From Nitrospirota bacterium (lineage in GTDB: Bacteria; Nitrospirota; Thermodesulfovibrionia; Thermodesulfovibrionales; JdFR-86): DNA of 50,644 nt. The notes beneath the pieces were generated by a model that was given only the letters and a program-made list of their open reading frames with translations, was not told the DNA's origin and did no database searches. Shown here one piece after another: positions 1-50,644 of this stretch. Within the stretch, counting starts at the first letter, position 1; each line of letters opens with the position of its first letter. Location: assembly GCA_037385265.1 (NCBI GenBank), contig JARRNG010000007.1, positions 1-50,644 on the forward strand, written 5' to 3'. The position numbers were made by a program, and so were the translations under genes.

Positions 1-106
1 GCACGTCGCTCTCCGTGACGCCGTCGAGCTCGTCGATGAACTTCTTCACCCGTCCCACGCAGTGCATGCAGCTCATACCCTCTATCATTATCTTCACCTG
101 TGCCAT
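1..106 (-). CDS. Heavy-metal-associated (HMA) domain protein, 5' part only (CopZ-like chaperone or N-terminus of a metal P-type ATPase); continues off the left edge
   Basis: Too short for the ORF track. My translation of the minus strand from ATG 106-104 gives MAQVKIMIEGMSCMHCVGRVKKFIDELDGVTESDV. GMSCxHC is the MxCxxC metal-binding loop. GGAGG lies a few nt upstream of the ATG. Confidence 0.6.
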   Translation of the reverse strand, partial: MAQVKIMIEGMSCMHCVGRVKKFIDELDGVTESDV

Positions 107-309
107 ATCCGTACCTCCCTTTACTATAGGGAATTTTATGCCCAAAAGAGCGAAAAATCAAGGCGGGGACGGCACTGACGAGGCCAAGGATAGATGAAAA
201 CCATAGCACCACCTTTTGCTCTGCCCCGTGAATTTGCCCATTACGACTTGCTCTCGTTTCGGGTTTCTCCATCGGATGCAGTAGGAAAAATGACGCTAAA
301 CTCCCTCCC

Positions 310-1758
310 CTACCTGGCCGGGAGCTCGAGTATCGGGGCGATGACGAGAAGCCTCTGCTGGGCGTGGCGCCCGAAATCGTTATCCGGGGCGACCTTGACC
401 TGGGCGGCGTATTCGTTATAGGCCGAGCGGATATCGCCCACAGCCTCGTAGCAGACGCCGAGCATGCCGTGCACCTCCGGGTGCCCGGGCGCGGCGGCCG
501 CCACGTCCCTCAGGTAGGGTATCGCCTCGCCGTATCGCTGGAGTTGGAAGTTGCTAGCCCCGGCGCCGAGCTTGGAGCCCAAGTGGCCGGGGTAGAGCCT
601 GAGGCTGTCCTCGAAATCGCCGAGGGCGCGCCGATAGTCGCCCCGGAGATAGCTAGCAGCGCCGCTGCCGAAGATGGCGGGCTGAAAACCCGGGTCGTAG
701 GAAAGGGCCATGTCGAACTGACGCGCCGCCTCGGCGTAGCGTTCTTCCTTGAGCCTTATGAGGCCGTAGAGATTGTAGAACGGGGCCTGCTCGGGGTTGC
801 CGGCGATTGCCTCCTGGAGGGCGCGCTCGGCCTCCGCGAGCTTATCGTCGCCGTAGAGCTTCCTCGCCCTGTCGTAGGGGAAGTAGTTTTTGTTTATCTC
901 TCGAAGACGCTTGGTCATCCGGAGGAAGATTTCCCTGTGCTCGCCGTCCCCTTCCAAGGTGTAGGGTGGGAGAGTGTTTATCATGGCGCGGATCTCCTCG
1001 AGCCTGACCTCCTCCCTCGGATGGGTGGAAAGGAGCGCCCCCAGGACCGAGTCCTTCCTCTCCGTGCCGGTCCGCCTCATGTACCCCTCCACTGCAGCCT
1101 GGAGCCTCTCGTGCGCCCTCAGGGCCTCGTAGGGGTCGTAGCCCAGTTCCGCCATGTAGCGCACGCCAAGGCTGTCGGCCTGGAGCTCCTGGTCGCGTCC
1201 GAACTTGAGGAGAACAAGGCTGCCCCCTATCCCCCCGGCCTGGGTGAACAGGTCCCCGCCTGAGCCACCCAGGGCAGCGCCACCCGCGGCCAGCCCCAGT
1301 TGCATGAGAGTGGCCTGCGAGAGCCGCTGGGCCGTGTGCCGGGCCATGACGTGGCCGGTCTCGTGCCCCATGATGGCGACAAACTGGGCCTCGTTCTCAA
1401 GCTCCGCCAGGAGCCCCCTCGTAATGGCAAGGTGTCCCGGAAGGGCGAAGGCGTTGGGCACGGAGGTGTTCTGGACATAGAAATCAAGGGGCAGCTGCGG
1501 GCGCTCGGAGTTCGCCCAGAGGGTCTTCACTATGGCGTCGAGATACGCCTCGAGCTCCGGGTCGCGGTATTCGCCGTCGAAGGACCACTTCATGGAAGGA
1601 GCCGCCTCGCGGCCGAGTTCGATCTCCTGGGCCTCGGAGACCAGCATCAGCTCCGTGCGCCCGGTGACTGGATTCACCGCGCAGGCCCCAAGGGCCAGGA
1701 CCATGAGCAGCAAGGCGACGAGTCTTGCAATGACGCCTCCGAGAGTTTTAGCGGCCAT
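310..1758 (-). CDS. M48-family zinc metalloprotease with C-terminal TPR repeats (BepA/YfgC-like architecture), lipoprotein-type signal
   Basis: 482-aa ORF. HExxH lies in MGHETGHVMARH. The signal is LLMVLALGAC. The C-terminal half is TPR-like (YNLYGLIRLKEERYAEAARQFDMAL...). Confidence 0.85.
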   Translation of the reverse strand: MAAKTLGGVIARLVALLLMVLALGACAVNPVTGRTELMLVSEAQEIELGREAAPSMKWSFDGEYRDPELEAYLDAIVKTLWANSERPQLPLDFYVQNTSVPNAFALPGHLAITRGLLAELENEAQFVAIMGHETGHVMARHTAQRLSQATLMQLGLAAGGAALGGSGGDLFTQAGGIGGSLVLLKFGRDQELQADSLGVRYMAELGYDPYEALRAHERLQAAVEGYMRRTGTERKDSVLGALLSTHPREEVRLEEIRAMINTLPPYTLEGDGEHREIFLRMTKRLREINKNYFPYDRARKLYGDDKLAEAERALQEAIAGNPEQAPFYNLYGLIRLKEERYAEAARQFDMALSYDPGFQPAIFGSGAASYLRGDYRRALGDFEDSLRLYPGHLGSKLGAGASNFQLQRYGEAIPYLRDVAAAAPGHPEVHGMLGVCYEAVGDIRSAYNEYAAQVKVAPDNDFGRHAQQRLLVIAPILELPAR

Positions 1759-1773
1759 AGGGGAAGTTCCCGG

Positions 1774-2130
1774 TTAAAAGTCTTTCTCGAGCCTGGCGAC
1801 TGCGCTTCTTAGGACGTACCTGCCCTTGCCGTAGTTTCCCTCGGGCCTTATCACCAGCGCGAGGTAGTACTCGTCGTTGATCTTGCGCATGATTATTCCA
1901 CAGAGGTCGGAGATTATCGAAAACTCCTTTGCCTCGCCGAGGCCGAGGTTTTCGGCGGCGAATTTGATGTCCCTCATCATCTGCGACGTCTCGGCTCCCA
2001 GGGCGGTGAGATCTATGACCTTCTCGCGGTCGTACTCCTCGACGGGCATGCCGTCGGTGCCGATTATCATGGCCGAGACGGCGCCCTCAACGCGGTTGAC
2101 GATGCCGCTAAGCGTTTCCGAAAAATTCAT
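1774..2130 (-). CDS. Roadblock/LC7 (MglB-like) domain protein
   Basis: 118 aa. The N-terminus LSGIVNRVEGAVSAMIIGTDGMPVEEY and the overall length are typical of Roadblock/LC7 proteins. It overlaps the upstream TPR gene by 23 nt. Confidence 0.7.
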   Translation of the reverse strand: MNFSETLSGIVNRVEGAVSAMIIGTDGMPVEEYDREKVIDLTALGAETSQMMRDIKFAAENLGLGEAKEFSIISDLCGIIMRKINDEYYLALVIRPEGNYGKGRYVLRSAVARLEKDF

Positions 2131-3220
2131 TTTTCCTCTTCATTATACCGTCCAGGAATTTCTCGAGCCTGGCCGCGGTTATGTCCTTGTCTCTACCCAG
2201 GAGTTTCAGTAGTGACTGAAGTTCATGGAGCCCCTGCAGAGCCACCTTGTTGTCCGGGTCCCCCTTGAGAATGCCCTCGTACACTTCTATGGCCTCGGCG
2301 TACTCCTCGTTGCGGACGTGCTCCTGCGCCTTCTGCTCCTCCGAGGGCGCCTTGAGGGCCTCGCCGACCGGAGAAAGCTCCTCGAATTCCTCATCGAGGT
2401 ATTCCGTCTCGGCCTCCACCTCTGCGGCCTCCGTCTCCTCGAGAACTTCCTCTACCGGAGCTGCCTCCTCCCAGGCGGCCTCCAGGGTCTCTTCCTCCAC
2501 CGCCTCAGCCTCCACGGCATCGAGGTATTCCGCCTCGGCCTCCACCTCGGCGGCCTCTGTCTCCTCGATAACCTCCTCTACCGGAGCTGCCTCCTCCGCG
2601 GCGGCCTCCAGGGTCTCTTCCTCTTTCTCTTCCCCGGCAAAAGTGAGTTCTTCGCCTTCCTCCACCATCGTCAAGGGGGTCAGCGCCTCGCCCTCGTGCT
2701 CAGGCCACTCCTCGGCCTCAAGGCCCTCGCCCCGGGCAAGGGAAAGCAGAAACTCCTCGTCCTCGGGCGACAGCTCCTCCTCCGCCGCCTCCTGGGCGGG
2801 CTCGGCGACCTCCTTCTCCGGAGCGGGAGGCTTCGAGAGGTCCTCGAGGATATTCTGCGCTTCTTCGTCCATAGGATTGAGCTTAAGCACCCTCCTGTAC
2901 TGCTCGATGGCGGCCAGGGTCTCGCCCTTCTGCTTCAGGATGTCGGCGAGCTTTCTCCGGGCGAAGAGGTTGTCGGGGATGGAGCTAACCACGGCCTCGA
3001 ACTCAGCCCTGGCTTCGTCGAGCAATCCCTGTTCGAGGTAAATTTTCCCCAGGGCGACCCGGGCGCTCGTATGCTTGGGCTGGCGACCGAGCCCATCCTT
3101 AAGAACCTTGACGGCCTCGTCGAGCATGCCGGCCTTGCGGTATTCCTCGGCAAGCGGGACGAAAAGCTTCGAGGACGGGTCTTTCTCTACCTTCTCTCTA
3201 AGTTCTGTTATCTTATCCAT
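2108..3220 (-). CDS. TPR-repeat protein with a central highly acidic, internally duplicated E/A-rich linker
   Basis: 370 aa. TPR-like segments lie at both ends (AEEYRKAGMLDEAVKVLKDGL...; EEYAEAIEVYEGILKGDPDN). The centre is a duplicated 42-aa acidic unit. Confidence 0.7.
   Translation of the reverse strand: MDKITELREKVEKDPSSKLFVPLAEEYRKAGMLDEAVKVLKDGLGRQPKHTSARVALGKIYLEQGLLDEARAEFEAVVSSIPDNLFARRKLADILKQKGETLAAIEQYRRVLKLNPMDEEAQNILEDLSKPPAPEKEVAEPAQEAAEEELSPEDEEFLLSLARGEGLEAEEWPEHEGEALTPLTMVEEGEELTFAGEEKEEETLEAAAEEAAPVEEVIEETEAAEVEAEAEYLDAVEAEAVEEETLEAAWEEAAPVEEVLEETEAAEVEAETEYLDEEFEELSPVGEALKAPSEEQKAQEHVRNEEYAEAIEVYEGILKGDPDNKVALQGLHELQSLLKLLGRDKDITAARLEKFLDGIMKRKNEFFGNA
2396..2625. repeat. 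Tandem duplication of a 126-bp (42-codon) unit inside the TPR gene
   Basis: gaggtattccgtctcggcctccacctc... at 2396 recurs at 2522 (gaggtattccgcctcggcctccacctc...). The protein units are EEETLEAAAEEAAPVEEVIEETEAAEVEAEAEYLD and EEETLEAAWEEAAPVEEVLEETEAAEVEAETEYLD. Confidence 0.85.
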
Positions 3221-3264
3221 GAGGTGCGGAGCCTATGTCATTTTTTATGAAACTATTGCAAATG

Positions 3265-4461
3265 TCAAGCCCAAAGGGAAGCCAGCCTCTCGAGAACTAG
3301 TCCGGCCACTTCGTCTTTCGACAGAAGCGGGTACTCCTCGGCGCCTCCCTTGTCCATTATAACCACCTTGTTGGTATCGGTTCCGAAACCCGAGCCCTCC
3401 GCGGCGATGTCGTTATAGACCATTATGTCGGCGCCCTTCTCCCGGAGTTTCTTTCTCGCCCTTTCGAGGTTGCCGCCCGCCTCGGCAGCAAAGCCCACTA
3501 TGACGGGCCTCCTTTTCCTTCTTCCCACCTCAGCCAGGATGTCGGGGGTTCTTTCAACCTTGATTGAGACAACCTTTGACTTCTCCGTCTTTCCCCCTGC
3601 CTTCACCGCCGGCCGGAAGTCTCCCACGGCGGCGGCCATTATGAGGGCGTGGGCGCCCTTGAGGCTTTCCAGGACGGCCTCCCTCATCTCCTCGGCAGAC
3701 TCAACGGCCTTGAAGGCCACCCCCCCGGGAGGCGATAGCTCCGAGGGGCCGCTTACGAGCGTGACCTCGGCGCCCATCCTCCTTGCCCTCCTGGCAATGG
3801 CGTATCCCATCCTGCCGCTCGAGGGGTTGGACATGAACCTCACGGCGTCCATGTATTCCCGTGTCGGCCCGGCGGTCACGACGAGCTTTCTCCCCGCGAG
3901 GGACTTCTCCGTGAGGGCCGAGGAGGCGGCATCGACTATCCTCTCTATGGTGGCCATCCTTCCCCTTCCCTCCTCGCCGCAGGCGAGCCTGCCCTCCTCG
4001 GGCGGAACCTCCTCCACGCCGAGGGACTTGAGGTACTCGAGGTTCTTCTGTAGGGTGGGGTGTTCGTACATGCGCCAGTTCATTGCCGGGGCCACGACGA
4101 CCTTGCCCCTGAAGGCCATATAGACGGTGCTCAAGAGGTCGTCCGCCACGCCGGAGGCGAACTTGCCTATGGAGTTGGCCGTGGCGGGCGCCACGAGCAT
4201 GAGGTCGGAGTCCCTGGCCAGAGAAATATGGGGGGCGGCCACGGGCTCGTCAAAGAGCCCCCTGTAGACCCTGTTGCCCGATGCGATCTCCAGGGAGAGG
4301 GGGGTGACAAAACGAGAGGAGGCATCGGTCATCACCACCGTGACCGATGCCCCCTCTTGTTTTAAAGCCTTTACCAGGTCCGGGGCCTTGTAGGACGCGA
4401 CGCTGCCCGTCACGCCCAGAAGGACCGCGCTATTCTTCAGACCCTTCTTCTTCTGTTTCAC
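3265..4461 (-). CDS. coaBC: Bifunctional phosphopantothenoylcysteine decarboxylase / phosphopantothenate-cysteine ligase
   Basis: It has a flavoprotein N-domain (LLGVTGSVASYKAPDLV) and a CoaB ligase C-domain. The 437-aa track ORF runs into rpoZ. The likely real start is GTG 4461 (VKQKKKGLKN...), but this is uncertain. Confidence 0.85.
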   Translation of the reverse strand: MKQKKKGLKNSAVLLGVTGSVASYKAPDLVKALKQEGASVTVVMTDASSRFVTPLSLEIASGNRVYRGLFDEPVAAPHISLARDSDLMLVAPATANSIGKFASGVADDLLSTVYMAFRGKVVVAPAMNWRMYEHPTLQKNLEYLKSLGVEEVPPEEGRLACGEEGRGRMATIERIVDAASSALTEKSLAGRKLVVTAGPTREYMDAVRFMSNPSSGRMGYAIARRARRMGAEVTLVSGPSELSPPGGVAFKAVESAEEMREAVLESLKGAHALIMAAAVGDFRPAVKAGGKTEKSKVVSIKVERTPDILAEVGRRKRRPVIVGFAAEAGGNLERARKKLREKGADIMVYNDIAAEGSGFGTDTNKVVIMDKGGAEEYPLLSKDEVAGLVLERLASLWA

Positions 4462-4846
4462 CCTTTTCCTGTTTTTCCCCGAAAAGCTCCTCGAGAGAGC
4501 TGCGCTCGACGCCCTCCCTCTCGTGGAGGTATATCCGCAGGTCCTTCTCGAGCTCCGACAGGTCCTCGGGCCTCGCAAGCCTCCTCCTCTCCTCGAGGAA
4601 GCGCTTGTAGTCGAACTTCTTCGACTCCTCTATCTGCGCCCTGGCCTCTTCGCCCACGGTGAACTCAAGGGCGTTGCTGATGGCCTCTTCGAGTGATATG
4701 AGAGGGGGCTTCTTGTAGCGGGTTTCGATCTTCGGCCTCGCGCCGAAGGCAATCTCCCGCGCCCTCTGGGCCGCCACGGCAACCAGCCTGAAACGGCTGT
4801 CCAGCTTATCCTTGTCGTATTCAATAGGGAGAGAAATTATATCCAT
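4430..4846 (-). CDS. rpoZ: DNA-directed RNA polymerase subunit omega, with a long acidic C-terminal tail
   Basis: The N-terminus SRFRLVAVAAQRAREI is the RpoZ signature. The gene sits between gmk and coaBC. Confidence 0.85.
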   Translation of the reverse strand: MDIISLPIEYDKDKLDSRFRLVAVAAQRAREIAFGARPKIETRYKKPPLISLEEAISNALEFTVGEEARAQIEESKKFDYKRFLEERRRLARPEDLSELEKDLRIYLHEREGVERSSLEELFGEKQEKGETEEEGSEE

Positions 4847-4857
4847 CAGGGATCCTC

Positions 4858-5490
4858 CTACCTAAGAAAATTCCTTTCGACCCACTCGCGGTCAACGCGT
4901 CCGGAGCCCTTTCGCCTTGCCGTCACTATGGCCTCGAGCTCCCCGAGGGCCCGTTCGAAATCGTCGTTTACTATAACATAATCATAATGTTCATAGTCCC
5001 GGATCTCGTCCCTGGCCCTGGAGAGGCGCCTCCGGACGACCTCAGGGGAGTCGGTCTTCCTGCCGCCCAGCCTCTCCTGGAGGGCGTCCATCGAGGGAGG
5101 GAGCACAAAGACGTATATCCCGCCGGGGAATCGCTCCCGAAGCTGCCTCGCGCCCTGCACGTCGATGTCCAAAAGGAGGTCGGAGCCCCCGGCCAGTGTC
5201 TCCTTGAGCGTCCGCCCGGAGGTCCCGTATAGGTTTCCATGAACCTCGGCCCATTCGGCGAATTCGCCGGAGTCTGCCATCCGGCGGAACTCCGCTTCGT
5301 CCACGAAGACGTAATCCACACCGTCGGCCTCGCCTGCCCGCGGGGCCCTCGTGGTGTAGGAGACGGAAAACTCGATTCCCGGCATCATCGAAATGAGCCT
5401 CCTGCAGAGGGTGGTCTTTCCCGCCCCAGAGGGAGCCGAGACGACGAAGAGGTCGCCCCTGGGCCTACTCACCCTCTCGCCCCCTCGCAT
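4858..5490 (-). CDS. gmk: Guanylate kinase
   Basis: P-loop [11 protein letters not shown], then [22 protein letters not shown]. The start may be the internal GTG at 5472. Confidence 0.9.
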
Positions 5491-5740
5491 CGTTGAACTT
5501 CGACGCGATGGTCTCGGGCTGAAGCGCGCTGAGAATTATGTGGCCGCTGTCCGTGACGATGATGGAGCGTGTGCGCCTGCCCTCAGTGGCGTCTATGAGC
5601 CTGCCGGCGCTTCGGGACTCGTCCCTGAGCCTCTTCATGGGGGCAGACACGGGCGACACCACCGCCACTATCTTCGACGCCATCACCATGTTTCCGTAAC
5701 CAATGTTTATCAGGACAGGCCCGTGCTCGCCTTTTTTCAT
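5465..5740 (-). CDS. remA: DUF370 / RemA-family regulator
   Basis: 91 aa. [29 protein letters not shown]...[24 protein letters not shown] matches the RemA/YlzA pattern. It sits in the conserved position between yicC and gmk. Confidence 0.85.
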
Positions 5741-5759
5741 CCCCTCCGCGCTCTCTCCC

Positions 5760-6608
5760 TCACTGGATGTTCTGCGCCTGCTCCCTGGCCTTTTCTATCT
5801 CTGCCTTCATCTCGATGACGATCTCCGCTATCCTGTAGTCGTCGGTCTTCGAGGCGATGGTGTTGGCCTCCCGGTTAAGCTCCTGGAAGAGGAAGTCGAG
5901 CTTGCGCCCCACGGCCCCTCCCTTTTCGAGGATGTCCCTCATGTGGGCTATGTGGTTCGCTATCCGGGTCGTCTCCTCCGTGATGTCGGCCCGCTCGGCG
6001 GCCCCCGCCGCCTCCTGCATGAGGCGCGAGTCCTCGCAACCTCTGTCGGCGAACATCTCCCTGAGCCTCTCGAAAAGCCTGGCCTTCGCCGCCTCCATGG
6101 CCCGGGGCGCGATGGAGACGACCTCGTCGTTCAGCCTGGCGAGGGAGTCGGCCCGCATGGCAATCTCGGCCGAGAGGGCGTCTCCCTCTTTCGCCCTCAT
6201 CTCCTCAAGCCCCGCGACGGCCCTCTCGAAGGCCCCGAAAAGGGCCGCCTCGTCGTACTCCACCTCCTCGTTGAGGAAGACGTCCCGCCAGTGGAGGAGC
6301 ATCCCGAGGTCCACCCGGCCCTCCACGCCGACCTCCTCCTGGAGGTCCACGAGGGCCCTGCGGACTTCCCTGGCGATCTCGGCATTGGGCTTCAGCTTAA
6401 GCTTGCCCGCGCCCGCGGCCGAGACGTAGACGTCGAACTTGCCCCTGTCGAACTTCTGCTGGAGGGCGCTCCTGAGCTTCATCTCGTGGCGGCCGAGCAC
6501 CGGGGGCATCTTGAGGGATATGTCCATGAAACGGTGGTTCAGGGAGCGAATCTCCACCCTGAAACCGCCGTCTTCCGCGGAACCGAACCCGGTCATCCCC
6601 TGAATCAT
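5760..6608 (-). CDS. yicC: YicC/YloC-family protein (stress-induced, endoribonuclease family)
   Basis: 282 aa. The N-terminus is MTGFGSAE and the C-terminus is [10 protein letters not shown]...[13 protein letters not shown]. Both are typical of YicC N- and C-domains. Confidence 0.85.
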
Positions 6609-6754
6609 CCATAAAATATAGAACAGCAGGCGGATTTAGTCAAATAAGCTAAAGGAGGCATACGCCCCCGCGCGAACGAAAACCGAGGGGGAACAGCCAG
6701 ACCTGGAAAGGCGAGGGAAGATGGACTCCGGAAGCGCCCCGCAGGGCACTCCGG

Positions 6755-7459
6755 CTACAGGTATTTCTTAAGAATCTCCATATCGAGGTTCACGCTCGCG
6801 GCGATCTCCAGGCCCTCCATGCTCAGCTCTTCGAGGTGGGGCATCTCGCCTATTACGGGCACCGGCGAGAGCTCCTCGATGACGGCGGGGTTGGTCTGCT
6901 CGGCAAGGGTGTTTTCGGAGGGACAGGGATGGTTTATGACTACCCCTGCAAGCTCGAGCCCCACGCTCCTGGCCAGTTCGAGCGTAAGGAGCGTGTGGTT
7001 AATGGCGCCCAGGTACGCGGGGGCCACGACCATCACGGGAAGGCCCAGGTCAACCGCAAGGTCCGACACGAAGTAGTCCCTCAGTATGGGCACCCTGATT
7101 CCGCCAATGCCCTCCACGACGAGGGCGTCGTACCTCTCGGAAAGCTCCCTGAAGCTCTCGCCTATCCTCTTCAGGTCTATCTCGTCCCCCGTTCTCTCGG
7201 CGGCGACCCAGGGGGCAAGAGGCTCGGCGAAGCGGTAGGGCGTAAGGCTTTCGAGGGACTCGGAGACCCCCGAGGCCTCCCTGAGGAAGGCCCCGTCGGC
7301 GGCCACGAGCTCGCCGCCCTCGCGGCGGCAGCCCGTCTCCAGCGGCTTCATCCCGCAGACGGAGAGGCCCTCCCGTTTGAGGAGCCGGATGAGGGCCGCG
7401 GCGACCACGGTCTTTCCCACGCCCGTGTCGGTGGCCGTTATGAAGAAACCCTTGGCCAT
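6755..7459 (-). CDS. bioD: Dethiobiotin synthase (ATP-dependent)
   Basis: GFFITATDTGVGKTVVAAAL P-loop, 234 aa. Confidence 0.85.
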   Translation of the reverse strand: MAKGFFITATDTGVGKTVVAAALIRLLKREGLSVCGMKPLETGCRREGGELVAADGAFLREASGVSESLESLTPYRFAEPLAPWVAAERTGDEIDLKRIGESFRELSERYDALVVEGIGGIRVPILRDYFVSDLAVDLGLPVMVVAPAYLGAINHTLLTLELARSVGLELAGVVINHPCPSENTLAEQTNPAVIEELSPVPVIGEMPHLEELSMEGLEIAASVNLDMEILKKYL

Positions 7460-7460
7460 G

Positions 7461-8171
7461 CTATGCCCTTGAATCTATCACAAAAACCTGCCCCGTGATA
7501 GACCCCGTCCCCACGAGCCAGGCCACGAATTCGGCGGCCTCCGCCGGGTCGGATAGCCTTCCGAGGAGGCTCCGCCCACGGGCGGCCTCCATCGCCTTCG
7601 GACTCGAGGCGCCCATCCCGGTGGGCATGTAGCCCGGAAGGACCGAGTTTACCCTGATGCCATGGGCCGAAAACTCCACTGCTGCCGAGGCCGAAAGCCC
7701 CAGGAGAGCGGCCTTCGAGGCGCTGTAGGCGGCCTGCCCCTCCCTGCCCCGGAGGCCCGAAATCGAAGAGATGTTCACGATGTGGCCTCCGCCGGAATCC
7801 TTCATGAGGGGGAAGAAAGCGCGCATCGTGTTGAAAGAGCCCAGGAGGTTTGTCCTCATCACCCGGTCCCAGTCCTCCTCACGAAGCCTAACGAGGGGTG
7901 CGTCGGAGGTGATGCCCGCATTGTTGACAAGGACGTCCAAGCGGCCCCACTTCTGCCTTATGAGAGAGGCCATTTTCTCCACGGCTCCGGGGTCGCCCAC
8001 ATCGGCCCCGATGGGAAGCGCCCCGCCCCCGAGCTTGGAGGCCAGGGCCTCCGACTCGGCTCGCCCTCGCAGGTAATTCAGAGCGACCCGGTAGCCGTGG
8101 GCCGAAAGGACCCTGGCTATTTCGCCGCCAAGCCCTCTTGAGCCGCCGGTAACTAAAGCCGTGCGCAGCAT
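7461..8171 (-). CDS. Short-chain dehydrogenase/reductase, FabG-like
   Basis: It has TGGSRGLG, NNAG and YSASKAAL motifs. Its stop is 1 nt from the bioD start. Confidence 0.8.
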   Translation of the reverse strand: MLRTALVTGGSRGLGGEIARVLSAHGYRVALNYLRGRAESEALASKLGGGALPIGADVGDPGAVEKMASLIRQKWGRLDVLVNNAGITSDAPLVRLREEDWDRVMRTNLLGSFNTMRAFFPLMKDSGGGHIVNISSISGLRGREGQAAYSASKAALLGLSASAAVEFSAHGIRVNSVLPGYMPTGMGASSPKAMEAARGRSLLGRLSDPAEAAEFVAWLVGTGSITGQVFVIDSRA

Positions 8172-8224
8172 CGCATATTATAGCAACCCGCTGCGGCGCA
8201 GCAAGGGCGGTGGCTGGGGGTCCC

Positions 8225-8608
8225 TTAAACCCTTTCTCCCCGGTAGCCGATGGTGCTGAAGGCCACGGCCAGCAGCCAAACGACAGGCCCTATGAGCCCC
8301 TTTTCGAGGGGGACGTATCCTGGGGCGAGAACCGCGAAGATGAAGCCCATGCTGGCGAGGCTTACAAGCACGAGGTTTACCCAATAGCCAACGGGCCTGT
8401 TCTTCCAGTTATAGACCGCCGCCACCACTATGGAGGCGACGGCCATCCAAAGCATGTTCCAGGCGCCCTGAAACAGCCACCCCCCCACGTCCTCCATCCC
8501 CGGCGGCATGGCGGTGGAGGCGGCGTAGACGCCCAGGGCGCTCCTTATGTGGAGCACGCCCCATATCATGTAAAACACGGCCCCTATCTGATGCGCGTAT
8601 CGCTTCAA
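8225..8608 (-). CDS. Hypothetical integral membrane protein (about 4 TM segments)
   Basis: 127 aa with hydrophobic segments rich in W, G and A. I recognised no family. Confidence 0.5.
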   Translation of the reverse strand: MKRYAHQIGAVFYMIWGVLHIRSALGVYAASTAMPPGMEDVGGWLFQGAWNMLWMAVASIVVAAVYNWKNRPVGYWVNLVLVSLASMGFIFAVLAPGYVPLEKGLIGPVVWLLAVAFSTIGYRGERV

Positions 8609-8686
8609 ATGGCTCTCCTCTAAGTAGACATCATAGCGGCCGTCTGGGCGGCAGTCAATAGGGCGAGCCCCGGAAACATTAAATTA

Positions 8687-8715
8687 TTGACAGTTTTTCA
8701 TATATGATGTATTAT
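8687..8715 (+). promoter_or_regulatory. Sigma-70-type promoter for the TrmB-family gene
   Basis: TTGACA (8687-8692), a 17-nt spacer, then TATTAT (8710-8715). The GTG start at 8724 lies only about 8 nt after the -10 box. Confidence 0.5.
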
Positions 8716-8723
8716 TCACTACC

Positions 8724-9527
8724 GTGGTAGTTAATAATCTTGTCCACCACCTGAGGGAGGCCGGTCTCACGGAATACGAGGCCAGGGCCTATATCACCCT
8801 GGTGCGGGAAAATCCGCTCACGGCCTACGAGATCGCCCGGAGGTCTGGCATCCCCACCTCGAAGGTCTACGGGGTGGTCTCGCGGCTTGCCGAAAGGGGC
8901 GTCCTCTCGGTGCGGGGCGAGGGGCGGGCGAGGAGCTACGTCCCCATAGACGCCGAGGAGTTCGTGTCGGGCCTCCGGGGCAGGATCCACGACACCCTCG
9001 TCCAGATAGAGGGCGGCCTGGCCACCCTGGGCGGAAGGCCCGGTTCGCGGCAGATAGTCAACGTAGCGGGTTACGGCCACGTCATGGACAAGGCGCGCAG
9101 GCTCATCTCGGGCGCCCGCGAGACCGTCCTCGCCTCGGTCTGGAAAGAGGAGATGGCCGGCCTGGACCAGGCGATAACGGAGGCCAGGGCCAGGTACGTG
9201 AAATGCGCCGTGGTGCACTTCGGCCCTACCCCCTTCAGGTCCGCCGACGTCTTCCACCATCCCGCGGAGGGCAAGGGAAGGGGCGAAAGGGGCATAGTGA
9301 TAGTGGCGGACTCCGCCGAGGCGCTAACCGGCACCATATTGCCCGACGGCTCGGCCGAGGGGGCCGCGAGTTCAAACCGGGGCTTCGTCTCCCTGGCCGA
9401 GGAGTACATCCGGCACGACATATATTTCATGAAGCTCACCCGCCGCTTCGACAGACACTTCCGGCAGGTCTTCGGCCAGGGCTACGAGATGCTCAGGGAC
9501 GTCTTCAGCGACGAGGCAAGCGGCTGA
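8724..9527 (+). CDS. TrmB-family transcriptional regulator
   Basis: LREAGLTEYEARAYITLVRENPLTAYEIARRSGIPTSKVYGVVSRLAERGVL is a TrmB-type winged helix. 267 aa. Confidence 0.8.
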   Translation: MVVNNLVHHLREAGLTEYEARAYITLVRENPLTAYEIARRSGIPTSKVYGVVSRLAERGVLSVRGEGRARSYVPIDAEEFVSGLRGRIHDTLVQIEGGLATLGGRPGSRQIVNVAGYGHVMDKARRLISGARETVLASVWKEEMAGLDQAITEARARYVKCAVVHFGPTPFRSADVFHHPAEGKGRGERGIVIVADSAEALTGTILPDGSAEGAASSNRGFVSLAEEYIRHDIYFMKLTRRFDRHFRQVFGQGYEMLRDVFSDEASG

Positions 9528-9598
9528 GAATAGAGGCCCGCACACGTCTTCCGCGCGCTTTACAAACCGGCTCCCCATACGCATAATAACTGTCTGCC

Positions 9599-10420
9599 AT
9601 GGACATCGTATTAAAGACAGAGTTGCCCGACATAGGGGAGCCCAGGCGCGGAAAGGTCCGGGACATATACGACCTGGGTGAGCACCTCCTCCTCGTGGTG
9701 ACCGACAGGGTCTCGGCCTTCGACGTCATAATGCCAAACGGCATACCCGGCAAGGGCAAGATACTCACGGCCATATCGCTCTTCTGGTTCGGCCAGATGA
9801 AGGATGTCGTGGAAAACCACATAGTGGCCACCGAAGTCCGCGATTTCCCGAGGGCCCTCCACAAATACTCCGACCTGCTTGAGGGCCGAAGCATCCTGGT
9901 CAGGAAGGCCCAGGCCATCCCCGTGGAGTGCATCGTCAGGGGATACCTCTCGGGAAGCGGCTGGAAGTCCTACCTGGAGGACGGCACGGTCTGCGGCATA
10001 AAGCTCCCCAATGGGCTCAGGGAATCTGACAGGCTCCCCTCGCCCCTCTTCACGCCGAGCACGAAGGCGGCCGAGGGGCACGACATAAACATCCCCTTCG
10101 AGGAGATGACGGGCTTCGTCGGCCGCGATACCGCCGAGACGCTGAGGGACACGAGCCTCCGGATATATGAAAGGGCCAGCAGCATAGCCGAGAAAAAGGG
10201 CATCATCATCGCCGACACGAAGATGGAGTTCGGCAAGGTAGATGACAGGATAATCCTCATAGACGAGCTCCTGACGCCCGACTCCTCGAGGTTCTGGTCC
10301 GCCAGGGACTACGCCCCCGGAAGGAGCCAGGACAGCTTCGACAAGCAGATAGTCCGGGACTTCCTCCTCACCCTGGACTGGGGCCCCTTCTCCCGGCGGC
10401 GAATCCGTGCTAAATTCTAG
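9599..10420 (+). CDS. purC: Phosphoribosylaminoimidazole-succinocarboxamide (SAICAR) synthase; C-terminus looks short and atypical
   Basis: [40 protein letters not shown] and [11 protein letters not shown] motifs. It ends ...[15 protein letters not shown]. Confidence 0.85.
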
Positions 10421-10422
10421 GG

Positions 10423-10752
10423 ATGATACTTACCTCCGTAGAAGAAGCCCCACTGGTTCCAGTAAGCCACGACCCCCAGCTCAAAAAGAGGGTCCTTCTG
10501 GGTAAGGGCGCAATCCCGCACATCAAGGCCGTAAGCTACATAGAGATGAACCCCGGCGACACCGCCTCAAGCCACAGGCACGAGGACGATTACGAGTTCT
10601 TCTTCGGCCTCGGCGGCAGGATTGACTTAGTGGTGGAGGGCCGCGATGTGCCCCTCGTGGAGGGCGCCTGCCTTTTGGTTGAGCCCGGCGAGGTCCATTC
10701 AATAAAGGGCGCCGCCAGGGGCTCGCGGATGCTCTACTTCCAAACGGCCTAA
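10423..10752 (+). CDS. Cupin-domain protein
   Basis: 109 aa. SHRHEDDYEFFFGLGG...VEPGEVHSI is the two-motif cupin pattern. Confidence 0.7.
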   Translation: MILTSVEEAPLVPVSHDPQLKKRVLLGKGAIPHIKAVSYIEMNPGDTASSHRHEDDYEFFFGLGGRIDLVVEGRDVPLVEGACLLVEPGEVHSIKGAARGSRMLYFQTA

Positions 10753-10784
10753 GCCACCGAGAGCCGTTCTGTTATAATCCACTC

Positions 10785-11774
10785 ATGGAGGGCGCTCCGG
10801 TAATCAAGGTGGAGAACCTCGTAAAGAGGTTCGGCAGCATCGCGGCGGTGGACGACATCTCCTTCGAGGTCCAGGAAGGCACGATATTCGGCTTCCTGGG
10901 GCCAAACGGGGCGGGAAAGACTACCACCATCAGCGTCCTCTGCACCCTCCTTTCGCCGACATCGGGGAAGGCCACCATCGACGGCCACGACTGCACGACC
11001 GAGTCCTCGGAGGTGAGGAAGTCCATAGGACTGGTCTTCCAGGACACCACGCTGGACAAGGACCTCACGGCCTACGAGAACCTGGCCTTTCACGCCTACC
11101 TCTACGGAGTGAAAAGGAGCCAGATAAGGGAGAGGGTCGAAGAGGCCCTCAGGTTCGTGGACCTCTACGAGAGGCGCGACGACCTGGTGAAGAAGTTCTC
11201 GGGCGGCATGAAGCGTCGCCTCGAGGTGGCCCGCGGCCTCATCCACAGGCCGAGGGTCCTATTCCTGGACGAGCCAACCCTGGGCCTCGACCCCCAGAGC
11301 AGGCAGAACCTCTGGGAGTTCATAACCGAGATGCCACGCCGGCACAACGTCACCATCTTCATGACCACCCACTACATGGAGGAGGCCGAGGTCTGCCACC
11401 GCATCGCCGTCATAGACAACGGGAAGATAATAGCCGAGGGCAGCCCCGCGGAGCTGAAGAAGACCGTGGGCGGGGACGTCATCTACCTTCGCACCGCCGA
11501 CAACGAGGCCTCGCGCGAAATTCTAAAGAGCAGGCTCGGCATAGACGCCAGCATCAAGGACGGCGAGCTCTACCTCACGGCCCTCAAGGGCGACTCCTGC
11601 ATCCCCGAGCTCATCCGCACCCTCTCGGACAGCGTCCAGTCCGTGAGGCTCCAGAGGCCCACCCTGAACGACGTCTTCCTCAAGCTGACGGGCAAGGCCA
11701 TCAGGGCCGAGGAGGTAAGCGGGTTGGACACCATCAAGGAGACCGTCAGGGCCTACAGGAGGCGCCGTGGATAA
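10785..11774 (+). CDS. ABC transporter ATP-binding protein (ABC-2/DrrA-like exporter type)
   Basis: Walker A GPNGAGKTT, signature SGGMKRRL and Walker B VLFLDEPT. Confidence 0.9.
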   Translation: MEGAPVIKVENLVKRFGSIAAVDDISFEVQEGTIFGFLGPNGAGKTTTISVLCTLLSPTSGKATIDGHDCTTESSEVRKSIGLVFQDTTLDKDLTAYENLAFHAYLYGVKRSQIRERVEEALRFVDLYERRDDLVKKFSGGMKRRLEVARGLIHRPRVLFLDEPTLGLDPQSRQNLWEFITEMPRRHNVTIFMTTHYMEEAEVCHRIAVIDNGKIIAEGSPAELKKTVGGDVIYLRTADNEASREILKSRLGIDASIKDGELYLTALKGDSCIPELIRTLSDSVQSVRLQRPTLNDVFLKLTGKAIRAEEVSGLDTIKETVRAYRRRRG

Positions 11775-12561
11775 CAGGGGCTACGTGAGCCTGACCATCG
11801 AACTGAACGCCGTCTACGTCATCGTGATGCGGGAGTTCAAGAAATTCATCCGCGAGCGCTCGCGCCTTATCTCCACTGTGGCGAGGCCCATGATATGGCT
11901 CTTCCTCGTGGGGGCCGGTATGTCGAGGCTCGTGCAGCCCGCCGGCGGGATATCCTACACGCAGTTCATTTTCCCCGGCATACTGGGCCTCACGATCCTC
12001 TTCAGCTCTATATTCTCCTCGATATCCATAATCTGGGACAAGGAGTTCGGCTTCATGAAGGAGATTCTCGTGGCCCCGGTCTCCCGGTTCTCCATAGTGC
12101 TGGGCAAGGCCCTGAGCGGCACCGTGGTCTCCACCATCCAGGCGGCGGTGATACTTCTTCTCTTTCCCATCGTGGGGATGAGCCTCGACCCCGGGGCCGT
12201 AGCCGCCGTGCTCCTCCTCTGCGCGTTCACGGCCTTTTCCATCTCGGCCTTCGGTATAGTGCTCGCCTGCTTCTACGAAAGCTACGAGAGCTTCAGCGTC
12301 ATCATGAACTTCATCGTCATGCCCATGTTCTTCCTCTCGGGGGCCATGTACCCCGTGAAGCTCCTGCCCGAGGCCCTGAGGCTCGCATCGAGGATAAACC
12401 CCCTCACCTACGGCGTGGACGCCCTAAAGCACCTGATGTCCCCGCTGGAGGAAGGCCCCATGAGCCCGGACTTCTCCTTCGCCACCGACGTGGCAGTGAT
12501 ACTCTTCGTCTCGGCGCTCTTCGTGGCCGTGGCATCGAGGCTCTTCGAGAGAAAGGGTTAG
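11767..12561 (+). CDS. ABC-2-type transporter permease
   Basis: 264 aa with about 6 TM segments. Its start overlaps the ATPase gene by 8 nt. Confidence 0.8.
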   Translation: MDNRGYVSLTIELNAVYVIVMREFKKFIRERSRLISTVARPMIWLFLVGAGMSRLVQPAGGISYTQFIFPGILGLTILFSSIFSSISIIWDKEFGFMKEILVAPVSRFSIVLGKALSGTVVSTIQAAVILLLFPIVGMSLDPGAVAAVLLLCAFTAFSISAFGIVLACFYESYESFSVIMNFIVMPMFFLSGAMYPVKLLPEALRLASRINPLTYGVDALKHLMSPLEEGPMSPDFSFATDVAVILFVSALFVAVASRLFERKG

Positions 12562-13199
12562 AGCCCTCGGCGCTCCCGCTCCCATCTCTCCATTATCTCC
12601 ACGACCTCCTCGTCGGGCACGTCGTACCAGTTCTCGTACACCTGCGCCACGGCGTAGAAATGCGCGGGAGTCTCGACTACGACAACCTCGTCGGCGAGCT
12701 TTCCCACCTCCGAGGCGGTGCGCGCGCCCGTCACGGGGGCCGCTGCCACCACCCTTCCGGCCTTCCGGTTCCTCAGCAGCATTATGGAGGCCCCCATGGT
12801 CGAGCCCATGGCGATTCCGTCGTCCACCAGGATAACCGTCCTTCCCTCCACGTCCGGTAGCGGCCTGCCTCCCCTGAGGACCTCTATCCGCCTCCGCACC
12901 TCCCTCCTCTGCTCCTGGGCTATCCTTTCGATGGCGGTATCAGAGAGCTGGTATCGCGCGGCTTCCATCATGAAGACGCTTCCGTCCTCGGCTATGGCCC
13001 CGAAGCCGGACTCCGGATTGTCCGGGAAGGGGAGTTTCCGGGTGACGATTATCGAGAAGTCCGCCTCGAGGTGCCTCGCCACCTGGTAGCCCACCTCCAC
13101 CCCGCCGCGGGGTATGGCGAGCACCAGGGCGCCCGTGCCCCTGTACTTCTCGAGCTTCCGGGCGAGCCTTCTGCCTGCGTCGGTCCTGTCCCTGAACAT
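12558..13199 (-). CDS. Phosphoribosyltransferase-family protein
   Basis: PRPP-binding loop VILVDDGIAMGSTM. 213 aa. Confidence 0.75.
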   Translation of the reverse strand: MFRDRTDAGRRLARKLEKYRGTGALVLAIPRGGVEVGYQVARHLEADFSIIVTRKLPFPDNPESGFGAIAEDGSVFMMEAARYQLSDTAIERIAQEQRREVRRRIEVLRGGRPLPDVEGRTVILVDDGIAMGSTMGASIMLLRNRKAGRVVAAAPVTGARTASEVGKLADEVVVVETPAHFYAVAQVYENWYDVPDEEVVEIMERWERERRGL

Positions 13200-13267
13200 G
13201 GATTCCCTCTCTAGAAAAATCTTAGCCTACGGACGCAAAAAGTAAAGGGAGTAGTCTTTGAAGGCTT

Positions 13268-14962
13268 TCAGAGGCGGCCGGAGCGGATGATTGAGATGAG
13301 GAGCCAGATGCCAAGAATCACCGCGCCGAAGAAGGTCAGTATGCCAAGCACGGAGAGGCCCATTATCTTGGGACCCGTGCCGAGGGCGTTCATGATGGCG
13401 GAACTCAGTATTATGGAGCTCAGGACCAGGGCGAAGGCAATCCTGTTGCTTGAGCGGTCCATGTCCTTAATGAGCTTTTCCAGCCCCGTGAGGGAGTGCT
13501 TCAGGTGCAGGTCGTTCCTGATCTTGTTGATTATCTTTCTCGACTGTGTGGGGAGGGCCAGGAGGAAATCGCCGAGGTTCGCCACCTCGCTCGAGAGCCT
13601 GCCCACGAGCCGGGAGGGGCTGAACTTTTCCAAGAGAAGCTTCTGAGCGTAGGGCTCAGCAACCTCGATGAAGTTGAACTGGGGGTCGAGACCCCTCACC
13701 ACCCCGTCCAGGAGCATGAGGGTCTTGTTTATGAGCAGGAGGTCCGTGGGCAGGCTCAGCCTGTGAGTCCTGGCAAGCCGGAGCACGGTATCGAGGTACT
13801 CGGCGAGGTTTATCTCGCTTATGGAGACGCCGTAGAGAGGGTCCAGAAGGTCGATGAGGTCCGCCTTGAACTCCCTTCGGAAGTGCTCCACGTCGGCGTC
13901 CTCCGGCAGGTAGCCCAGCGCCACATAGTTGTCCACGAGCCCGTCGTAGTCCTTCCTGAGAAGGGCCACGAAGGTCTCGGCCAGGGTCTGCTTGGTCTCG
14001 TCGCTGACCCTGCCCACGATGCCGAAATCCATGAAGCATACCCTGCCGTCGGGCATTATGAATATGTTTCCCGGGTGCGGGTCGGCGTGGAAGAAGCCGT
14101 CCTCGAGCATCATCTTGAGGTAGGCGTCGACTATGGTGCGGGAGAGTTGCGGCTTGTCGAGGCCCATCCTGTCGATGTCCCCGACCTGGTCGACGCTCAC
14201 TCCCACGACGCGCTCCATGACGAGCACCTTATGGGTGAGGTATTCGTCGTAGGCCTTGGGGATGCAAACGGCGGGGACTCCCTCGAAGTTCCTCGCGAAC
14301 CTCATGCAGTTCCGGGCCTCCTGCGTGAAATCCAGCTCCTTGCGCACGGTCCTCGAGAACTCCTGCACTATGCCCGAGGGGTTGAAGAACTTGCTCTCGG
14401 GCATGTAAGTCTCCAGGAGCCTCGCGACAGTGGTCATGATGTCTATGTCGTCGAGTATGCGCTTTTCGATGCGCGGGCGCTGCACCTTGACTATTACCTT
14501 GGCCCCGTCCCTCAAGATGGCGTCGTGGACCTGGGCTATGGAAGCCGCCGCCACGGGCGTATCGTCGAAGTCGGAGAAGACGCTCTCCAGAGGACGTCCC
14601 AGCTCAGCGGAGATTATCTCCCTCGCCGCCGTCGCCGGGAAGGGGGGGACTTCGTCGAGGAGCTTCCTGAATTCCTCGGCGTACTCCTCCGTTATGAGGT
14701 CCGGCCTGGAAGAGAGTATCTGGGCGAACTTTATGAAAGTCGGCCCGAGCTCCTCGAAGGCGAGCCTCAGCCTCTCGGGAAGAGTCGGCCCCTTGGCCTC
14801 GGGCCACTGGCCCAGGGCCTTAATCCTCTTTCGAAAGGGGACGTAACGGCCAAGCTGTATCTGGTCGATTATCCTCCCGAAGCCGTGGCCTATGAATACG
14901 TTGAGAATCTGCTGGAGCCTCCTGGCAGACCTGTAAGTCTGTTTGAGGCGGAATATCTGCAG
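13268..14962 (-). CDS. ubiB: UbiB/ABC1 (AarF)-family atypical kinase with two C-terminal TM helices; the frame extends about 136 codons upstream of the ORF-track start
   Basis: The track ORF starts at GTG 14554 (..AAASIAQVH). The same frame stays open to a TGA near 14990. It encodes the conserved N-terminus ...LQIFRLKQTYRSARRLQQILNVFIGHGFGRII...ERLRLAFEELGPTFIKFAQILSSRPDLITEEYAEEFRKLLDEVPPF. That stretch has no in-frame ATG, GTG or TTG. Candidate starts are CTG 14962 or ATA 14974. Confidence 0.8.
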   Translation of the reverse strand: MQIFRLKQTYRSARRLQQILNVFIGHGFGRIIDQIQLGRYVPFRKRIKALGQWPEAKGPTLPERLRLAFEELGPTFIKFAQILSSRPDLITEEYAEEFRKLLDEVPPFPATAAREIISAELGRPLESVFSDFDDTPVAAASIAQVHDAILRDGAKVIVKVQRPRIEKRILDDIDIMTTVARLLETYMPESKFFNPSGIVQEFSRTVRKELDFTQEARNCMRFARNFEGVPAVCIPKAYDEYLTHKVLVMERVVGVSVDQVGDIDRMGLDKPQLSRTIVDAYLKMMLEDGFFHADPHPGNIFIMPDGRVCFMDFGIVGRVSDETKQTLAETFVALLRKDYDGLVDNYVALGYLPEDADVEHFRREFKADLIDLLDPLYGVSISEINLAEYLDTVLRLARTHRLSLPTDLLLINKTLMLLDGVVRGLDPQFNFIEVAEPYAQKLLLEKFSPSRLVGRLSSEVANLGDFLLALPTQSRKIINKIRNDLHLKHSLTGLEKLIKDMDRSSNRIAFALVLSSIILSSAIMNALGTGPKIMGLSVLGILTFFGAVILGIWLLISIIRSGRL

Positions 14963-14970
14963 AAGTGCGC

Positions 14971-15285
14971 TTATTTGGGCCCTCCGCCCTTCTCAAGCTT
15001 CTTTAATCTCGCCGAGAGAGCCTCCAAGTCGCCCTCTATGCGCTTCACGTCCTCTTTAGTGGGGAGGTTCATCTTATCGAGGGTCTTGGAGACTATTTCG
15101 CTGAAGGTCCTGTCGAGGTCGGCCGTGCCTTTTTCCGCTTTTTCGCTCCACTCCTTGACGAGCTTCGCGCCCTGCGACTCACTGAGCTCGCCCTTCTTGA
15201 CGAGGTCGTCCACGGTCTCCCTGAACTTCTCGGTGGCACCGAAGCCAGCGAGCATCATTCTCCTGATGGTCTCGAATATAGTCAT
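14971..15285 (-). CDS. Phasin-family-like small coiled-coil protein
   Basis: 104 aa. MMLAGFGATEKFRETVDDLVKKGELSESQGAKLVKEW...LPTKEDVKRIEGDLEALSARL resembles the phasin-type family that is often found upstream of ubiB. Confidence 0.55.
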   Translation of the reverse strand: MTIFETIRRMMLAGFGATEKFRETVDDLVKKGELSESQGAKLVKEWSEKAEKGTADLDRTFSEIVSKTLDKMNLPTKEDVKRIEGDLEALSARLKKLEKGGGPK

Positions 15286-15309
15286 AGAGAGCCTCCGCCG
15301 TTGAGTTTT

Positions 15310-17940
15310 CTACGCGTTTCCCCTGACTATATCGTATACTTTATCGAGGGCGCTGTCCAGCATACCCAGCTCCCTGGTGCCGCCCTGGGCCATGTCGGGC
15401 TTTCCGCCGCCCCGGCCCCCCGCCGCCTGGGCGACGGCCTTGAGGATGTTGCCGGCATGGTACTTCTTGGCGAGGTCCTTGGTCACCATGGCCACTATGG
15501 AGGCCTGGTCGTCCAGGCCTGAGGCAAGCACTATGACGCCCGAGCCTATGCGGTCCCGGAGGTTGTCCGCCAGGCCCCTAAGCCTCTTCTGGTCGAGCCC
15601 GTCGACCCTTCCCGCGACGACCTTCACGCCGTCGACAGTCCTTGCGTCCTCTATGAGTGGGGCAGCCAGATCCCTGTCCGCCGAGGCCCGGCTCCTCTCG
15701 ACCTCCCGCTCTAGCTCCTTGAGGCGCTCCTGCATCCTTCGGACCTCCTCCAGGGGCTTATCGCTCTTAAGCGAAGCCGATATCTCCCTGAGCGTGTGGC
15801 TCCGGTCCCTGAGGTGCTCGAAGGCCCTGAGCCCGGTGAGGCCCTCTATGCGCCTTATTCCGGAGGCCACGCTGCCCTCCGAGACTATGACGAAAGCACC
15901 GGTCTCGCCGGTGGCGCTCTCGTGGGTGCCCCCGCAGAGCTCGATGCTCACGGAGGGGACCGCGACCACCCTCACGCGCTCGCCGTACTTCTCCCCGAAG
16001 AGGGCTATGGCGCCCTTGGCGAGGGCCTCGTTGATCTCCATCTCGCGGGCCTCGACCCGGATGTTCTCCACTATCTTTTCGTTTACGAAGTCCTCGACCG
16101 CCTCTATCTCCTCCTGGGTGAGGGCCGCGAAGTGCGTGAAGTCGAACCTGAACCTGTCGGGCTCCACGAGCGAGCCGGCCTGCTTCACGTGCTCCCCGAC
16201 AACCGCCCTCAGAGCGGCCTGAAGGAGGTGCGTGGCCGTGTGGTTCCGCATCGTCGCCTTCCTGCGCCGGGCGTCCACCCTCGCGGTGAGCTTGTCCCAC
16301 ACCTTGAGGGACCCCCGCTTCACCCTGACCCTGTGGGCGTAAAGGCCCTCGACGGGCTTCTTGGTGTCTTCCACCAGCAGCATTACACCCTCCGAGGTCA
16401 TCGTCCCCGTGTCGCCCACCTGCCCGCCGGACTCGCCGTAGAAGGGCGTCCGGTCGAGGAAGACCTCGGCCCTATCCCCCTCCTTCAACTCCTCGACGAC
16501 CTTCCCGTCCTTGAGGATGGCCTTCACCGCCACCTGGGCCTCAAGCGTATCGTAACCCACGAACTCCGCCGGCCCCGCTTCGGAGAGGAGCTCCCTGTAG
16601 ATGGAGTCTATGGCCTCCTCCTCTCCCACCCAGGAGGCCCGGGCCCTCTCCCTCTGCTTCCGAAGGGCCGCGCTGATGCCCTCCTCGTCCATCAGGAAGC
16701 CCGAGTCCTGGGCGATGTCCCTCGTCAGGTCCAGGGGAAAGCTGAAGGTATCGTAGAGCTTGAACACCTCGCCCCCGGGGATGATCTTTTCGCCCGCGGC
16801 CCTGAGCCGGTCGAGCACGTCGTCGAGGATGCGCATTCCCTGCTCGAGGGTGTGTGCGAACCGCTCTTCCTCTATGCGGAGTATCTTGGACGACCTCTCC
16901 TTTTCGTCGCCGAGCTCGGGGTAGGTGTCTCCCATGGTAGCGGCTACAGGGTCGAGGAGCCTGCAAAGGAGCGGCTCCGAGGGGCCCAGGAGCCTCGCGT
17001 GACGCGCCGCCCTGCGGATTATCCTCCTGAGCACATAGCCCCTTCCCTCGTTAGAGGGCATGAGGCCGTCGGCAAGCAGGAAGGCGCATGCCCTCACGTG
17101 GTCCGCGACGACCCTTATGGAGACGTCGCTCTCGCGCGACTTCCCGTAGGGCACTTTCGTCAGCGATGAGATCGAGGAGATGATGTCCGAAAACAGGTCC
17201 GAGTCGAAGTTGTTCAGTTTCCCCTGGAGCACCGCGGATAGCCTCTCGAGGCCCATGCCGGTGTCTATGCTCGGCCTCGGAAGCGGCGTGAGGTTTCCGT
17301 GCCCGTCCCTGTTGAATTGCATGAAGACGAGGTTCCAGAGTTCGAGATAGCGGTCGCAGTCGCACCCGGGGCGGCACTCCGGGGTGCCGCAGCCCACCCC
17401 CTCGCCCTGGTCTATGAGCACCTCGGAGCAGGGGCCGCAGGGGCCGGTGTCGCCCATCTGCCAGAAATTGTCCTTGGCGCCCAGCCTGACGATCCTCTCT
17501 GCCGGCACACCCACCGCCTCCTGCCAGAGCCCATCGGCCTCGTCGTCATCTTCGTATATCGTCACCCATAGCCTGTCCTTGGGCAGCCCGTAGCGCTCGG
17601 TCAGTAGTTCCCAGGCGAACTCGATGGCCTCGCGCTTGAAATAGTCGCCGAAGGAGAAGTTTCCCAGCATCTCGAAGAAGGTGTGGTGCCTCGAGGTGTG
17701 GCCGACGTTTTCGAGGTCGCTGTGCTTTCCCCCGGCGCGGAGGCACTTCTGAGAGCTCGCCGCCCTCTTGTAGTCCCTGGTCTCCTCGCCGAGGAAGACC
17801 GACTTGAACGGGACCATGCCGGCGTTGGTGAAAAGAAGCGTGGGGTCGTGCCTGGGTATCAGGGGCGAGCTCTGAACGACCCGGTGCCCCTGGGAGGCGA
17901 AATAATCGAGAAAGGCCTTTCTTATCTCGGCGCTCTTCAT
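15310..17940 (-). CDS. alaS: Alanine--tRNA ligase
   Basis: 876 aa. N-terminus EIRKAFLDYFASQGHRVVQSSPLIP, editing-domain HTATHLL motif, and a C-terminal DHHA1-like GGGGKPDMAQGG. Confidence 0.95.
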   Translation of the reverse strand: MKSAEIRKAFLDYFASQGHRVVQSSPLIPRHDPTLLFTNAGMVPFKSVFLGEETRDYKRAASSQKCLRAGGKHSDLENVGHTSRHHTFFEMLGNFSFGDYFKREAIEFAWELLTERYGLPKDRLWVTIYEDDDEADGLWQEAVGVPAERIVRLGAKDNFWQMGDTGPCGPCSEVLIDQGEGVGCGTPECRPGCDCDRYLELWNLVFMQFNRDGHGNLTPLPRPSIDTGMGLERLSAVLQGKLNNFDSDLFSDIISSISSLTKVPYGKSRESDVSIRVVADHVRACAFLLADGLMPSNEGRGYVLRRIIRRAARHARLLGPSEPLLCRLLDPVAATMGDTYPELGDEKERSSKILRIEEERFAHTLEQGMRILDDVLDRLRAAGEKIIPGGEVFKLYDTFSFPLDLTRDIAQDSGFLMDEEGISAALRKQRERARASWVGEEEAIDSIYRELLSEAGPAEFVGYDTLEAQVAVKAILKDGKVVEELKEGDRAEVFLDRTPFYGESGGQVGDTGTMTSEGVMLLVEDTKKPVEGLYAHRVRVKRGSLKVWDKLTARVDARRRKATMRNHTATHLLQAALRAVVGEHVKQAGSLVEPDRFRFDFTHFAALTQEEIEAVEDFVNEKIVENIRVEAREMEINEALAKGAIALFGEKYGERVRVVAVPSVSIELCGGTHESATGETGAFVIVSEGSVASGIRRIEGLTGLRAFEHLRDRSHTLREISASLKSDKPLEEVRRMQERLKELEREVERSRASADRDLAAPLIEDARTVDGVKVVAGRVDGLDQKRLRGLADNLRDRIGSGVIVLASGLDDQASIVAMVTKDLAKKYHAGNILKAVAQAAGGRGGGKPDMAQGGTRELGMLDSALDKVYDIVRGNA

Positions 17941-18404
17941 CGTTTCGGCCCCTCGACGCCCAGCGACTCGAGGGCCTTTCTCGCCGTCGAGGCGGAGTGC
18001 CCCCTCCTCCTAAGCTGGTCGCCGAGCCTCCGCCTGGCGACGGCCGGGGAGAGGCCATCCACTTTCCTTCTCCTGTTTTCGACAAGCCTCACGGCGCTTG
18101 CGAGCTCGTCGTAGTCCTCCAGGGTGTCCTCGGCCACGTCCTTCGGTATCCCCATCGCCCTGAGGTACATCCACGCGCCCCTCCGCCCCAGGAGCTTAAC
18201 ATCCTCGGCTCTCCTCCTGAGGCTTCGCGCGAGGGCCCCGTCGTCAAGATAGCCGCCTTCTCTAAGGCGCCCCAACGTTTCTTCCACAACACGGGGGGCG
18301 AAACCTTTCTGGCGAAGTCTCTTCGAGAGCTCGCTCTCGCTCCTTCCGCGGTAACCAAGGAGCTTGAAGGAGTACCGCAGGGCCTTGCCGGCTTCCTCTG
18401 GCAT
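17937..18404 (-). CDS. recX: Recombination regulator RecX
   Basis: The internal start is [38 protein letters not shown] 18404 shares a base with the pilT TGA stop. The recX stop overlaps the alaS ATG as ATGA. The 249-aa track ORF is an artefactual 5' extension. Confidence 0.8.
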   Translation of the reverse strand: MPEEAGKALRYSFKLLGYRGRSESELSKRLRQKGFAPRVVEETLGRLREGGYLDDGALARSLRRRAEDVKLLGRRGAWMYLRAMGIPKDVAEDTLEDYDELASAVRLVENRRRKVDGLSPAVARRRLGDQLRRRGHSASTARKALESLGVEGPKR

Positions 18405-19567
18405 CACTTGCGGTCCGAGAACCTCTCTATCTTCATGCCGCCGCCCCGGGGACCTTCCTTGCCCGCGACTTCCTCTTCGGCGGCCTCGGTGGAGCTGGAG
18501 ACTCCCTTGATCTTGAGCTTGAAGTCCTCGACGTTCGAGGCCCACCTGAGGGCCTCCTCGTAGGAGACCCGTCCGGCCTGGTACTGGTCGAATATAGACT
18601 GGTCGAAGGTCTGCATGCCGTACTGGCTTTTGCCCTTGGCGAGGACGTCGGGGATGAGCTTGGTCTTGTCCGGCTCGAGGATGCATTCCCTGATCAGCCC
18701 CGTGGAAACCAGTACCTCCACCGCCGGCACCCTGCCCTTTCCGTCCGCCGTGGGCATCAGCCTCAGCGATATGACGCCCTTGACTATGGAGGAGAGCTGA
18801 AGGCGTATCTGATGATGCTGGTACGGTGGAAAGACGGACACTATCCTATTGACCGTCTCCGCAGCGTCCACGGTGTGCAGCGTGCTAAGGACGAGGTGGC
18901 CCGTCTCGGCCGCGGTCATGGCGATCTCCATGGTCTCGGGGTCCCTCATCTCTCCCAGAAGAAGGACGTCGGGGTCCTGCCTGAGCGCCGCCCTCAGGGC
19001 GATGGAATAGGTCGTGGTGTCCGTCCCTATCTCCCTCTGGTTGATTATGCTCAGGTTGTCCTTGTGGAGGAATTCGATCGGGTCCTCGATAGTGACTATG
19101 TTGACCTTCCTGTTGCGGTTGATATGGTCGACCATCGAGGCAAGGGTGGTGGTCTTTCCACTTCCGGTCGTGCCGGTGACCAGCACGAGCCCCCTTGGCT
19201 CCATGGAGATCTTCTCGAGCACCTTGGGAAGGTTCAGCTCATCTATGGATGGTATCTTCACGGGAACCACCCTGAAGACGAAGCCCATGGCGCCCCTCTG
19301 GACGAAGGCGTTGCAGCGGAACCTACCCATGCCCGGCACGCTGTAGGCGAAGTCGAGGTCGTACTTCCTCTTGAAGGCCTCCATCTGGTCCGGGCTCAGG
19401 ACGGCCAGGCATATCTTCTTTATATCCTCGGCCGTCACCCTCGGCTCCGATTCCATGCGCTCGAGGTTCCCGTGGACCCGCATTATGGGTTGAGAGCCGA
19501 CCTTGATGTGCAGGTCGGAGGCGTTCCGCTCTACAGCCATCTTCAGCAGCTCCGTTATTTCCCTCAT
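18404..19567 (-). CDS. pilT: Type IV pilus retraction ATPase PilT-family protein
   Basis: Walker [11 protein letters not shown], then [15 protein letters not shown] and [11 protein letters not shown]. 387 aa. Confidence 0.9.
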
Positions 19568-20556
19568 TTCTGGGCGAAGGCCTCCGTGATCTTCCCCTCG
19601 ATCTCCTTTAGGGTCTCGGGGTTCTGCTTCAGGTAGTCCTTGGCGTTCTCCCTGCCCTGGCCGATCCGGGTGCCGTCATAGCTGTACCAGGCGCCGGCCT
19701 TATCTATGACCTTGCGGTCCACGCCGAGGTCCACGATCTCGCCCGCCCGCGAGATGCCCTCGTTGTAGTAGATATCGAACTCGGCCTGCCTGAACGGCGG
19801 GGAGAGCTTGTTCTTGACGACCTTCACCCGGACGCGGCCGCCGATCATCTGCTGGCCGTCCTTGATACTGTCTATCCTCCGGATGTCGAGCCTCAGGGAA
19901 GAGTAGAATTTCAGGGCGTTTCCGCCGGTGGTGGTCTCGGGGCTTCCGAACATCACCCCTATCTTGTGCCTTATCTGGTTTATGAAGACCACGGTGGTGT
20001 GGGACTTCGATATGGCCGCCGTGAGCTTCCTCAGCGCCTGGCTCATGAGCCTGGCCTGAAGCCCCGGAAGCGAGTCGCCCATGTCGCCCTCTATCTCTGC
20101 CTTGGGCACCAGGGCGGCCACCGAGTCTATAACTATGATGTCCACCGCCCCGCTCCTGACCAGGGACTCTGCCACCTCGAGGGCCTGCTCCCCCGTGTCG
20201 GGCTGCGACACGAGGAGGTCGTCGAGCACCACGCCGAGCTTCTCGGCGTAGGCCACGTCCAGGGCGTGCTCGGCGTCTATGAAGGCGGCCACTCCGCCCG
20301 CCTTCTGGGCCTGACCCACGGCGCTCAGGGCCAAAGTGGTCTTTCCGGAGGATTCCGGGCCGTATATCTCGACCACCCTGCCCCTGGGGAAGCCGCCGAT
20401 TCCGGTGGCTATATCCAGTGACAGCGAGCCGCTGGATATGGCCTGCACCTTCACCCGCGTCTCCTCGTCCCCCAGGCGCATTATGGCGCCCTTGCCGAAG
20501 TTCCTCTCTATCTGCGCAATGGCCATCTCCAGGGCCTTCGTCTTGTCTTTATCCAT
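19564..20556 (-). CDS. recA: Recombinase RecA
   Basis: [43 protein letters not shown]. Confidence 0.97.
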
Positions 20557-20593
20557 CTTCCCTCCGTTTACGCCATGTCAGGACGCGAATTAT

Positions 20594-20610
20594 TGTTAAT
20601 TAATATAACA
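20594..20610. promoter_or_regulatory. Palindrome upstream of recA (possible operator)
   Basis: TGTTA-ATTAATA-TAACA lies about 40-55 nt upstream of the recA ATG. It does not match any LexA box consensus I can recall exactly. Confidence 0.2.
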
Positions 20611-20746
20611 TAAAGGCAAACGTATCCGCAGAGGGTTTTCCAAGGCGCAGGGAGAGACGCCATGCGGGCGAATATCCCGTATTTAAATGGAAAATAGATT
20701 TCCCGCCCGTCGGGCGACCATAGGCCGAAGGCAGTTGCAGGAGGCT

Positions 20747-21316
20747 TCACGCCCCACCGGCAAGGGGCGCGCCATAGAGCCTGGAGTACTCGGCCCCTCC
20801 GGGCTTCAGGGTGCTCTTCATCAGGGCCACCTCGGTCACGTCGAATTGTCCGAAGTCCTCCTCGGCGAGTTCGTCCAGCTCCCTCAGGAGGAAATCCCTC
20901 CGCTTCTGCGATTTAAGCCGTCCGATCGTGAGGTGAGCGCTGAAAGGCCTCTTTTCGGCCTCGAAGCCAAGGGGCTCCAGGGCCAGTTCGATGTCCCTCT
21001 GGAGGTCGACGAGCCTGTCGCTGTCGTAGGTCCCGACCCATACCACCCGGGGCTGCCTCCTATTGGGAAACACCCCCGCCCCCCTGAAGCCGAGCCTGAA
21101 ACCGGCGTAGGGCCTCACGGCTTGGGCCAGGGCTTCCCTTAACTCCGGCAGCATCTCCTCGGGCACGCTTCCAAAAAACTTGAGCGTCAGGTGGAAGTTC
21201 TCGGCCCTCACCCATCGGGCGTCGGCGCCGCTTTTCCTGACCCGCTCCGTGCTGCTCGCTATGGCCTCCTTCAGGGCCTCCGGGAGCTCCACGGCCACGA
21301 AGCATCTGATATTCAT
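20747..21316 (-). CDS. thpR: RNA 2',3'-cyclic phosphodiesterase (2H family, LigT/ThpR)
   Basis: It has two HxT/S motifs: HLTLKF and HLTIGR. 189 aa. Confidence 0.85.
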   Translation of the reverse strand: MNIRCFVAVELPEALKEAIASSTERVRKSGADARWVRAENFHLTLKFFGSVPEEMLPELREALAQAVRPYAGFRLGFRGAGVFPNRRQPRVVWVGTYDSDRLVDLQRDIELALEPLGFEAEKRPFSAHLTIGRLKSQKRRDFLLRELDELAEEDFGQFDVTEVALMKSTLKPGGAEYSRLYGAPLAGGA

Positions 21317-21798
21317 GTCGACAGTGCCTCGAGGAGAAACCTGAGGGCCGTGTTTGAGGCTGCGTGCTTTATCTCGTCCCTTTCGCCCTCGAATTTAAGC
21401 CTCCTGGAGGCCACCACCTCGCCCCTGAAGGCGGCGGCCACGAAAACGACACCCACTTCCCGGTCCTCTATCGTGTCGGGGCCGAGCACTCCGGTGATGC
21501 CGAGGCCCACCTCCACGCCGGCCCTCTCGCAGACGGCTAGGGCCATGGCCCTGGCCGTCTCCTCGCTCACGGTGCCGTGGATGTTTATGAAGGACTCGGC
21601 GAGGCCGAGGATTCGGCTCTTGGCGTGCCTGGAATAGCAGACGATTGAGGAGTCGAAGCAGCCCGAGGAGCCGGGCATGAGGGTGAGGGCATGGGCCACG
21701 AGCCCTCCCGTGCAGGACTCGGCAATCGCCACCTTGAGGCCCCTCTCCTTGAGGGCCTCGTGCACCTCTCTGATCGCCTCTAAATCAAGGTCCGCCAT
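21313..21798 (-). CDS. pncC: CinA C-terminal domain protein / nicotinamide-nucleotide amidohydrolase (PncC-like)
   Basis: The start is MADLDLEAIREVHEALKERGLKVAIAESCTGGLVAHALT (AESCTGG motif). The first roughly 159 codons of the 320-aa track ORF are an out-of-frame overlap of pgpA. Confidence 0.8.
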   Translation of the reverse strand: MADLDLEAIREVHEALKERGLKVAIAESCTGGLVAHALTLMPGSSGCFDSSIVCYSRHAKSRILGLAESFINIHGTVSEETARAMALAVCERAGVEVGLGITGVLGPDTIEDREVGVVFVAAAFRGEVVASRRLKFEGERDEIKHAASNTALRFLLEALST

Positions 21799-22232
21799 AA
21801 CTGAAGCACCACGTTCGTGAAGACTCCAGCGACCACGTCGTCGGCCATCACGCCTGCCCCGCCCGAAAGGAACTGCAACTGCCTTATGGGAGGTGGCTTC
21901 ATTATATCGAAAATCCTGAAAAGTGCAAAAGACGCAAGGAAATACCCTGTGGTCTGGGGCAGAAACGCCATGGCGAAGAAGTAGCCGGCCACCTCGTCTA
22001 TCACGATGTGGCCCGAGTCCTTTGCCCCGAGGGCCTCCTCCGCCTCGCCCGCCGCCACGACCCCCAGGGCGGTCACGGCCAGGACGAGGACGGCGAAAAA
22101 CGGCCCCGACGGCCTGGCCAGCAGCAGAAAGAGCATCGCCGCGAGGGTGCCCGCCGTGCCCGGGGCCTTCGGCACGAAGCCCACCGGCCCCAGGGTAGCG
22201 ATGTTCTTCCAGGCAGCCCTCGAAAGCCTCAA
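21780..22232 (-). CDS. pgpA: Phosphatidylglycerophosphatase A
   Basis: IATLGPVGFVPKAPGTAGTLAA...DSGHIVIDEVAGY...FRIFDIMKPPPI. 150 aa. Confidence 0.85.
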   Translation of the reverse strand: MRLSRAAWKNIATLGPVGFVPKAPGTAGTLAAMLFLLLARPSGPFFAVLVLAVTALGVVAAGEAEEALGAKDSGHIVIDEVAGYFFAMAFLPQTTGYFLASFALFRIFDIMKPPPIRQLQFLSGGAGVMADDVVAGVFTNVVLQLWRTLI

Positions 22233-22243
22233 GGCCGTCCCGC

Positions 22244-22663
22244 CTAAGTCTCCACGACCTCGAAGCTCCAGCCAACCTTGGCCGAACCTTCGAAAGTGCC
22301 TTTCACCGAGCAGTACCTCTCCATGGAGAGTTTAATTGCCTTCTCCACGGCCTCCCTGCCGAGGCCCTTGCCCTTTACCGTGAATTTGATCTTCACGTCG
22401 GTGAACCTCCTCGGCTCCTTCTCGGCCATGTCCCCCTCGAGGGAAATCTCTATGTCCTCCACCTCCTGCTTTTTCTTCCTGAGGACATAGGCCACGTCCA
22501 TGCCGGTGCATCCCCCCAGCCCCAGGAGGAGGAGCTCCATTGGCCTTGGCCCCTGGTCGGTTCCTCCGAACTTGGGGCTGCTGTCCATGACAACGGCGTG
22601 GCCCGATTCGGCCACGCCAATAAACCTCAGGCCATCCACGTATTTGACGTTTGCCTTTATCAT
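22244..22663 (-). CDS. OsmC-family (peroxiredoxin-like) protein
   Basis: 139 aa. GPRPMELLLLGLGGCTGMDV and ERYCSV carry the two conserved Cys. Confidence 0.8.
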   Translation of the reverse strand: MIKANVKYVDGLRFIGVAESGHAVVMDSSPKFGGTDQGPRPMELLLLGLGGCTGMDVAYVLRKKKQEVEDIEISLEGDMAEKEPRRFTDVKIKFTVKGKGLGREAVEKAIKLSMERYCSVKGTFEGSAKVGWSFEVVET

Positions 22664-23490
22664 TTCTTCTTCCCTTTCCCGGTTCTTGGGGTCTTCTTCC
22701 CGCCCGAAGACTTGAGGTCGAGGAACATCTCGTGAGCCTTCTTGGGGCTCAGGCCCTCGTGAACCACGGCCCTCACGGCCTGTATCATGGCCACGGGGTC
22801 CTCGCTCTGGAAGATGTTGCGCCCCATGTCCACGCCCACGGCTCCGCCATTTATGGCCTTGGCGGTCAGCTCGAGCGCGTCGGGCTCGGGCAGCTTCTTT
22901 CCCCCCGCCATGACGATGGGCACCGGACAGGTGCCGGTGACCCGCTCGAAGTCCTCGCAGTAGTAGGTCTTCACGAAGTGCGCCCCCAGCTCGGCGGCTA
23001 TCCTGCAGGAGAGGGCCAGGTAGCGGGCGTCCTTTCCGAGCTCCTTTCCCACGGCGGTAACGGCCAGGACCGGCATCCCGTAGCGCTGCCCCTGGTCCAC
23101 GAGCCTCGAGAGGTTAACGAGCGTCCGGTGCTGGTGCTCGGCGCCCACGTAAATGGAGAGCGCCACGCCCGAGACGTTGAGCCTAAGGGCGTCCTCCATG
23201 GACATAGTGATGTCCTCGTCGGAGAGCTCCCCCAGGATGCTGTTTCCGCCGGAGACGCGCACCACAATCGGCGTGTCCACCGCCAAGGCGGGGTCCACGC
23301 AGGTCCTGAGCACTCCCCTGGCTGGCATCAGCGCGTCGGCGTAGGGCAGAAGCGGCTTGATGGTCTTTTCCGCGTCCTCGAGGCCCGTGGTGGGGCCCAG
23401 GAAATACCCGTGGTCCACGGCCAGCATCACCGACCTTCCGGTCTCGGGCCTGATGACCCTCGAAAGCCTGTTCTTCAATCCCCAATCCAT
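22660..23490 (-). CDS. Class I aldolase of the DhnA/LsrF type (3-hydroxy-5-phosphonooxypentane-2,4-dione thiolase-like), with a Lys-rich tail
   Basis: It is close by eye to E. coli LsrF as I recall it: DWG.K.RLSR...TG.SVMLA.DHGYF.GPTTGLE, ...VKTYY (Schiff-base Lys), CPVPIVMAGGKKLPE, GVDMGRNIFQS..PVAM. The C-terminus is GGKKTPRTGKGKKK. Confidence 0.8.
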   Translation of the reverse strand: MDWGLKNRLSRVIRPETGRSVMLAVDHGYFLGPTTGLEDAEKTIKPLLPYADALMPARGVLRTCVDPALAVDTPIVVRVSGGNSILGELSDEDITMSMEDALRLNVSGVALSIYVGAEHQHRTLVNLSRLVDQGQRYGMPVLAVTAVGKELGKDARYLALSCRIAAELGAHFVKTYYCEDFERVTGTCPVPIVMAGGKKLPEPDALELTAKAINGGAVGVDMGRNIFQSEDPVAMIQAVRAVVHEGLSPKKAHEMFLDLKSSGGKKTPRTGKGKKK

Positions 23491-23530
23491 GTCGTTATCC
23501 TCCTTCGCATATCTTTTGTTTCCGAAGTTC

Positions 23531-24556
23531 TCATTTCTGAGGCTCTATTATAACCTTCAGGGACTCCCCGGCCTCGGCCACCAACCGGAAACCCTCTTGC
23601 GCCCGGGCCAGGGGGAACCTGTGGGTGATCATGCCCTCGACCCCGACCCTTCCAGACCTTATAAGCTCCATGGCCTCGACGTGCTCAACGGGGTTGGCCG
23701 CGTAGGACGAGGTAAGCGTTATCTCGTTCCGCCAGAAAAGCCTGTTTACCGGAAGCGGCACCGCGATATCCTCGCGGGTGGGGGCGAAAAAGAGCACCGA
23801 GCCCCCGCGGTCCACCGCCATCAGGGCCTGGGAGATGGCCGATTCCGCCCCGGAGGTGAGTATCACCACGTCCGCTCCCCGGCCACCGTTGAGTTTCCTG
23901 AATCCCTCGGGGACATCCGAGTCCGCCCGGAGGGACGCGTGGGCGCCGAGCTCCCTGGCCCTGGCCAGCCTCCAGTCGTTTATGTCTGTCGCCACCACCA
24001 CCCCGGCGCCGAGGGCGCGGGCAAGCGAAATGTGCAGGACGCCCGAGATGCCGCTTCCTATCACCAGGACGCTGTCGCCCTCCTTGAGGCCGGCGGCCCT
24101 CTGCCCCCTGAGCACGCAGGCGAGGGGCTCTATGAAAGTGCCCTCTTCGAAGGAGACCTCATCGGGACGCGCATAGGTCCCCTTTTCTACGTTAATTGAG
24201 GGAAGAAGTACGTACTCCGCGAATCCCCCGGGATGGAAGTTGGTAGTCCTCAGGGTGTCGCAGACGGTGCCGTGCCCCCTCAGGCAATAATGGCACGCCC
24301 CGCAGGGCACGAGGTGCGAGGCGCTCACGCGCTGGCCCACCCGGAGAGGGGCGCCCTCGCCGACCTCCACCACCTCGCCGGCTATCTCGTGGCCGAGGAC
24401 GAGTGGCACCTTGTGGCGGCGGTACCACTCCATCACGTCGCTTCCGCATATGCCGCTTGCCATCACGCGGACGACCGCCTCTCCCTTTCCGGCGGCGGGC
24501 GTGGGCATCTCCTCGAGCCTGACGTCGTTGTTGGCGTAGTACATCGCAACCCGCAT
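23531..24556 (-). CDS. Zinc-dependent medium-chain alcohol/polyol dehydrogenase
   Basis: GICGSDV, GHEIAGEVVEVG, structural-zinc CGACHYC and a Rossmann GSGISG motif. Confidence 0.85.
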   Translation of the reverse strand: MRVAMYYANNDVRLEEMPTPAAGKGEAVVRVMASGICGSDVMEWYRRHKVPLVLGHEIAGEVVEVGEGAPLRVGQRVSASHLVPCGACHYCLRGHGTVCDTLRTTNFHPGGFAEYVLLPSINVEKGTYARPDEVSFEEGTFIEPLACVLRGQRAAGLKEGDSVLVIGSGISGVLHISLARALGAGVVVATDINDWRLARARELGAHASLRADSDVPEGFRKLNGGRGADVVILTSGAESAISQALMAVDRGGSVLFFAPTREDIAVPLPVNRLFWRNEITLTSSYAANPVEHVEAMELIRSGRVGVEGMITHRFPLARAQEGFRLVAEAGESLKVIIEPQK

Positions 24557-24713
24557 GGGAAACCCTCCGGGGAATCGGGAATGTGAAATGAAAATTTAAC
24601 CCCAAAAGAGCGAGAAGTCAACAAAACGCCGCCCGAAGGACAGCTAAACATGCCCCCGGCCCGCCATCCAAACCGGGCTCAAACCCTTTCCTCCGGAAGG
24701 CAATCCCGAACCC

Positions 24714-24741
24714 TTGACAATCGCCCCCATTGTGCTAATCT
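24714..24741 (+). promoter_or_regulatory. Sigma-70-type promoter for the nitroreductase-tpx-rhodanese string
   Basis: TTGACA (24714-24719), a 16-nt spacer, then TAATCT (24736-24741). It lies about 30 nt upstream of ATG 24772. Confidence 0.4.
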
Positions 24742-24771
24742 GCGGATATACCGACAATTTAGAGAGACGAC

Positions 24772-25404
24772 ATGGACGTAATCGAGACCATCAGAAACAG
24801 GCGCTCAATAAACTTCTTCGAGCCGGGCAGAGAGGTGCCCGACGAAAAGCTCAGGGAACTCCTGGAGGTCGCCAATCTCTCGCCCTCGTCATTCAACACC
24901 CAGCCCTGGAAGGTGGTGGTCGTGAAGGACCCCGAAAGGAAGAAGGTCCTTAGGGATTGCGCCTTCGGACAGCCCAAGGCGGAGGAGTGCTCGGTGATGC
25001 TCATCATGGTGGCCGACCCGGACTTCCTGGAGGAGAACTTCGAAAGGGTGCTCGACAGCTGGGTTGAACTGGGCTATATGACCGAGGACAAGCGCAACGG
25101 AAACCGGGAACTGGCCAAGAACCTCTACGGCGCCCCCGACAGCCTCAAGCGGAAGTTCACGGCCGTGAAGAACACGGCCCTCTTCGCCATGACCCTCATG
25201 CTCGCGGCCAAGGGCCTGGGGCTCGAGACTCACCCCATGGACGGCTTCGACGAGGAGTGCATAAAAAAGGAATTCGGCATTCCCGGGGACAAGGTGATAC
25301 CCATGCTCGTGGCGGTGGGATACCTCAAGGAGGGGGTGAAGCTCCTTCCGAGGGCCTTCAGGCGCTCCCAGGAGGAGTTCGTGAAGCACGAAAGGTACGA
25401 GTAG
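24772..25404 (+). CDS. Nitroreductase-family protein
   Basis: TIRNRRSINFFEP...SPSSFNTQPWKVVVV is the classic nitroreductase N-terminus. 210 aa. Confidence 0.85.
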   Translation: MDVIETIRNRRSINFFEPGREVPDEKLRELLEVANLSPSSFNTQPWKVVVVKDPERKKVLRDCAFGQPKAEECSVMLIMVADPDFLEENFERVLDSWVELGYMTEDKRNGNRELAKNLYGAPDSLKRKFTAVKNTALFAMTLMLAAKGLGLETHPMDGFDEECIKKEFGIPGDKVIPMLVAVGYLKEGVKLLPRAFRRSQEEFVKHERYE

Positions 25405-25427
25405 CGCATATCCCGGAGGGAAATGAA

Positions 25428-25943
25428 ATGGCCAGAACGGTAACCATGAAGGGCCAGCCGCTGACTCTGGCGGGCCAGGCACTCAAGGTGGGCGACAAGG
25501 CCCCGGACTTCAGGGTTCTTGACAGGGAGCTTAACGAGGTGGGCCTAGAGGATTGCGGGGGGAAGGTCAGGCTACTGAGCGTTACGCCTTCCCTGGACAC
25601 CCCAGTGTGCGACATGCAGGCCCGGAGGTTCAACGAGGAGGCCGCTAAGCTCGAAGACGTCTCGGTCTTCAACATCAGCATGGACCTCCCCTTCGCCATC
25701 GACAGGTTCTGCACCGCCGCCGGCATCGACAGGGTCCAGGCCCTCTCGGACCACAGGGAAGCATCCTTCGGCCGGGCCTACGGCGTGCTCATCGAGGAGC
25801 TTAGGCTGCTTGCGCGCTCGGTCTTCGTGATCGACAGGGACGACACCATACGCTACATCGAGATTGTGCCGGAGATAACGGACCACCCCGATTACGAAAA
25901 GGCCCTGGAGGCCGTCCGCGGGCTGGTCGCCAAGGAGGTGTGA
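25428..25943 (+). CDS. tpx: Thiol peroxidase (atypical 2-Cys peroxiredoxin)
   Basis: The start is MARTVTMKGQPLTLAGQALKVGDKAPDF, preceded by GGAGGG. The active site is SVTPSLDTPVCD. The track ORF start at 25257 is a 5' extension into the nitroreductase gene. Confidence 0.9.
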   Translation: MARTVTMKGQPLTLAGQALKVGDKAPDFRVLDRELNEVGLEDCGGKVRLLSVTPSLDTPVCDMQARRFNEEAAKLEDVSVFNISMDLPFAIDRFCTAAGIDRVQALSDHREASFGRAYGVLIEELRLLARSVFVIDRDDTIRYIEIVPEITDHPDYEKALEAVRGLVAKEV

Positions 25944-25944
25944 G

Positions 25945-26337
25945 ATGATCCGAAAGATTCTGTTTTCGATAGCCGTGGTGGCCCTCGTCTGCTCGGTGGC
26001 CGCGGCGGCGGACATCAACTGTATGTCCAAGGACGAGCTCCGCAGCGCCCTCGACGACCCCGGCCTCACTGTAATCGACGTGCGCCAGGGCGGCGATTGG
26101 GATGGAAGCGACACGAAAATCAAGGGCGCGGTGCGGCAGGACCCCGGAGAGGTGGAAAAGTGGGCCGGAGGATACGCCAAGGACGCCCGTCTGGTCCTTT
26201 ACTGAGCCTGACCGCGCCAGGCGACGAGTGTCCGTGTGGCACGCGAGCTCAAGGGGATGGGATACACCAACGTATGGGTGCTCCGGGGTGGATGGCACGA
26301 GTGGGAAGACGAGGGCTACCCGGTGGAGACCAAGTAG
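25945..26337 (+). CDS. Secreted single-domain rhodanese-like sulfurtransferase with two in-frame TGA codons (26203-26205 and 26209-26211); candidate selenoprotein (U-A-U), or otherwise a pseudogene
   Basis: The track ORF ends ...KDARLVLY at TGA 26205. The same frame continues TGA GCC TGA CCG... and gives U-A-U-PRQATSVRVARELKGMGYTNVWVLRGGWHEWEDEGYPVETK, ending at TAG 26335-26337. That is the missing half of the rhodanese fold. The signal peptide is MIRKILFSIAVVALVCSVAAAA. Confidence 0.55.
26212..26246 (+). ncRNA. Candidate SECIS-like hairpin immediately 3' of the second TGA
   Basis: CGCGCCA (26213-26219) pairs with TGGC(AC)GCG (26237-26245), leaving a 2-nt bulge. The upper stem is GAC/GUC around a GAGU loop (26226-26229). 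I folded it by eye only. Confidence 0.3.
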
Positions 26338-26356
26338 GGGGAGAAACAGGAATGCC

Positions 26357-26467
26357 ATGGAGAAGCAGGGGTTTTCTCTAAAGATAAGCTTTCTGAGGCC
26401 GGGGTGGTGGCTGGTGCACCTGGCAGGCATTAGCGCGGTCTACGCCGTCGGCCACTTTCTCTGGTGA
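26357..26467 (+). CDS. Mini membrane protein (36 aa), paralogue 1
   Basis: MEKQGFSLKISFLRPGWWLVHLAGISAVYAVGHFLW. One TM segment. It shares RPGWW..H....(Y/F)..GH with the next gene. Confidence 0.45.
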   Translation: MEKQGFSLKISFLRPGWWLVHLAGISAVYAVGHFLW

Positions 26468-26482
26468 CGGCAGGCGTCCCCG

Positions 26483-26590
26483 ATGCTGACAAGACATTTC
26501 ATGCGCTACAAGCCGGGCTGGTGGGTCCTCCACGCCCTCGCGATAGGGCTGACCTTCTACCTCGGCCACATAGTGAAGTTTTATTTCTGA
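26483..26590 (+). CDS. Mini membrane protein (35 aa), paralogue 2
   Basis: My translation (below the track size cut-off): MLTRHFMRYKPGWWVLHALAIGLTFYLGHIVKFYF. It is in the same frame as paralogue 1 and starts 15 nt after that gene's TGA. Confidence 0.45.
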   Translation: MLTRHFMRYKPGWWVLHALAIGLTFYLGHIVKFYF

Positions 26591-26592
26591 GG

Positions 26593-26994
26593 ATGGGAAA
26601 GAAGAGCCTCTATACGGCGCTCGTCATTCTGGGCGTGGCGGCCCTGATGCTGCACGTGAGGATACACTTTTTCATGGTGCCGCTTCCGGACAATCCTGAC
26701 GTGAGGGTCTTCAGGCCGGCCCAGTTCCTTTCGAACCTCTTCCCCCTGCTGGACGTGACGGTCGTGAGCGTCCTCTTCCTCTCCAGGAGGACCGCGACCT
26801 ACGGCTACCTCCTGAACGGCCTCATCGTGATATACGGCACCGTCTTCATGACCCACTTCAGCATCGCCCAGCTTGGCGCGCAGGGGGCGCCGCCCCAGGA
26901 CTGGGTGCTCAAGTCCACCCTTCCGGACATAGGCATCGCCTGGGCCGATTTCTTCGTGGGCAAGGCCCTTTATGATTTGTATCAGAGAACCTGA
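26593..26994 (+). CDS. Hypothetical integral membrane protein (about 4 TM segments)
   Basis: The start is [22 protein letters not shown], 2 nt after the previous stop. I recognised no family. Confidence 0.55.
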
Positions 26995-27047
26995 CGCCCG
27001 CCTGTTGTAGTATTTATATAAGAACGCTAAACGAGGGAGGCACGGAG

Positions 27048-27269
27048 ATGGAAGAGAAAGTAAGGGAAGTAATCGAGAAGATAAGGCCCTTTCTCAAGGC
27101 CGACGGCGGCGACGTAGAGATAGTCGAGGTGACCGGGGACGGCACGGTGAAGGTCAGGCTCACCGGGGCCTGCGGGCATTGCCCCATGTCCACGATGACG
27201 CTCAAGATGGGCATCGAAAAGAAGCTCAAGGAATCGATCCCCGAGGTGAAGGAGGTCGTAGCGGTTTAA
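27048..27269 (+). CDS. NifU C-terminal-domain (Nfu-type) Fe-S cluster carrier
   Basis: 73 aa. [17 protein letters not shown]...[18 protein letters not shown] carries the CxxC motif. Confidence 0.9.
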
Positions 27270-27312
27270 ACACCCGCTAATTCCGGCCCCGACCGGAACA
27301 GGGAGGTCAAGG

Positions 27313-27516
27313 ATGACGAAGGTCAAGACTTTTGGGATTGAGATAAGGCCGATGAAGACCATGAAGGAGCTCTCGCAGCTCGACGAGACGGTCAACAAAT
27401 TCATAGCCGAAAACAACGTCGACAAGGTCGTATCGGTCTCCGACACGGCCACGACGGATGACAAGGGCGAGACCATCGGGCTGATAAGGGTCCTGTGCTA
27501 CAAGGAAAAGCATTAA
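27313..27516 (+). CDS. Hypothetical small protein (67 aa)
   Basis: GGGAGG RBS. MTKVKTFGIEIRPMKTMKELSQLDETVNKFIAENNVDKVVSVSD...IGLIRVLCYKEKH. The strand-helix-strand pattern vaguely recalls Cse60-like proteins, but the similarity is weak. Confidence 0.55.
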   Translation: MTKVKTFGIEIRPMKTMKELSQLDETVNKFIAENNVDKVVSVSDTATTDDKGETIGLIRVLCYKEKH

Positions 27517-27523
27517 GGGCGCG

Positions 27524-27775
27524 GTGGCCGACGTCAAGGAAATCAGGGAGCTAGCGAAGAGGTTCACGCCGGAGGAGATAGAAAGCTGCATAACTGTGCA
27601 GCTCGATACGGGGAAGAACGAATGCTTGAGAAACCCTTCCGCCGAGTATATAATTAACGAGCTTTCCAAGGCCAAGTTCGTCAAAGATCTCATGGCCGAG
27701 GGCATGGAGATCGCCGATGCCCTCAGGGAGCTGGCAAGGCGCATGAGAACCATTCAGAACAGGGAGGAGCGATGA
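27524..27775 (+). CDS. Hypothetical small helical protein (83 aa)
   Basis: The GTG start lies 8 nt after the previous stop. I recognised no family. Confidence 0.5.
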   Translation: MADVKEIRELAKRFTPEEIESCITVQLDTGKNECLRNPSAEYIINELSKAKFVKDLMAEGMEIADALRELARRMRTIQNREER

Positions 27776-28194
27776 ACCTCAAGGAGCACGAAAGCCACAT
27801 CAAGGACCTTCTCAAGGAATACTGTCTTTTCCTGGTCGAGCCGGTGTACGTGGACAACGTGGCCGAATGGAGCAAGCGAAACGGCTTCGACGAGCCGGAC
27901 AAGGAAAAGCCCCTGAAGCTCGTGGTCAGCGAGGAAAAGGGCTGCAAGCTCGTGATGAACGAAGAGGTCCCCGACAAGGTTATCGAGGAGCGGCTCAAGG
28001 CCATGTCCGTGAGGGCCGCCCTCCAGAACGTGGCCGAGGACAGGGAGGCCAGGCTCAACAGCGAAAAGAAGAAGTTGGCCTATCTCTTCCTCAGCGAATA
28101 CGGCTCGCACATGCCCGAGCACGAGGACGACGAACTCCTCATCGACAACTGGGCCTTTGGCGAGATGGAGAGGCTGGGCTACTTCACCGAGTGA
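27772..28194 (+). CDS. Hypothetical acidic protein (140 aa)
   Basis: It has an ATGA overlap with the previous gene. I recognised no family. Confidence 0.55.
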   Translation: MNLKEHESHIKDLLKEYCLFLVEPVYVDNVAEWSKRNGFDEPDKEKPLKLVVSEEKGCKLVMNEEVPDKVIEERLKAMSVRAALQNVAEDREARLNSEKKKLAYLFLSEYGSHMPEHEDDELLIDNWAFGEMERLGYFTE

Positions 28195-28212
28195 AGCCCT
28201 GCCCGTAGGGCC

Positions 28213-29352
28213 ATGCGCGCGGCGATTTACCCACTGATAATTTTACTGTCCTGCTCCCTTTCGGGGTCCCCCGTGATGGGCGGAAAGCCCCAGGCCGTGG
28301 AAGACGTCCCGGTGCCCCAGGGAGACGGCGTGAGGGTGGAGGACTGGGTGACGGGGCTCGACATCCCCTGGTCGCTTGTCTTCCTGCCCGGCGGGCGCGC
28401 CCTGGTGAGCCAGCGGCGCGGCACGATACGCCTTATCGAGGACGGCAAGCTCTCGGATAAGCCCTACGCGGTCGTCGAGGACGTGACCGCCATTGGCGAG
28501 GGGGGCCTCATGGGGCTGGCCCTCCACCCCAAGTTCCCGGACGAGCCCTTCGTCTACGCCATGTACACCTATACCGGGGGCTCCGGCCTCAGGAACAGGG
28601 TGGTGAGGTTCAGGCACAACGGGGCCACCGGGGCCTTCGACCGGGTGATAGTGGACGGCATCCCCGGGGGGACTTTCCATGACGGGGGGAGAATTGCCTT
28701 CGGCCCCGACGGCATGCTCTATATAACCACCGGCGAGACCACCCGGCCCGAGCTCGCCCAGGACCTCGAAAGCCTCGGCGGAAAGATCCTGAGAGTCACG
28801 GCCGAGGGAGACATACCGCCCGACAACCCCTTCCCCGGCTCGCCGGTATACTCCTACGGCCACCGCAACCCCCAGGGCATCGCCTGGCGGCCCGGCACGG
28901 GAGAGCTCTTCGAGTCGGAGCACGGCCCCTCGGGAGAGTTCGGCGCCCACGCAAACGACGAGATAAACATCATCAAAAAGGGGGGCAACTACGGCTGGCC
29001 CAAGGTCATCGGCGCGCCCTCTAAGAAGCCCTACATAGACCCTATCGTGGTCTGGAAGAAGGCCACGCCGCCCTCGGGCATAGCATTCCCAAGCGGCAGG
29101 CTACTTAAGAGCCTCGGGGGAAACCTCCTCGTGGCGACCCTGGGGAGCCAGGCCCTGGTGAGAATCGTCCTCGGCGAGGACGGCGAGGTAGTCCGCATAG
29201 AGCGCTGGTTCGAGGGCCGCTACGGCAGGCTCCGTGACGTCGTCGAAGGCCCCGACGGGGCGCTCTACGTCCTGACGAACAATACCGACGGAAGGGGCAG
29301 GCCCAGGGACGGCGACGACAGGATACTGAGGATACTTCCCGCCGGGGACTAA
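28213..29352 (+). CDS. PQQ-dependent soluble sugar (aldose/sorbosone) dehydrogenase, beta-propeller, secreted
   Basis: It has a signal peptide. HDGGRIAFGPDGMLYITTGE, YSYGHRNPQGIAW, EHGPSG...DEINII..GGNYGWP. Confidence 0.85.
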   Translation: MRAAIYPLIILLSCSLSGSPVMGGKPQAVEDVPVPQGDGVRVEDWVTGLDIPWSLVFLPGGRALVSQRRGTIRLIEDGKLSDKPYAVVEDVTAIGEGGLMGLALHPKFPDEPFVYAMYTYTGGSGLRNRVVRFRHNGATGAFDRVIVDGIPGGTFHDGGRIAFGPDGMLYITTGETTRPELAQDLESLGGKILRVTAEGDIPPDNPFPGSPVYSYGHRNPQGIAWRPGTGELFESEHGPSGEFGAHANDEINIIKKGGNYGWPKVIGAPSKKPYIDPIVVWKKATPPSGIAFPSGRLLKSLGGNLLVATLGSQALVRIVLGEDGEVVRIERWFEGRYGRLRDVVEGPDGALYVLTNNTDGRGRPRDGDDRILRILPAGD

Positions 29353-29849
29353 CCCACCTTCTTCATTATCTCCCGCATGAAGGCCGGAAGGTCCGAGGGC
29401 TGGCGGGAGGTGATAAGATTCCCGTCCACCACGACTTCCCTGTCCTCGTACTTCGCTCCCGCCTCCTTTAGCTCCTTTCCACCCGAGCGGTAGCTCGTGG
29501 ACTTCCGGCCCTTCATCACTCCGGCCTTGATGAGAACCTGGGGGCCGTGGCATATGGACGCCACGGGCTTGTCCTTGTCGAAGAAGGCCTTCGCGATGCC
29601 GGTTACCCGCTTGTCGTTCCTTATGGAGGCCGGGGCCTTACCGCCCGGGACGACAAGGATGTCGTAGTCGTCGGGATTGACGGAGTCGAGGGATATAGTA
29701 GAACTGGCCTCGTAGCCGTGCTTCCCCTTGAACTTCTCCATGGGCGAGGCTATGTCCACCTTGAAGCCCTCCTCAAGGAGGCGGAAGTACGGCACGAAGA
29801 GCTCGAGGTCCTCGAAACCCTCCCCGCTTATGATGAGCGCCCTTTTCAT
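29349..29849 (-). CDS. DJ-1/PfpI-family protein (PfpI-type intracellular protease / glyoxalase class)
   Basis: 166 aa. Nucleophile elbow PVASICHGPQVL, then LVVPGG. Confidence 0.85.
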   Translation of the reverse strand: MKRALIISGEGFEDLELFVPYFRLLEEGFKVDIASPMEKFKGKHGYEASSTISLDSVNPDDYDILVVPGGKAPASIRNDKRVTGIAKAFFDKDKPVASICHGPQVLIKAGVMKGRKSTSYRSGGKELKEAGAKYEDREVVVDGNLITSRQPSDLPAFMREIMKKVG

Positions 29850-29947
29850 ATCCCGACGATATCTCCTGGGGCAGGGGTTGTCAAGGGGAGCCGCGGCAAG
29901 AGATGAAGAGCTTTGAATACATGAGAAAAGGGGGTATAATTGGGTGC

Positions 29948-30433
29948 ATGAAGGCGATTGTCCTGGCGCTTGCCCTCCTCGTTCTTTCCGGGTGCGCCCA
30001 CGTGGTGTCGCCGGAGCTGAGGGCCGAGGCGGAGCCTGTCAACGTGGAGGACCTCTTCGGCCATCCCGAGCTATACAGGGGCAAGACCGTCATACTCGGC
30101 GGGGTCCTCATCGAGGCGACAAACACGGAAAAGGGAACGACGCTGGAGATCCTCGAAAAACCCCTCGACTACAGGGGCAGGCCCCAGGACACCGACAGGA
30201 GTCGGGGCCGGTTCATAGTGAAGCATGGCGAACGCCTCGACAAGTTAATCTTCAAGCCGGGAAGAGAGCTGACCGTCGTGGGAGAGGTCCTGGGCATTGA
30301 GCGCAGGCCCCTCGGCGAGATGGAATACCCTTACCTCGTGCTCAGGTCCAGGGCTATCTACATACACAAGGAATCAGCCAGGCAGCGTCGGATTCCCGTA
30401 CACTTCGGCTTCGGCGTCTTCAAGACGTTCTAA
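29948..30433 (+). CDS. slp: Slp-family outer-membrane lipoprotein
   Basis: Lipobox LLVLSGC. YRGKTVILGGVLIEATNTEKGTTLEILEKPLDYRGRPQDTDRSRGRF is typical of Slp. The start was moved to ATG 29948. Confidence 0.75.
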   Translation: MKAIVLALALLVLSGCAHVVSPELRAEAEPVNVEDLFGHPELYRGKTVILGGVLIEATNTEKGTTLEILEKPLDYRGRPQDTDRSRGRFIVKHGERLDKLIFKPGRELTVVGEVLGIERRPLGEMEYPYLVLRSRAIYIHKESARQRRIPVHFGFGVFKTF

Positions 30434-30500
30434 ATGATGCCCGCCGCCCCTTCCACTATTCCGCGGAGCGTTCCACCGCGGCGGAGTTCACGGACAGCCC

Positions 30501-31412
30501 ATGGCCTTTAGCGAAAGCGCATTCAAGGGATGTCTCGCCGGCCTTGCCCTGGGTGACGCCCTGGGCGCCCCCTTCGAGGGCCTAATGCCGCCCCTGGAGT
30601 CGGGGGTGGAGGCCTTTTTCGAGCACCTCCCGGAAGTCCTCCGCTACACGGACGACACCGAGATGGCAATCGGCGTGGCCGAGTCGCTCGCGGAGAGGGG
30701 ATGCCTGGACCTCGATCACGTGGCCCGGAGGTTCGCCGAGAACTTCGACCCCTCGAGGGGGTACGGGCCGGGGACCGTATCGGTCCTCGGGATGATAAGG
30801 AGGGGCGCCTCGTGGCGAGACGCCAACAGGGCCGTCTTCCCTGAGGGCTCCTTCGGAAACGGAGCGGCCATGCGTGCTGCTCCGCTGGGGCTTTTCTACG
30901 CGGGCTCGCCCGAGGACCTCAGGGAGGCGACCTTCGCGGCAAGCTCAATCACCCACGACCACCCCCTTGCCAAGGAGGGGGCGCTTCTAATAGCCGGGGC
31001 GGTCTCGGCGATACTCGGGGGGAAGAATAAGACCGAGACGCTCGACGAGGTCTCGCGCCTCGTTGGGGCCGACGCCTACAGGCAGAAGCTCCGCTTCATA
31101 AAGGAGTTCATGGGCCACCCCATATCCCCGGGCACGGTCATCGAGCGCCTGGGCCACGGGGTCCTGGCCGAGGAATCAGCCCCCACGGCCCTTTACGCCT
31201 ATCTGAAAGAGGGGCGGAACTACCTCAAGTGCATTTGGTACTGCATCTCCCTGGGCGGCGACACCGACACCATCTGCGCCATGGCCGGGGCGCTCTCGGG
31301 CGCCAAGGTGGGGCTCAAGGGCCTTCCGCAGGAGATGCTCGAAAGGCTCGAAGACCGCGACAGAATCCTCTCCCTGGCTGAGGAACTCTTCAGGGCGGCG
31401 GCCCGCAAATAG
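30501..31412 (+). CDS. ADP-ribosylglycohydrolase-family protein
   Basis: GLALGDALGAPFEG, YTDDTEMA, GNGAAMR, GGDTDTICAMAGAL. Confidence 0.85.
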   Translation: MAFSESAFKGCLAGLALGDALGAPFEGLMPPLESGVEAFFEHLPEVLRYTDDTEMAIGVAESLAERGCLDLDHVARRFAENFDPSRGYGPGTVSVLGMIRRGASWRDANRAVFPEGSFGNGAAMRAAPLGLFYAGSPEDLREATFAASSITHDHPLAKEGALLIAGAVSAILGGKNKTETLDEVSRLVGADAYRQKLRFIKEFMGHPISPGTVIERLGHGVLAEESAPTALYAYLKEGRNYLKCIWYCISLGGDTDTICAMAGALSGAKVGLKGLPQEMLERLEDRDRILSLAEELFRAAARK

Positions 31413-31413
31413 C

Positions 31414-32052
31414 TCAGCCTCCCGCAAGTAGCCTCACAGAGTTCCAGAGGAATACGCCTCCGAAGAAGACCAGCACCACCCCGGAGACAAGGCTCACCTT
31501 TCTATAGAATCCCTGGCCCAACCTCTTGGCTCCCCTGTTAGACGCGGCGGCGAGAAAACCCAGCCAGAGGAGGTCGCAGAGCCAGTGCACGACCGCAAAG
31601 AGCACCACCCCCAGGACGCCGAAGGCCGTGGCCGATAACACGAGGCCCAGGCCGACCGTGGCCCACCAGAGGAGGAAATAGGGGTTTCCCACGCTGAGAA
31701 GCACGCCCGACACAACCGAGGAACCACGCCCGGCGTCCTCTTCGGCCATGTCCGCGGCTCCCGGGGACCTGAGCATCCCCAAGCCCAGGTAAAATAGATA
31801 CGCCCCGCCGGACACGCCCACGAAAATCCTAGTCCAATCGTGCTTGAACAAGGCCCCCGCCCCCAGCGCAAGGATGGCGATAAGGGGGAACTCCACCAGG
31901 CCGTGGCCGATGGAGATGTAGATGCCAGAGAGGCCCGAGCGCCCTCCCCGCTCCACCACGGCCGCCGTCATCGGTCCGGGCGAAAGCACTCCCGAAAGCG
32001 ATATGAGGACCGCCGACAACAGAAATAGGCCGAGGCTCTGCTCCATATTCAT
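31414..32052 (-). CDS. LysE-family amino-acid exporter
   Basis: 212 aa, 5-6 TM segments. N-terminal SPGPMTA and NPYFLLWW motifs. Confidence 0.75.
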   Translation of the reverse strand: MNMEQSLGLFLLSAVLISLSGVLSPGPMTAAVVERGGRSGLSGIYISIGHGLVEFPLIAILALGAGALFKHDWTRIFVGVSGGAYLFYLGLGMLRSPGAADMAEEDAGRGSSVVSGVLLSVGNPYFLLWWATVGLGLVLSATAFGVLGVVLFAVVHWLCDLLWLGFLAAASNRGAKRLGQGFYRKVSLVSGVVLVFFGGVFLWNSVRLLAGG

Positions 32053-32097
32053 ATTCTAACCCGACCCGCCCCGGCGTTTAAACGGGACCCCGGGGTT

Positions 32098-33882
32098 GTG
32101 GGAAATCAAGACCTATTATATTCTTTTGTTGTGAAGCATTTTTTCCCATCAGGGCTCTTCCTTTCGGGAAACGAGGCCGTTGCGCTCGGGGCCTACGAGG
32201 CGGGCATCGAGGTGGCCTCCTCATACCCGGGCACTCCGGCCACGGAGATACTCGAAAGCCTGGCCCGCTACGAAGGGGTCTGGGCCCGGTGGGCAACGAA
32301 CGAGAAGGTCTGCCTGGAGGTCGCCCTCGGGGCGTCGCTTGCCGGGGCAAGGGCCCTGGCCTCGATGAAGCACGTGGGCCTCAATAACGCAGCCGACCCG
32401 CTCTTTGCCTCGGCCTACACGGGCGTGAGGGGAGGCCTTGTGATAGCCGTGGCCGACGACCCCGGCATGCACAGCTCCCAGAACGAACAGGACAGCCGGC
32501 TCTACGCCCTGGCGGCGAAGCTCCCCATGCTCGAGCCCTCCGACCCCGCAGAGGCCCGGGAATTCACGAAGCTGGCCTTCGACCTGAGCGAGCGCTTCGA
32601 CCTCCCGGTTCTTCTCAGGACCACGACGAGGGTATCCCACGCAAAGGGCCCGGTGCCTAAGGGGCAGAGGAAAGCGGGCGCCCGCGGGCGGGGCTTAAGA
32701 AAGGAACCCGAAAAGCTCGTCCTGCTGCCCGCCTACGCCGCGGGGAGGCGGGCCGACCTCGAACGAAGGCTCGGGCGGCTCAGCACCTTCGCCGAGAGCT
32801 TCGTCCATAATACCGTCGAATGGAAGGACGCGAGAGTAGGCTTCATAACCTCGGGGGTCTCCTATCTTTACGTGAAGGAGGCATTTCCCCGGGCCTCGGT
32901 GCTCAAGCTCGGCATGGTCCATCCCCTTCCTGAAAGGCTCATAAGGGGATTCGCCTGCAAGGTCGAAACTCTCTATGTAGTCGAGGAACTCGACCCGTTC
33001 CTGGAGACACAGATAAAGGCCCTGGGGGTCGATTGCAGGGGCAAGGAACTCATCCCATCCCTGGGGGAGATAGACCAGTCGGTGCTCAGGGAGGCGCTTT
33101 CGAAGGGAGGGCGGAGGCCCCGCAGGCCGTCCCCTCGCGTGCCGACGAGGGAGCCCGCGATATGTCCGGGCTGCTCTTACAGGGGGGTACTCTACGCGCT
33201 TTCGAAGCTCGACGTGTTCGTGGCCGGAGACATAGGGTGCTATACCCTTGGCGCCCTCGAGCCCCTGAGGGCCATCGACTCGGTGCTCTGCATGGGGGCG
33301 GGCCTGGGAATGGCCCTGGGCATGGAGCAAGCCCTCGGGGCCCGCGAAGGGCAGAAAAAGCTCGTGGCGGTCATCGGGGATTCCACTTTCATCCACTCAG
33401 GCGTAAACGGGCTGATAGACATGGTCCATAACGGAGGGGCCGCCGCCGTGGTCATACTCGACAACGGCGTAACGGCCATGACGGGGCTTCAGCCCACGCC
33501 GGCCTCGGGCAACGGCACGGGCACCCTGGATTTCGCGGCCCTGGCGAGGGCCGTGGGGGTAAGGCGCGTCTTTACGGTGGACCCCTACGACCTTCACTCC
33601 ACGACGGAGGTTCTCAAGCGGGAGATTGAAAGCACGGAGCCCTCGGTGATAATCGCCAGGGGGCCCTGTGCCCTCCTCCCCGAAATGAGGGAAAGGGAAA
33701 ACGGGGCCTTCTCCGTGGCTGAGGCGAATTGCGACGGATGCCGCAGTTGCGCCGAACTCGGCTGTCCCGCCATAGTTTGGAAAAAAGGGCGAAAGAAAGG
33801 CCGCGCGGAGATATCAGATTCGCTGTGTACCGGGTGCGGCCTTTGCGCACAGGTCTGCGCCCGGGAGGCTATAGCGCCGTGA
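32098..33882 (+). CDS. iorA: Indolepyruvate:ferredoxin oxidoreductase alpha subunit
   Basis: LSGNEAVALGAYEAG, TPP-binding GDSTFIHSG and two C-terminal 4Fe-4S motifs (CDGCRSC.., CTGCGLCAQVC). The real start may be GTG 32131. Confidence 0.85.
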   Translation: MGNQDLLYSFVVKHFFPSGLFLSGNEAVALGAYEAGIEVASSYPGTPATEILESLARYEGVWARWATNEKVCLEVALGASLAGARALASMKHVGLNNAADPLFASAYTGVRGGLVIAVADDPGMHSSQNEQDSRLYALAAKLPMLEPSDPAEAREFTKLAFDLSERFDLPVLLRTTTRVSHAKGPVPKGQRKAGARGRGLRKEPEKLVLLPAYAAGRRADLERRLGRLSTFAESFVHNTVEWKDARVGFITSGVSYLYVKEAFPRASVLKLGMVHPLPERLIRGFACKVETLYVVEELDPFLETQIKALGVDCRGKELIPSLGEIDQSVLREALSKGGRRPRRPSPRVPTREPAICPGCSYRGVLYALSKLDVFVAGDIGCYTLGALEPLRAIDSVLCMGAGLGMALGMEQALGAREGQKKLVAVIGDSTFIHSGVNGLIDMVHNGGAAAVVILDNGVTAMTGLQPTPASGNGTGTLDFAALARAVGVRRVFTVDPYDLHSTTEVLKREIESTEPSVIIARGPCALLPEMRERENGAFSVAEANCDGCRSCAELGCPAIVWKKGRKKGRAEISDSLCTGCGLCAQVCAREAIAP

Positions 33883-34568
33883 AGGAGGAAAAGGGGAACA
33901 TACTTTTTTGCGGAGTGGGCGGACAGGGCGTGGTGCTCGCCAGCGAAGTGGCGGCCAGAGCCCTCCTTGGGGCCGGCTTCGACGTGAAGAAGAGCGAGGT
34001 CCACGGCATGGCACGCCGTGGCGGCTCCGTCGTCGCACACGTGCGCTTCGGCCGGAAGGTCCACTCGCCTGTCATATCGGCAGGAGAGGCGGACACCGTC
34101 ATCGCCTTCGAGCTACTCGAATCCCTGAGGTACGCCGGGCACTTCAGCCCTGGGGGCCTCGTTATCGTCAACACCCAGAGGATTCCGCCCCTTTCGGTCA
34201 GCTCGGGGCGCGAGAAGTACCCCACGGGGATTCTCTCGATCCTCCGGAGGCGAAGGATGTCCGTCTGGCCTCTGGATGCGCTGGGCGTCTCCCTTGAGCT
34301 TGGCGAGGCGAGGGTGCTGGGCATGGTGATGGCGGGGGCGCTGTCCGAAATCCTTCCCGTGTCGTGGAAGGTCCTCGCCGACGTCGCCGCCTCCCTGGTT
34401 CCCCGGCGCTACAGGGAAGCGAACCTGGCGGCCCTCGAAAGAGGCAGGGGGCTTGCCTCCGGGCTGGTGTCGAAGCGCGAGAACTTCGCCACAGAAGAAA
34501 TGCCGGCGTTACCGCCCAGAGGGGAGATGCGGGAAATACGTGGTCAGCTTCAGGATCTCTGGCGGTGA
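33879..34568 (+). CDS. iorB: Indolepyruvate:ferredoxin oxidoreductase beta subunit
   Basis: GTG 33879 overlaps the iorA TGA (GTGA). VKEEKGNILFCGVGGQGVVLAS. Confidence 0.8.
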   Translation: MKEEKGNILFCGVGGQGVVLASEVAARALLGAGFDVKKSEVHGMARRGGSVVAHVRFGRKVHSPVISAGEADTVIAFELLESLRYAGHFSPGGLVIVNTQRIPPLSVSSGREKYPTGILSILRRRRMSVWPLDALGVSLELGEARVLGMVMAGALSEILPVSWKVLADVAASLVPRRYREANLAALERGRGLASGLVSKRENFATEEMPALPPRGEMREIRGQLQDLWR

Positions 34569-34723
34569 AGCTAAGGCACCACCCGAAAAATAGTCCGCCT
34601 CCGCTCTCCTTCGGGGTAAAATCTTCACAGCCGTTGCAGGAAAGCCACAGGCCTTGGTCAGGTGGAATAATCAGAGTTCAGAAATCTATTTGAATTTCAA
34701 ACTCGTTTCTCCCATAAAGAAAG

Positions 34724-34739
34724 TGGCATTCTAATTGCT
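34724..34739 (+). promoter_or_regulatory. Sigma-54 (-24/-12) promoter
   Basis: TGGCAT-tctaa-TTGCT has the exact TGGCAC-N5-TTGCW spacing. It lies about 60 nt upstream of ATG 34802, in a locally AT-rich intergenic region. Confidence 0.6.
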
Positions 34740-34801
34740 TATCGGAATAAATCTGAAGACCAATCGGGTCTTATGAAAAGAGCAATAAAAGGAGAGAGAT
34801 T

Positions 34802-36247
34802 ATGCGGAATGGCAAGAATTTCCGGTTAACGGTCTTGCTTTGCACGGCGCTTCTATTTGCGCTTTCTGCATGTGCGGGGAAACAGCAGGCGAAGATCGAA
34901 CCGATTCCGGTTTCCGAAAACCCATCCGAGCACCTGAACCGCCTGGAAGCCGACCTCGGAGCCGGGATAAATAACCAGCTGAACGTTCTGGCGCCTGTCT
35001 CCTTCGCGAGCGCGGAATCCTATTTCAACAGCGCGAAGCAGGGCCTTGAAGGCGGGGGACAGCTTTCGAGCATTCTGGAAAACATCTCCAACAGCCGCGC
35101 TTACCTCAAGCGAGCCGAGGAGGTGGCCGGCCTTTCGAGGTCCGTCCTTTCGGACGCCATCACGGCCAGAGACTATGCGCGAGAGGCCGGAGCTACGGCT
35201 TTTCAATGGGACTACGCGGAAGCCGAGGAGAAGTTCCTCGAAATGACCAGGGCGATAGAAGATGGGGACCTGAAGAAGGCCGAGAAAAACAAGGAAAAGG
35301 TCGCCGAGGAATTCCGGCAGCTCGAAATCAGGGCTATTAAGGAGCAGACGATCGGCGAGGTCCGCAGCCTCATCGGCACGGCCGAGAAGGAAGGGGCCAA
35401 GAAACTCGTTCCGGACACCCTGGCGGACGCCCAGGCCGCCCTAAACGAGGCGGACGCCTTCATCACCGAGAAGCCGCATGAAAAGGAAGAGATGCTCGGG
35501 CTGGCCTCGAAAGCCCTTTTCAAGGCCCAGCGCCTGAATCAGTTGACCGCCAAGGCCAAGGAAATAAAGGAGATGAAGCCCGAAGAGGTGGCGCTGTGGG
35601 TGGAAGGGGAGCTCCAGAAACCCACGGATAAGCTGGGGGCCGCCGACATGCGGAACGAGTCCTTCGACACCCAGGTCGAAAACATCGTGGCCTCCATCGA
35701 CGCCCTCCAAAAGGACCGCCAGTTCATGGCCGACAAGGTAAAGGCGCAGCAGTCGGAGATGGCAGCCCTCAAAGAGGCGCACCGCGCGGAAATCGAGGGC
35801 CTTACGGCGAAGCACAATGACGAAATTGCGGCGATGTCTTCGCGGCAGAAGGCCGACATCGAGGAGATGAACAAGAACCAGCAGGCCGAGATTTCCGCCA
35901 TGAACCAGAAGCACCAGGCGGAGGCCATCGCCCTGACCAAGCAGATCGCCGCCCTGGAGGGCAAGACCCGGGAGGAGCAGGCCGAAAAGGAGCGCCTGGT
36001 GTCGGAAAAGCTCCTGGCCGAGGAGCGCCTGGCCGCTGAAAAGAGGGCCAACGAGGAGCGCATGGCCGCGCAGAGGAAGGCCGAGGCGGTCCGCAAGTAC
36101 CTTTTGGCCAACAAGACCCTCCCCGAGGGGAAGATTGTGGCCGTGGGATACGGCTCCAAGCGGCCTCTCGCCTCGAACGAGACGCCCGAAGGCCGGGCCA
36201 TAAACCGCCGGATAGACATTATCATCTCGCCGCAGATGGGCCAGTAG
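34802..36247 (+). CDS. Coiled-coil lipoprotein ending in a partial OmpA-like peptidoglycan-binding domain
   Basis: Lipobox LFALSAC. A long helical E/K/A-rich body follows. The C-terminus is only ...QRKAEAVRKYLLANKTLPEGKIVAVGYGSKRPLASNETPEGRAINRRIDIII, which is the second half of an OmpA_C domain. Confidence 0.7.
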   Translation: MRNGKNFRLTVLLCTALLFALSACAGKQQAKIEPIPVSENPSEHLNRLEADLGAGINNQLNVLAPVSFASAESYFNSAKQGLEGGGQLSSILENISNSRAYLKRAEEVAGLSRSVLSDAITARDYAREAGATAFQWDYAEAEEKFLEMTRAIEDGDLKKAEKNKEKVAEEFRQLEIRAIKEQTIGEVRSLIGTAEKEGAKKLVPDTLADAQAALNEADAFITEKPHEKEEMLGLASKALFKAQRLNQLTAKAKEIKEMKPEEVALWVEGELQKPTDKLGAADMRNESFDTQVENIVASIDALQKDRQFMADKVKAQQSEMAALKEAHRAEIEGLTAKHNDEIAAMSSRQKADIEEMNKNQQAEISAMNQKHQAEAIALTKQIAALEGKTREEQAEKERLVSEKLLAEERLAAEKRANEERMAAQRKAEAVRKYLLANKTLPEGKIVAVGYGSKRPLASNETPEGRAINRRIDIIISPQMGQ

Positions 36248-36256
36248 GCTTCGAAA

Positions 36257-36285
36257 GGGGCCCCAGGCTTAAAGCCTGGGGCCCC
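36257..36285. terminator. Bidirectional hairpin terminator between convergent genes
   Basis: A perfect 12-bp stem GGGGCCCCAGGC / GCCTGGGGCCCC with the loop TTAAA. Confidence 0.6.
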
Positions 36286-36365
36286 CGGGGCCCCCTTCAT
36301 TTCCCCTTCACTCTTGAGCCAAAATTCCAACTTCTTATTCTGCGCCATATTCCGGGCTATATGGT

Positions 36366-37274
36366 TCAGGCCCCGGAACCGCGCCGGGACTCCATGAAGC
36401 GGAGGACCTCCTCGAGGTCTGGTATCCCGGCCCTCCCTCCGAGCTTCCTGCACTTGAGGGCGGCCATGGCCGAGGCAAACCGCACCGTCCTTGACAAGTC
36501 CCATCCCCGGAGGAGGCCGTAGACGTAGCCGCCGTGGAAGACGTCGCCCGCCCCGGTTGAGTCGATGACATCCACCTCGAAGGCCGGGACCTCGATAATC
36601 TCGCCTCCGGAATACGTAACGCTGCCGCGCCGGCCCAGGGTAATGGTGGTTACCCCCGGGGTCAGTTTCCCGGCCCCGGGTCTGAAAGATTCGGGGTCGC
36701 CGTTCCAGCCGAGCTCGCGGCCGAACTCCTCGGAGCCCACCACGTAGTCCGAAAGCGCCGCCGCCTCGAGCATCCCCTCACGCACCCGTCCGGCGTCGAG
36801 CATGACGGGGACCGACGCCTCCCGCGCCTTTTTAGCGGCCCGGACCGATACTTCGGCCATCAGTCCGTCGAGGAGGAGAAAATTGCACCCTTTGAGAAAA
36901 TCCCCCGGGAGCTCTTCCGGCAAGAGGGCTCTTGCCGAGGGCCTCCTCCAGAAGATGGTCCTCGTCCCCTTTCCCCTTTCTATGGCGATGAAGGCGGTCT
37001 GCGACGAGGCCCCCCGGCGGCTCAGGAGGCCCGAAACCTCCACGCCCTCATCTAGGAGGGACCGCCGGATATTGCCTCCCTCCCCGTCGTCTCCGACTAT
37101 GCCGAAGAACCCGCACTCCACGCCGAGACGGCGAAGGGCGACCAGGGCAGTGGCCACAGGGCCCCCGCCCTGCTCCTGCCACGAGAGCACCTCCTTCTTG
37201 GAGTCCGCCCCGGGGTAGGAGTCCACCTCGGCGAGATAGTCCCAGGAGCACTGTCCGATGCCGGCAACGACCAT
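36366..37274 (-). CDS. PfkB-family (ribokinase-like) sugar kinase
   Basis: 302 aa. The C-terminal DSTGAGDVFHGGY motif is present. Its start is 6 nt after the radical SAM stop. Confidence 0.8.
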   Translation of the reverse strand: MVVAGIGQCSWDYLAEVDSYPGADSKKEVLSWQEQGGGPVATALVALRRLGVECGFFGIVGDDGEGGNIRRSLLDEGVEVSGLLSRRGASSQTAFIAIERGKGTRTIFWRRPSARALLPEELPGDFLKGCNFLLLDGLMAEVSVRAAKKAREASVPVMLDAGRVREGMLEAAALSDYVVGSEEFGRELGWNGDPESFRPGAGKLTPGVTTITLGRRGSVTYSGGEIIEVPAFEVDVIDSTGAGDVFHGGYVYGLLRGWDLSRTVRFASAMAALKCRKLGGRAGIPDLEEVLRFMESRRGSGA

Positions 37275-37280
37275 GGGAGA

Positions 37281-38783
37281 TTATACAACGCCCGGGGCTT
37301 TGCCCCCCTCAGGCCTCCCATGCCCTGTCCTCATCGCCTTCTCAGCCCTGGCGCACTCGGGAGCGATGAAGTCCCTGACCCAGATGTCCTCGGTCAGGGC
37401 CCTGACGTCCCTGCCGTAGGCGGCCATCCGCCGGCTGTATTCCTCGTCTGTGAGGGCCTCCCCCGCCTGCTCGTCCATGGGCTTGACATCGAAGCCGTCG
37501 ATGATGCTTCTTGCGTCTTCGTAGTGGTCCCTGATGGGGCAGGGGACTATGAAGTTTTTGACCTTGTCGGGAGGTTGGTCGTAGCCGTATTCGTTCTGCC
37601 ATTTGCGGAGCGAGGCGAAGTACGGGGACAGGAGTATGTCGTTGAGGCTTCCTCCCTCGCGGTAGACATCGTTGACGTTCGAGGCGTAGTAGGGGAAGAA
37701 GGTGCAGGGAGCGGCGTTTCCGTTCCAGTCGATGTAGAAATAGCCCCCCGGCCGGCCGGCGGAGATGCACCCGGTGGAGAAGGGCCCGCCGTTCCAGAAG
37801 TCCACGAGGAAGATGTTAGACTCCCTTATCATCCTCTGTTCCTGCTTATATAGGGCCACCCGCTGCTCGGGGGTTATCATGAGGTCCAGGGTATAGCTCC
37901 TTCCGATGGGCATGTACTGGAATATCCACCCGTATACGGCTCCCCGCTCGCCGAAATAGAAATCGCGGAACCTCTCGGACATTATGGTATCGACGTTGAG
38001 GCGCGTGGCAGTGGCGCTTATTCCAAAGGGCACGCCGGCTCCGACCAGGTTGTCCATGGCCCGCATGATCTTCCCGTAAGTGCCTTTCCCGCGGCGGGTG
38101 TCGGTCTCTTCCTCAAAACCCTCCACCGATATGGCCGGAGTTACGTTGCCGAGGTCCGCCATCCGCCTGGCCGCCTCCCTGGTAATCAATGTGCTGTTCG
38201 TGTAGATCATGAAATAGTTGTCGCTGTTGGCCTCGAGGATATCGAAGAAAGTCCTCTCTCCCCGCCTGTAAAGGAGAGGCTCACCGCCGGATATTACGGT
38301 GAAGTGAGAGCCCCAGAGCTGGGTCTTTTGCTTGATGATCCAATCGAAGACCTCGAAGTCTAACGTCTCGGCGCTCTCCTTCGAGCTCGAGGCATAGCAG
38401 CCAGTGCAGAAGAGGTTGCACTTCTTGGTCGGGCTGATATTGAGAAATGCGGGAGGGTCGAAGCCGTATGTCCTAGAGAATTCCACCGTGCGTTCGTTGG
38501 TGCCCAGGACTACGCAACCCACGAAGTTGGCTATTAAAGCCTTCCTGACTTTCGGGGAAATCCTTCCGTCGGAGAGGGCCCTGTGGACGGCGTGCATGAG
38601 GTTCATAAGGATTTGGCACCTGCCCTCCTGCATGGCCCTGGGCCTGTTATCTTTGTTCACCACCACGTACTTCCTGTGCAGGCTCTTTCGGGCTCCCCGC
38701 AAGGCTATGTTCCTCAAGGTCCTGGACTTGAGTAAAAAGTCCAAGGAGTCCGTCGACAGCCTCTTCCATGCGGTCTCGATCAT
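37281..38783 (-). CDS. Radical SAM protein with an N-terminal extension of about 120 aa and a C-terminal twitch/SPASM-like Cys region
   Basis: CNLFCTGC (CxxxCxxC), ISGGEPLL, YMPIGR, then GC...PC...PC. The likely start is ATG 38783 (GAGGGG RBS) rather than the track's TTG 38813. Confidence 0.8.
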   Translation of the reverse strand: MIETAWKRLSTDSLDFLLKSRTLRNIALRGARKSLHRKYVVVNKDNRPRAMQEGRCQILMNLMHAVHRALSDGRISPKVRKALIANFVGCVVLGTNERTVEFSRTYGFDPPAFLNISPTKKCNLFCTGCYASSSKESAETLDFEVFDWIIKQKTQLWGSHFTVISGGEPLLYRRGERTFFDILEANSDNYFMIYTNSTLITREAARRMADLGNVTPAISVEGFEEETDTRRGKGTYGKIMRAMDNLVGAGVPFGISATATRLNVDTIMSERFRDFYFGERGAVYGWIFQYMPIGRSYTLDLMITPEQRVALYKQEQRMIRESNIFLVDFWNGGPFSTGCISAGRPGGYFYIDWNGNAAPCTFFPYYASNVNDVYREGGSLNDILLSPYFASLRKWQNEYGYDQPPDKVKNFIVPCPIRDHYEDARSIIDGFDVKPMDEQAGEALTDEEYSRRMAAYGRDVRALTEDIWVRDFIAPECARAEKAMRTGHGRPEGGKAPGVV

Positions 38784-38985
38784 GGCGTCTTCCCCCCTCA
38801 AATAATATCCCAAGGACGACTGGTTGGTCAGATATCAAACACCTACCACGGCGGGAGGGAGTTGTCAACCGATTTCCCATCCGGGTTGTTATGGCGCGGC
38901 AACATATCACGGCTGACGAGTGGGCAGGAACACGACCCGAAATTCTTATGTAGCATCGCTGGACAACCGGAGGGAAAAATGATAA

Positions 38986-39008
38986 ATATGAAATGAAGTG
39001 ATTCATAT
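38986..39008. promoter_or_regulatory. Inverted repeat just upstream of the norC RBS (candidate operator)
   Basis: ATATGAA-N9-TTCATAT, with perfect 7-bp arms. It ends 5 nt before GGAGG. Confidence 0.3.
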
Positions 39009-39023
39009 CTACGGGAGGTGCCC

Positions 39024-39707
39024 ATGACGAAGAAGCAGGCAAAGGCCATTTTTATCTGGGGCACCCTAATCTCAGCTGTCCTGTTCGTTGCCCTAACTGT
39101 CGATTCCATAAGGCAATTTTCCGAAAGAACCCACGAGCAGAAATTGAGTCCGCAGGTTGCCGAAGGAAAATGGGTCTGGCAGAAGCACAACTGCAACGAC
39201 TGCCACACCATTCTGGGCATCGGGGGTTACTACTCTCCTGACCTGACGAAGGTTATGAGTTACCGCGACGAGGCATGGATGGCCCGCTTCCTGCGAGACC
39301 CCCATAAGGTATGGCCGGCGAAGAGAAGGATGCCGGACCTCGGCCTGAGCGACAGGGAAATCGCCTCGCTGATCTCGTTCTTGGTCTGGGTAAACGGCAT
39401 AGACACGAACGACTGGCCACCCAAGCCCATAAGGGTCTCTACAGCCGCGGCGGTGTCAGCGCCGGAGGCCGAGGGTAAGAAGGTCTATGAGAAATGGGGG
39501 TGCTCCTCCTGCCACAAGATGGGGGGAGTCGGAGGGACCGTTGGCCCCGACCTCACGCATATCGGGAGCAAGAAAGACGCCGCCTGGCTGAAAAAACAGA
39601 TCGTGGACCCGCAGGCCCATTTCGCCAACTCCATAATGCCGCCGTTTTCTACCATTCCAGAAAAGGACCTCGACCTTCTCGTTCAATACCTTTTTAGCCT
39701 AAAGTAG
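39024..39707 (+). CDS. norC: Nitric oxide reductase cytochrome c subunit NorC with an extra C-terminal class I cytochrome c domain (two CxxCH)
   Basis: It has a TM anchor. GKWVWQKHNCNDCHTILGIGGYYSPDL...IDTNDWPP resembles Pseudomonas NorC. A second domain follows: GKKVYEKWGCSSCHKMGGVGGTVGPDL. Confidence 0.85.
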   Translation: MTKKQAKAIFIWGTLISAVLFVALTVDSIRQFSERTHEQKLSPQVAEGKWVWQKHNCNDCHTILGIGGYYSPDLTKVMSYRDEAWMARFLRDPHKVWPAKRRMPDLGLSDREIASLISFLVWVNGIDTNDWPPKPIRVSTAAAVSAPEAEGKKVYEKWGCSSCHKMGGVGGTVGPDLTHIGSKKDAAWLKKQIVDPQAHFANSIMPPFSTIPEKDLDLLVQYLFSLK

Positions 39708-39713
39708 GAGGCA

Positions 39714-41045
39714 ATGATGAAGTACAGGACCCAGGGCATAGCATATCAATACTTTCTCGTGGCCACTATCCTCTTCGGGCTGCAGATAGTCTTCGGCCTT
39801 ATAACCGGGGCGAAATACGTGTGGGACACCGACCCCCTCATCAACCTGCTTCCGTTCAATACCTCTCGGGCCATACACATTAACCTGCTGGTTTTCTGGC
39901 TGCTCCTGGGCTTCATGGGCGGCACTTACTACCTGGTCCCCGAGGAATCCGAGACCGACATTTACAGCCCGAGGCTCGCGCTGGCGCAGCTCTATCTCCT
40001 TACCGCCATCGGAGTTGCCGCGATAGTCGGTTATATCTTCGGCTGGACATGGGGGATGCCCTTCCTGGAGCAGCCCACCGTCCTGAAGATAGGGATCGTG
40101 GCAGCGGCCCTGATCTTCCTGTTCAACATCTTCATGACCGTGATGAAGACGAAAATATGGACGGCCATACAAGGCGTGCTCCTGCTTGGGCTTGTAATGC
40201 TGGCGGGGTTGTTCCTCTTCGGGATATACTTCGACAAAAACCTCTCTACGCAGTATTTCTGGTGGTGGTGGGTCATCCACCTCTGGGTGGAGGGGGCATG
40301 GGAACTTGTGGCCGGCTCAATCATGGCCTTCATACTCCTGAAGCTCACGGGCGTTGACAGGTCGCTGGTTGAGAAATGGCTTTACGTGGAGGTCGGACTC
40401 GTCCTGTTCACGGGCATCGTCGGCACGGGTCACCATTATTACTGGATTGGCACGCCGAGGTACTGGCTTTGGTTCGGTGCGGTATTCAGCGCCCTCGAAC
40501 CCGTCCCGATACTCTTCATGGTCCTGGACGTAATGCGCGACGTCAGGGAAAAGAAGGTGCGGATAGAGAACAGGACCGCCCTGTACTGGGCCGTGGGAGG
40601 CGCTTTCATGCACTTCTTCGGAGCAGGAGTATGGGGTTTCGCGCACACCCTCCCCCAGATAAACAAGTGGACCCATGGGACCCAGGTGACGGCCTCGCAC
40701 GGACATTTCGCCTTTTTCGGAGCTTATGTGATGCTTAACCTGACCATGATATATTTTGCGGTTCCCACGATTAAGGGCCTGAAGTCTCTGAGGCAGGGGC
40801 TCGGCATGAAAGCCTTCTGGACAATGAACTTCTCGATGATACTGATGGCGCTGGCGCTGGCCGTGGCCGGTGTCGTTCAGACCTATTTCCAGCGCATAAT
40901 GGGCATCGACTACCTGACGACCCAGGGGTTCATGAGATTGTGGTTCGCCGTGTTCTGGGTTTCGGCGTGGGGTTTCGCGGCGGGGGTCCTGATGTATATC
41001 GTAGATTTCTTCACCATGGGCGGGGTCGGCGAAATGCAGGGATAA
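39714..41045 (+). CDS. norB: Nitric oxide reductase large subunit NorB (cNOR type)
   Basis: YFWWWWVIHLWVEGAWELV, GTGHHYYWIG and HGHFAFFGAY align by eye with Pseudomonas NorB. Confidence 0.9.
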   Translation: MMKYRTQGIAYQYFLVATILFGLQIVFGLITGAKYVWDTDPLINLLPFNTSRAIHINLLVFWLLLGFMGGTYYLVPEESETDIYSPRLALAQLYLLTAIGVAAIVGYIFGWTWGMPFLEQPTVLKIGIVAAALIFLFNIFMTVMKTKIWTAIQGVLLLGLVMLAGLFLFGIYFDKNLSTQYFWWWWVIHLWVEGAWELVAGSIMAFILLKLTGVDRSLVEKWLYVEVGLVLFTGIVGTGHHYYWIGTPRYWLWFGAVFSALEPVPILFMVLDVMRDVREKKVRIENRTALYWAVGGAFMHFFGAGVWGFAHTLPQINKWTHGTQVTASHGHFAFFGAYVMLNLTMIYFAVPTIKGLKSLRQGLGMKAFWTMNFSMILMALALAVAGVVQTYFQRIMGIDYLTTQGFMRLWFAVFWVSAWGFAAGVLMYIVDFFTMGGVGEMQG

Positions 41046-41393
41046 TCCTCAAGAATGAAAGGTTTTTTACGCAAATCCGCACCGTGAAGGACTTGACTCG
41101 CTCTATGTATTTTCTATTCGGGGGGAGGCTTTTTTCATAGGCTTCGGTTAGACTTTCCGTTTACTTTGCAGAGGTCTAAGCGTTATAGCAGGCGCAGCCG
41201 TAACTTGGGAGTTCCAATCATACCCTTCAACATGATACACTTCGAAAGATTATTCCGTAGAAATTATGAAGCTTAACGTGAGAACAACGCTGCGATGGAC
41301 GACAGTCTTCAAACCAGTGTCCGCGCACGATGTGCTTGGATTGTCTTATGGATACTCAATGCAGCTAAGGCAAATTGCGAGATAGGCGCTAAA

Positions 41394-42758
41394 ATGAAAC
41401 GACCTGATATCTCCAGGGTTGTTTTTAATTGCACTTTCATTATTGTTGCTTTCGTTTTGACCCTCTATATAGGTATTTATTCTGGAGCTACGAATAATAT
41501 TATCTTTGACGCGTATCAGACGATTAACCAAAGAATTGAGAATGCTCTCGATGTCCTTTCAAAAAATTATTCCAAGAAGGCAAGGATTCATTCCTATTTC
41601 TTACAACAATCCCGTTATGAGGGTGAGGGGGTTACTGTAAACGAAGCTTCGGCCAATCAAGAGGAATTAATTTTACTTGCGGGCTTCTTCGAAGATAGCA
41701 ATGAGCTTCGGCTAATTCAACGCGACGGAACGATAGTTGCCCGCTGGCCGGTCAAATTTTCCGAGATCTTTCATGGGATGGAAGATTTTGGAGAAAGACC
41801 GGCGTCCGATTTAAACGTAGCCATTCACGGTGCCCTTGCGCTGCCGGATGGATCCATCGTTTTCAATTTCGACCGCGTCGGGGTCGTTAAGATTGATAGA
41901 TGCGGGAAGGTCCTGTGGAAGCTCGGTGGGGGCGCACACCACTCCGTCGAGCGCGCCGAAAGCGGCGGTTTTTGGGTTCCTGGAAGAAAGTACTACGGAA
42001 CGGGGTCCCCATCACCCTTTCCTCCCTTCTCGCCCCCGTTTGCAGAGGATCATATTATGAAGATTTCCGATGACGGTAAGATTCAAAAAGAGATGTCTGT
42101 GGTCAAGCTATTTTATGAAAACGGCCTGGAAACCCTGCTAACGGCCAACGGAGAGTCTTTCACACCCCAGAGAATATGGAGCCAGGAAATTGTTCATCTA
42201 AATAAGATCGCCGAGCTTTCAAGTGATGTTGCAGATGATTTTCCGATGTTTGAAGCAGGAGACCTTGCCTTATCATTCAGGAAAAGAAATCTTGTCATGG
42301 TTGTCGATCCGGAAACTCAGAAGATAAAATGGTTGAAAATCGGGCCCTGGATACGCCAGCATGACCCGGAATTTAAGGCAGGCGGAACAATTGTCCTTTT
42401 CAATAATAATACGTATCACACCACCTTTCTTGACAACAACCTTAAGAGTCCGACCAACTTCCCTTGCACGTCCAACATTATCGAAATTAATCCCGCTACA
42501 GGTGCTTACAGTATTGTTTATGGTAACAGGAAAGGGCAAGAGATGCTGTCGGTCATTCAGGGTAAGCTTGAATTGGCCCCAGGTGGGGGCTTGCTGATCA
42601 CGGAGTTTGAAGGCGGACGGGTGTTCGAAACGGATAGCAGCGGCGATATTATATGGGAATACATCAATAGGTATGATTCAGACGAAGTTGCGGAGATTAC
42701 CGAGGCCCGCGTCTATCCCGCGAAATACTTTAATGTATCTGACTGGTCTTGTTACTGA
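41394..42758 (+). CDS. Arylsulfotransferase (ASST)-like beta-propeller protein with an N-terminal membrane anchor, paralogue 1
   Basis: The anchor is VVFNCTFIIVAFVLTLYIG. His motifs are AHHSVERAE, VHLNKI and RQHDPEF...GGTIVLFNNN. The start was set to ATG 41394. Confidence 0.65.
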   Translation: MKRPDISRVVFNCTFIIVAFVLTLYIGIYSGATNNIIFDAYQTINQRIENALDVLSKNYSKKARIHSYFLQQSRYEGEGVTVNEASANQEELILLAGFFEDSNELRLIQRDGTIVARWPVKFSEIFHGMEDFGERPASDLNVAIHGALALPDGSIVFNFDRVGVVKIDRCGKVLWKLGGGAHHSVERAESGGFWVPGRKYYGTGSPSPFPPFSPPFAEDHIMKISDDGKIQKEMSVVKLFYENGLETLLTANGESFTPQRIWSQEIVHLNKIAELSSDVADDFPMFEAGDLALSFRKRNLVMVVDPETQKIKWLKIGPWIRQHDPEFKAGGTIVLFNNNTYHTTFLDNNLKSPTNFPCTSNIIEINPATGAYSIVYGNRKGQEMLSVIQGKLELAPGGGLLITEFEGGRVFETDSSGDIIWEYINRYDSDEVAEITEARVYPAKYFNVSDWSCY

Positions 42759-43122
42759 CTAATCGGGCGGTGTTTAAGGGAGATACTGCGAAGAGTAGTG
42801 TTCACCGCCTGACTATTGGATATGTTCCATCCCTTGACCGCCCATGCGTATGTGGGGCCTGGCGCGGGACGGCACTTCCAAACTTCTGGAGGCCCTCTAA
42901 TCCACGGGCTCCTTGACGCGCATGACAGTCCCCATATCAGACACTCGAGGGCGCCGTGGGTATATTGGGCTCCTGAGACGCTGATATGACGTCGTAAGGT
43001 CAGAGCAGACCCGTGTGTTATAATTAATTGGACTTGGTTATTTCAGCAAATAATACCCGCTCACCTCACATGCAAATAAAACGATTAATATCGAAGATTT
43101 CAGGCGCATTGCCTCGGAAACA

Positions 43123-44538
43123 ATGAGCAATAGGTCGGTAAGGCAAAATAACGATTCCGACGGCGGACCCTCCTCCAGATTACGTCTCATCCGGGTCATC
43201 GCGCTGTGCTGGCTTGCCCTTTTGATAGGCTTTTTCGGCGGGGCATATGTATACAGCACGGAGGCATGGCCATATCCGATAATAAAAGGGATTGAAGATT
43301 TTGTTGCCGGCCACAAGGAAGAAAAGACATCGTTAACAGAGAAGGTGGAAAGCGACCTTGGCATCAAACCAAGCAGACAAATCGTAACTGCTACAAAATT
43401 GGTGAAATCCGTCCGGAGGATATATAAGGATAATTTAGGGGAGTTAAACGGGCTGCCCCTGAAATCACATCGGGAGAAACCCCTTATCTACCTCTCCGAC
43501 CGCGCCCCCAGGGGCTACCGGGTCATATACGGAGTATTCGATTTTCAAAGGACACGGCATGGGGCGATCCTCCTCGACCCCGACGGCAATGTCCTCAATG
43601 TTTGGCAGATAAGCCAGGAAATCGTGCCATGGCGCCATCCCGAAGACGCCAATGTTTACCCTCACGGATTCGAGATTGCCCCGGACGGCTCTATTGTAAC
43701 GGCGTTCGATGAAGGGGCGTCCTTAATAAAGTTTGACTATTGCGGCAACGTGGTCTGGGGCGCCAAGATCGCCTCTCACCATTCCATTAGTAGCGACGGC
43801 GATGGCGATATCTGGACCTGGGGAGACCCAAAGGGTCATCCAGCCGGCAATTGGCTCATGAAGATAGACTACGAAACAGGCAAAATTCTCAAGATGATCG
43901 ACATGCTACAAGTCATGAAAAAGAATCCCCTTATTGACATCTTCGGCATTCTCCAGGATTATGATGGAAACTGGCTTTACCCCAATGACCCCGGATTTGC
44001 CTGGCACACAAACGATGTCGAAGCGCTTCCCAGGGAACTTGCGCAATACTATCCTATGTTCAAGGCGGGAGACCTGCTCGTGAGCCTCCGCCAGCCCGAC
44101 CTGATATTTGTCCTGGACCCGGAAACCCTTAAAGTGAAGTGGTGGCGAGAGGGTTTGGCGCGCAGGCCGCACGACCCTGACTGGAACGATGATGGGACCA
44201 TTACCATATTCAACAATAACACGCACAGGCGATATTCCAATATCTTGGAGTTGAATCCGGCGACAATGGCTTTTGATGTAGCTGTTGACGGCAAGAGTTA
44301 TCAGTTTTACTCCGCGATTCGAGGCAAGCACCAGAGGCTGCCTGGCGGTGGCAATCTAATCACCTCGTCTGATCAGGGGCGGGTTTTCGAGGTCGATCCA
44401 GAGGGCAACGTCACCTTCGAGTTCTTAAATCTATACAGCGATAATAAGCGAGAAGGGGACAAGGCTGAATTACTGCTTGTATCAGAGGCCCGTTTCCTTC
44501 CAATAGACTTCTTCAAGGAGTTACCGAAATGCGAATAG
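43123..44538 (+). CDS. Arylsulfotransferase (ASST)-like beta-propeller protein with an N-terminal membrane anchor, paralogue 2
   Basis: The anchor is LIRVIALCWLALLIGFFGG. His motifs are SHHSISSDG, WHTNDVEAL and RPHDPDWNDDGTITIFNNN. Confidence 0.65.
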   Translation: MSNRSVRQNNDSDGGPSSRLRLIRVIALCWLALLIGFFGGAYVYSTEAWPYPIIKGIEDFVAGHKEEKTSLTEKVESDLGIKPSRQIVTATKLVKSVRRIYKDNLGELNGLPLKSHREKPLIYLSDRAPRGYRVIYGVFDFQRTRHGAILLDPDGNVLNVWQISQEIVPWRHPEDANVYPHGFEIAPDGSIVTAFDEGASLIKFDYCGNVVWGAKIASHHSISSDGDGDIWTWGDPKGHPAGNWLMKIDYETGKILKMIDMLQVMKKNPLIDIFGILQDYDGNWLYPNDPGFAWHTNDVEALPRELAQYYPMFKAGDLLVSLRQPDLIFVLDPETLKVKWWREGLARRPHDPDWNDDGTITIFNNNTHRRYSNILELNPATMAFDVAVDGKSYQFYSAIRGKHQRLPGGGNLITSSDQGRVFEVDPEGNVTFEFLNLYSDNKREGDKAELLLVSEARFLPIDFFKELPKCE

Positions 44539-44747
44539 TTAAGTTTCTTGCCTTTCTGGTGGCCTTGTTATATCCATTACCTGCATGCGCATATGTGGGA
44601 CCGGGTCTGGGTCTAGGCGTGCTGGGCGTACTGCTGGGCATTTTGTTTTCGGTGTTCTTGGCGATTTTTGGTATCTTCTGGTATCCGATCAAGAGATTGC
44701 TCGCGAAGTTTCGCAAGGGACCCCAGAAAGACGATGTCTCCAGGTAG
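44529..44747 (+). CDS. Small two-TM membrane protein (72 aa)
   Basis: MRIVKFLAFLVALLYPLPACAYVGPGLGLGVLGVLLGILFSVFLAIFGIFWYPIKRLL... It overlaps both neighbouring genes, by 10 nt and 14 nt. Confidence 0.5.
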   Translation: MRIVKFLAFLVALLYPLPACAYVGPGLGLGVLGVLLGILFSVFLAIFGIFWYPIKRLLAKFRKGPQKDDVSR

Positions 44748-46185
44748 GGTATTTCTCCTAACCCTTTGCTCGTTGCCCGGAGTCATCACTTTCATCGAAT
44801 TGCTCCTGAGGCTTCCGCTTAGAAAACGCGTAAGCGAGTTGGCGGCGGCCTCGAACAAGGCCATCCATGTCATAAGGTCCCCTAGTATCTCCGACCACTG
44901 GAAGGAAAAGGCAGTGCCGCGCTATGCGAGGCAGACGATGGCCTTGAGCATATCGCTGACATTCTACTTAATAGTATTGTTCATGGTTTTTTCCGTCGTA
45001 TTCTGCCTGATGGGACTGGTATTCCTTGGAAGCCTGCGAGAGGTGCTGGAGCTTACCTACAACCCAGTGACACTTGTGCTAACGGTATTTCTCGGCACTT
45101 TTTACGCTTTGCTGAGGAAGAAGATTAGGAAGCCGGAATCGCGATCTTCGTCGGATTACAACCTGCCTTCAAGAATATTGCATCATATAGCACTTGGCAA
45201 TTCGGCGGTAAAGGAAATGGCTTTCGATATCGACTGCATGATGACCAGGTACCTCGGCATTAAGTCCTCTTCGCCTGTTTTCGTCTCCGGATTGGCGCGC
45301 GCCGGCACTTCCATACTCCTTGAGGCCCTTTACTCCACAGGCTCTTTTGCCACTCTTACTTACAGGGACATGCCCTTCGTAACCGCCCCGTATCTCTGGA
45401 GCAGAATTACGGCGCAGCATAGGGTAAGGGAAAGTTCCAAGAAGGAAAGGGCGCACGGAGATCGCCTCTATGTAAACTATGACAGCCCTGAGGCTTTTGA
45501 GGAAGCTTTTTGGCTGACCTTTACAGATCCCCCGTATGTCAAGGACACGCATCTTGAAATACAGTCTCCTGATGAGAATCTGTCCAAGAAATATAGAAAG
45601 TATGTCGGCAATATCCTTGCGAGGCACAGGGATTCGCCTCCCCGAAGATATCTGGCGAAGAATAATAATAATCTGACGCGCATCAATACAATCATATCGG
45701 CGTTCCCCGACGCTATCATCATCGTCCCCTTCCGGAATCCCGCTGACCACGCCAAATCTCTGCAGATTCAGCATGAAAGGTTTCTACAGAGGCATGCGGA
45801 GGATCCTTTTTCGCTGAAATACATGAACTGGCTGGGCCATTTCGAATTTGGAGCGAACTTCAAACCCTTCAATGTATCCCCCCGGGCGTTGCCTGAAACT
45901 CAGGAAGAACCGGAGAATTTTGAGTATTGGATGCGCTATTGGGAATGCGTTTATGCTTTCCTCCTGGAGCGTCATGCCGCCGATGTCATCTTCTTCGACT
46001 ACGACAAACTTTGCGATGAGCCGGAGAGTGTCCTTTCCCGGCTGGAGGAGAGACTGGCCCTGGGCAGAGACTCGCTGAAGGAGTTCTCTGCCAACATCGA
46101 ATGCGCCAGGAGACACGTGTCTCAACAGGGTTTGCCGTCGCAAATTCAGAATACGTATGACCTGCTGCGCGGATTATCCTTGTAG
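44734..46185 (+). CDS. Membrane-anchored PAPS-type sulfotransferase-family protein
   Basis: The N-terminal third is hydrophobic. It has a 5'-PSB-like loop VFVSGLARAGTSILLEAL and a 3'-PB-like IIVPFRNPADHAKSL. The start was set to ATG 44734. Confidence 0.65.
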   Translation: MSPGRVFLLTLCSLPGVITFIELLLRLPLRKRVSELAAASNKAIHVIRSPSISDHWKEKAVPRYARQTMALSISLTFYLIVLFMVFSVVFCLMGLVFLGSLREVLELTYNPVTLVLTVFLGTFYALLRKKIRKPESRSSSDYNLPSRILHHIALGNSAVKEMAFDIDCMMTRYLGIKSSSPVFVSGLARAGTSILLEALYSTGSFATLTYRDMPFVTAPYLWSRITAQHRVRESSKKERAHGDRLYVNYDSPEAFEEAFWLTFTDPPYVKDTHLEIQSPDENLSKKYRKYVGNILARHRDSPPRRYLAKNNNNLTRINTIISAFPDAIIIVPFRNPADHAKSLQIQHERFLQRHAEDPFSLKYMNWLGHFEFGANFKPFNVSPRALPETQEEPENFEYWMRYWECVYAFLLERHAADVIFFDYDKLCDEPESVLSRLEERLALGRDSLKEFSANIECARRHVSQQGLPSQIQNTYDLLRGLSL

Positions 46186-46340
46186 CTAAAGCCTTCGATA
46201 CATGACCGAGGAAGCAGACAAAAATTTATAGATGTCTTCTGCCGTGTATGGTTACGTTTCGGTTACGTTTAGTAGCCTAGAGAAAAATCAGGCAGCCGCC
46301 CTTGGTGGACAACTGCCTGATAAGAAAAAGAAGTTCATGA

Positions 46341-46379
46341 TAGGCGCGGGCGGTTTTGAACCGCCGACCTCTACCGTGT
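46341..46379 (-). repeat. tRNA 3'-end fragment (T-arm plus acceptor 3' strand), att-like direct repeat copy 1
   Basis: The minus strand reads ACACGGTAGAGGTCGGCGGTTCAAAACCGCCCGCGCCTA. It is identical over 39 nt to 48107-48145. No complementary 5' acceptor strand follows, so it is not an intact tRNA. Confidence 0.7.
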
Positions 46380-46848
46380 TAAGGAGACTCAAAGGGGACC
46401 TCCCCTTTTCAGGTTAGTTACAACATCATGAATCTGTTACGATTTTAGGCTATTCTGAGAATGAACCTTTCCCGCTGTTTTCATCGGTTTCGGTCTGGTT
46501 ACTGGACAAAAAACTATACAGAAGCACCCCGATGCTCAGGCCAGGGGGGTCGGAGGCACAATGCATCATGACCCTTCGTCTTACATATGCGTGTATCATG
46601 ACGTAACAATCTTGACACCTACGGAAGTGGGTGGGTATACTACTTATTATTCGCTTCACTTAGCAATAATATACATACTTTTCCCGTTAGTCTTTGTTTG
46701 TGTAGGCCCTTACAACTCCATCGTATGTTGAAAGGATGCACTCTTTATTCGGTAGTATTATAGGGGTAATGGGTCATAAATATAATGACTATTGTGTTCA
46801 ATCCTGCGAAATAGAATTACTTTCGGTTAGCGTTGGGGGGAAGAAGAA

Positions 46849-47430
46849 ATGAAATTATTAATATCTGCTCTACTCGTCTTATTAACAGTATGTTTATTAC
46901 TATCTAATAGTTACGCTGAACAACCATCCTTTTTTGCAACAATACACAAGTCAGATGGCACTAAGATTGAAATTATTGAGTTTCTTGAACCAGACCCAGG
47001 CATGGAAGGGACATACAATGGACAAAGATTACATATTCCATTCAGTAAAATCAGGAAAGCGGAGGTCATTGGAAAATTAATTTGCAATTCCCAGTGTTAT
47101 GCTAAATATAGAATAACAAATGATATAGGTGAGGAATTTATTATTGAAGATGCGAATATATCATCCCATGGGGGGAAAAAGTGCTGTGCAATATTTTATA
47201 ACGAGTTCAATCCCATAACCCGAGAAGTTGCCAAAAAAGTATTTCGCGTTCCACGGAATATGACTATGATTACGATTGGTGATCAAAAAAATACAATGAA
47301 GTATAACCCAAGGACAGGGAAATTTTATCCTTCTAATTTTGAATTTGACCCTATTACTGGTGAAGAACTCATCTCGAAAGACCCTTCAGAGATAGAACCA
47401 AACGTCAACACGATAGAAGTTCCGCTGTAG
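46849..47430 (+). CDS. Hypothetical secreted protein (AT-rich gene)
   Basis: 193 aa. The signal peptide is MKLLISALLVLLTVCLLLSNSYA. GGGGGAAG lies upstream. I recognised no family. Confidence 0.55.
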   Translation: MKLLISALLVLLTVCLLLSNSYAEQPSFFATIHKSDGTKIEIIEFLEPDPGMEGTYNGQRLHIPFSKIRKAEVIGKLICNSQCYAKYRITNDIGEEFIIEDANISSHGGKKCCAIFYNEFNPITREVAKKVFRVPRNMTMITIGDQKNTMKYNPRTGKFYPSNFEFDPITGEELISKDPSEIEPNVNTIEVPL

Positions 47431-47541
47431 GTATCGACCTTCTCAGTAGATAGCTACACAGTCGATAGGTGGCTATTTAGGCCTCTAAGCCAGCTTTTCA
47501 ACCTTAGACATTTCACCCCCCGCATCTCTGCAGTGGGAGGA

Positions 47542-47797
47542 ATGGACACAATGAATAGAGATAAGTCAAATCGAGACTCATATGATTCAAGTTATCGTGA
47601 GAAAGTCCTTAAACATGTCTTCATTTCTAAGCTTTTGCAAAAGGCATGGCTTAATGATAGAACAATAGAAATTCCTTAGGTCGGAAGTGAATAATTCTGG
47701 ATATGACCCCGTTCTCGAATGCGGTAATATAAGCCGCCATATCCAGCTAAAGGGATCACGGAGACATGCTTCGACATCTCAGGTGTCAACCTTATGA
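47542..47797 (+). pseudogene. Frameshifted and truncated fragment of a PD-(D/E)xK-like nuclease-fold gene
   Basis: MDTMNRDKSNRDSYDSSYREKVLKHVFISKLLQKAWLNDRTIEIP stops at TAG 47677. Removing one C restores ..[29 protein letters not shown]. The homology stops where the integrase fragment begins. Confidence 0.4.
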
Positions 47798-48074
47798 CGA
47801 CGTCAAAAGGAGCTTCCAGACGGCTCTCAAGCGCTCGGGGATAGTCGATTTCAGGTTTCATGACCTTAGGCACACCTTCGCATCCCATCTCGTGATGGCC
47901 GGAGTGGACGTGACGACCGTAAAGGAGCTTCTCGGCCACAAAACTTAAACCATGACCCTTAGGTATGCCCACCTTGCACCGGCCCACAAGGTCAAGGCTG
48001 TTGACCTGCTGGACAGCGCACTGAACAGCAAGCCAACTATACAAAAACTATACAATCCAAAAACAAGGGGCTAA
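47766..48074 (+). pseudogene. Tyrosine recombinase/integrase, C-terminal roughly 95 codons only, with an in-frame TAA
   Basis: ..[35 protein letters not shown](47946-47948)-TMTLRYAHLAPAHKVKAV.. carries the HxxR, H and catalytic Y boxes. The N-terminal two thirds are absent. Confidence 0.75.
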
Positions 48075-48096
48075 CCTGTGTTGGTTAACCCCTTGT
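48062..48096 (+). terminator. Hairpin terminator after the integrase remnant
   Basis: AACAAGGGGCTAACC / GGTTAACCCCTTGTT forms a stem of about 15 bp with one mismatch. TTTT follows it. Confidence 0.5.
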
Positions 48097-48103
48097 TTTA
48101 AAA

Positions 48104-48145
48104 TGGTAGGCGCGGGCGGTTTTGAACCGCCGACCTCTACCGTGT
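48104..48145 (-). repeat. tRNA 3'-end fragment with encoded CCA, att-like direct repeat copy 2
   Basis: The minus strand reads ...GGTCGGCGGTTCAAAACCGCCCGCGCCTACCA. The flank at higher coordinates has no D-arm, anticodon arm or 5' acceptor, so it is a fragment. Confidence 0.7.
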
Positions 48146-48597
48146 CAAAGTGATTTAAACGATTTACCTAACAGGGCTTTCTACCTGCAAAATTTAGATT
48201 ATTGCTGCAACTTCAATGAGTTAGAGCATTCCATTCTTTACGCTATTTTCCGCCCTTTCGGATCCTTTGAGACGGATTTGGTTACGTTTTGGTTACGGTA
48301 TAAAAAACAGGATGGTTTCAGTCCTTGGCAGTTCAAGCCTCTCACTAACTTCCTGAAGGTGAGATTGATAAAAATTGTCGAAGGGTGTAGGTTCCAAACA
48401 GTAATTAACAGGAATAAACGGGTGTTGCTTCCCTTTCTCACTGGTATCCGCGTATGCATCATCTACAGTGGGAGCGGTGAAGATGAGGCAGACGATAACT
48501 GCAGTTGCAACCGATTTCCGTTGTGTTGGCTTGAACATAAATATCACATGTAAGGTGTTAGAATAAGCTATTTAAGTGCTGCATATCATAATTTCAT

Positions 48598-48972
48598 ATG
48601 GATATCATTATTTATATAATTTTAGGAATAATAGGTCTATACTTATTGCTTGTGATTCCAGCTGGCATTGGCGTTCTTATTGCCGAAGTTAGATTCCGAA
48701 AGTCACCATATAGAGAACATATTGAAGAGATAATAAATCACTGGAAACAAAGACTCCAACAATTTAACGAAAGTGATTTTATTGATTTATGCGATAATCC
48801 AAAAAGAGAAATGGTTGAAAAAGATGGTATTGAGTTTAGCATATCCTTACAGGCAAGAAAGATAAAGATTAACAAATCCTTTGAAGTTATTATATCGATA
48901 GGCAAACTAAAACCTATAACCTTTGGTCATGCTGAGAAATTTGTTATCAAACCAAACAAAATAGCATCTTAA
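48598..48972 (+). CDS. Hypothetical membrane-anchored protein (very AT-rich gene)
   Basis: 124 aa. The N-terminal TM segment is IIIYIILGIIGLYLLLVIPAGIGVLIA. I recognised no family. Confidence 0.45.
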   Translation: MDIIIYIILGIIGLYLLLVIPAGIGVLIAEVRFRKSPYREHIEEIINHWKQRLQQFNESDFIDLCDNPKREMVEKDGIEFSISLQARKIKINKSFEVIISIGKLKPITFGHAEKFVIKPNKIAS

Positions 48973-49039
48973 TATAAGCGAATTAATATTTCAAATCAAA
49001 ATCTTCAATTAAGTCAAATCATAGAACTAAGAACTTGAA

Positions 49040-50420
49040 GGTGAAAGACGCAATCACAAGTACTTCCTCCTACATGGACATCGTGCTATAAATCGACAGG
49101 GAAAGGACGGCAGGAGGACTGACTTACTTCCTGGGCCTGAGAGCCCTGACTACAGTGTGTTCCCTGCCTCCCAAAGCCATTATAAGTTGATTGGGCCTTG
49201 GAGCCCTGGTTACGGACGGGTATGGGGAAGCTCTACGTAGGGATAGACGTATCCAAGGACACATCCTCGGCCCACGGTATAGGCGAGGAGGGCAACAGCC
49301 GGTTCTCGATGCTCTTTGAGATGGACGGGGCTGGGTTTGGCAGGTTGCTTTCCACAATCAAAGACAGCTGCGAGAGCATTTCGGATGTCGTTGTGGCCCT
49401 GGAATCCACGGCCTGCTACCATATCAACCTGTACTCGTTCCTGGTGGCTCAGGGGGTAGAGGCCGTCGTGGTGAACCCGCTTCTCATTGCCAACTTCGCC
49501 AGGATGTCACTGAGAAAGACGAAGACTGACAGGAAGGACGCCGAGACCATAGCGCGGTTCCTCCTTGCCCACAGGGAAGCCATATCCAAGCTCGACATCT
49601 CGCAGAAGATGCAGGACCTGAGGGACATAGCCCGGGAGCGCGAGAGCCTGTGCCATCAGCTGTCGGCCGTGAGGGTGGAGATACGGAGGCTTCTTCAGAC
49701 CACATTTCCGGAGCTGGAGCGGCTCTGCGACCCCTTTAGAAAATCCGTGCTGAACATGCTCAAGCGGTATCCATCGGCCCGTCTCGTCAGGAAGGCCAGG
49801 GCGGGCTCGGTGGCCAAGACGCTGAGGCCGACCCCGAGCAGCAGGAAGCTGACGGCCTCGCCCGAGGACATCATAGAGGCTGCGGCGTCCTCCGTTGCAT
49901 CAGTGAGCCAGGCAAAGGAGCTCATCCTTCAGGGTAAGATCGAGACGTTTGAGCACCTGGAGAAGCGGAAGAAGAAGCTCAGCGCGGTGCTCACCGAGTA
50001 CTGCGAGTCCTCGATGATTGAAGACCTCGAAATACTGACCTCCATCAAGGGCATAAGCAACGGCACGGCGACAACGTTTCTTGCCGAGGTGGGCACGATA
50101 GGCAGCTTCAGGTCATGGAAAAGCCTTATCGCCTATGCCGGGCTTGACCCGACGGTGCACCAGTCAGGGAAGTTCGAGGGCAAGAGCAGGATATCAAAGC
50201 GTGGGAACCGCCACCTCAGAAGGGTCGTCTGGATCATGACCGGCTCCGTTATCACTCACAACACGGTCTTCAAAGAATATTTTATGAAGAAAAAAGCCGA
50301 AGGACAGGCACCCAAGAAGGCGATATTTGCGACGTCCCACAAGCTCCTGCGGCTTATACACGCCATGCTCACGCAACGAACCCATTACCAGGAGAGGTGC
50401 GTCTAGTTGACTGTAATCCA
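49040..50420 (+). mobile_element. IS110-family insertion sequence (ends not determinable by eye)
   Basis: A G+C-richer block sits inside AT-rich DNA. It holds a single DEDD-type transposase gene. No terminal inverted repeats are visible, which is usual for IS110. Confidence 0.55.
49222..50406 (+). CDS. IS110-family (DEDD/RuvC-like) transposase
   Basis: MGKLYVGIDVSKDTSSAH..., ..VALESTACYH.., KTDRKDAETIARF, and C-terminal IKGISNGTATTFLAEVG..F.S.KSLIAYAGLDPTVHQSGK...SKRGNRHLRR. Confidence 0.9.
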   Translation: MGKLYVGIDVSKDTSSAHGIGEEGNSRFSMLFEMDGAGFGRLLSTIKDSCESISDVVVALESTACYHINLYSFLVAQGVEAVVVNPLLIANFARMSLRKTKTDRKDAETIARFLLAHREAISKLDISQKMQDLRDIARERESLCHQLSAVRVEIRRLLQTTFPELERLCDPFRKSVLNMLKRYPSARLVRKARAGSVAKTLRPTPSSRKLTASPEDIIEAAASSVASVSQAKELILQGKIETFEHLEKRKKKLSAVLTEYCESSMIEDLEILTSIKGISNGTATTFLAEVGTIGSFRSWKSLIAYAGLDPTVHQSGKFEGKSRISKRGNRHLRRVVWIMTGSVITHNTVFKEYFMKKKAEGQAPKKAIFATSHKLLRLIHAMLTQRTHYQERCV

Positions 50421-50644
50421 GAAGCGCTGCTTAGGTATAATTTTGAGGATTCTAAATGGTAATTCAGAAAGGGTAATGAGGGATTGGGGTATGGTATCCC
50501 CGGAATTGTCCGAATTGCTTTTACCATGGAGAAAAGAAGATATTGATAATTTCAGAGAATCCTAAAAGGAGCATCCTTCCCCCAATACTGCTACCCCTTG
50601 ATGCGTCACTTTTCAAATATCACACATTCCGTTAGGTGTCAAGC

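What the first reader, a model, noticed from the sequence alone, without database searches (positions are those of the whole stretch)
25945..26337. Secreted rhodanese with two in-frame TGA codons at a Cys-x-Cys active-site loop: candidate U-x-U selenoprotein
The ORF track ends this gene at ...ARLVLY-TGA (26203-26205). The same frame then reads GCC-TGA-CCG CGC CAG GCG ACG AGT GTC CGT... This encodes PRQATSVRVARELKGMGYTNVWVLRGGWHEWEDEGYPVETK and ends at TAG 26335-26337. That sequence is the missing C-terminal half of a single-domain rhodanese. The active-site loop therefore reads Y-U-A-U-P-x-x-A-T-S. As I recall, one rhodanese subfamily has Y-C-x-C-P-N-E-A-T/S-S-A at this position, so both TGAs would replace Cys codons (TGY to TGA). 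Two random nonsense mutations hitting both Cys positions while the downstream frame stays intact is unlikely. TGA is a normal stop in this window (tpx, pilT, iorA), so genome-wide recoding does not explain it. A hairpin follows the second TGA. The neighbours are thiol and redox genes (nitroreductase, tpx ending 1 nt upstream, nfu). Rhodanese-type selenoproteins have been reported from metagenome surveys. I do not know of a described bacterial example with two adjacent Sec residues separated by one residue.
Basis: partly seen in the sequence, partly recalled or inferred. Interest (0 to 1): 0.85.

Follow-up and report, generated by a model that had tools for sequence, protein, structure and literature searches.

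The report
Secreted rhodanese with two selenocysteine codons
This is a real gene for a small exported rhodanese enzyme whose active site is written with two in-frame TGA (selenocysteine) codons one residue apart; it belongs to an already catalogued selenoprotein family, and the double-TGA form was reported from a metagenome in 2007, so it is a good find but not a new kind of thing.

Summary
Window 25945-26337 (+) is one reading frame, ...LVLY-TGA-GCC-TGA-PRQATS..., ending at TAG 26335-26337. Read through, it is a 130-aa signal-peptide rhodanese.

It scores 162 bits (cut-off 115) against NCBIfam NF041203 'rhodanese_LYCAU, rhodanese-related (seleno)protein'. The family norm is Cys-Ala-Sec (TGY-GCC-TGA). 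The second TGA is the catalytic position. The first replaces the family's conserved Cys at -2.

A 5-bp hairpin with loop N-G-[G/U]-N-U lies 16 nt after the second TGA (26228-26242). It is conserved across 138 distinct family sequences, with compensatory changes at synonymous sites. It meets the published bacterial SECIS constraints I checked for both TGAs.

TGA-x-TGA is not an accident. It recurs in 10 of 138 DNA-verified relatives, in at least four sequence neighbourhoods. One is a Nitrospirota MAG collinear with the window at 88.5% nucleotide identity, with both TGAs kept and no indels.

TGA ends 16 of 43 other genes here, so there is no genome-wide recoding.

Not testable: selA/B/C/D are absent from the 50-kb window, and there is no read or proteomic data.

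Zhang & Gladyshev (2007) already described a rhodanese 'UxU' form. Verdict: new member of a known kind, moderate interest.

The parts
25945..26337 (+). Complete gene for a 130-aa rhodanese-related selenoprotein precursor (read-through ORF, ATG to TAG)
   Evidence: Searches give the sequence and frame. Pfam Rhodanese, 4.8e-13. NCBIfam NF041203 rhodanese_LYCAU, 162 bits against a cut-off of 115.
25932..25939 (+). Shine-Dalgarno-like AAGGAGGT, 5 nt upstream of the ATG, lying inside the end of tpx
   Evidence: Read directly from the sequence. Its function is inferred.
25945..26010 (+). Predicted Sec-type signal peptide (MIRKILFSIAVVALVCSVAAAA | D), with the A-x-A cleavage motif shared by the family
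   Evidence: Sequence inspection. The same basic N-terminus, hydrophobic core and A-x-A motif are seen in homologues (alignment A1). No signal-peptide predictor was available, so this is inferred.
26029..26310 (+). Rhodanese domain (residues 29-122), spanning both TGA codons
26203..26205 (+). First in-frame TGA (residue 87), at position -2 from the catalytic residue. This position is Cys (TGY) in about 93% of family members.
   Evidence: P0040 has Cys here (LYCACPGQATS).
26209..26211 (+). Second in-frame TGA (residue 89), the catalytic position of the rhodanese C-x5-[S/T/R] loop. This is the family's canonical Sec.
   Evidence: It aligns with the catalytic Cys of PDB 6mxv (CGGGFRS) and with the Cys of P0003 and P0040. 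It is TGA in all 138 distinct family sequences examined, a set collected by requiring a stop codon at this position.
26225..26245 (+). SECIS-like hairpin. The core stem is 26228-26232 (GUGUC) paired with 26238-26242 (GGCAC). The loop is 26233-26237 (CGUGU). Two further pairs, 26225/26 with 26244/45, follow a 1x1 mismatch.
   Evidence: 99.2% of cells paired, 21 compensatory cells, 0 of 500 shuffles as good. UA 100, CG 25, UG 12, CA 0 at synonymous third positions.: -9.3 kcal/mol for the extended form. The loop is 21 nt after UGA2 and 27 nt after UGA1, against the 16-37 nt allowed by the bSECIS model (PMC13188914).
26335..26337 (+). True stop codon (TAG), after the family-conserved C-terminus ...GYPVETK
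25428..25943 (+). Upstream thiol peroxidase-like gene (Redoxin/AhpC-TSA), probably co-transcribed. Its stop is 1 nt before the rhodanese ATG.
   Evidence: No terminator-like site between the genes on the + strand.

Best explanation
This is a functional gene for a periplasmic, single-domain rhodanese of the curated selenoprotein family NF041203 ('LYCAU'). Both UGA codons are most likely decoded as selenocysteine.

The mRNA carries one bacterial SECIS hairpin, 16 nt downstream of the second UGA. SelB·GTP·Sec-tRNASec bound to that hairpin would serve UGA-89, the catalytic residue that heads the U-P-R-Q-A-T-S loop. Because the loop is also within the permitted distance (27 nt) of UGA-87, the same hairpin would serve that codon too. 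UGA-87 arose by a single TGY>TGA change of the family's conserved Cys at -2.

The mature protein (about 108 aa) would then carry a U-A-U pair in place of the usual C-A-U. A plausible mechanism is that the catalytic selenolate attacks a sulfur, selenium or other electrophilic substrate, and the -2 residue resolves the adduct. That would give an intramolecular diselenide here, and a selenenylsulfide in CxU forms.

Shown: the reading frame, family membership, the SECIS structure and its covariation, and recurrence and conservation of the double TGA.

Inferred: Sec rather than another residue at UGA-87, export to the periplasm, and the redox or transfer chemistry.
For: - **Family membership.** NF041203 scores 162 bits against a cut-off of 115. 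The UxU relatives L002, L054 and L076 also pass, at 156-183 bits.
- **Cys at both columns.** P0040 reads LYCACPGQATS. The -2 codon is TGY in 128 of 138 distinct family sequences. The second TGA aligns with the catalytic Cys of PDB 6mxv.
- **SECIS.** The consensus hairpin is found by RNAalifold. It shows 99.2% pairing and 21 compensatory cells, and 0 of 500 shuffles reach this; slid controls give 23-62% pairing. Covariation falls on synonymous third positions of the Ser and Ala codons, Fisher p about 1e-18, not corrected for phylogeny. The loop N-G-[G/U]-N-U, the 5-bp stem and the 21/27-nt spacing fit those parts of the published bSECIS model.
- **Recurrence.** TGA-NNN-TGA with an intact downstream frame is found in L002, L024, L054, L076 and L080 and in L131, L138, L141, L148 and L149. 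In addition, 25 of 150 50%-identity cluster representatives end exactly at ...LY.
- **Separate neighbourhoods.** The nearest relatives of UxU members are CxU members, which gives at least four separate sequence neighbourhoods.
- **Conservation in a close relative.** The Nitrospirota MAG locus L002 is collinear with window 18808-31800 at 88.5% nucleotide identity. It keeps both TGAs, with no indels. Synonymous/non-synonymous changes are 12/16 in the N-terminal part and 6/8 after the TGAs.
- **No recoding.** TGA terminates 16 of 43 other genes in the window.
- **Literature.** A UxU rhodanese form is reported in PMC1976440.
Against: - No selA, selB, selD or tRNA-Sec lies in the 50-kb window.
- In the window itself the conserved hairpin is weak: one U·G pair, -3.4 kcal/mol bare and -9.3 kcal/mol extended.
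- ViennaRNA prefers a different local fold, and the 86-nt region is not unusually stable (z = -0.79).
- UxU members show no change in hairpin spacing. UGA-87 therefore sits 6 nt further from the SECIS than the position for which the element is conserved. From my own recall, E. coli fdhF tolerates little change in this spacing.
- Nothing here distinguishes Sec from near-cognate Cys or Trp insertion at UGA-87.
- There is no expression, read-level or proteomic evidence.
Confidence: 0.72

Rival explanations
1. Only the second UGA is decoded as Sec. The first UGA is read through by a near-cognate tRNA (Cys or Trp) or by low-level suppression. The protein would then be effectively C/W-A-U, made at low yield, and the extra UGA would act mainly as a brake or selenium-independent leak.
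For: The SECIS spacing is conserved relative to the second UGA, not the first, and does not shift in UxU members. The family norm at -2 is Cys. One full-length homologue carries TGG/Trp in the motif (P0084, CAW), so TGA/TGG interchange does occur in the family.
Against: A stop codon that lowers yield without benefit should be purged. Instead it recurs in at least four sequence neighbourhoods and is kept between genomes 11.5% diverged in DNA. The first UGA lies within the 16-37 nt window of the bSECIS model. Other bacterial selenoprotein families with two closely spaced Sec (UxxU, UxxxxU) are listed in PMC13188914.
Confidence: 0.15
2. The first TGA is a genuine stop. In these lineages the gene would be a decaying pseudogene, or would produce only an 86-aa N-terminal fragment.
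For: Gene callers end the protein at LVLY (P0001, P0002, P0004). No Sec machinery is visible in the window.
Against: The 42 codons downstream are intact in all 10 relatives and end at the family-conserved ...YP.E.K stop. There are no indels between the window and L002, and both halves have similar synonymous/non-synonymous ratios. The SECIS hairpin is retained. An 86-aa fragment lacks the catalytic loop and half the rhodanese fold.
Confidence: 0.06
3. One or both TGAs are sequencing or assembly errors of TGC/TGT.
For: A single base separates TGA from TGY, and MAG assemblies do contain errors.
Against: The same TGA-NNN-TGA is present in ten independently assembled genomes and metagenome contigs from different projects, including the close relative L002. 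The second TGA is universal in the family.
Confidence: 0.02
4. TGA is reassigned genome-wide, for example to Trp or Gly, in this organism.
For: None specific.
Against: TGA is the terminal codon of 16 of 43 Pfam-supported genes in the window, including tpx immediately upstream.
Confidence: 0.01

Closest known systems
[quoted passage not shown]
   Same: The window protein scores above the curated cut-off (162 against 115 bits). It has the same length of about 130 aa and the same signal peptide. It shares the L-Y-x-A-U-P-x-x-[AG]-T-S loop, the Sec at the catalytic position and the SECIS hairpin at the same 16-nt spacing.
   Different: The family's conserved Cys two residues before the Sec is here a second TGA (LY-U-A-U). 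The reviews list the family with one Sec. The host is a Nitrospirota bacterium, whereas most members found are Thermodesulfobacteriota ('delta') MAGs.
UxU form of rhodanese-related sulfurtransferase from the Olavius algarvensis deltaproteobacterial symbiont metagenome (Zhang & Gladyshev 2007, PMC1976440)
   Same: It is a rhodanese-related sulfurtransferase in which 'a second Sec evolved ... resulting in a UxU motif'. This is the same motif and the same kind of protein, and it too was predicted computationally.
   Different: The source lineage and habitat differ. The figure with the sequences is not held, so I could not confirm residue by residue that it is the NF041203 subfamily. No experimental follow-up was found.
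TsoB, a rhodanese/DsbD fusion-like selenoprotein (NF045694, UxxxxU, 2 Sec)
   Same: It is a rhodanese-domain selenoprotein with two closely spaced Sec residues. It gives a weak HMM match to the window protein (31 bits).
   Different: TsoB is a 572-aa fusion protein with different Sec spacing. The window protein scores far below its cut-off of 805 bits, so it is not a member.
Sud, the periplasmic polysulfide-sulfur transferase of Wolinella succinogenes (PDB 1qxn, deposited as 'sulfide dehydrogenase')
   Same: It is a small periplasmic single-domain rhodanese with one catalytic chalcogen residue that carries sulfur to a respiratory reductase. It matches the window protein at E = 3e-4. It is a functional analogy worth testing.
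   Different: It uses Cys, not Sec, and has no -2 partner residue. The sequence similarity is only distant. No polysulfide reductase genes lie beside the window gene.
PDB 6mxv, a rhodanese-like family protein (tandem domains)
   Same: It is the closest solved structure (4.3e-15). Its catalytic Cys (C-G-G-G-F-R-S) aligns with the second TGA.
   Different: It is a two-domain Cys protein and has Phe at the position aligned with the first TGA (-2).

Membership tests
NCBIfam NF041203 rhodanese_LYCAU (seleno)protein | Whole-protein HMM score at or above the curated cut-off (115 bits) | tested here: met
   162 bits, E = 4.8e-48, profile positions 4-126 of 126. The TGAs were modelled as Cys.
NCBIfam NF041203 rhodanese_LYCAU (seleno)protein | Sec (TGA) at the last position of the L-Y-C-A-U motif, the catalytic residue | tested here: met
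   TGA at 26209-26211. The same column is TGA in the 138 distinct family sequences, which were collected by requiring a stop there. It aligns with the catalytic Cys of 6mxv.
NCBIfam NF041203 rhodanese_LYCAU (seleno)protein | Cys at the third position of the L-Y-C-A-U motif | tested here: not met
   The codon is TGA (26203-26205) rather than TGY. The same holds in 10 of 138 relatives. This is a variant within the family, not an exclusion, because UxU relatives also pass the HMM cut-off.
Bacterial selenoprotein gene (SelB/SECIS-dependent UGA decoding) | In-frame TGA aligned with Cys in homologues | tested here: met
   First TGA: TGY in 128 of 138 relatives, and Cys in P0040. Second TGA: Cys in P0040, P0003 and 6mxv.
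Bacterial selenoprotein gene (SelB/SECIS-dependent UGA decoding) | [quoted passage not shown] | tested here: met
   The stem is 5 bp and the loop is 5 nt (CGUGU). The loop starts 21 nt after UGA2 and 27 nt after UGA1. The extended form is -9.3 kcal/mol. Family-wide covariation supports the stem. Caveat: the bare 5-bp hairpin in the window is only -3.4 kcal/mol.
Bacterial selenoprotein gene (SelB/SECIS-dependent UGA decoding) | Genome encodes selA, selB, selC (tRNA-Sec) and selD | not testable with these tools
   None is present in the 50.6-kb window (ARAGORN; Rfam; Pfam scans).
Bacterial selenoprotein gene (SelB/SECIS-dependent UGA decoding) | Selenium physically incorporated at the UGA positions | not testable with these tools
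   This needs 75Se labelling or MS/MS.
Rhodanese homology domain (Pfam PF00581), catalytically active type | Domain match, plus a chalcogen residue heading a six-residue active-site loop (C-x5-[R/S/T]) | tested here: met
   PF00581 at 49.9 bits against a cut-off of 22.2, residues 29-122. The loop is U-P-R-Q-A-T-S.
Sud-type periplasmic polysulfide-sulfur transferase | Close sequence relationship, and genetic linkage to polysulfide reductase (psr) | tested here: not met
   The similarity to 1qxn is only distant (E = 3e-4). No psr-like genes were found in the window. This is a functional analogy only.

The most novel reading that the evidence does not exclude
Both UGAs are decoded as Sec from a single SECIS hairpin, giving a periplasmic U-x-U (diselenide-capable) catalytic centre. 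This state has arisen repeatedly from C-x-U by single TGY>TGA changes, because any Cys codon that falls within reach of an existing SECIS is one mutation away from Sec. The family would then be a natural series (CxC, CxU, UxU) for two questions. One is the spacing tolerance of bacterial SECIS elements. The other is the chemistry of selenenylsulfide versus diselenide in an exported enzyme. In one lineage (L024) the domain is fused to an octahaem cytochrome, which points to a respiratory or detoxifying redox role.
Probability: 0.55. Interest if true: 0.5.

Novelty: new member of a known kind. Interest (0 to 1): 0.38.

Why it matters
The gene shows that automated annotation cuts this protein to an 86-aa fragment. 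The true product is a 130-aa exported selenoenzyme.

The family (NF041203) is widespread in anaerobic sediment and soil bacteria, and I found no experimental characterisation of it. I also found no experimental demonstration that one bacterial SECIS can serve two UGA codons only 6 nt apart.

The UxU members, about 7% of the family, together with their CxU and CxC relatives offer a ready-made comparative system for these questions. Conceptually, however, both the family and the UxU form are already in the literature.

Tried and rejected
- **Single-protein scan of genome contigs.** It found no relatives. A 22-sequence alignment was too diverse to derive search patterns. A 6-sequence alignment worked.
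- **DNA for the closest truncated homologues.** The look-up of encoding contigs returned gene maps only, with no DNA, for P0002 and P0004. The window's own fragment P0001 is not on record.
- **Rfam and ARAGORN on the window.** No RNA family and no tRNA or tRNA-Sec were found.
- **Other selenoprotein genes in the window.** I scanned for in-frame TGA with coding-like GC3 on both sides. Nothing convincing came up, and GC3 does not discriminate frames in this 59% GC DNA. One hit, at 26465, is just the junction of two tandem small genes.
- **Gene neighbourhood as a clue to function.** The tpx/nitroreductase/NifU context is found only in L002 (plus tpx in L056) and on the P0002 and P0004 contigs. 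It is not conserved across the family. The commonest neighbours elsewhere are an APC-type permease (19 loci), DUF547 and a cyclophilin, with no consistent partner. I therefore rejected the 'redox operon' argument as family-level evidence.
- **Single-sequence folding of the window.** The 86-nt region is not significantly stable (z = -0.79), and the MFE fold differs from the family-conserved hairpin. I relied on comparative evidence instead.
- **MccSep.** I considered a link to the multihaem selenoenzyme MccSep (PMC13510729). It is a different family, with five haems and a GUPTPNR motif.
- **Structure prediction.** I did not run it. The Cys-substituted read-through sequence is not an allowed input, and the tool's output would not give side-chain distances.

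Full report
**1. Observation**

- An ATG at 25945 sits 1 nt after the TGA stop of the upstream gene and is preceded by AAGGAGGT.
- The frame reads ...DARLVLY, TGA (26203-26205), GCC, TGA (26209-26211), then PRQATSVRVARELKGMGYTNVWVLRGGWHEWEDEGYPVETK, and ends at TAG 26335-26337.
- With Cys placed at both TGAs, the 130-aa product matches Pfam Rhodanese over residues 29-122, a stretch that spans both stop codons (4.8e-13).
- The neighbours are a nitroreductase (24772-25404), a Redoxin/AhpC-TSA thiol peroxidase (25428-25943) and a NifU-like protein (27048-27269).
- TGA is an ordinary stop here. It ends 16 of 43 Pfam-supported genes in the window.

**2. What family it is**

NCBIfam gives a specific answer. 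The protein scores 162 bits against NF041203, 'rhodanese_LYCAU, rhodanese-related (seleno)protein', an equivalog model with a cut-off of 115. The model's name states the family motif: Leu-Tyr-Cys-Ala-Sec.

DNA of relatives confirms this.
- In 80 loci from GTDB species-representative genomes and 80 from JGI metagenomes, the motif is almost always TAY-TGY-GCC-TGA.
- Among 138 distinct sequences, 128 are C-x-U and 10 are U-x-U.

The second TGA of the window is therefore the family's normal selenocysteine. It is also the catalytic position. Counting back from the conserved VRVA, it aligns with the catalytic Cys of the nearest solved rhodanese (6mxv, C-G-G-G-F-R-S) and with the Cys of the full-length homologue P0003.

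The first TGA replaces the family's conserved Cys two residues upstream. A full-length all-Cys homologue, P0040, reads LYCACPGQATS.

**3. Is the first TGA real and functional?**

Four lines of evidence say yes.
- **It recurs.** TGA-NNN-TGA is present in L002, L024, L054, L076 and L080 (genomes) and in L131, L138, L141, L148 and L149 (metagenomes). In every case the 40-odd downstream codons are intact and end at the family's ...YP.E.K stop.
- **An independent count agrees.** A phmmer search with the 86-aa N-terminal fragment against 1.84 billion cluster representatives gave 780 hits. Of the top 150, 120 end ...YC[A/S/T...], meaning the gene caller stopped at the Sec. Another 25 end exactly at ...LY, meaning a stop at the -2 position. 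Five are full length.
- **It is scattered.** Each UxU protein's closest relatives are CxU proteins. This gives at least four separate neighbourhoods: window+L002, L024, L054/L080 and L076. Repeated TGY<>TGA switching fits this better than one accident.
- **It is conserved in a close relative.** L002, a Nitrospirota MAG, is collinear with window 18808-31800 at 88.5% nucleotide identity. Its rhodanese gene has the same 393-nt length, both TGAs and no indels. Synonymous/non-synonymous differences are 12/16 before the TGAs and 6/8 after them. The part after the 'stops' is therefore evolving like the part before.

Pseudogene and assembly-error explanations are very unlikely.

**4. SECIS**

Aligning the 60 nt that start at the first motif codon for 50 family members gives a gap-free alignment.
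- RNAalifold finds a single consensus hairpin with stem GUGCC/GGCAC and loop N-G-[G/U]-N-U.
- Pair counts show 99.2% of cells paired and 21 cells with changes on both sides. None of 500 shuffles reaches this, and slid controls give 23-62% pairing.
- The covarying pair lies on synonymous third positions: Ser AGU/AGC opposite Ala GCA/GCG. Over 138 distinct sequences the counts are UA 100, CG 25, UG 12 and CA 0 (Fisher p about 1e-18, not corrected for phylogeny). Protein conservation alone does not explain this.
- In the window the element is GUGUC-CGUGU-GGCAC at 26228-26242, extendable to 26225-26245 (-9.3 kcal/mol).

The published bacterial SECIS model requires four things (PMC13188914):
- a 4-16 bp stem;
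- 16-37 nt between the UGA and the loop;
- an MFE at or below -7.5 kcal/mol.

Here the loop begins 21 nt after the second UGA and 27 nt after the first, so both codons fall inside the permitted range.

Caveats:
- The bare hairpin in the window has a U·G pair and is weak (-3.4 kcal/mol).
- The local MFE fold is a different structure.
- The single-sequence z-score is unremarkable.
- UxU members show no shift in spacing that would indicate adaptation to the first UGA.

**5. What could not be tested**

The window has no tRNA genes, no Rfam hits and no selA, selB or selD among about 45 scanned ORFs. There are no read or proteomic data. Sec decoding is therefore inferred from comparative evidence only.

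**6. Mechanism**

*Shown.* The gene is one reading frame for an NF041203 rhodanese with a conserved SECIS.

*Inferred, translation.* SelB·GTP·Sec-tRNASec recruited by the single hairpin decodes UGA-89. After rebinding, or from a second SelB complex, it also decodes UGA-87.

*Inferred, location.* The N-terminus (MIRK, a hydrophobic core, then AAA|D) looks like a Sec-type signal peptide and is shared by the family. The mature protein of about 108 aa would be periplasmic.

*Inferred, chemistry.* In the rhodanese fold the catalytic residue ends a beta-strand and heads the six-residue loop. From general knowledge of the fold, a residue at -2 on that strand points to the same face. The family's C-x-U could therefore cycle through a selenenylsulfide, and U-x-U through a diselenide, with the -2 residue resolving an adduct formed on the catalytic selenolate.

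*Substrate.* It is unknown. Three weak leads exist.
- There is distant similarity to the periplasmic polysulfide-sulfur transferase Sud (1qxn, E = 3e-4).
- The second-best specific NCBIfam relative is the chromate-resistance rhodanese ChrE, below its cut-off.
- In L024 a UxU rhodanese domain is fused in frame to an octahaem cytochrome c.

The gene neighbourhood gives no family-wide partner.

**7. Comparison with what is known**

- The CxU family is curated as NF041203. [quoted passage not shown]
- The double-Sec form is also in print. [quoted passage not shown]
- Other bacterial families with two nearby Sec are tabulated: UxxU Prx-like, UxxU metal-binding, FTR and TsoB UxxxxU.
- A full-text search for 'UxU' with selenocysteine found no other paper on bacterial UxU proteins.

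The variant is therefore known but barely followed up. In the papers I searched and read, I saw no experimental work on it.

**8. Verdict**

- **Observation:** confirmed.
- **Interpretation:** supported in its biology. It needs correcting on the family motif (C-x-U, not C-x-C) and on novelty.
- **Classification:** a new (Nitrospirota) member of a known selenoprotein family, carrying its already reported UxU variant.
- **Interest:** moderate. The value lies in correcting the annotation, and in the family as a test bed for one SECIS serving two UGAs and for diselenide chemistry, not in a new category.

Noticed in passing
L024:2-1640 (Desulfatiglandaceae MAG JBAPTR010000116, start of contig) and L024:1865-2245: A UxU rhodanese domain (LLY-TGA-GCA-TGA-PAEATS) continues without a stop into a multihaem cytochrome c of about 400 aa. 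That part has eight CxxCH motifs, matches Pfam Multi-haem_cyto at 7.5e-25 and has weak similarity to hydrazine/hydroxylamine-oxidoreductase-type octahaem proteins. A canonical stand-alone CxU paralogue lies 0.3 kb downstream. A selenoprotein rhodanese-cytochrome fusion may point to the family's redox role.
   Followed up: partly
window 26357-26467, 26483-26590 and 26593-26994 (+): Directly after the rhodanese gene lie two tandem small paralogous genes of 36 and 35 aa. Both share the motif PGWW-x-x-H-x(10-11)-GH and are probably single-pass membrane peptides. A 133-aa hydrophobic protein with no Pfam match follows. The same 37/35/133-aa series follows the rhodanese on the contig of relative P0004, and the 35/133-aa pair on that of P0002, and it is present in L002.
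   Followed up: partly
window ~41300-50400: Third-position GC of the ORFs drops here (0.25-0.61, against about 0.8 elsewhere). The segment holds two paralogous arylsulfotransferase (ASST) genes (41295-42758, 43123-44538), a sulfotransferase (44668-46185), several ORFs with no Pfam match and an IS110-family transposase (49198-50406). It looks like a horizontally acquired island.
   Followed up: no
window 39018-41045 (+): A dihaem cytochrome c (FixO/NorB-cytochrome-like) is followed by a COX1-family haem-copper oxidase subunit. This could be a cbb3-type oxidase or a nitric-oxide-reductase-like pair, in an organism whose window otherwise looks anaerobic (indolepyruvate/pyruvate:ferredoxin oxidoreductase at 32098-34568).
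   Followed up: no
P0084 and P0138 (cluster representatives): Two full-length family members keep the -2 Cys but have Trp (LYCAW, TGG being one base from TGA) or Ser (LYCAS) at the catalytic Sec position. Either the catalytic role can move to the -2 Cys, or these are inactive or mis-called.
   Followed up: no
L003-L081, about 1.6 kb upstream of the rhodanese gene: In 19 of the Thermodesulfobacteriota loci an APC-family permease of about 436 aa (Pfam AA_permease_2, 2.9e-24) sits on the same strand about 1.6 kb upstream of the CxU rhodanese. DUF547 or a secreted cyclophilin often follows downstream. The window lacks this arrangement.
   Followed up: partly
window 18808-31800 versus L002 (JASFVA010000016.1): The window is collinear over 13 kb, at 88.5% nucleotide identity, with a contig of a Nitrospirota MAG (isolate D1105M12metaG_Bin_593). 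This places the window's organism in Nitrospirota, probably in the same genus-level group.
   Followed up: yes
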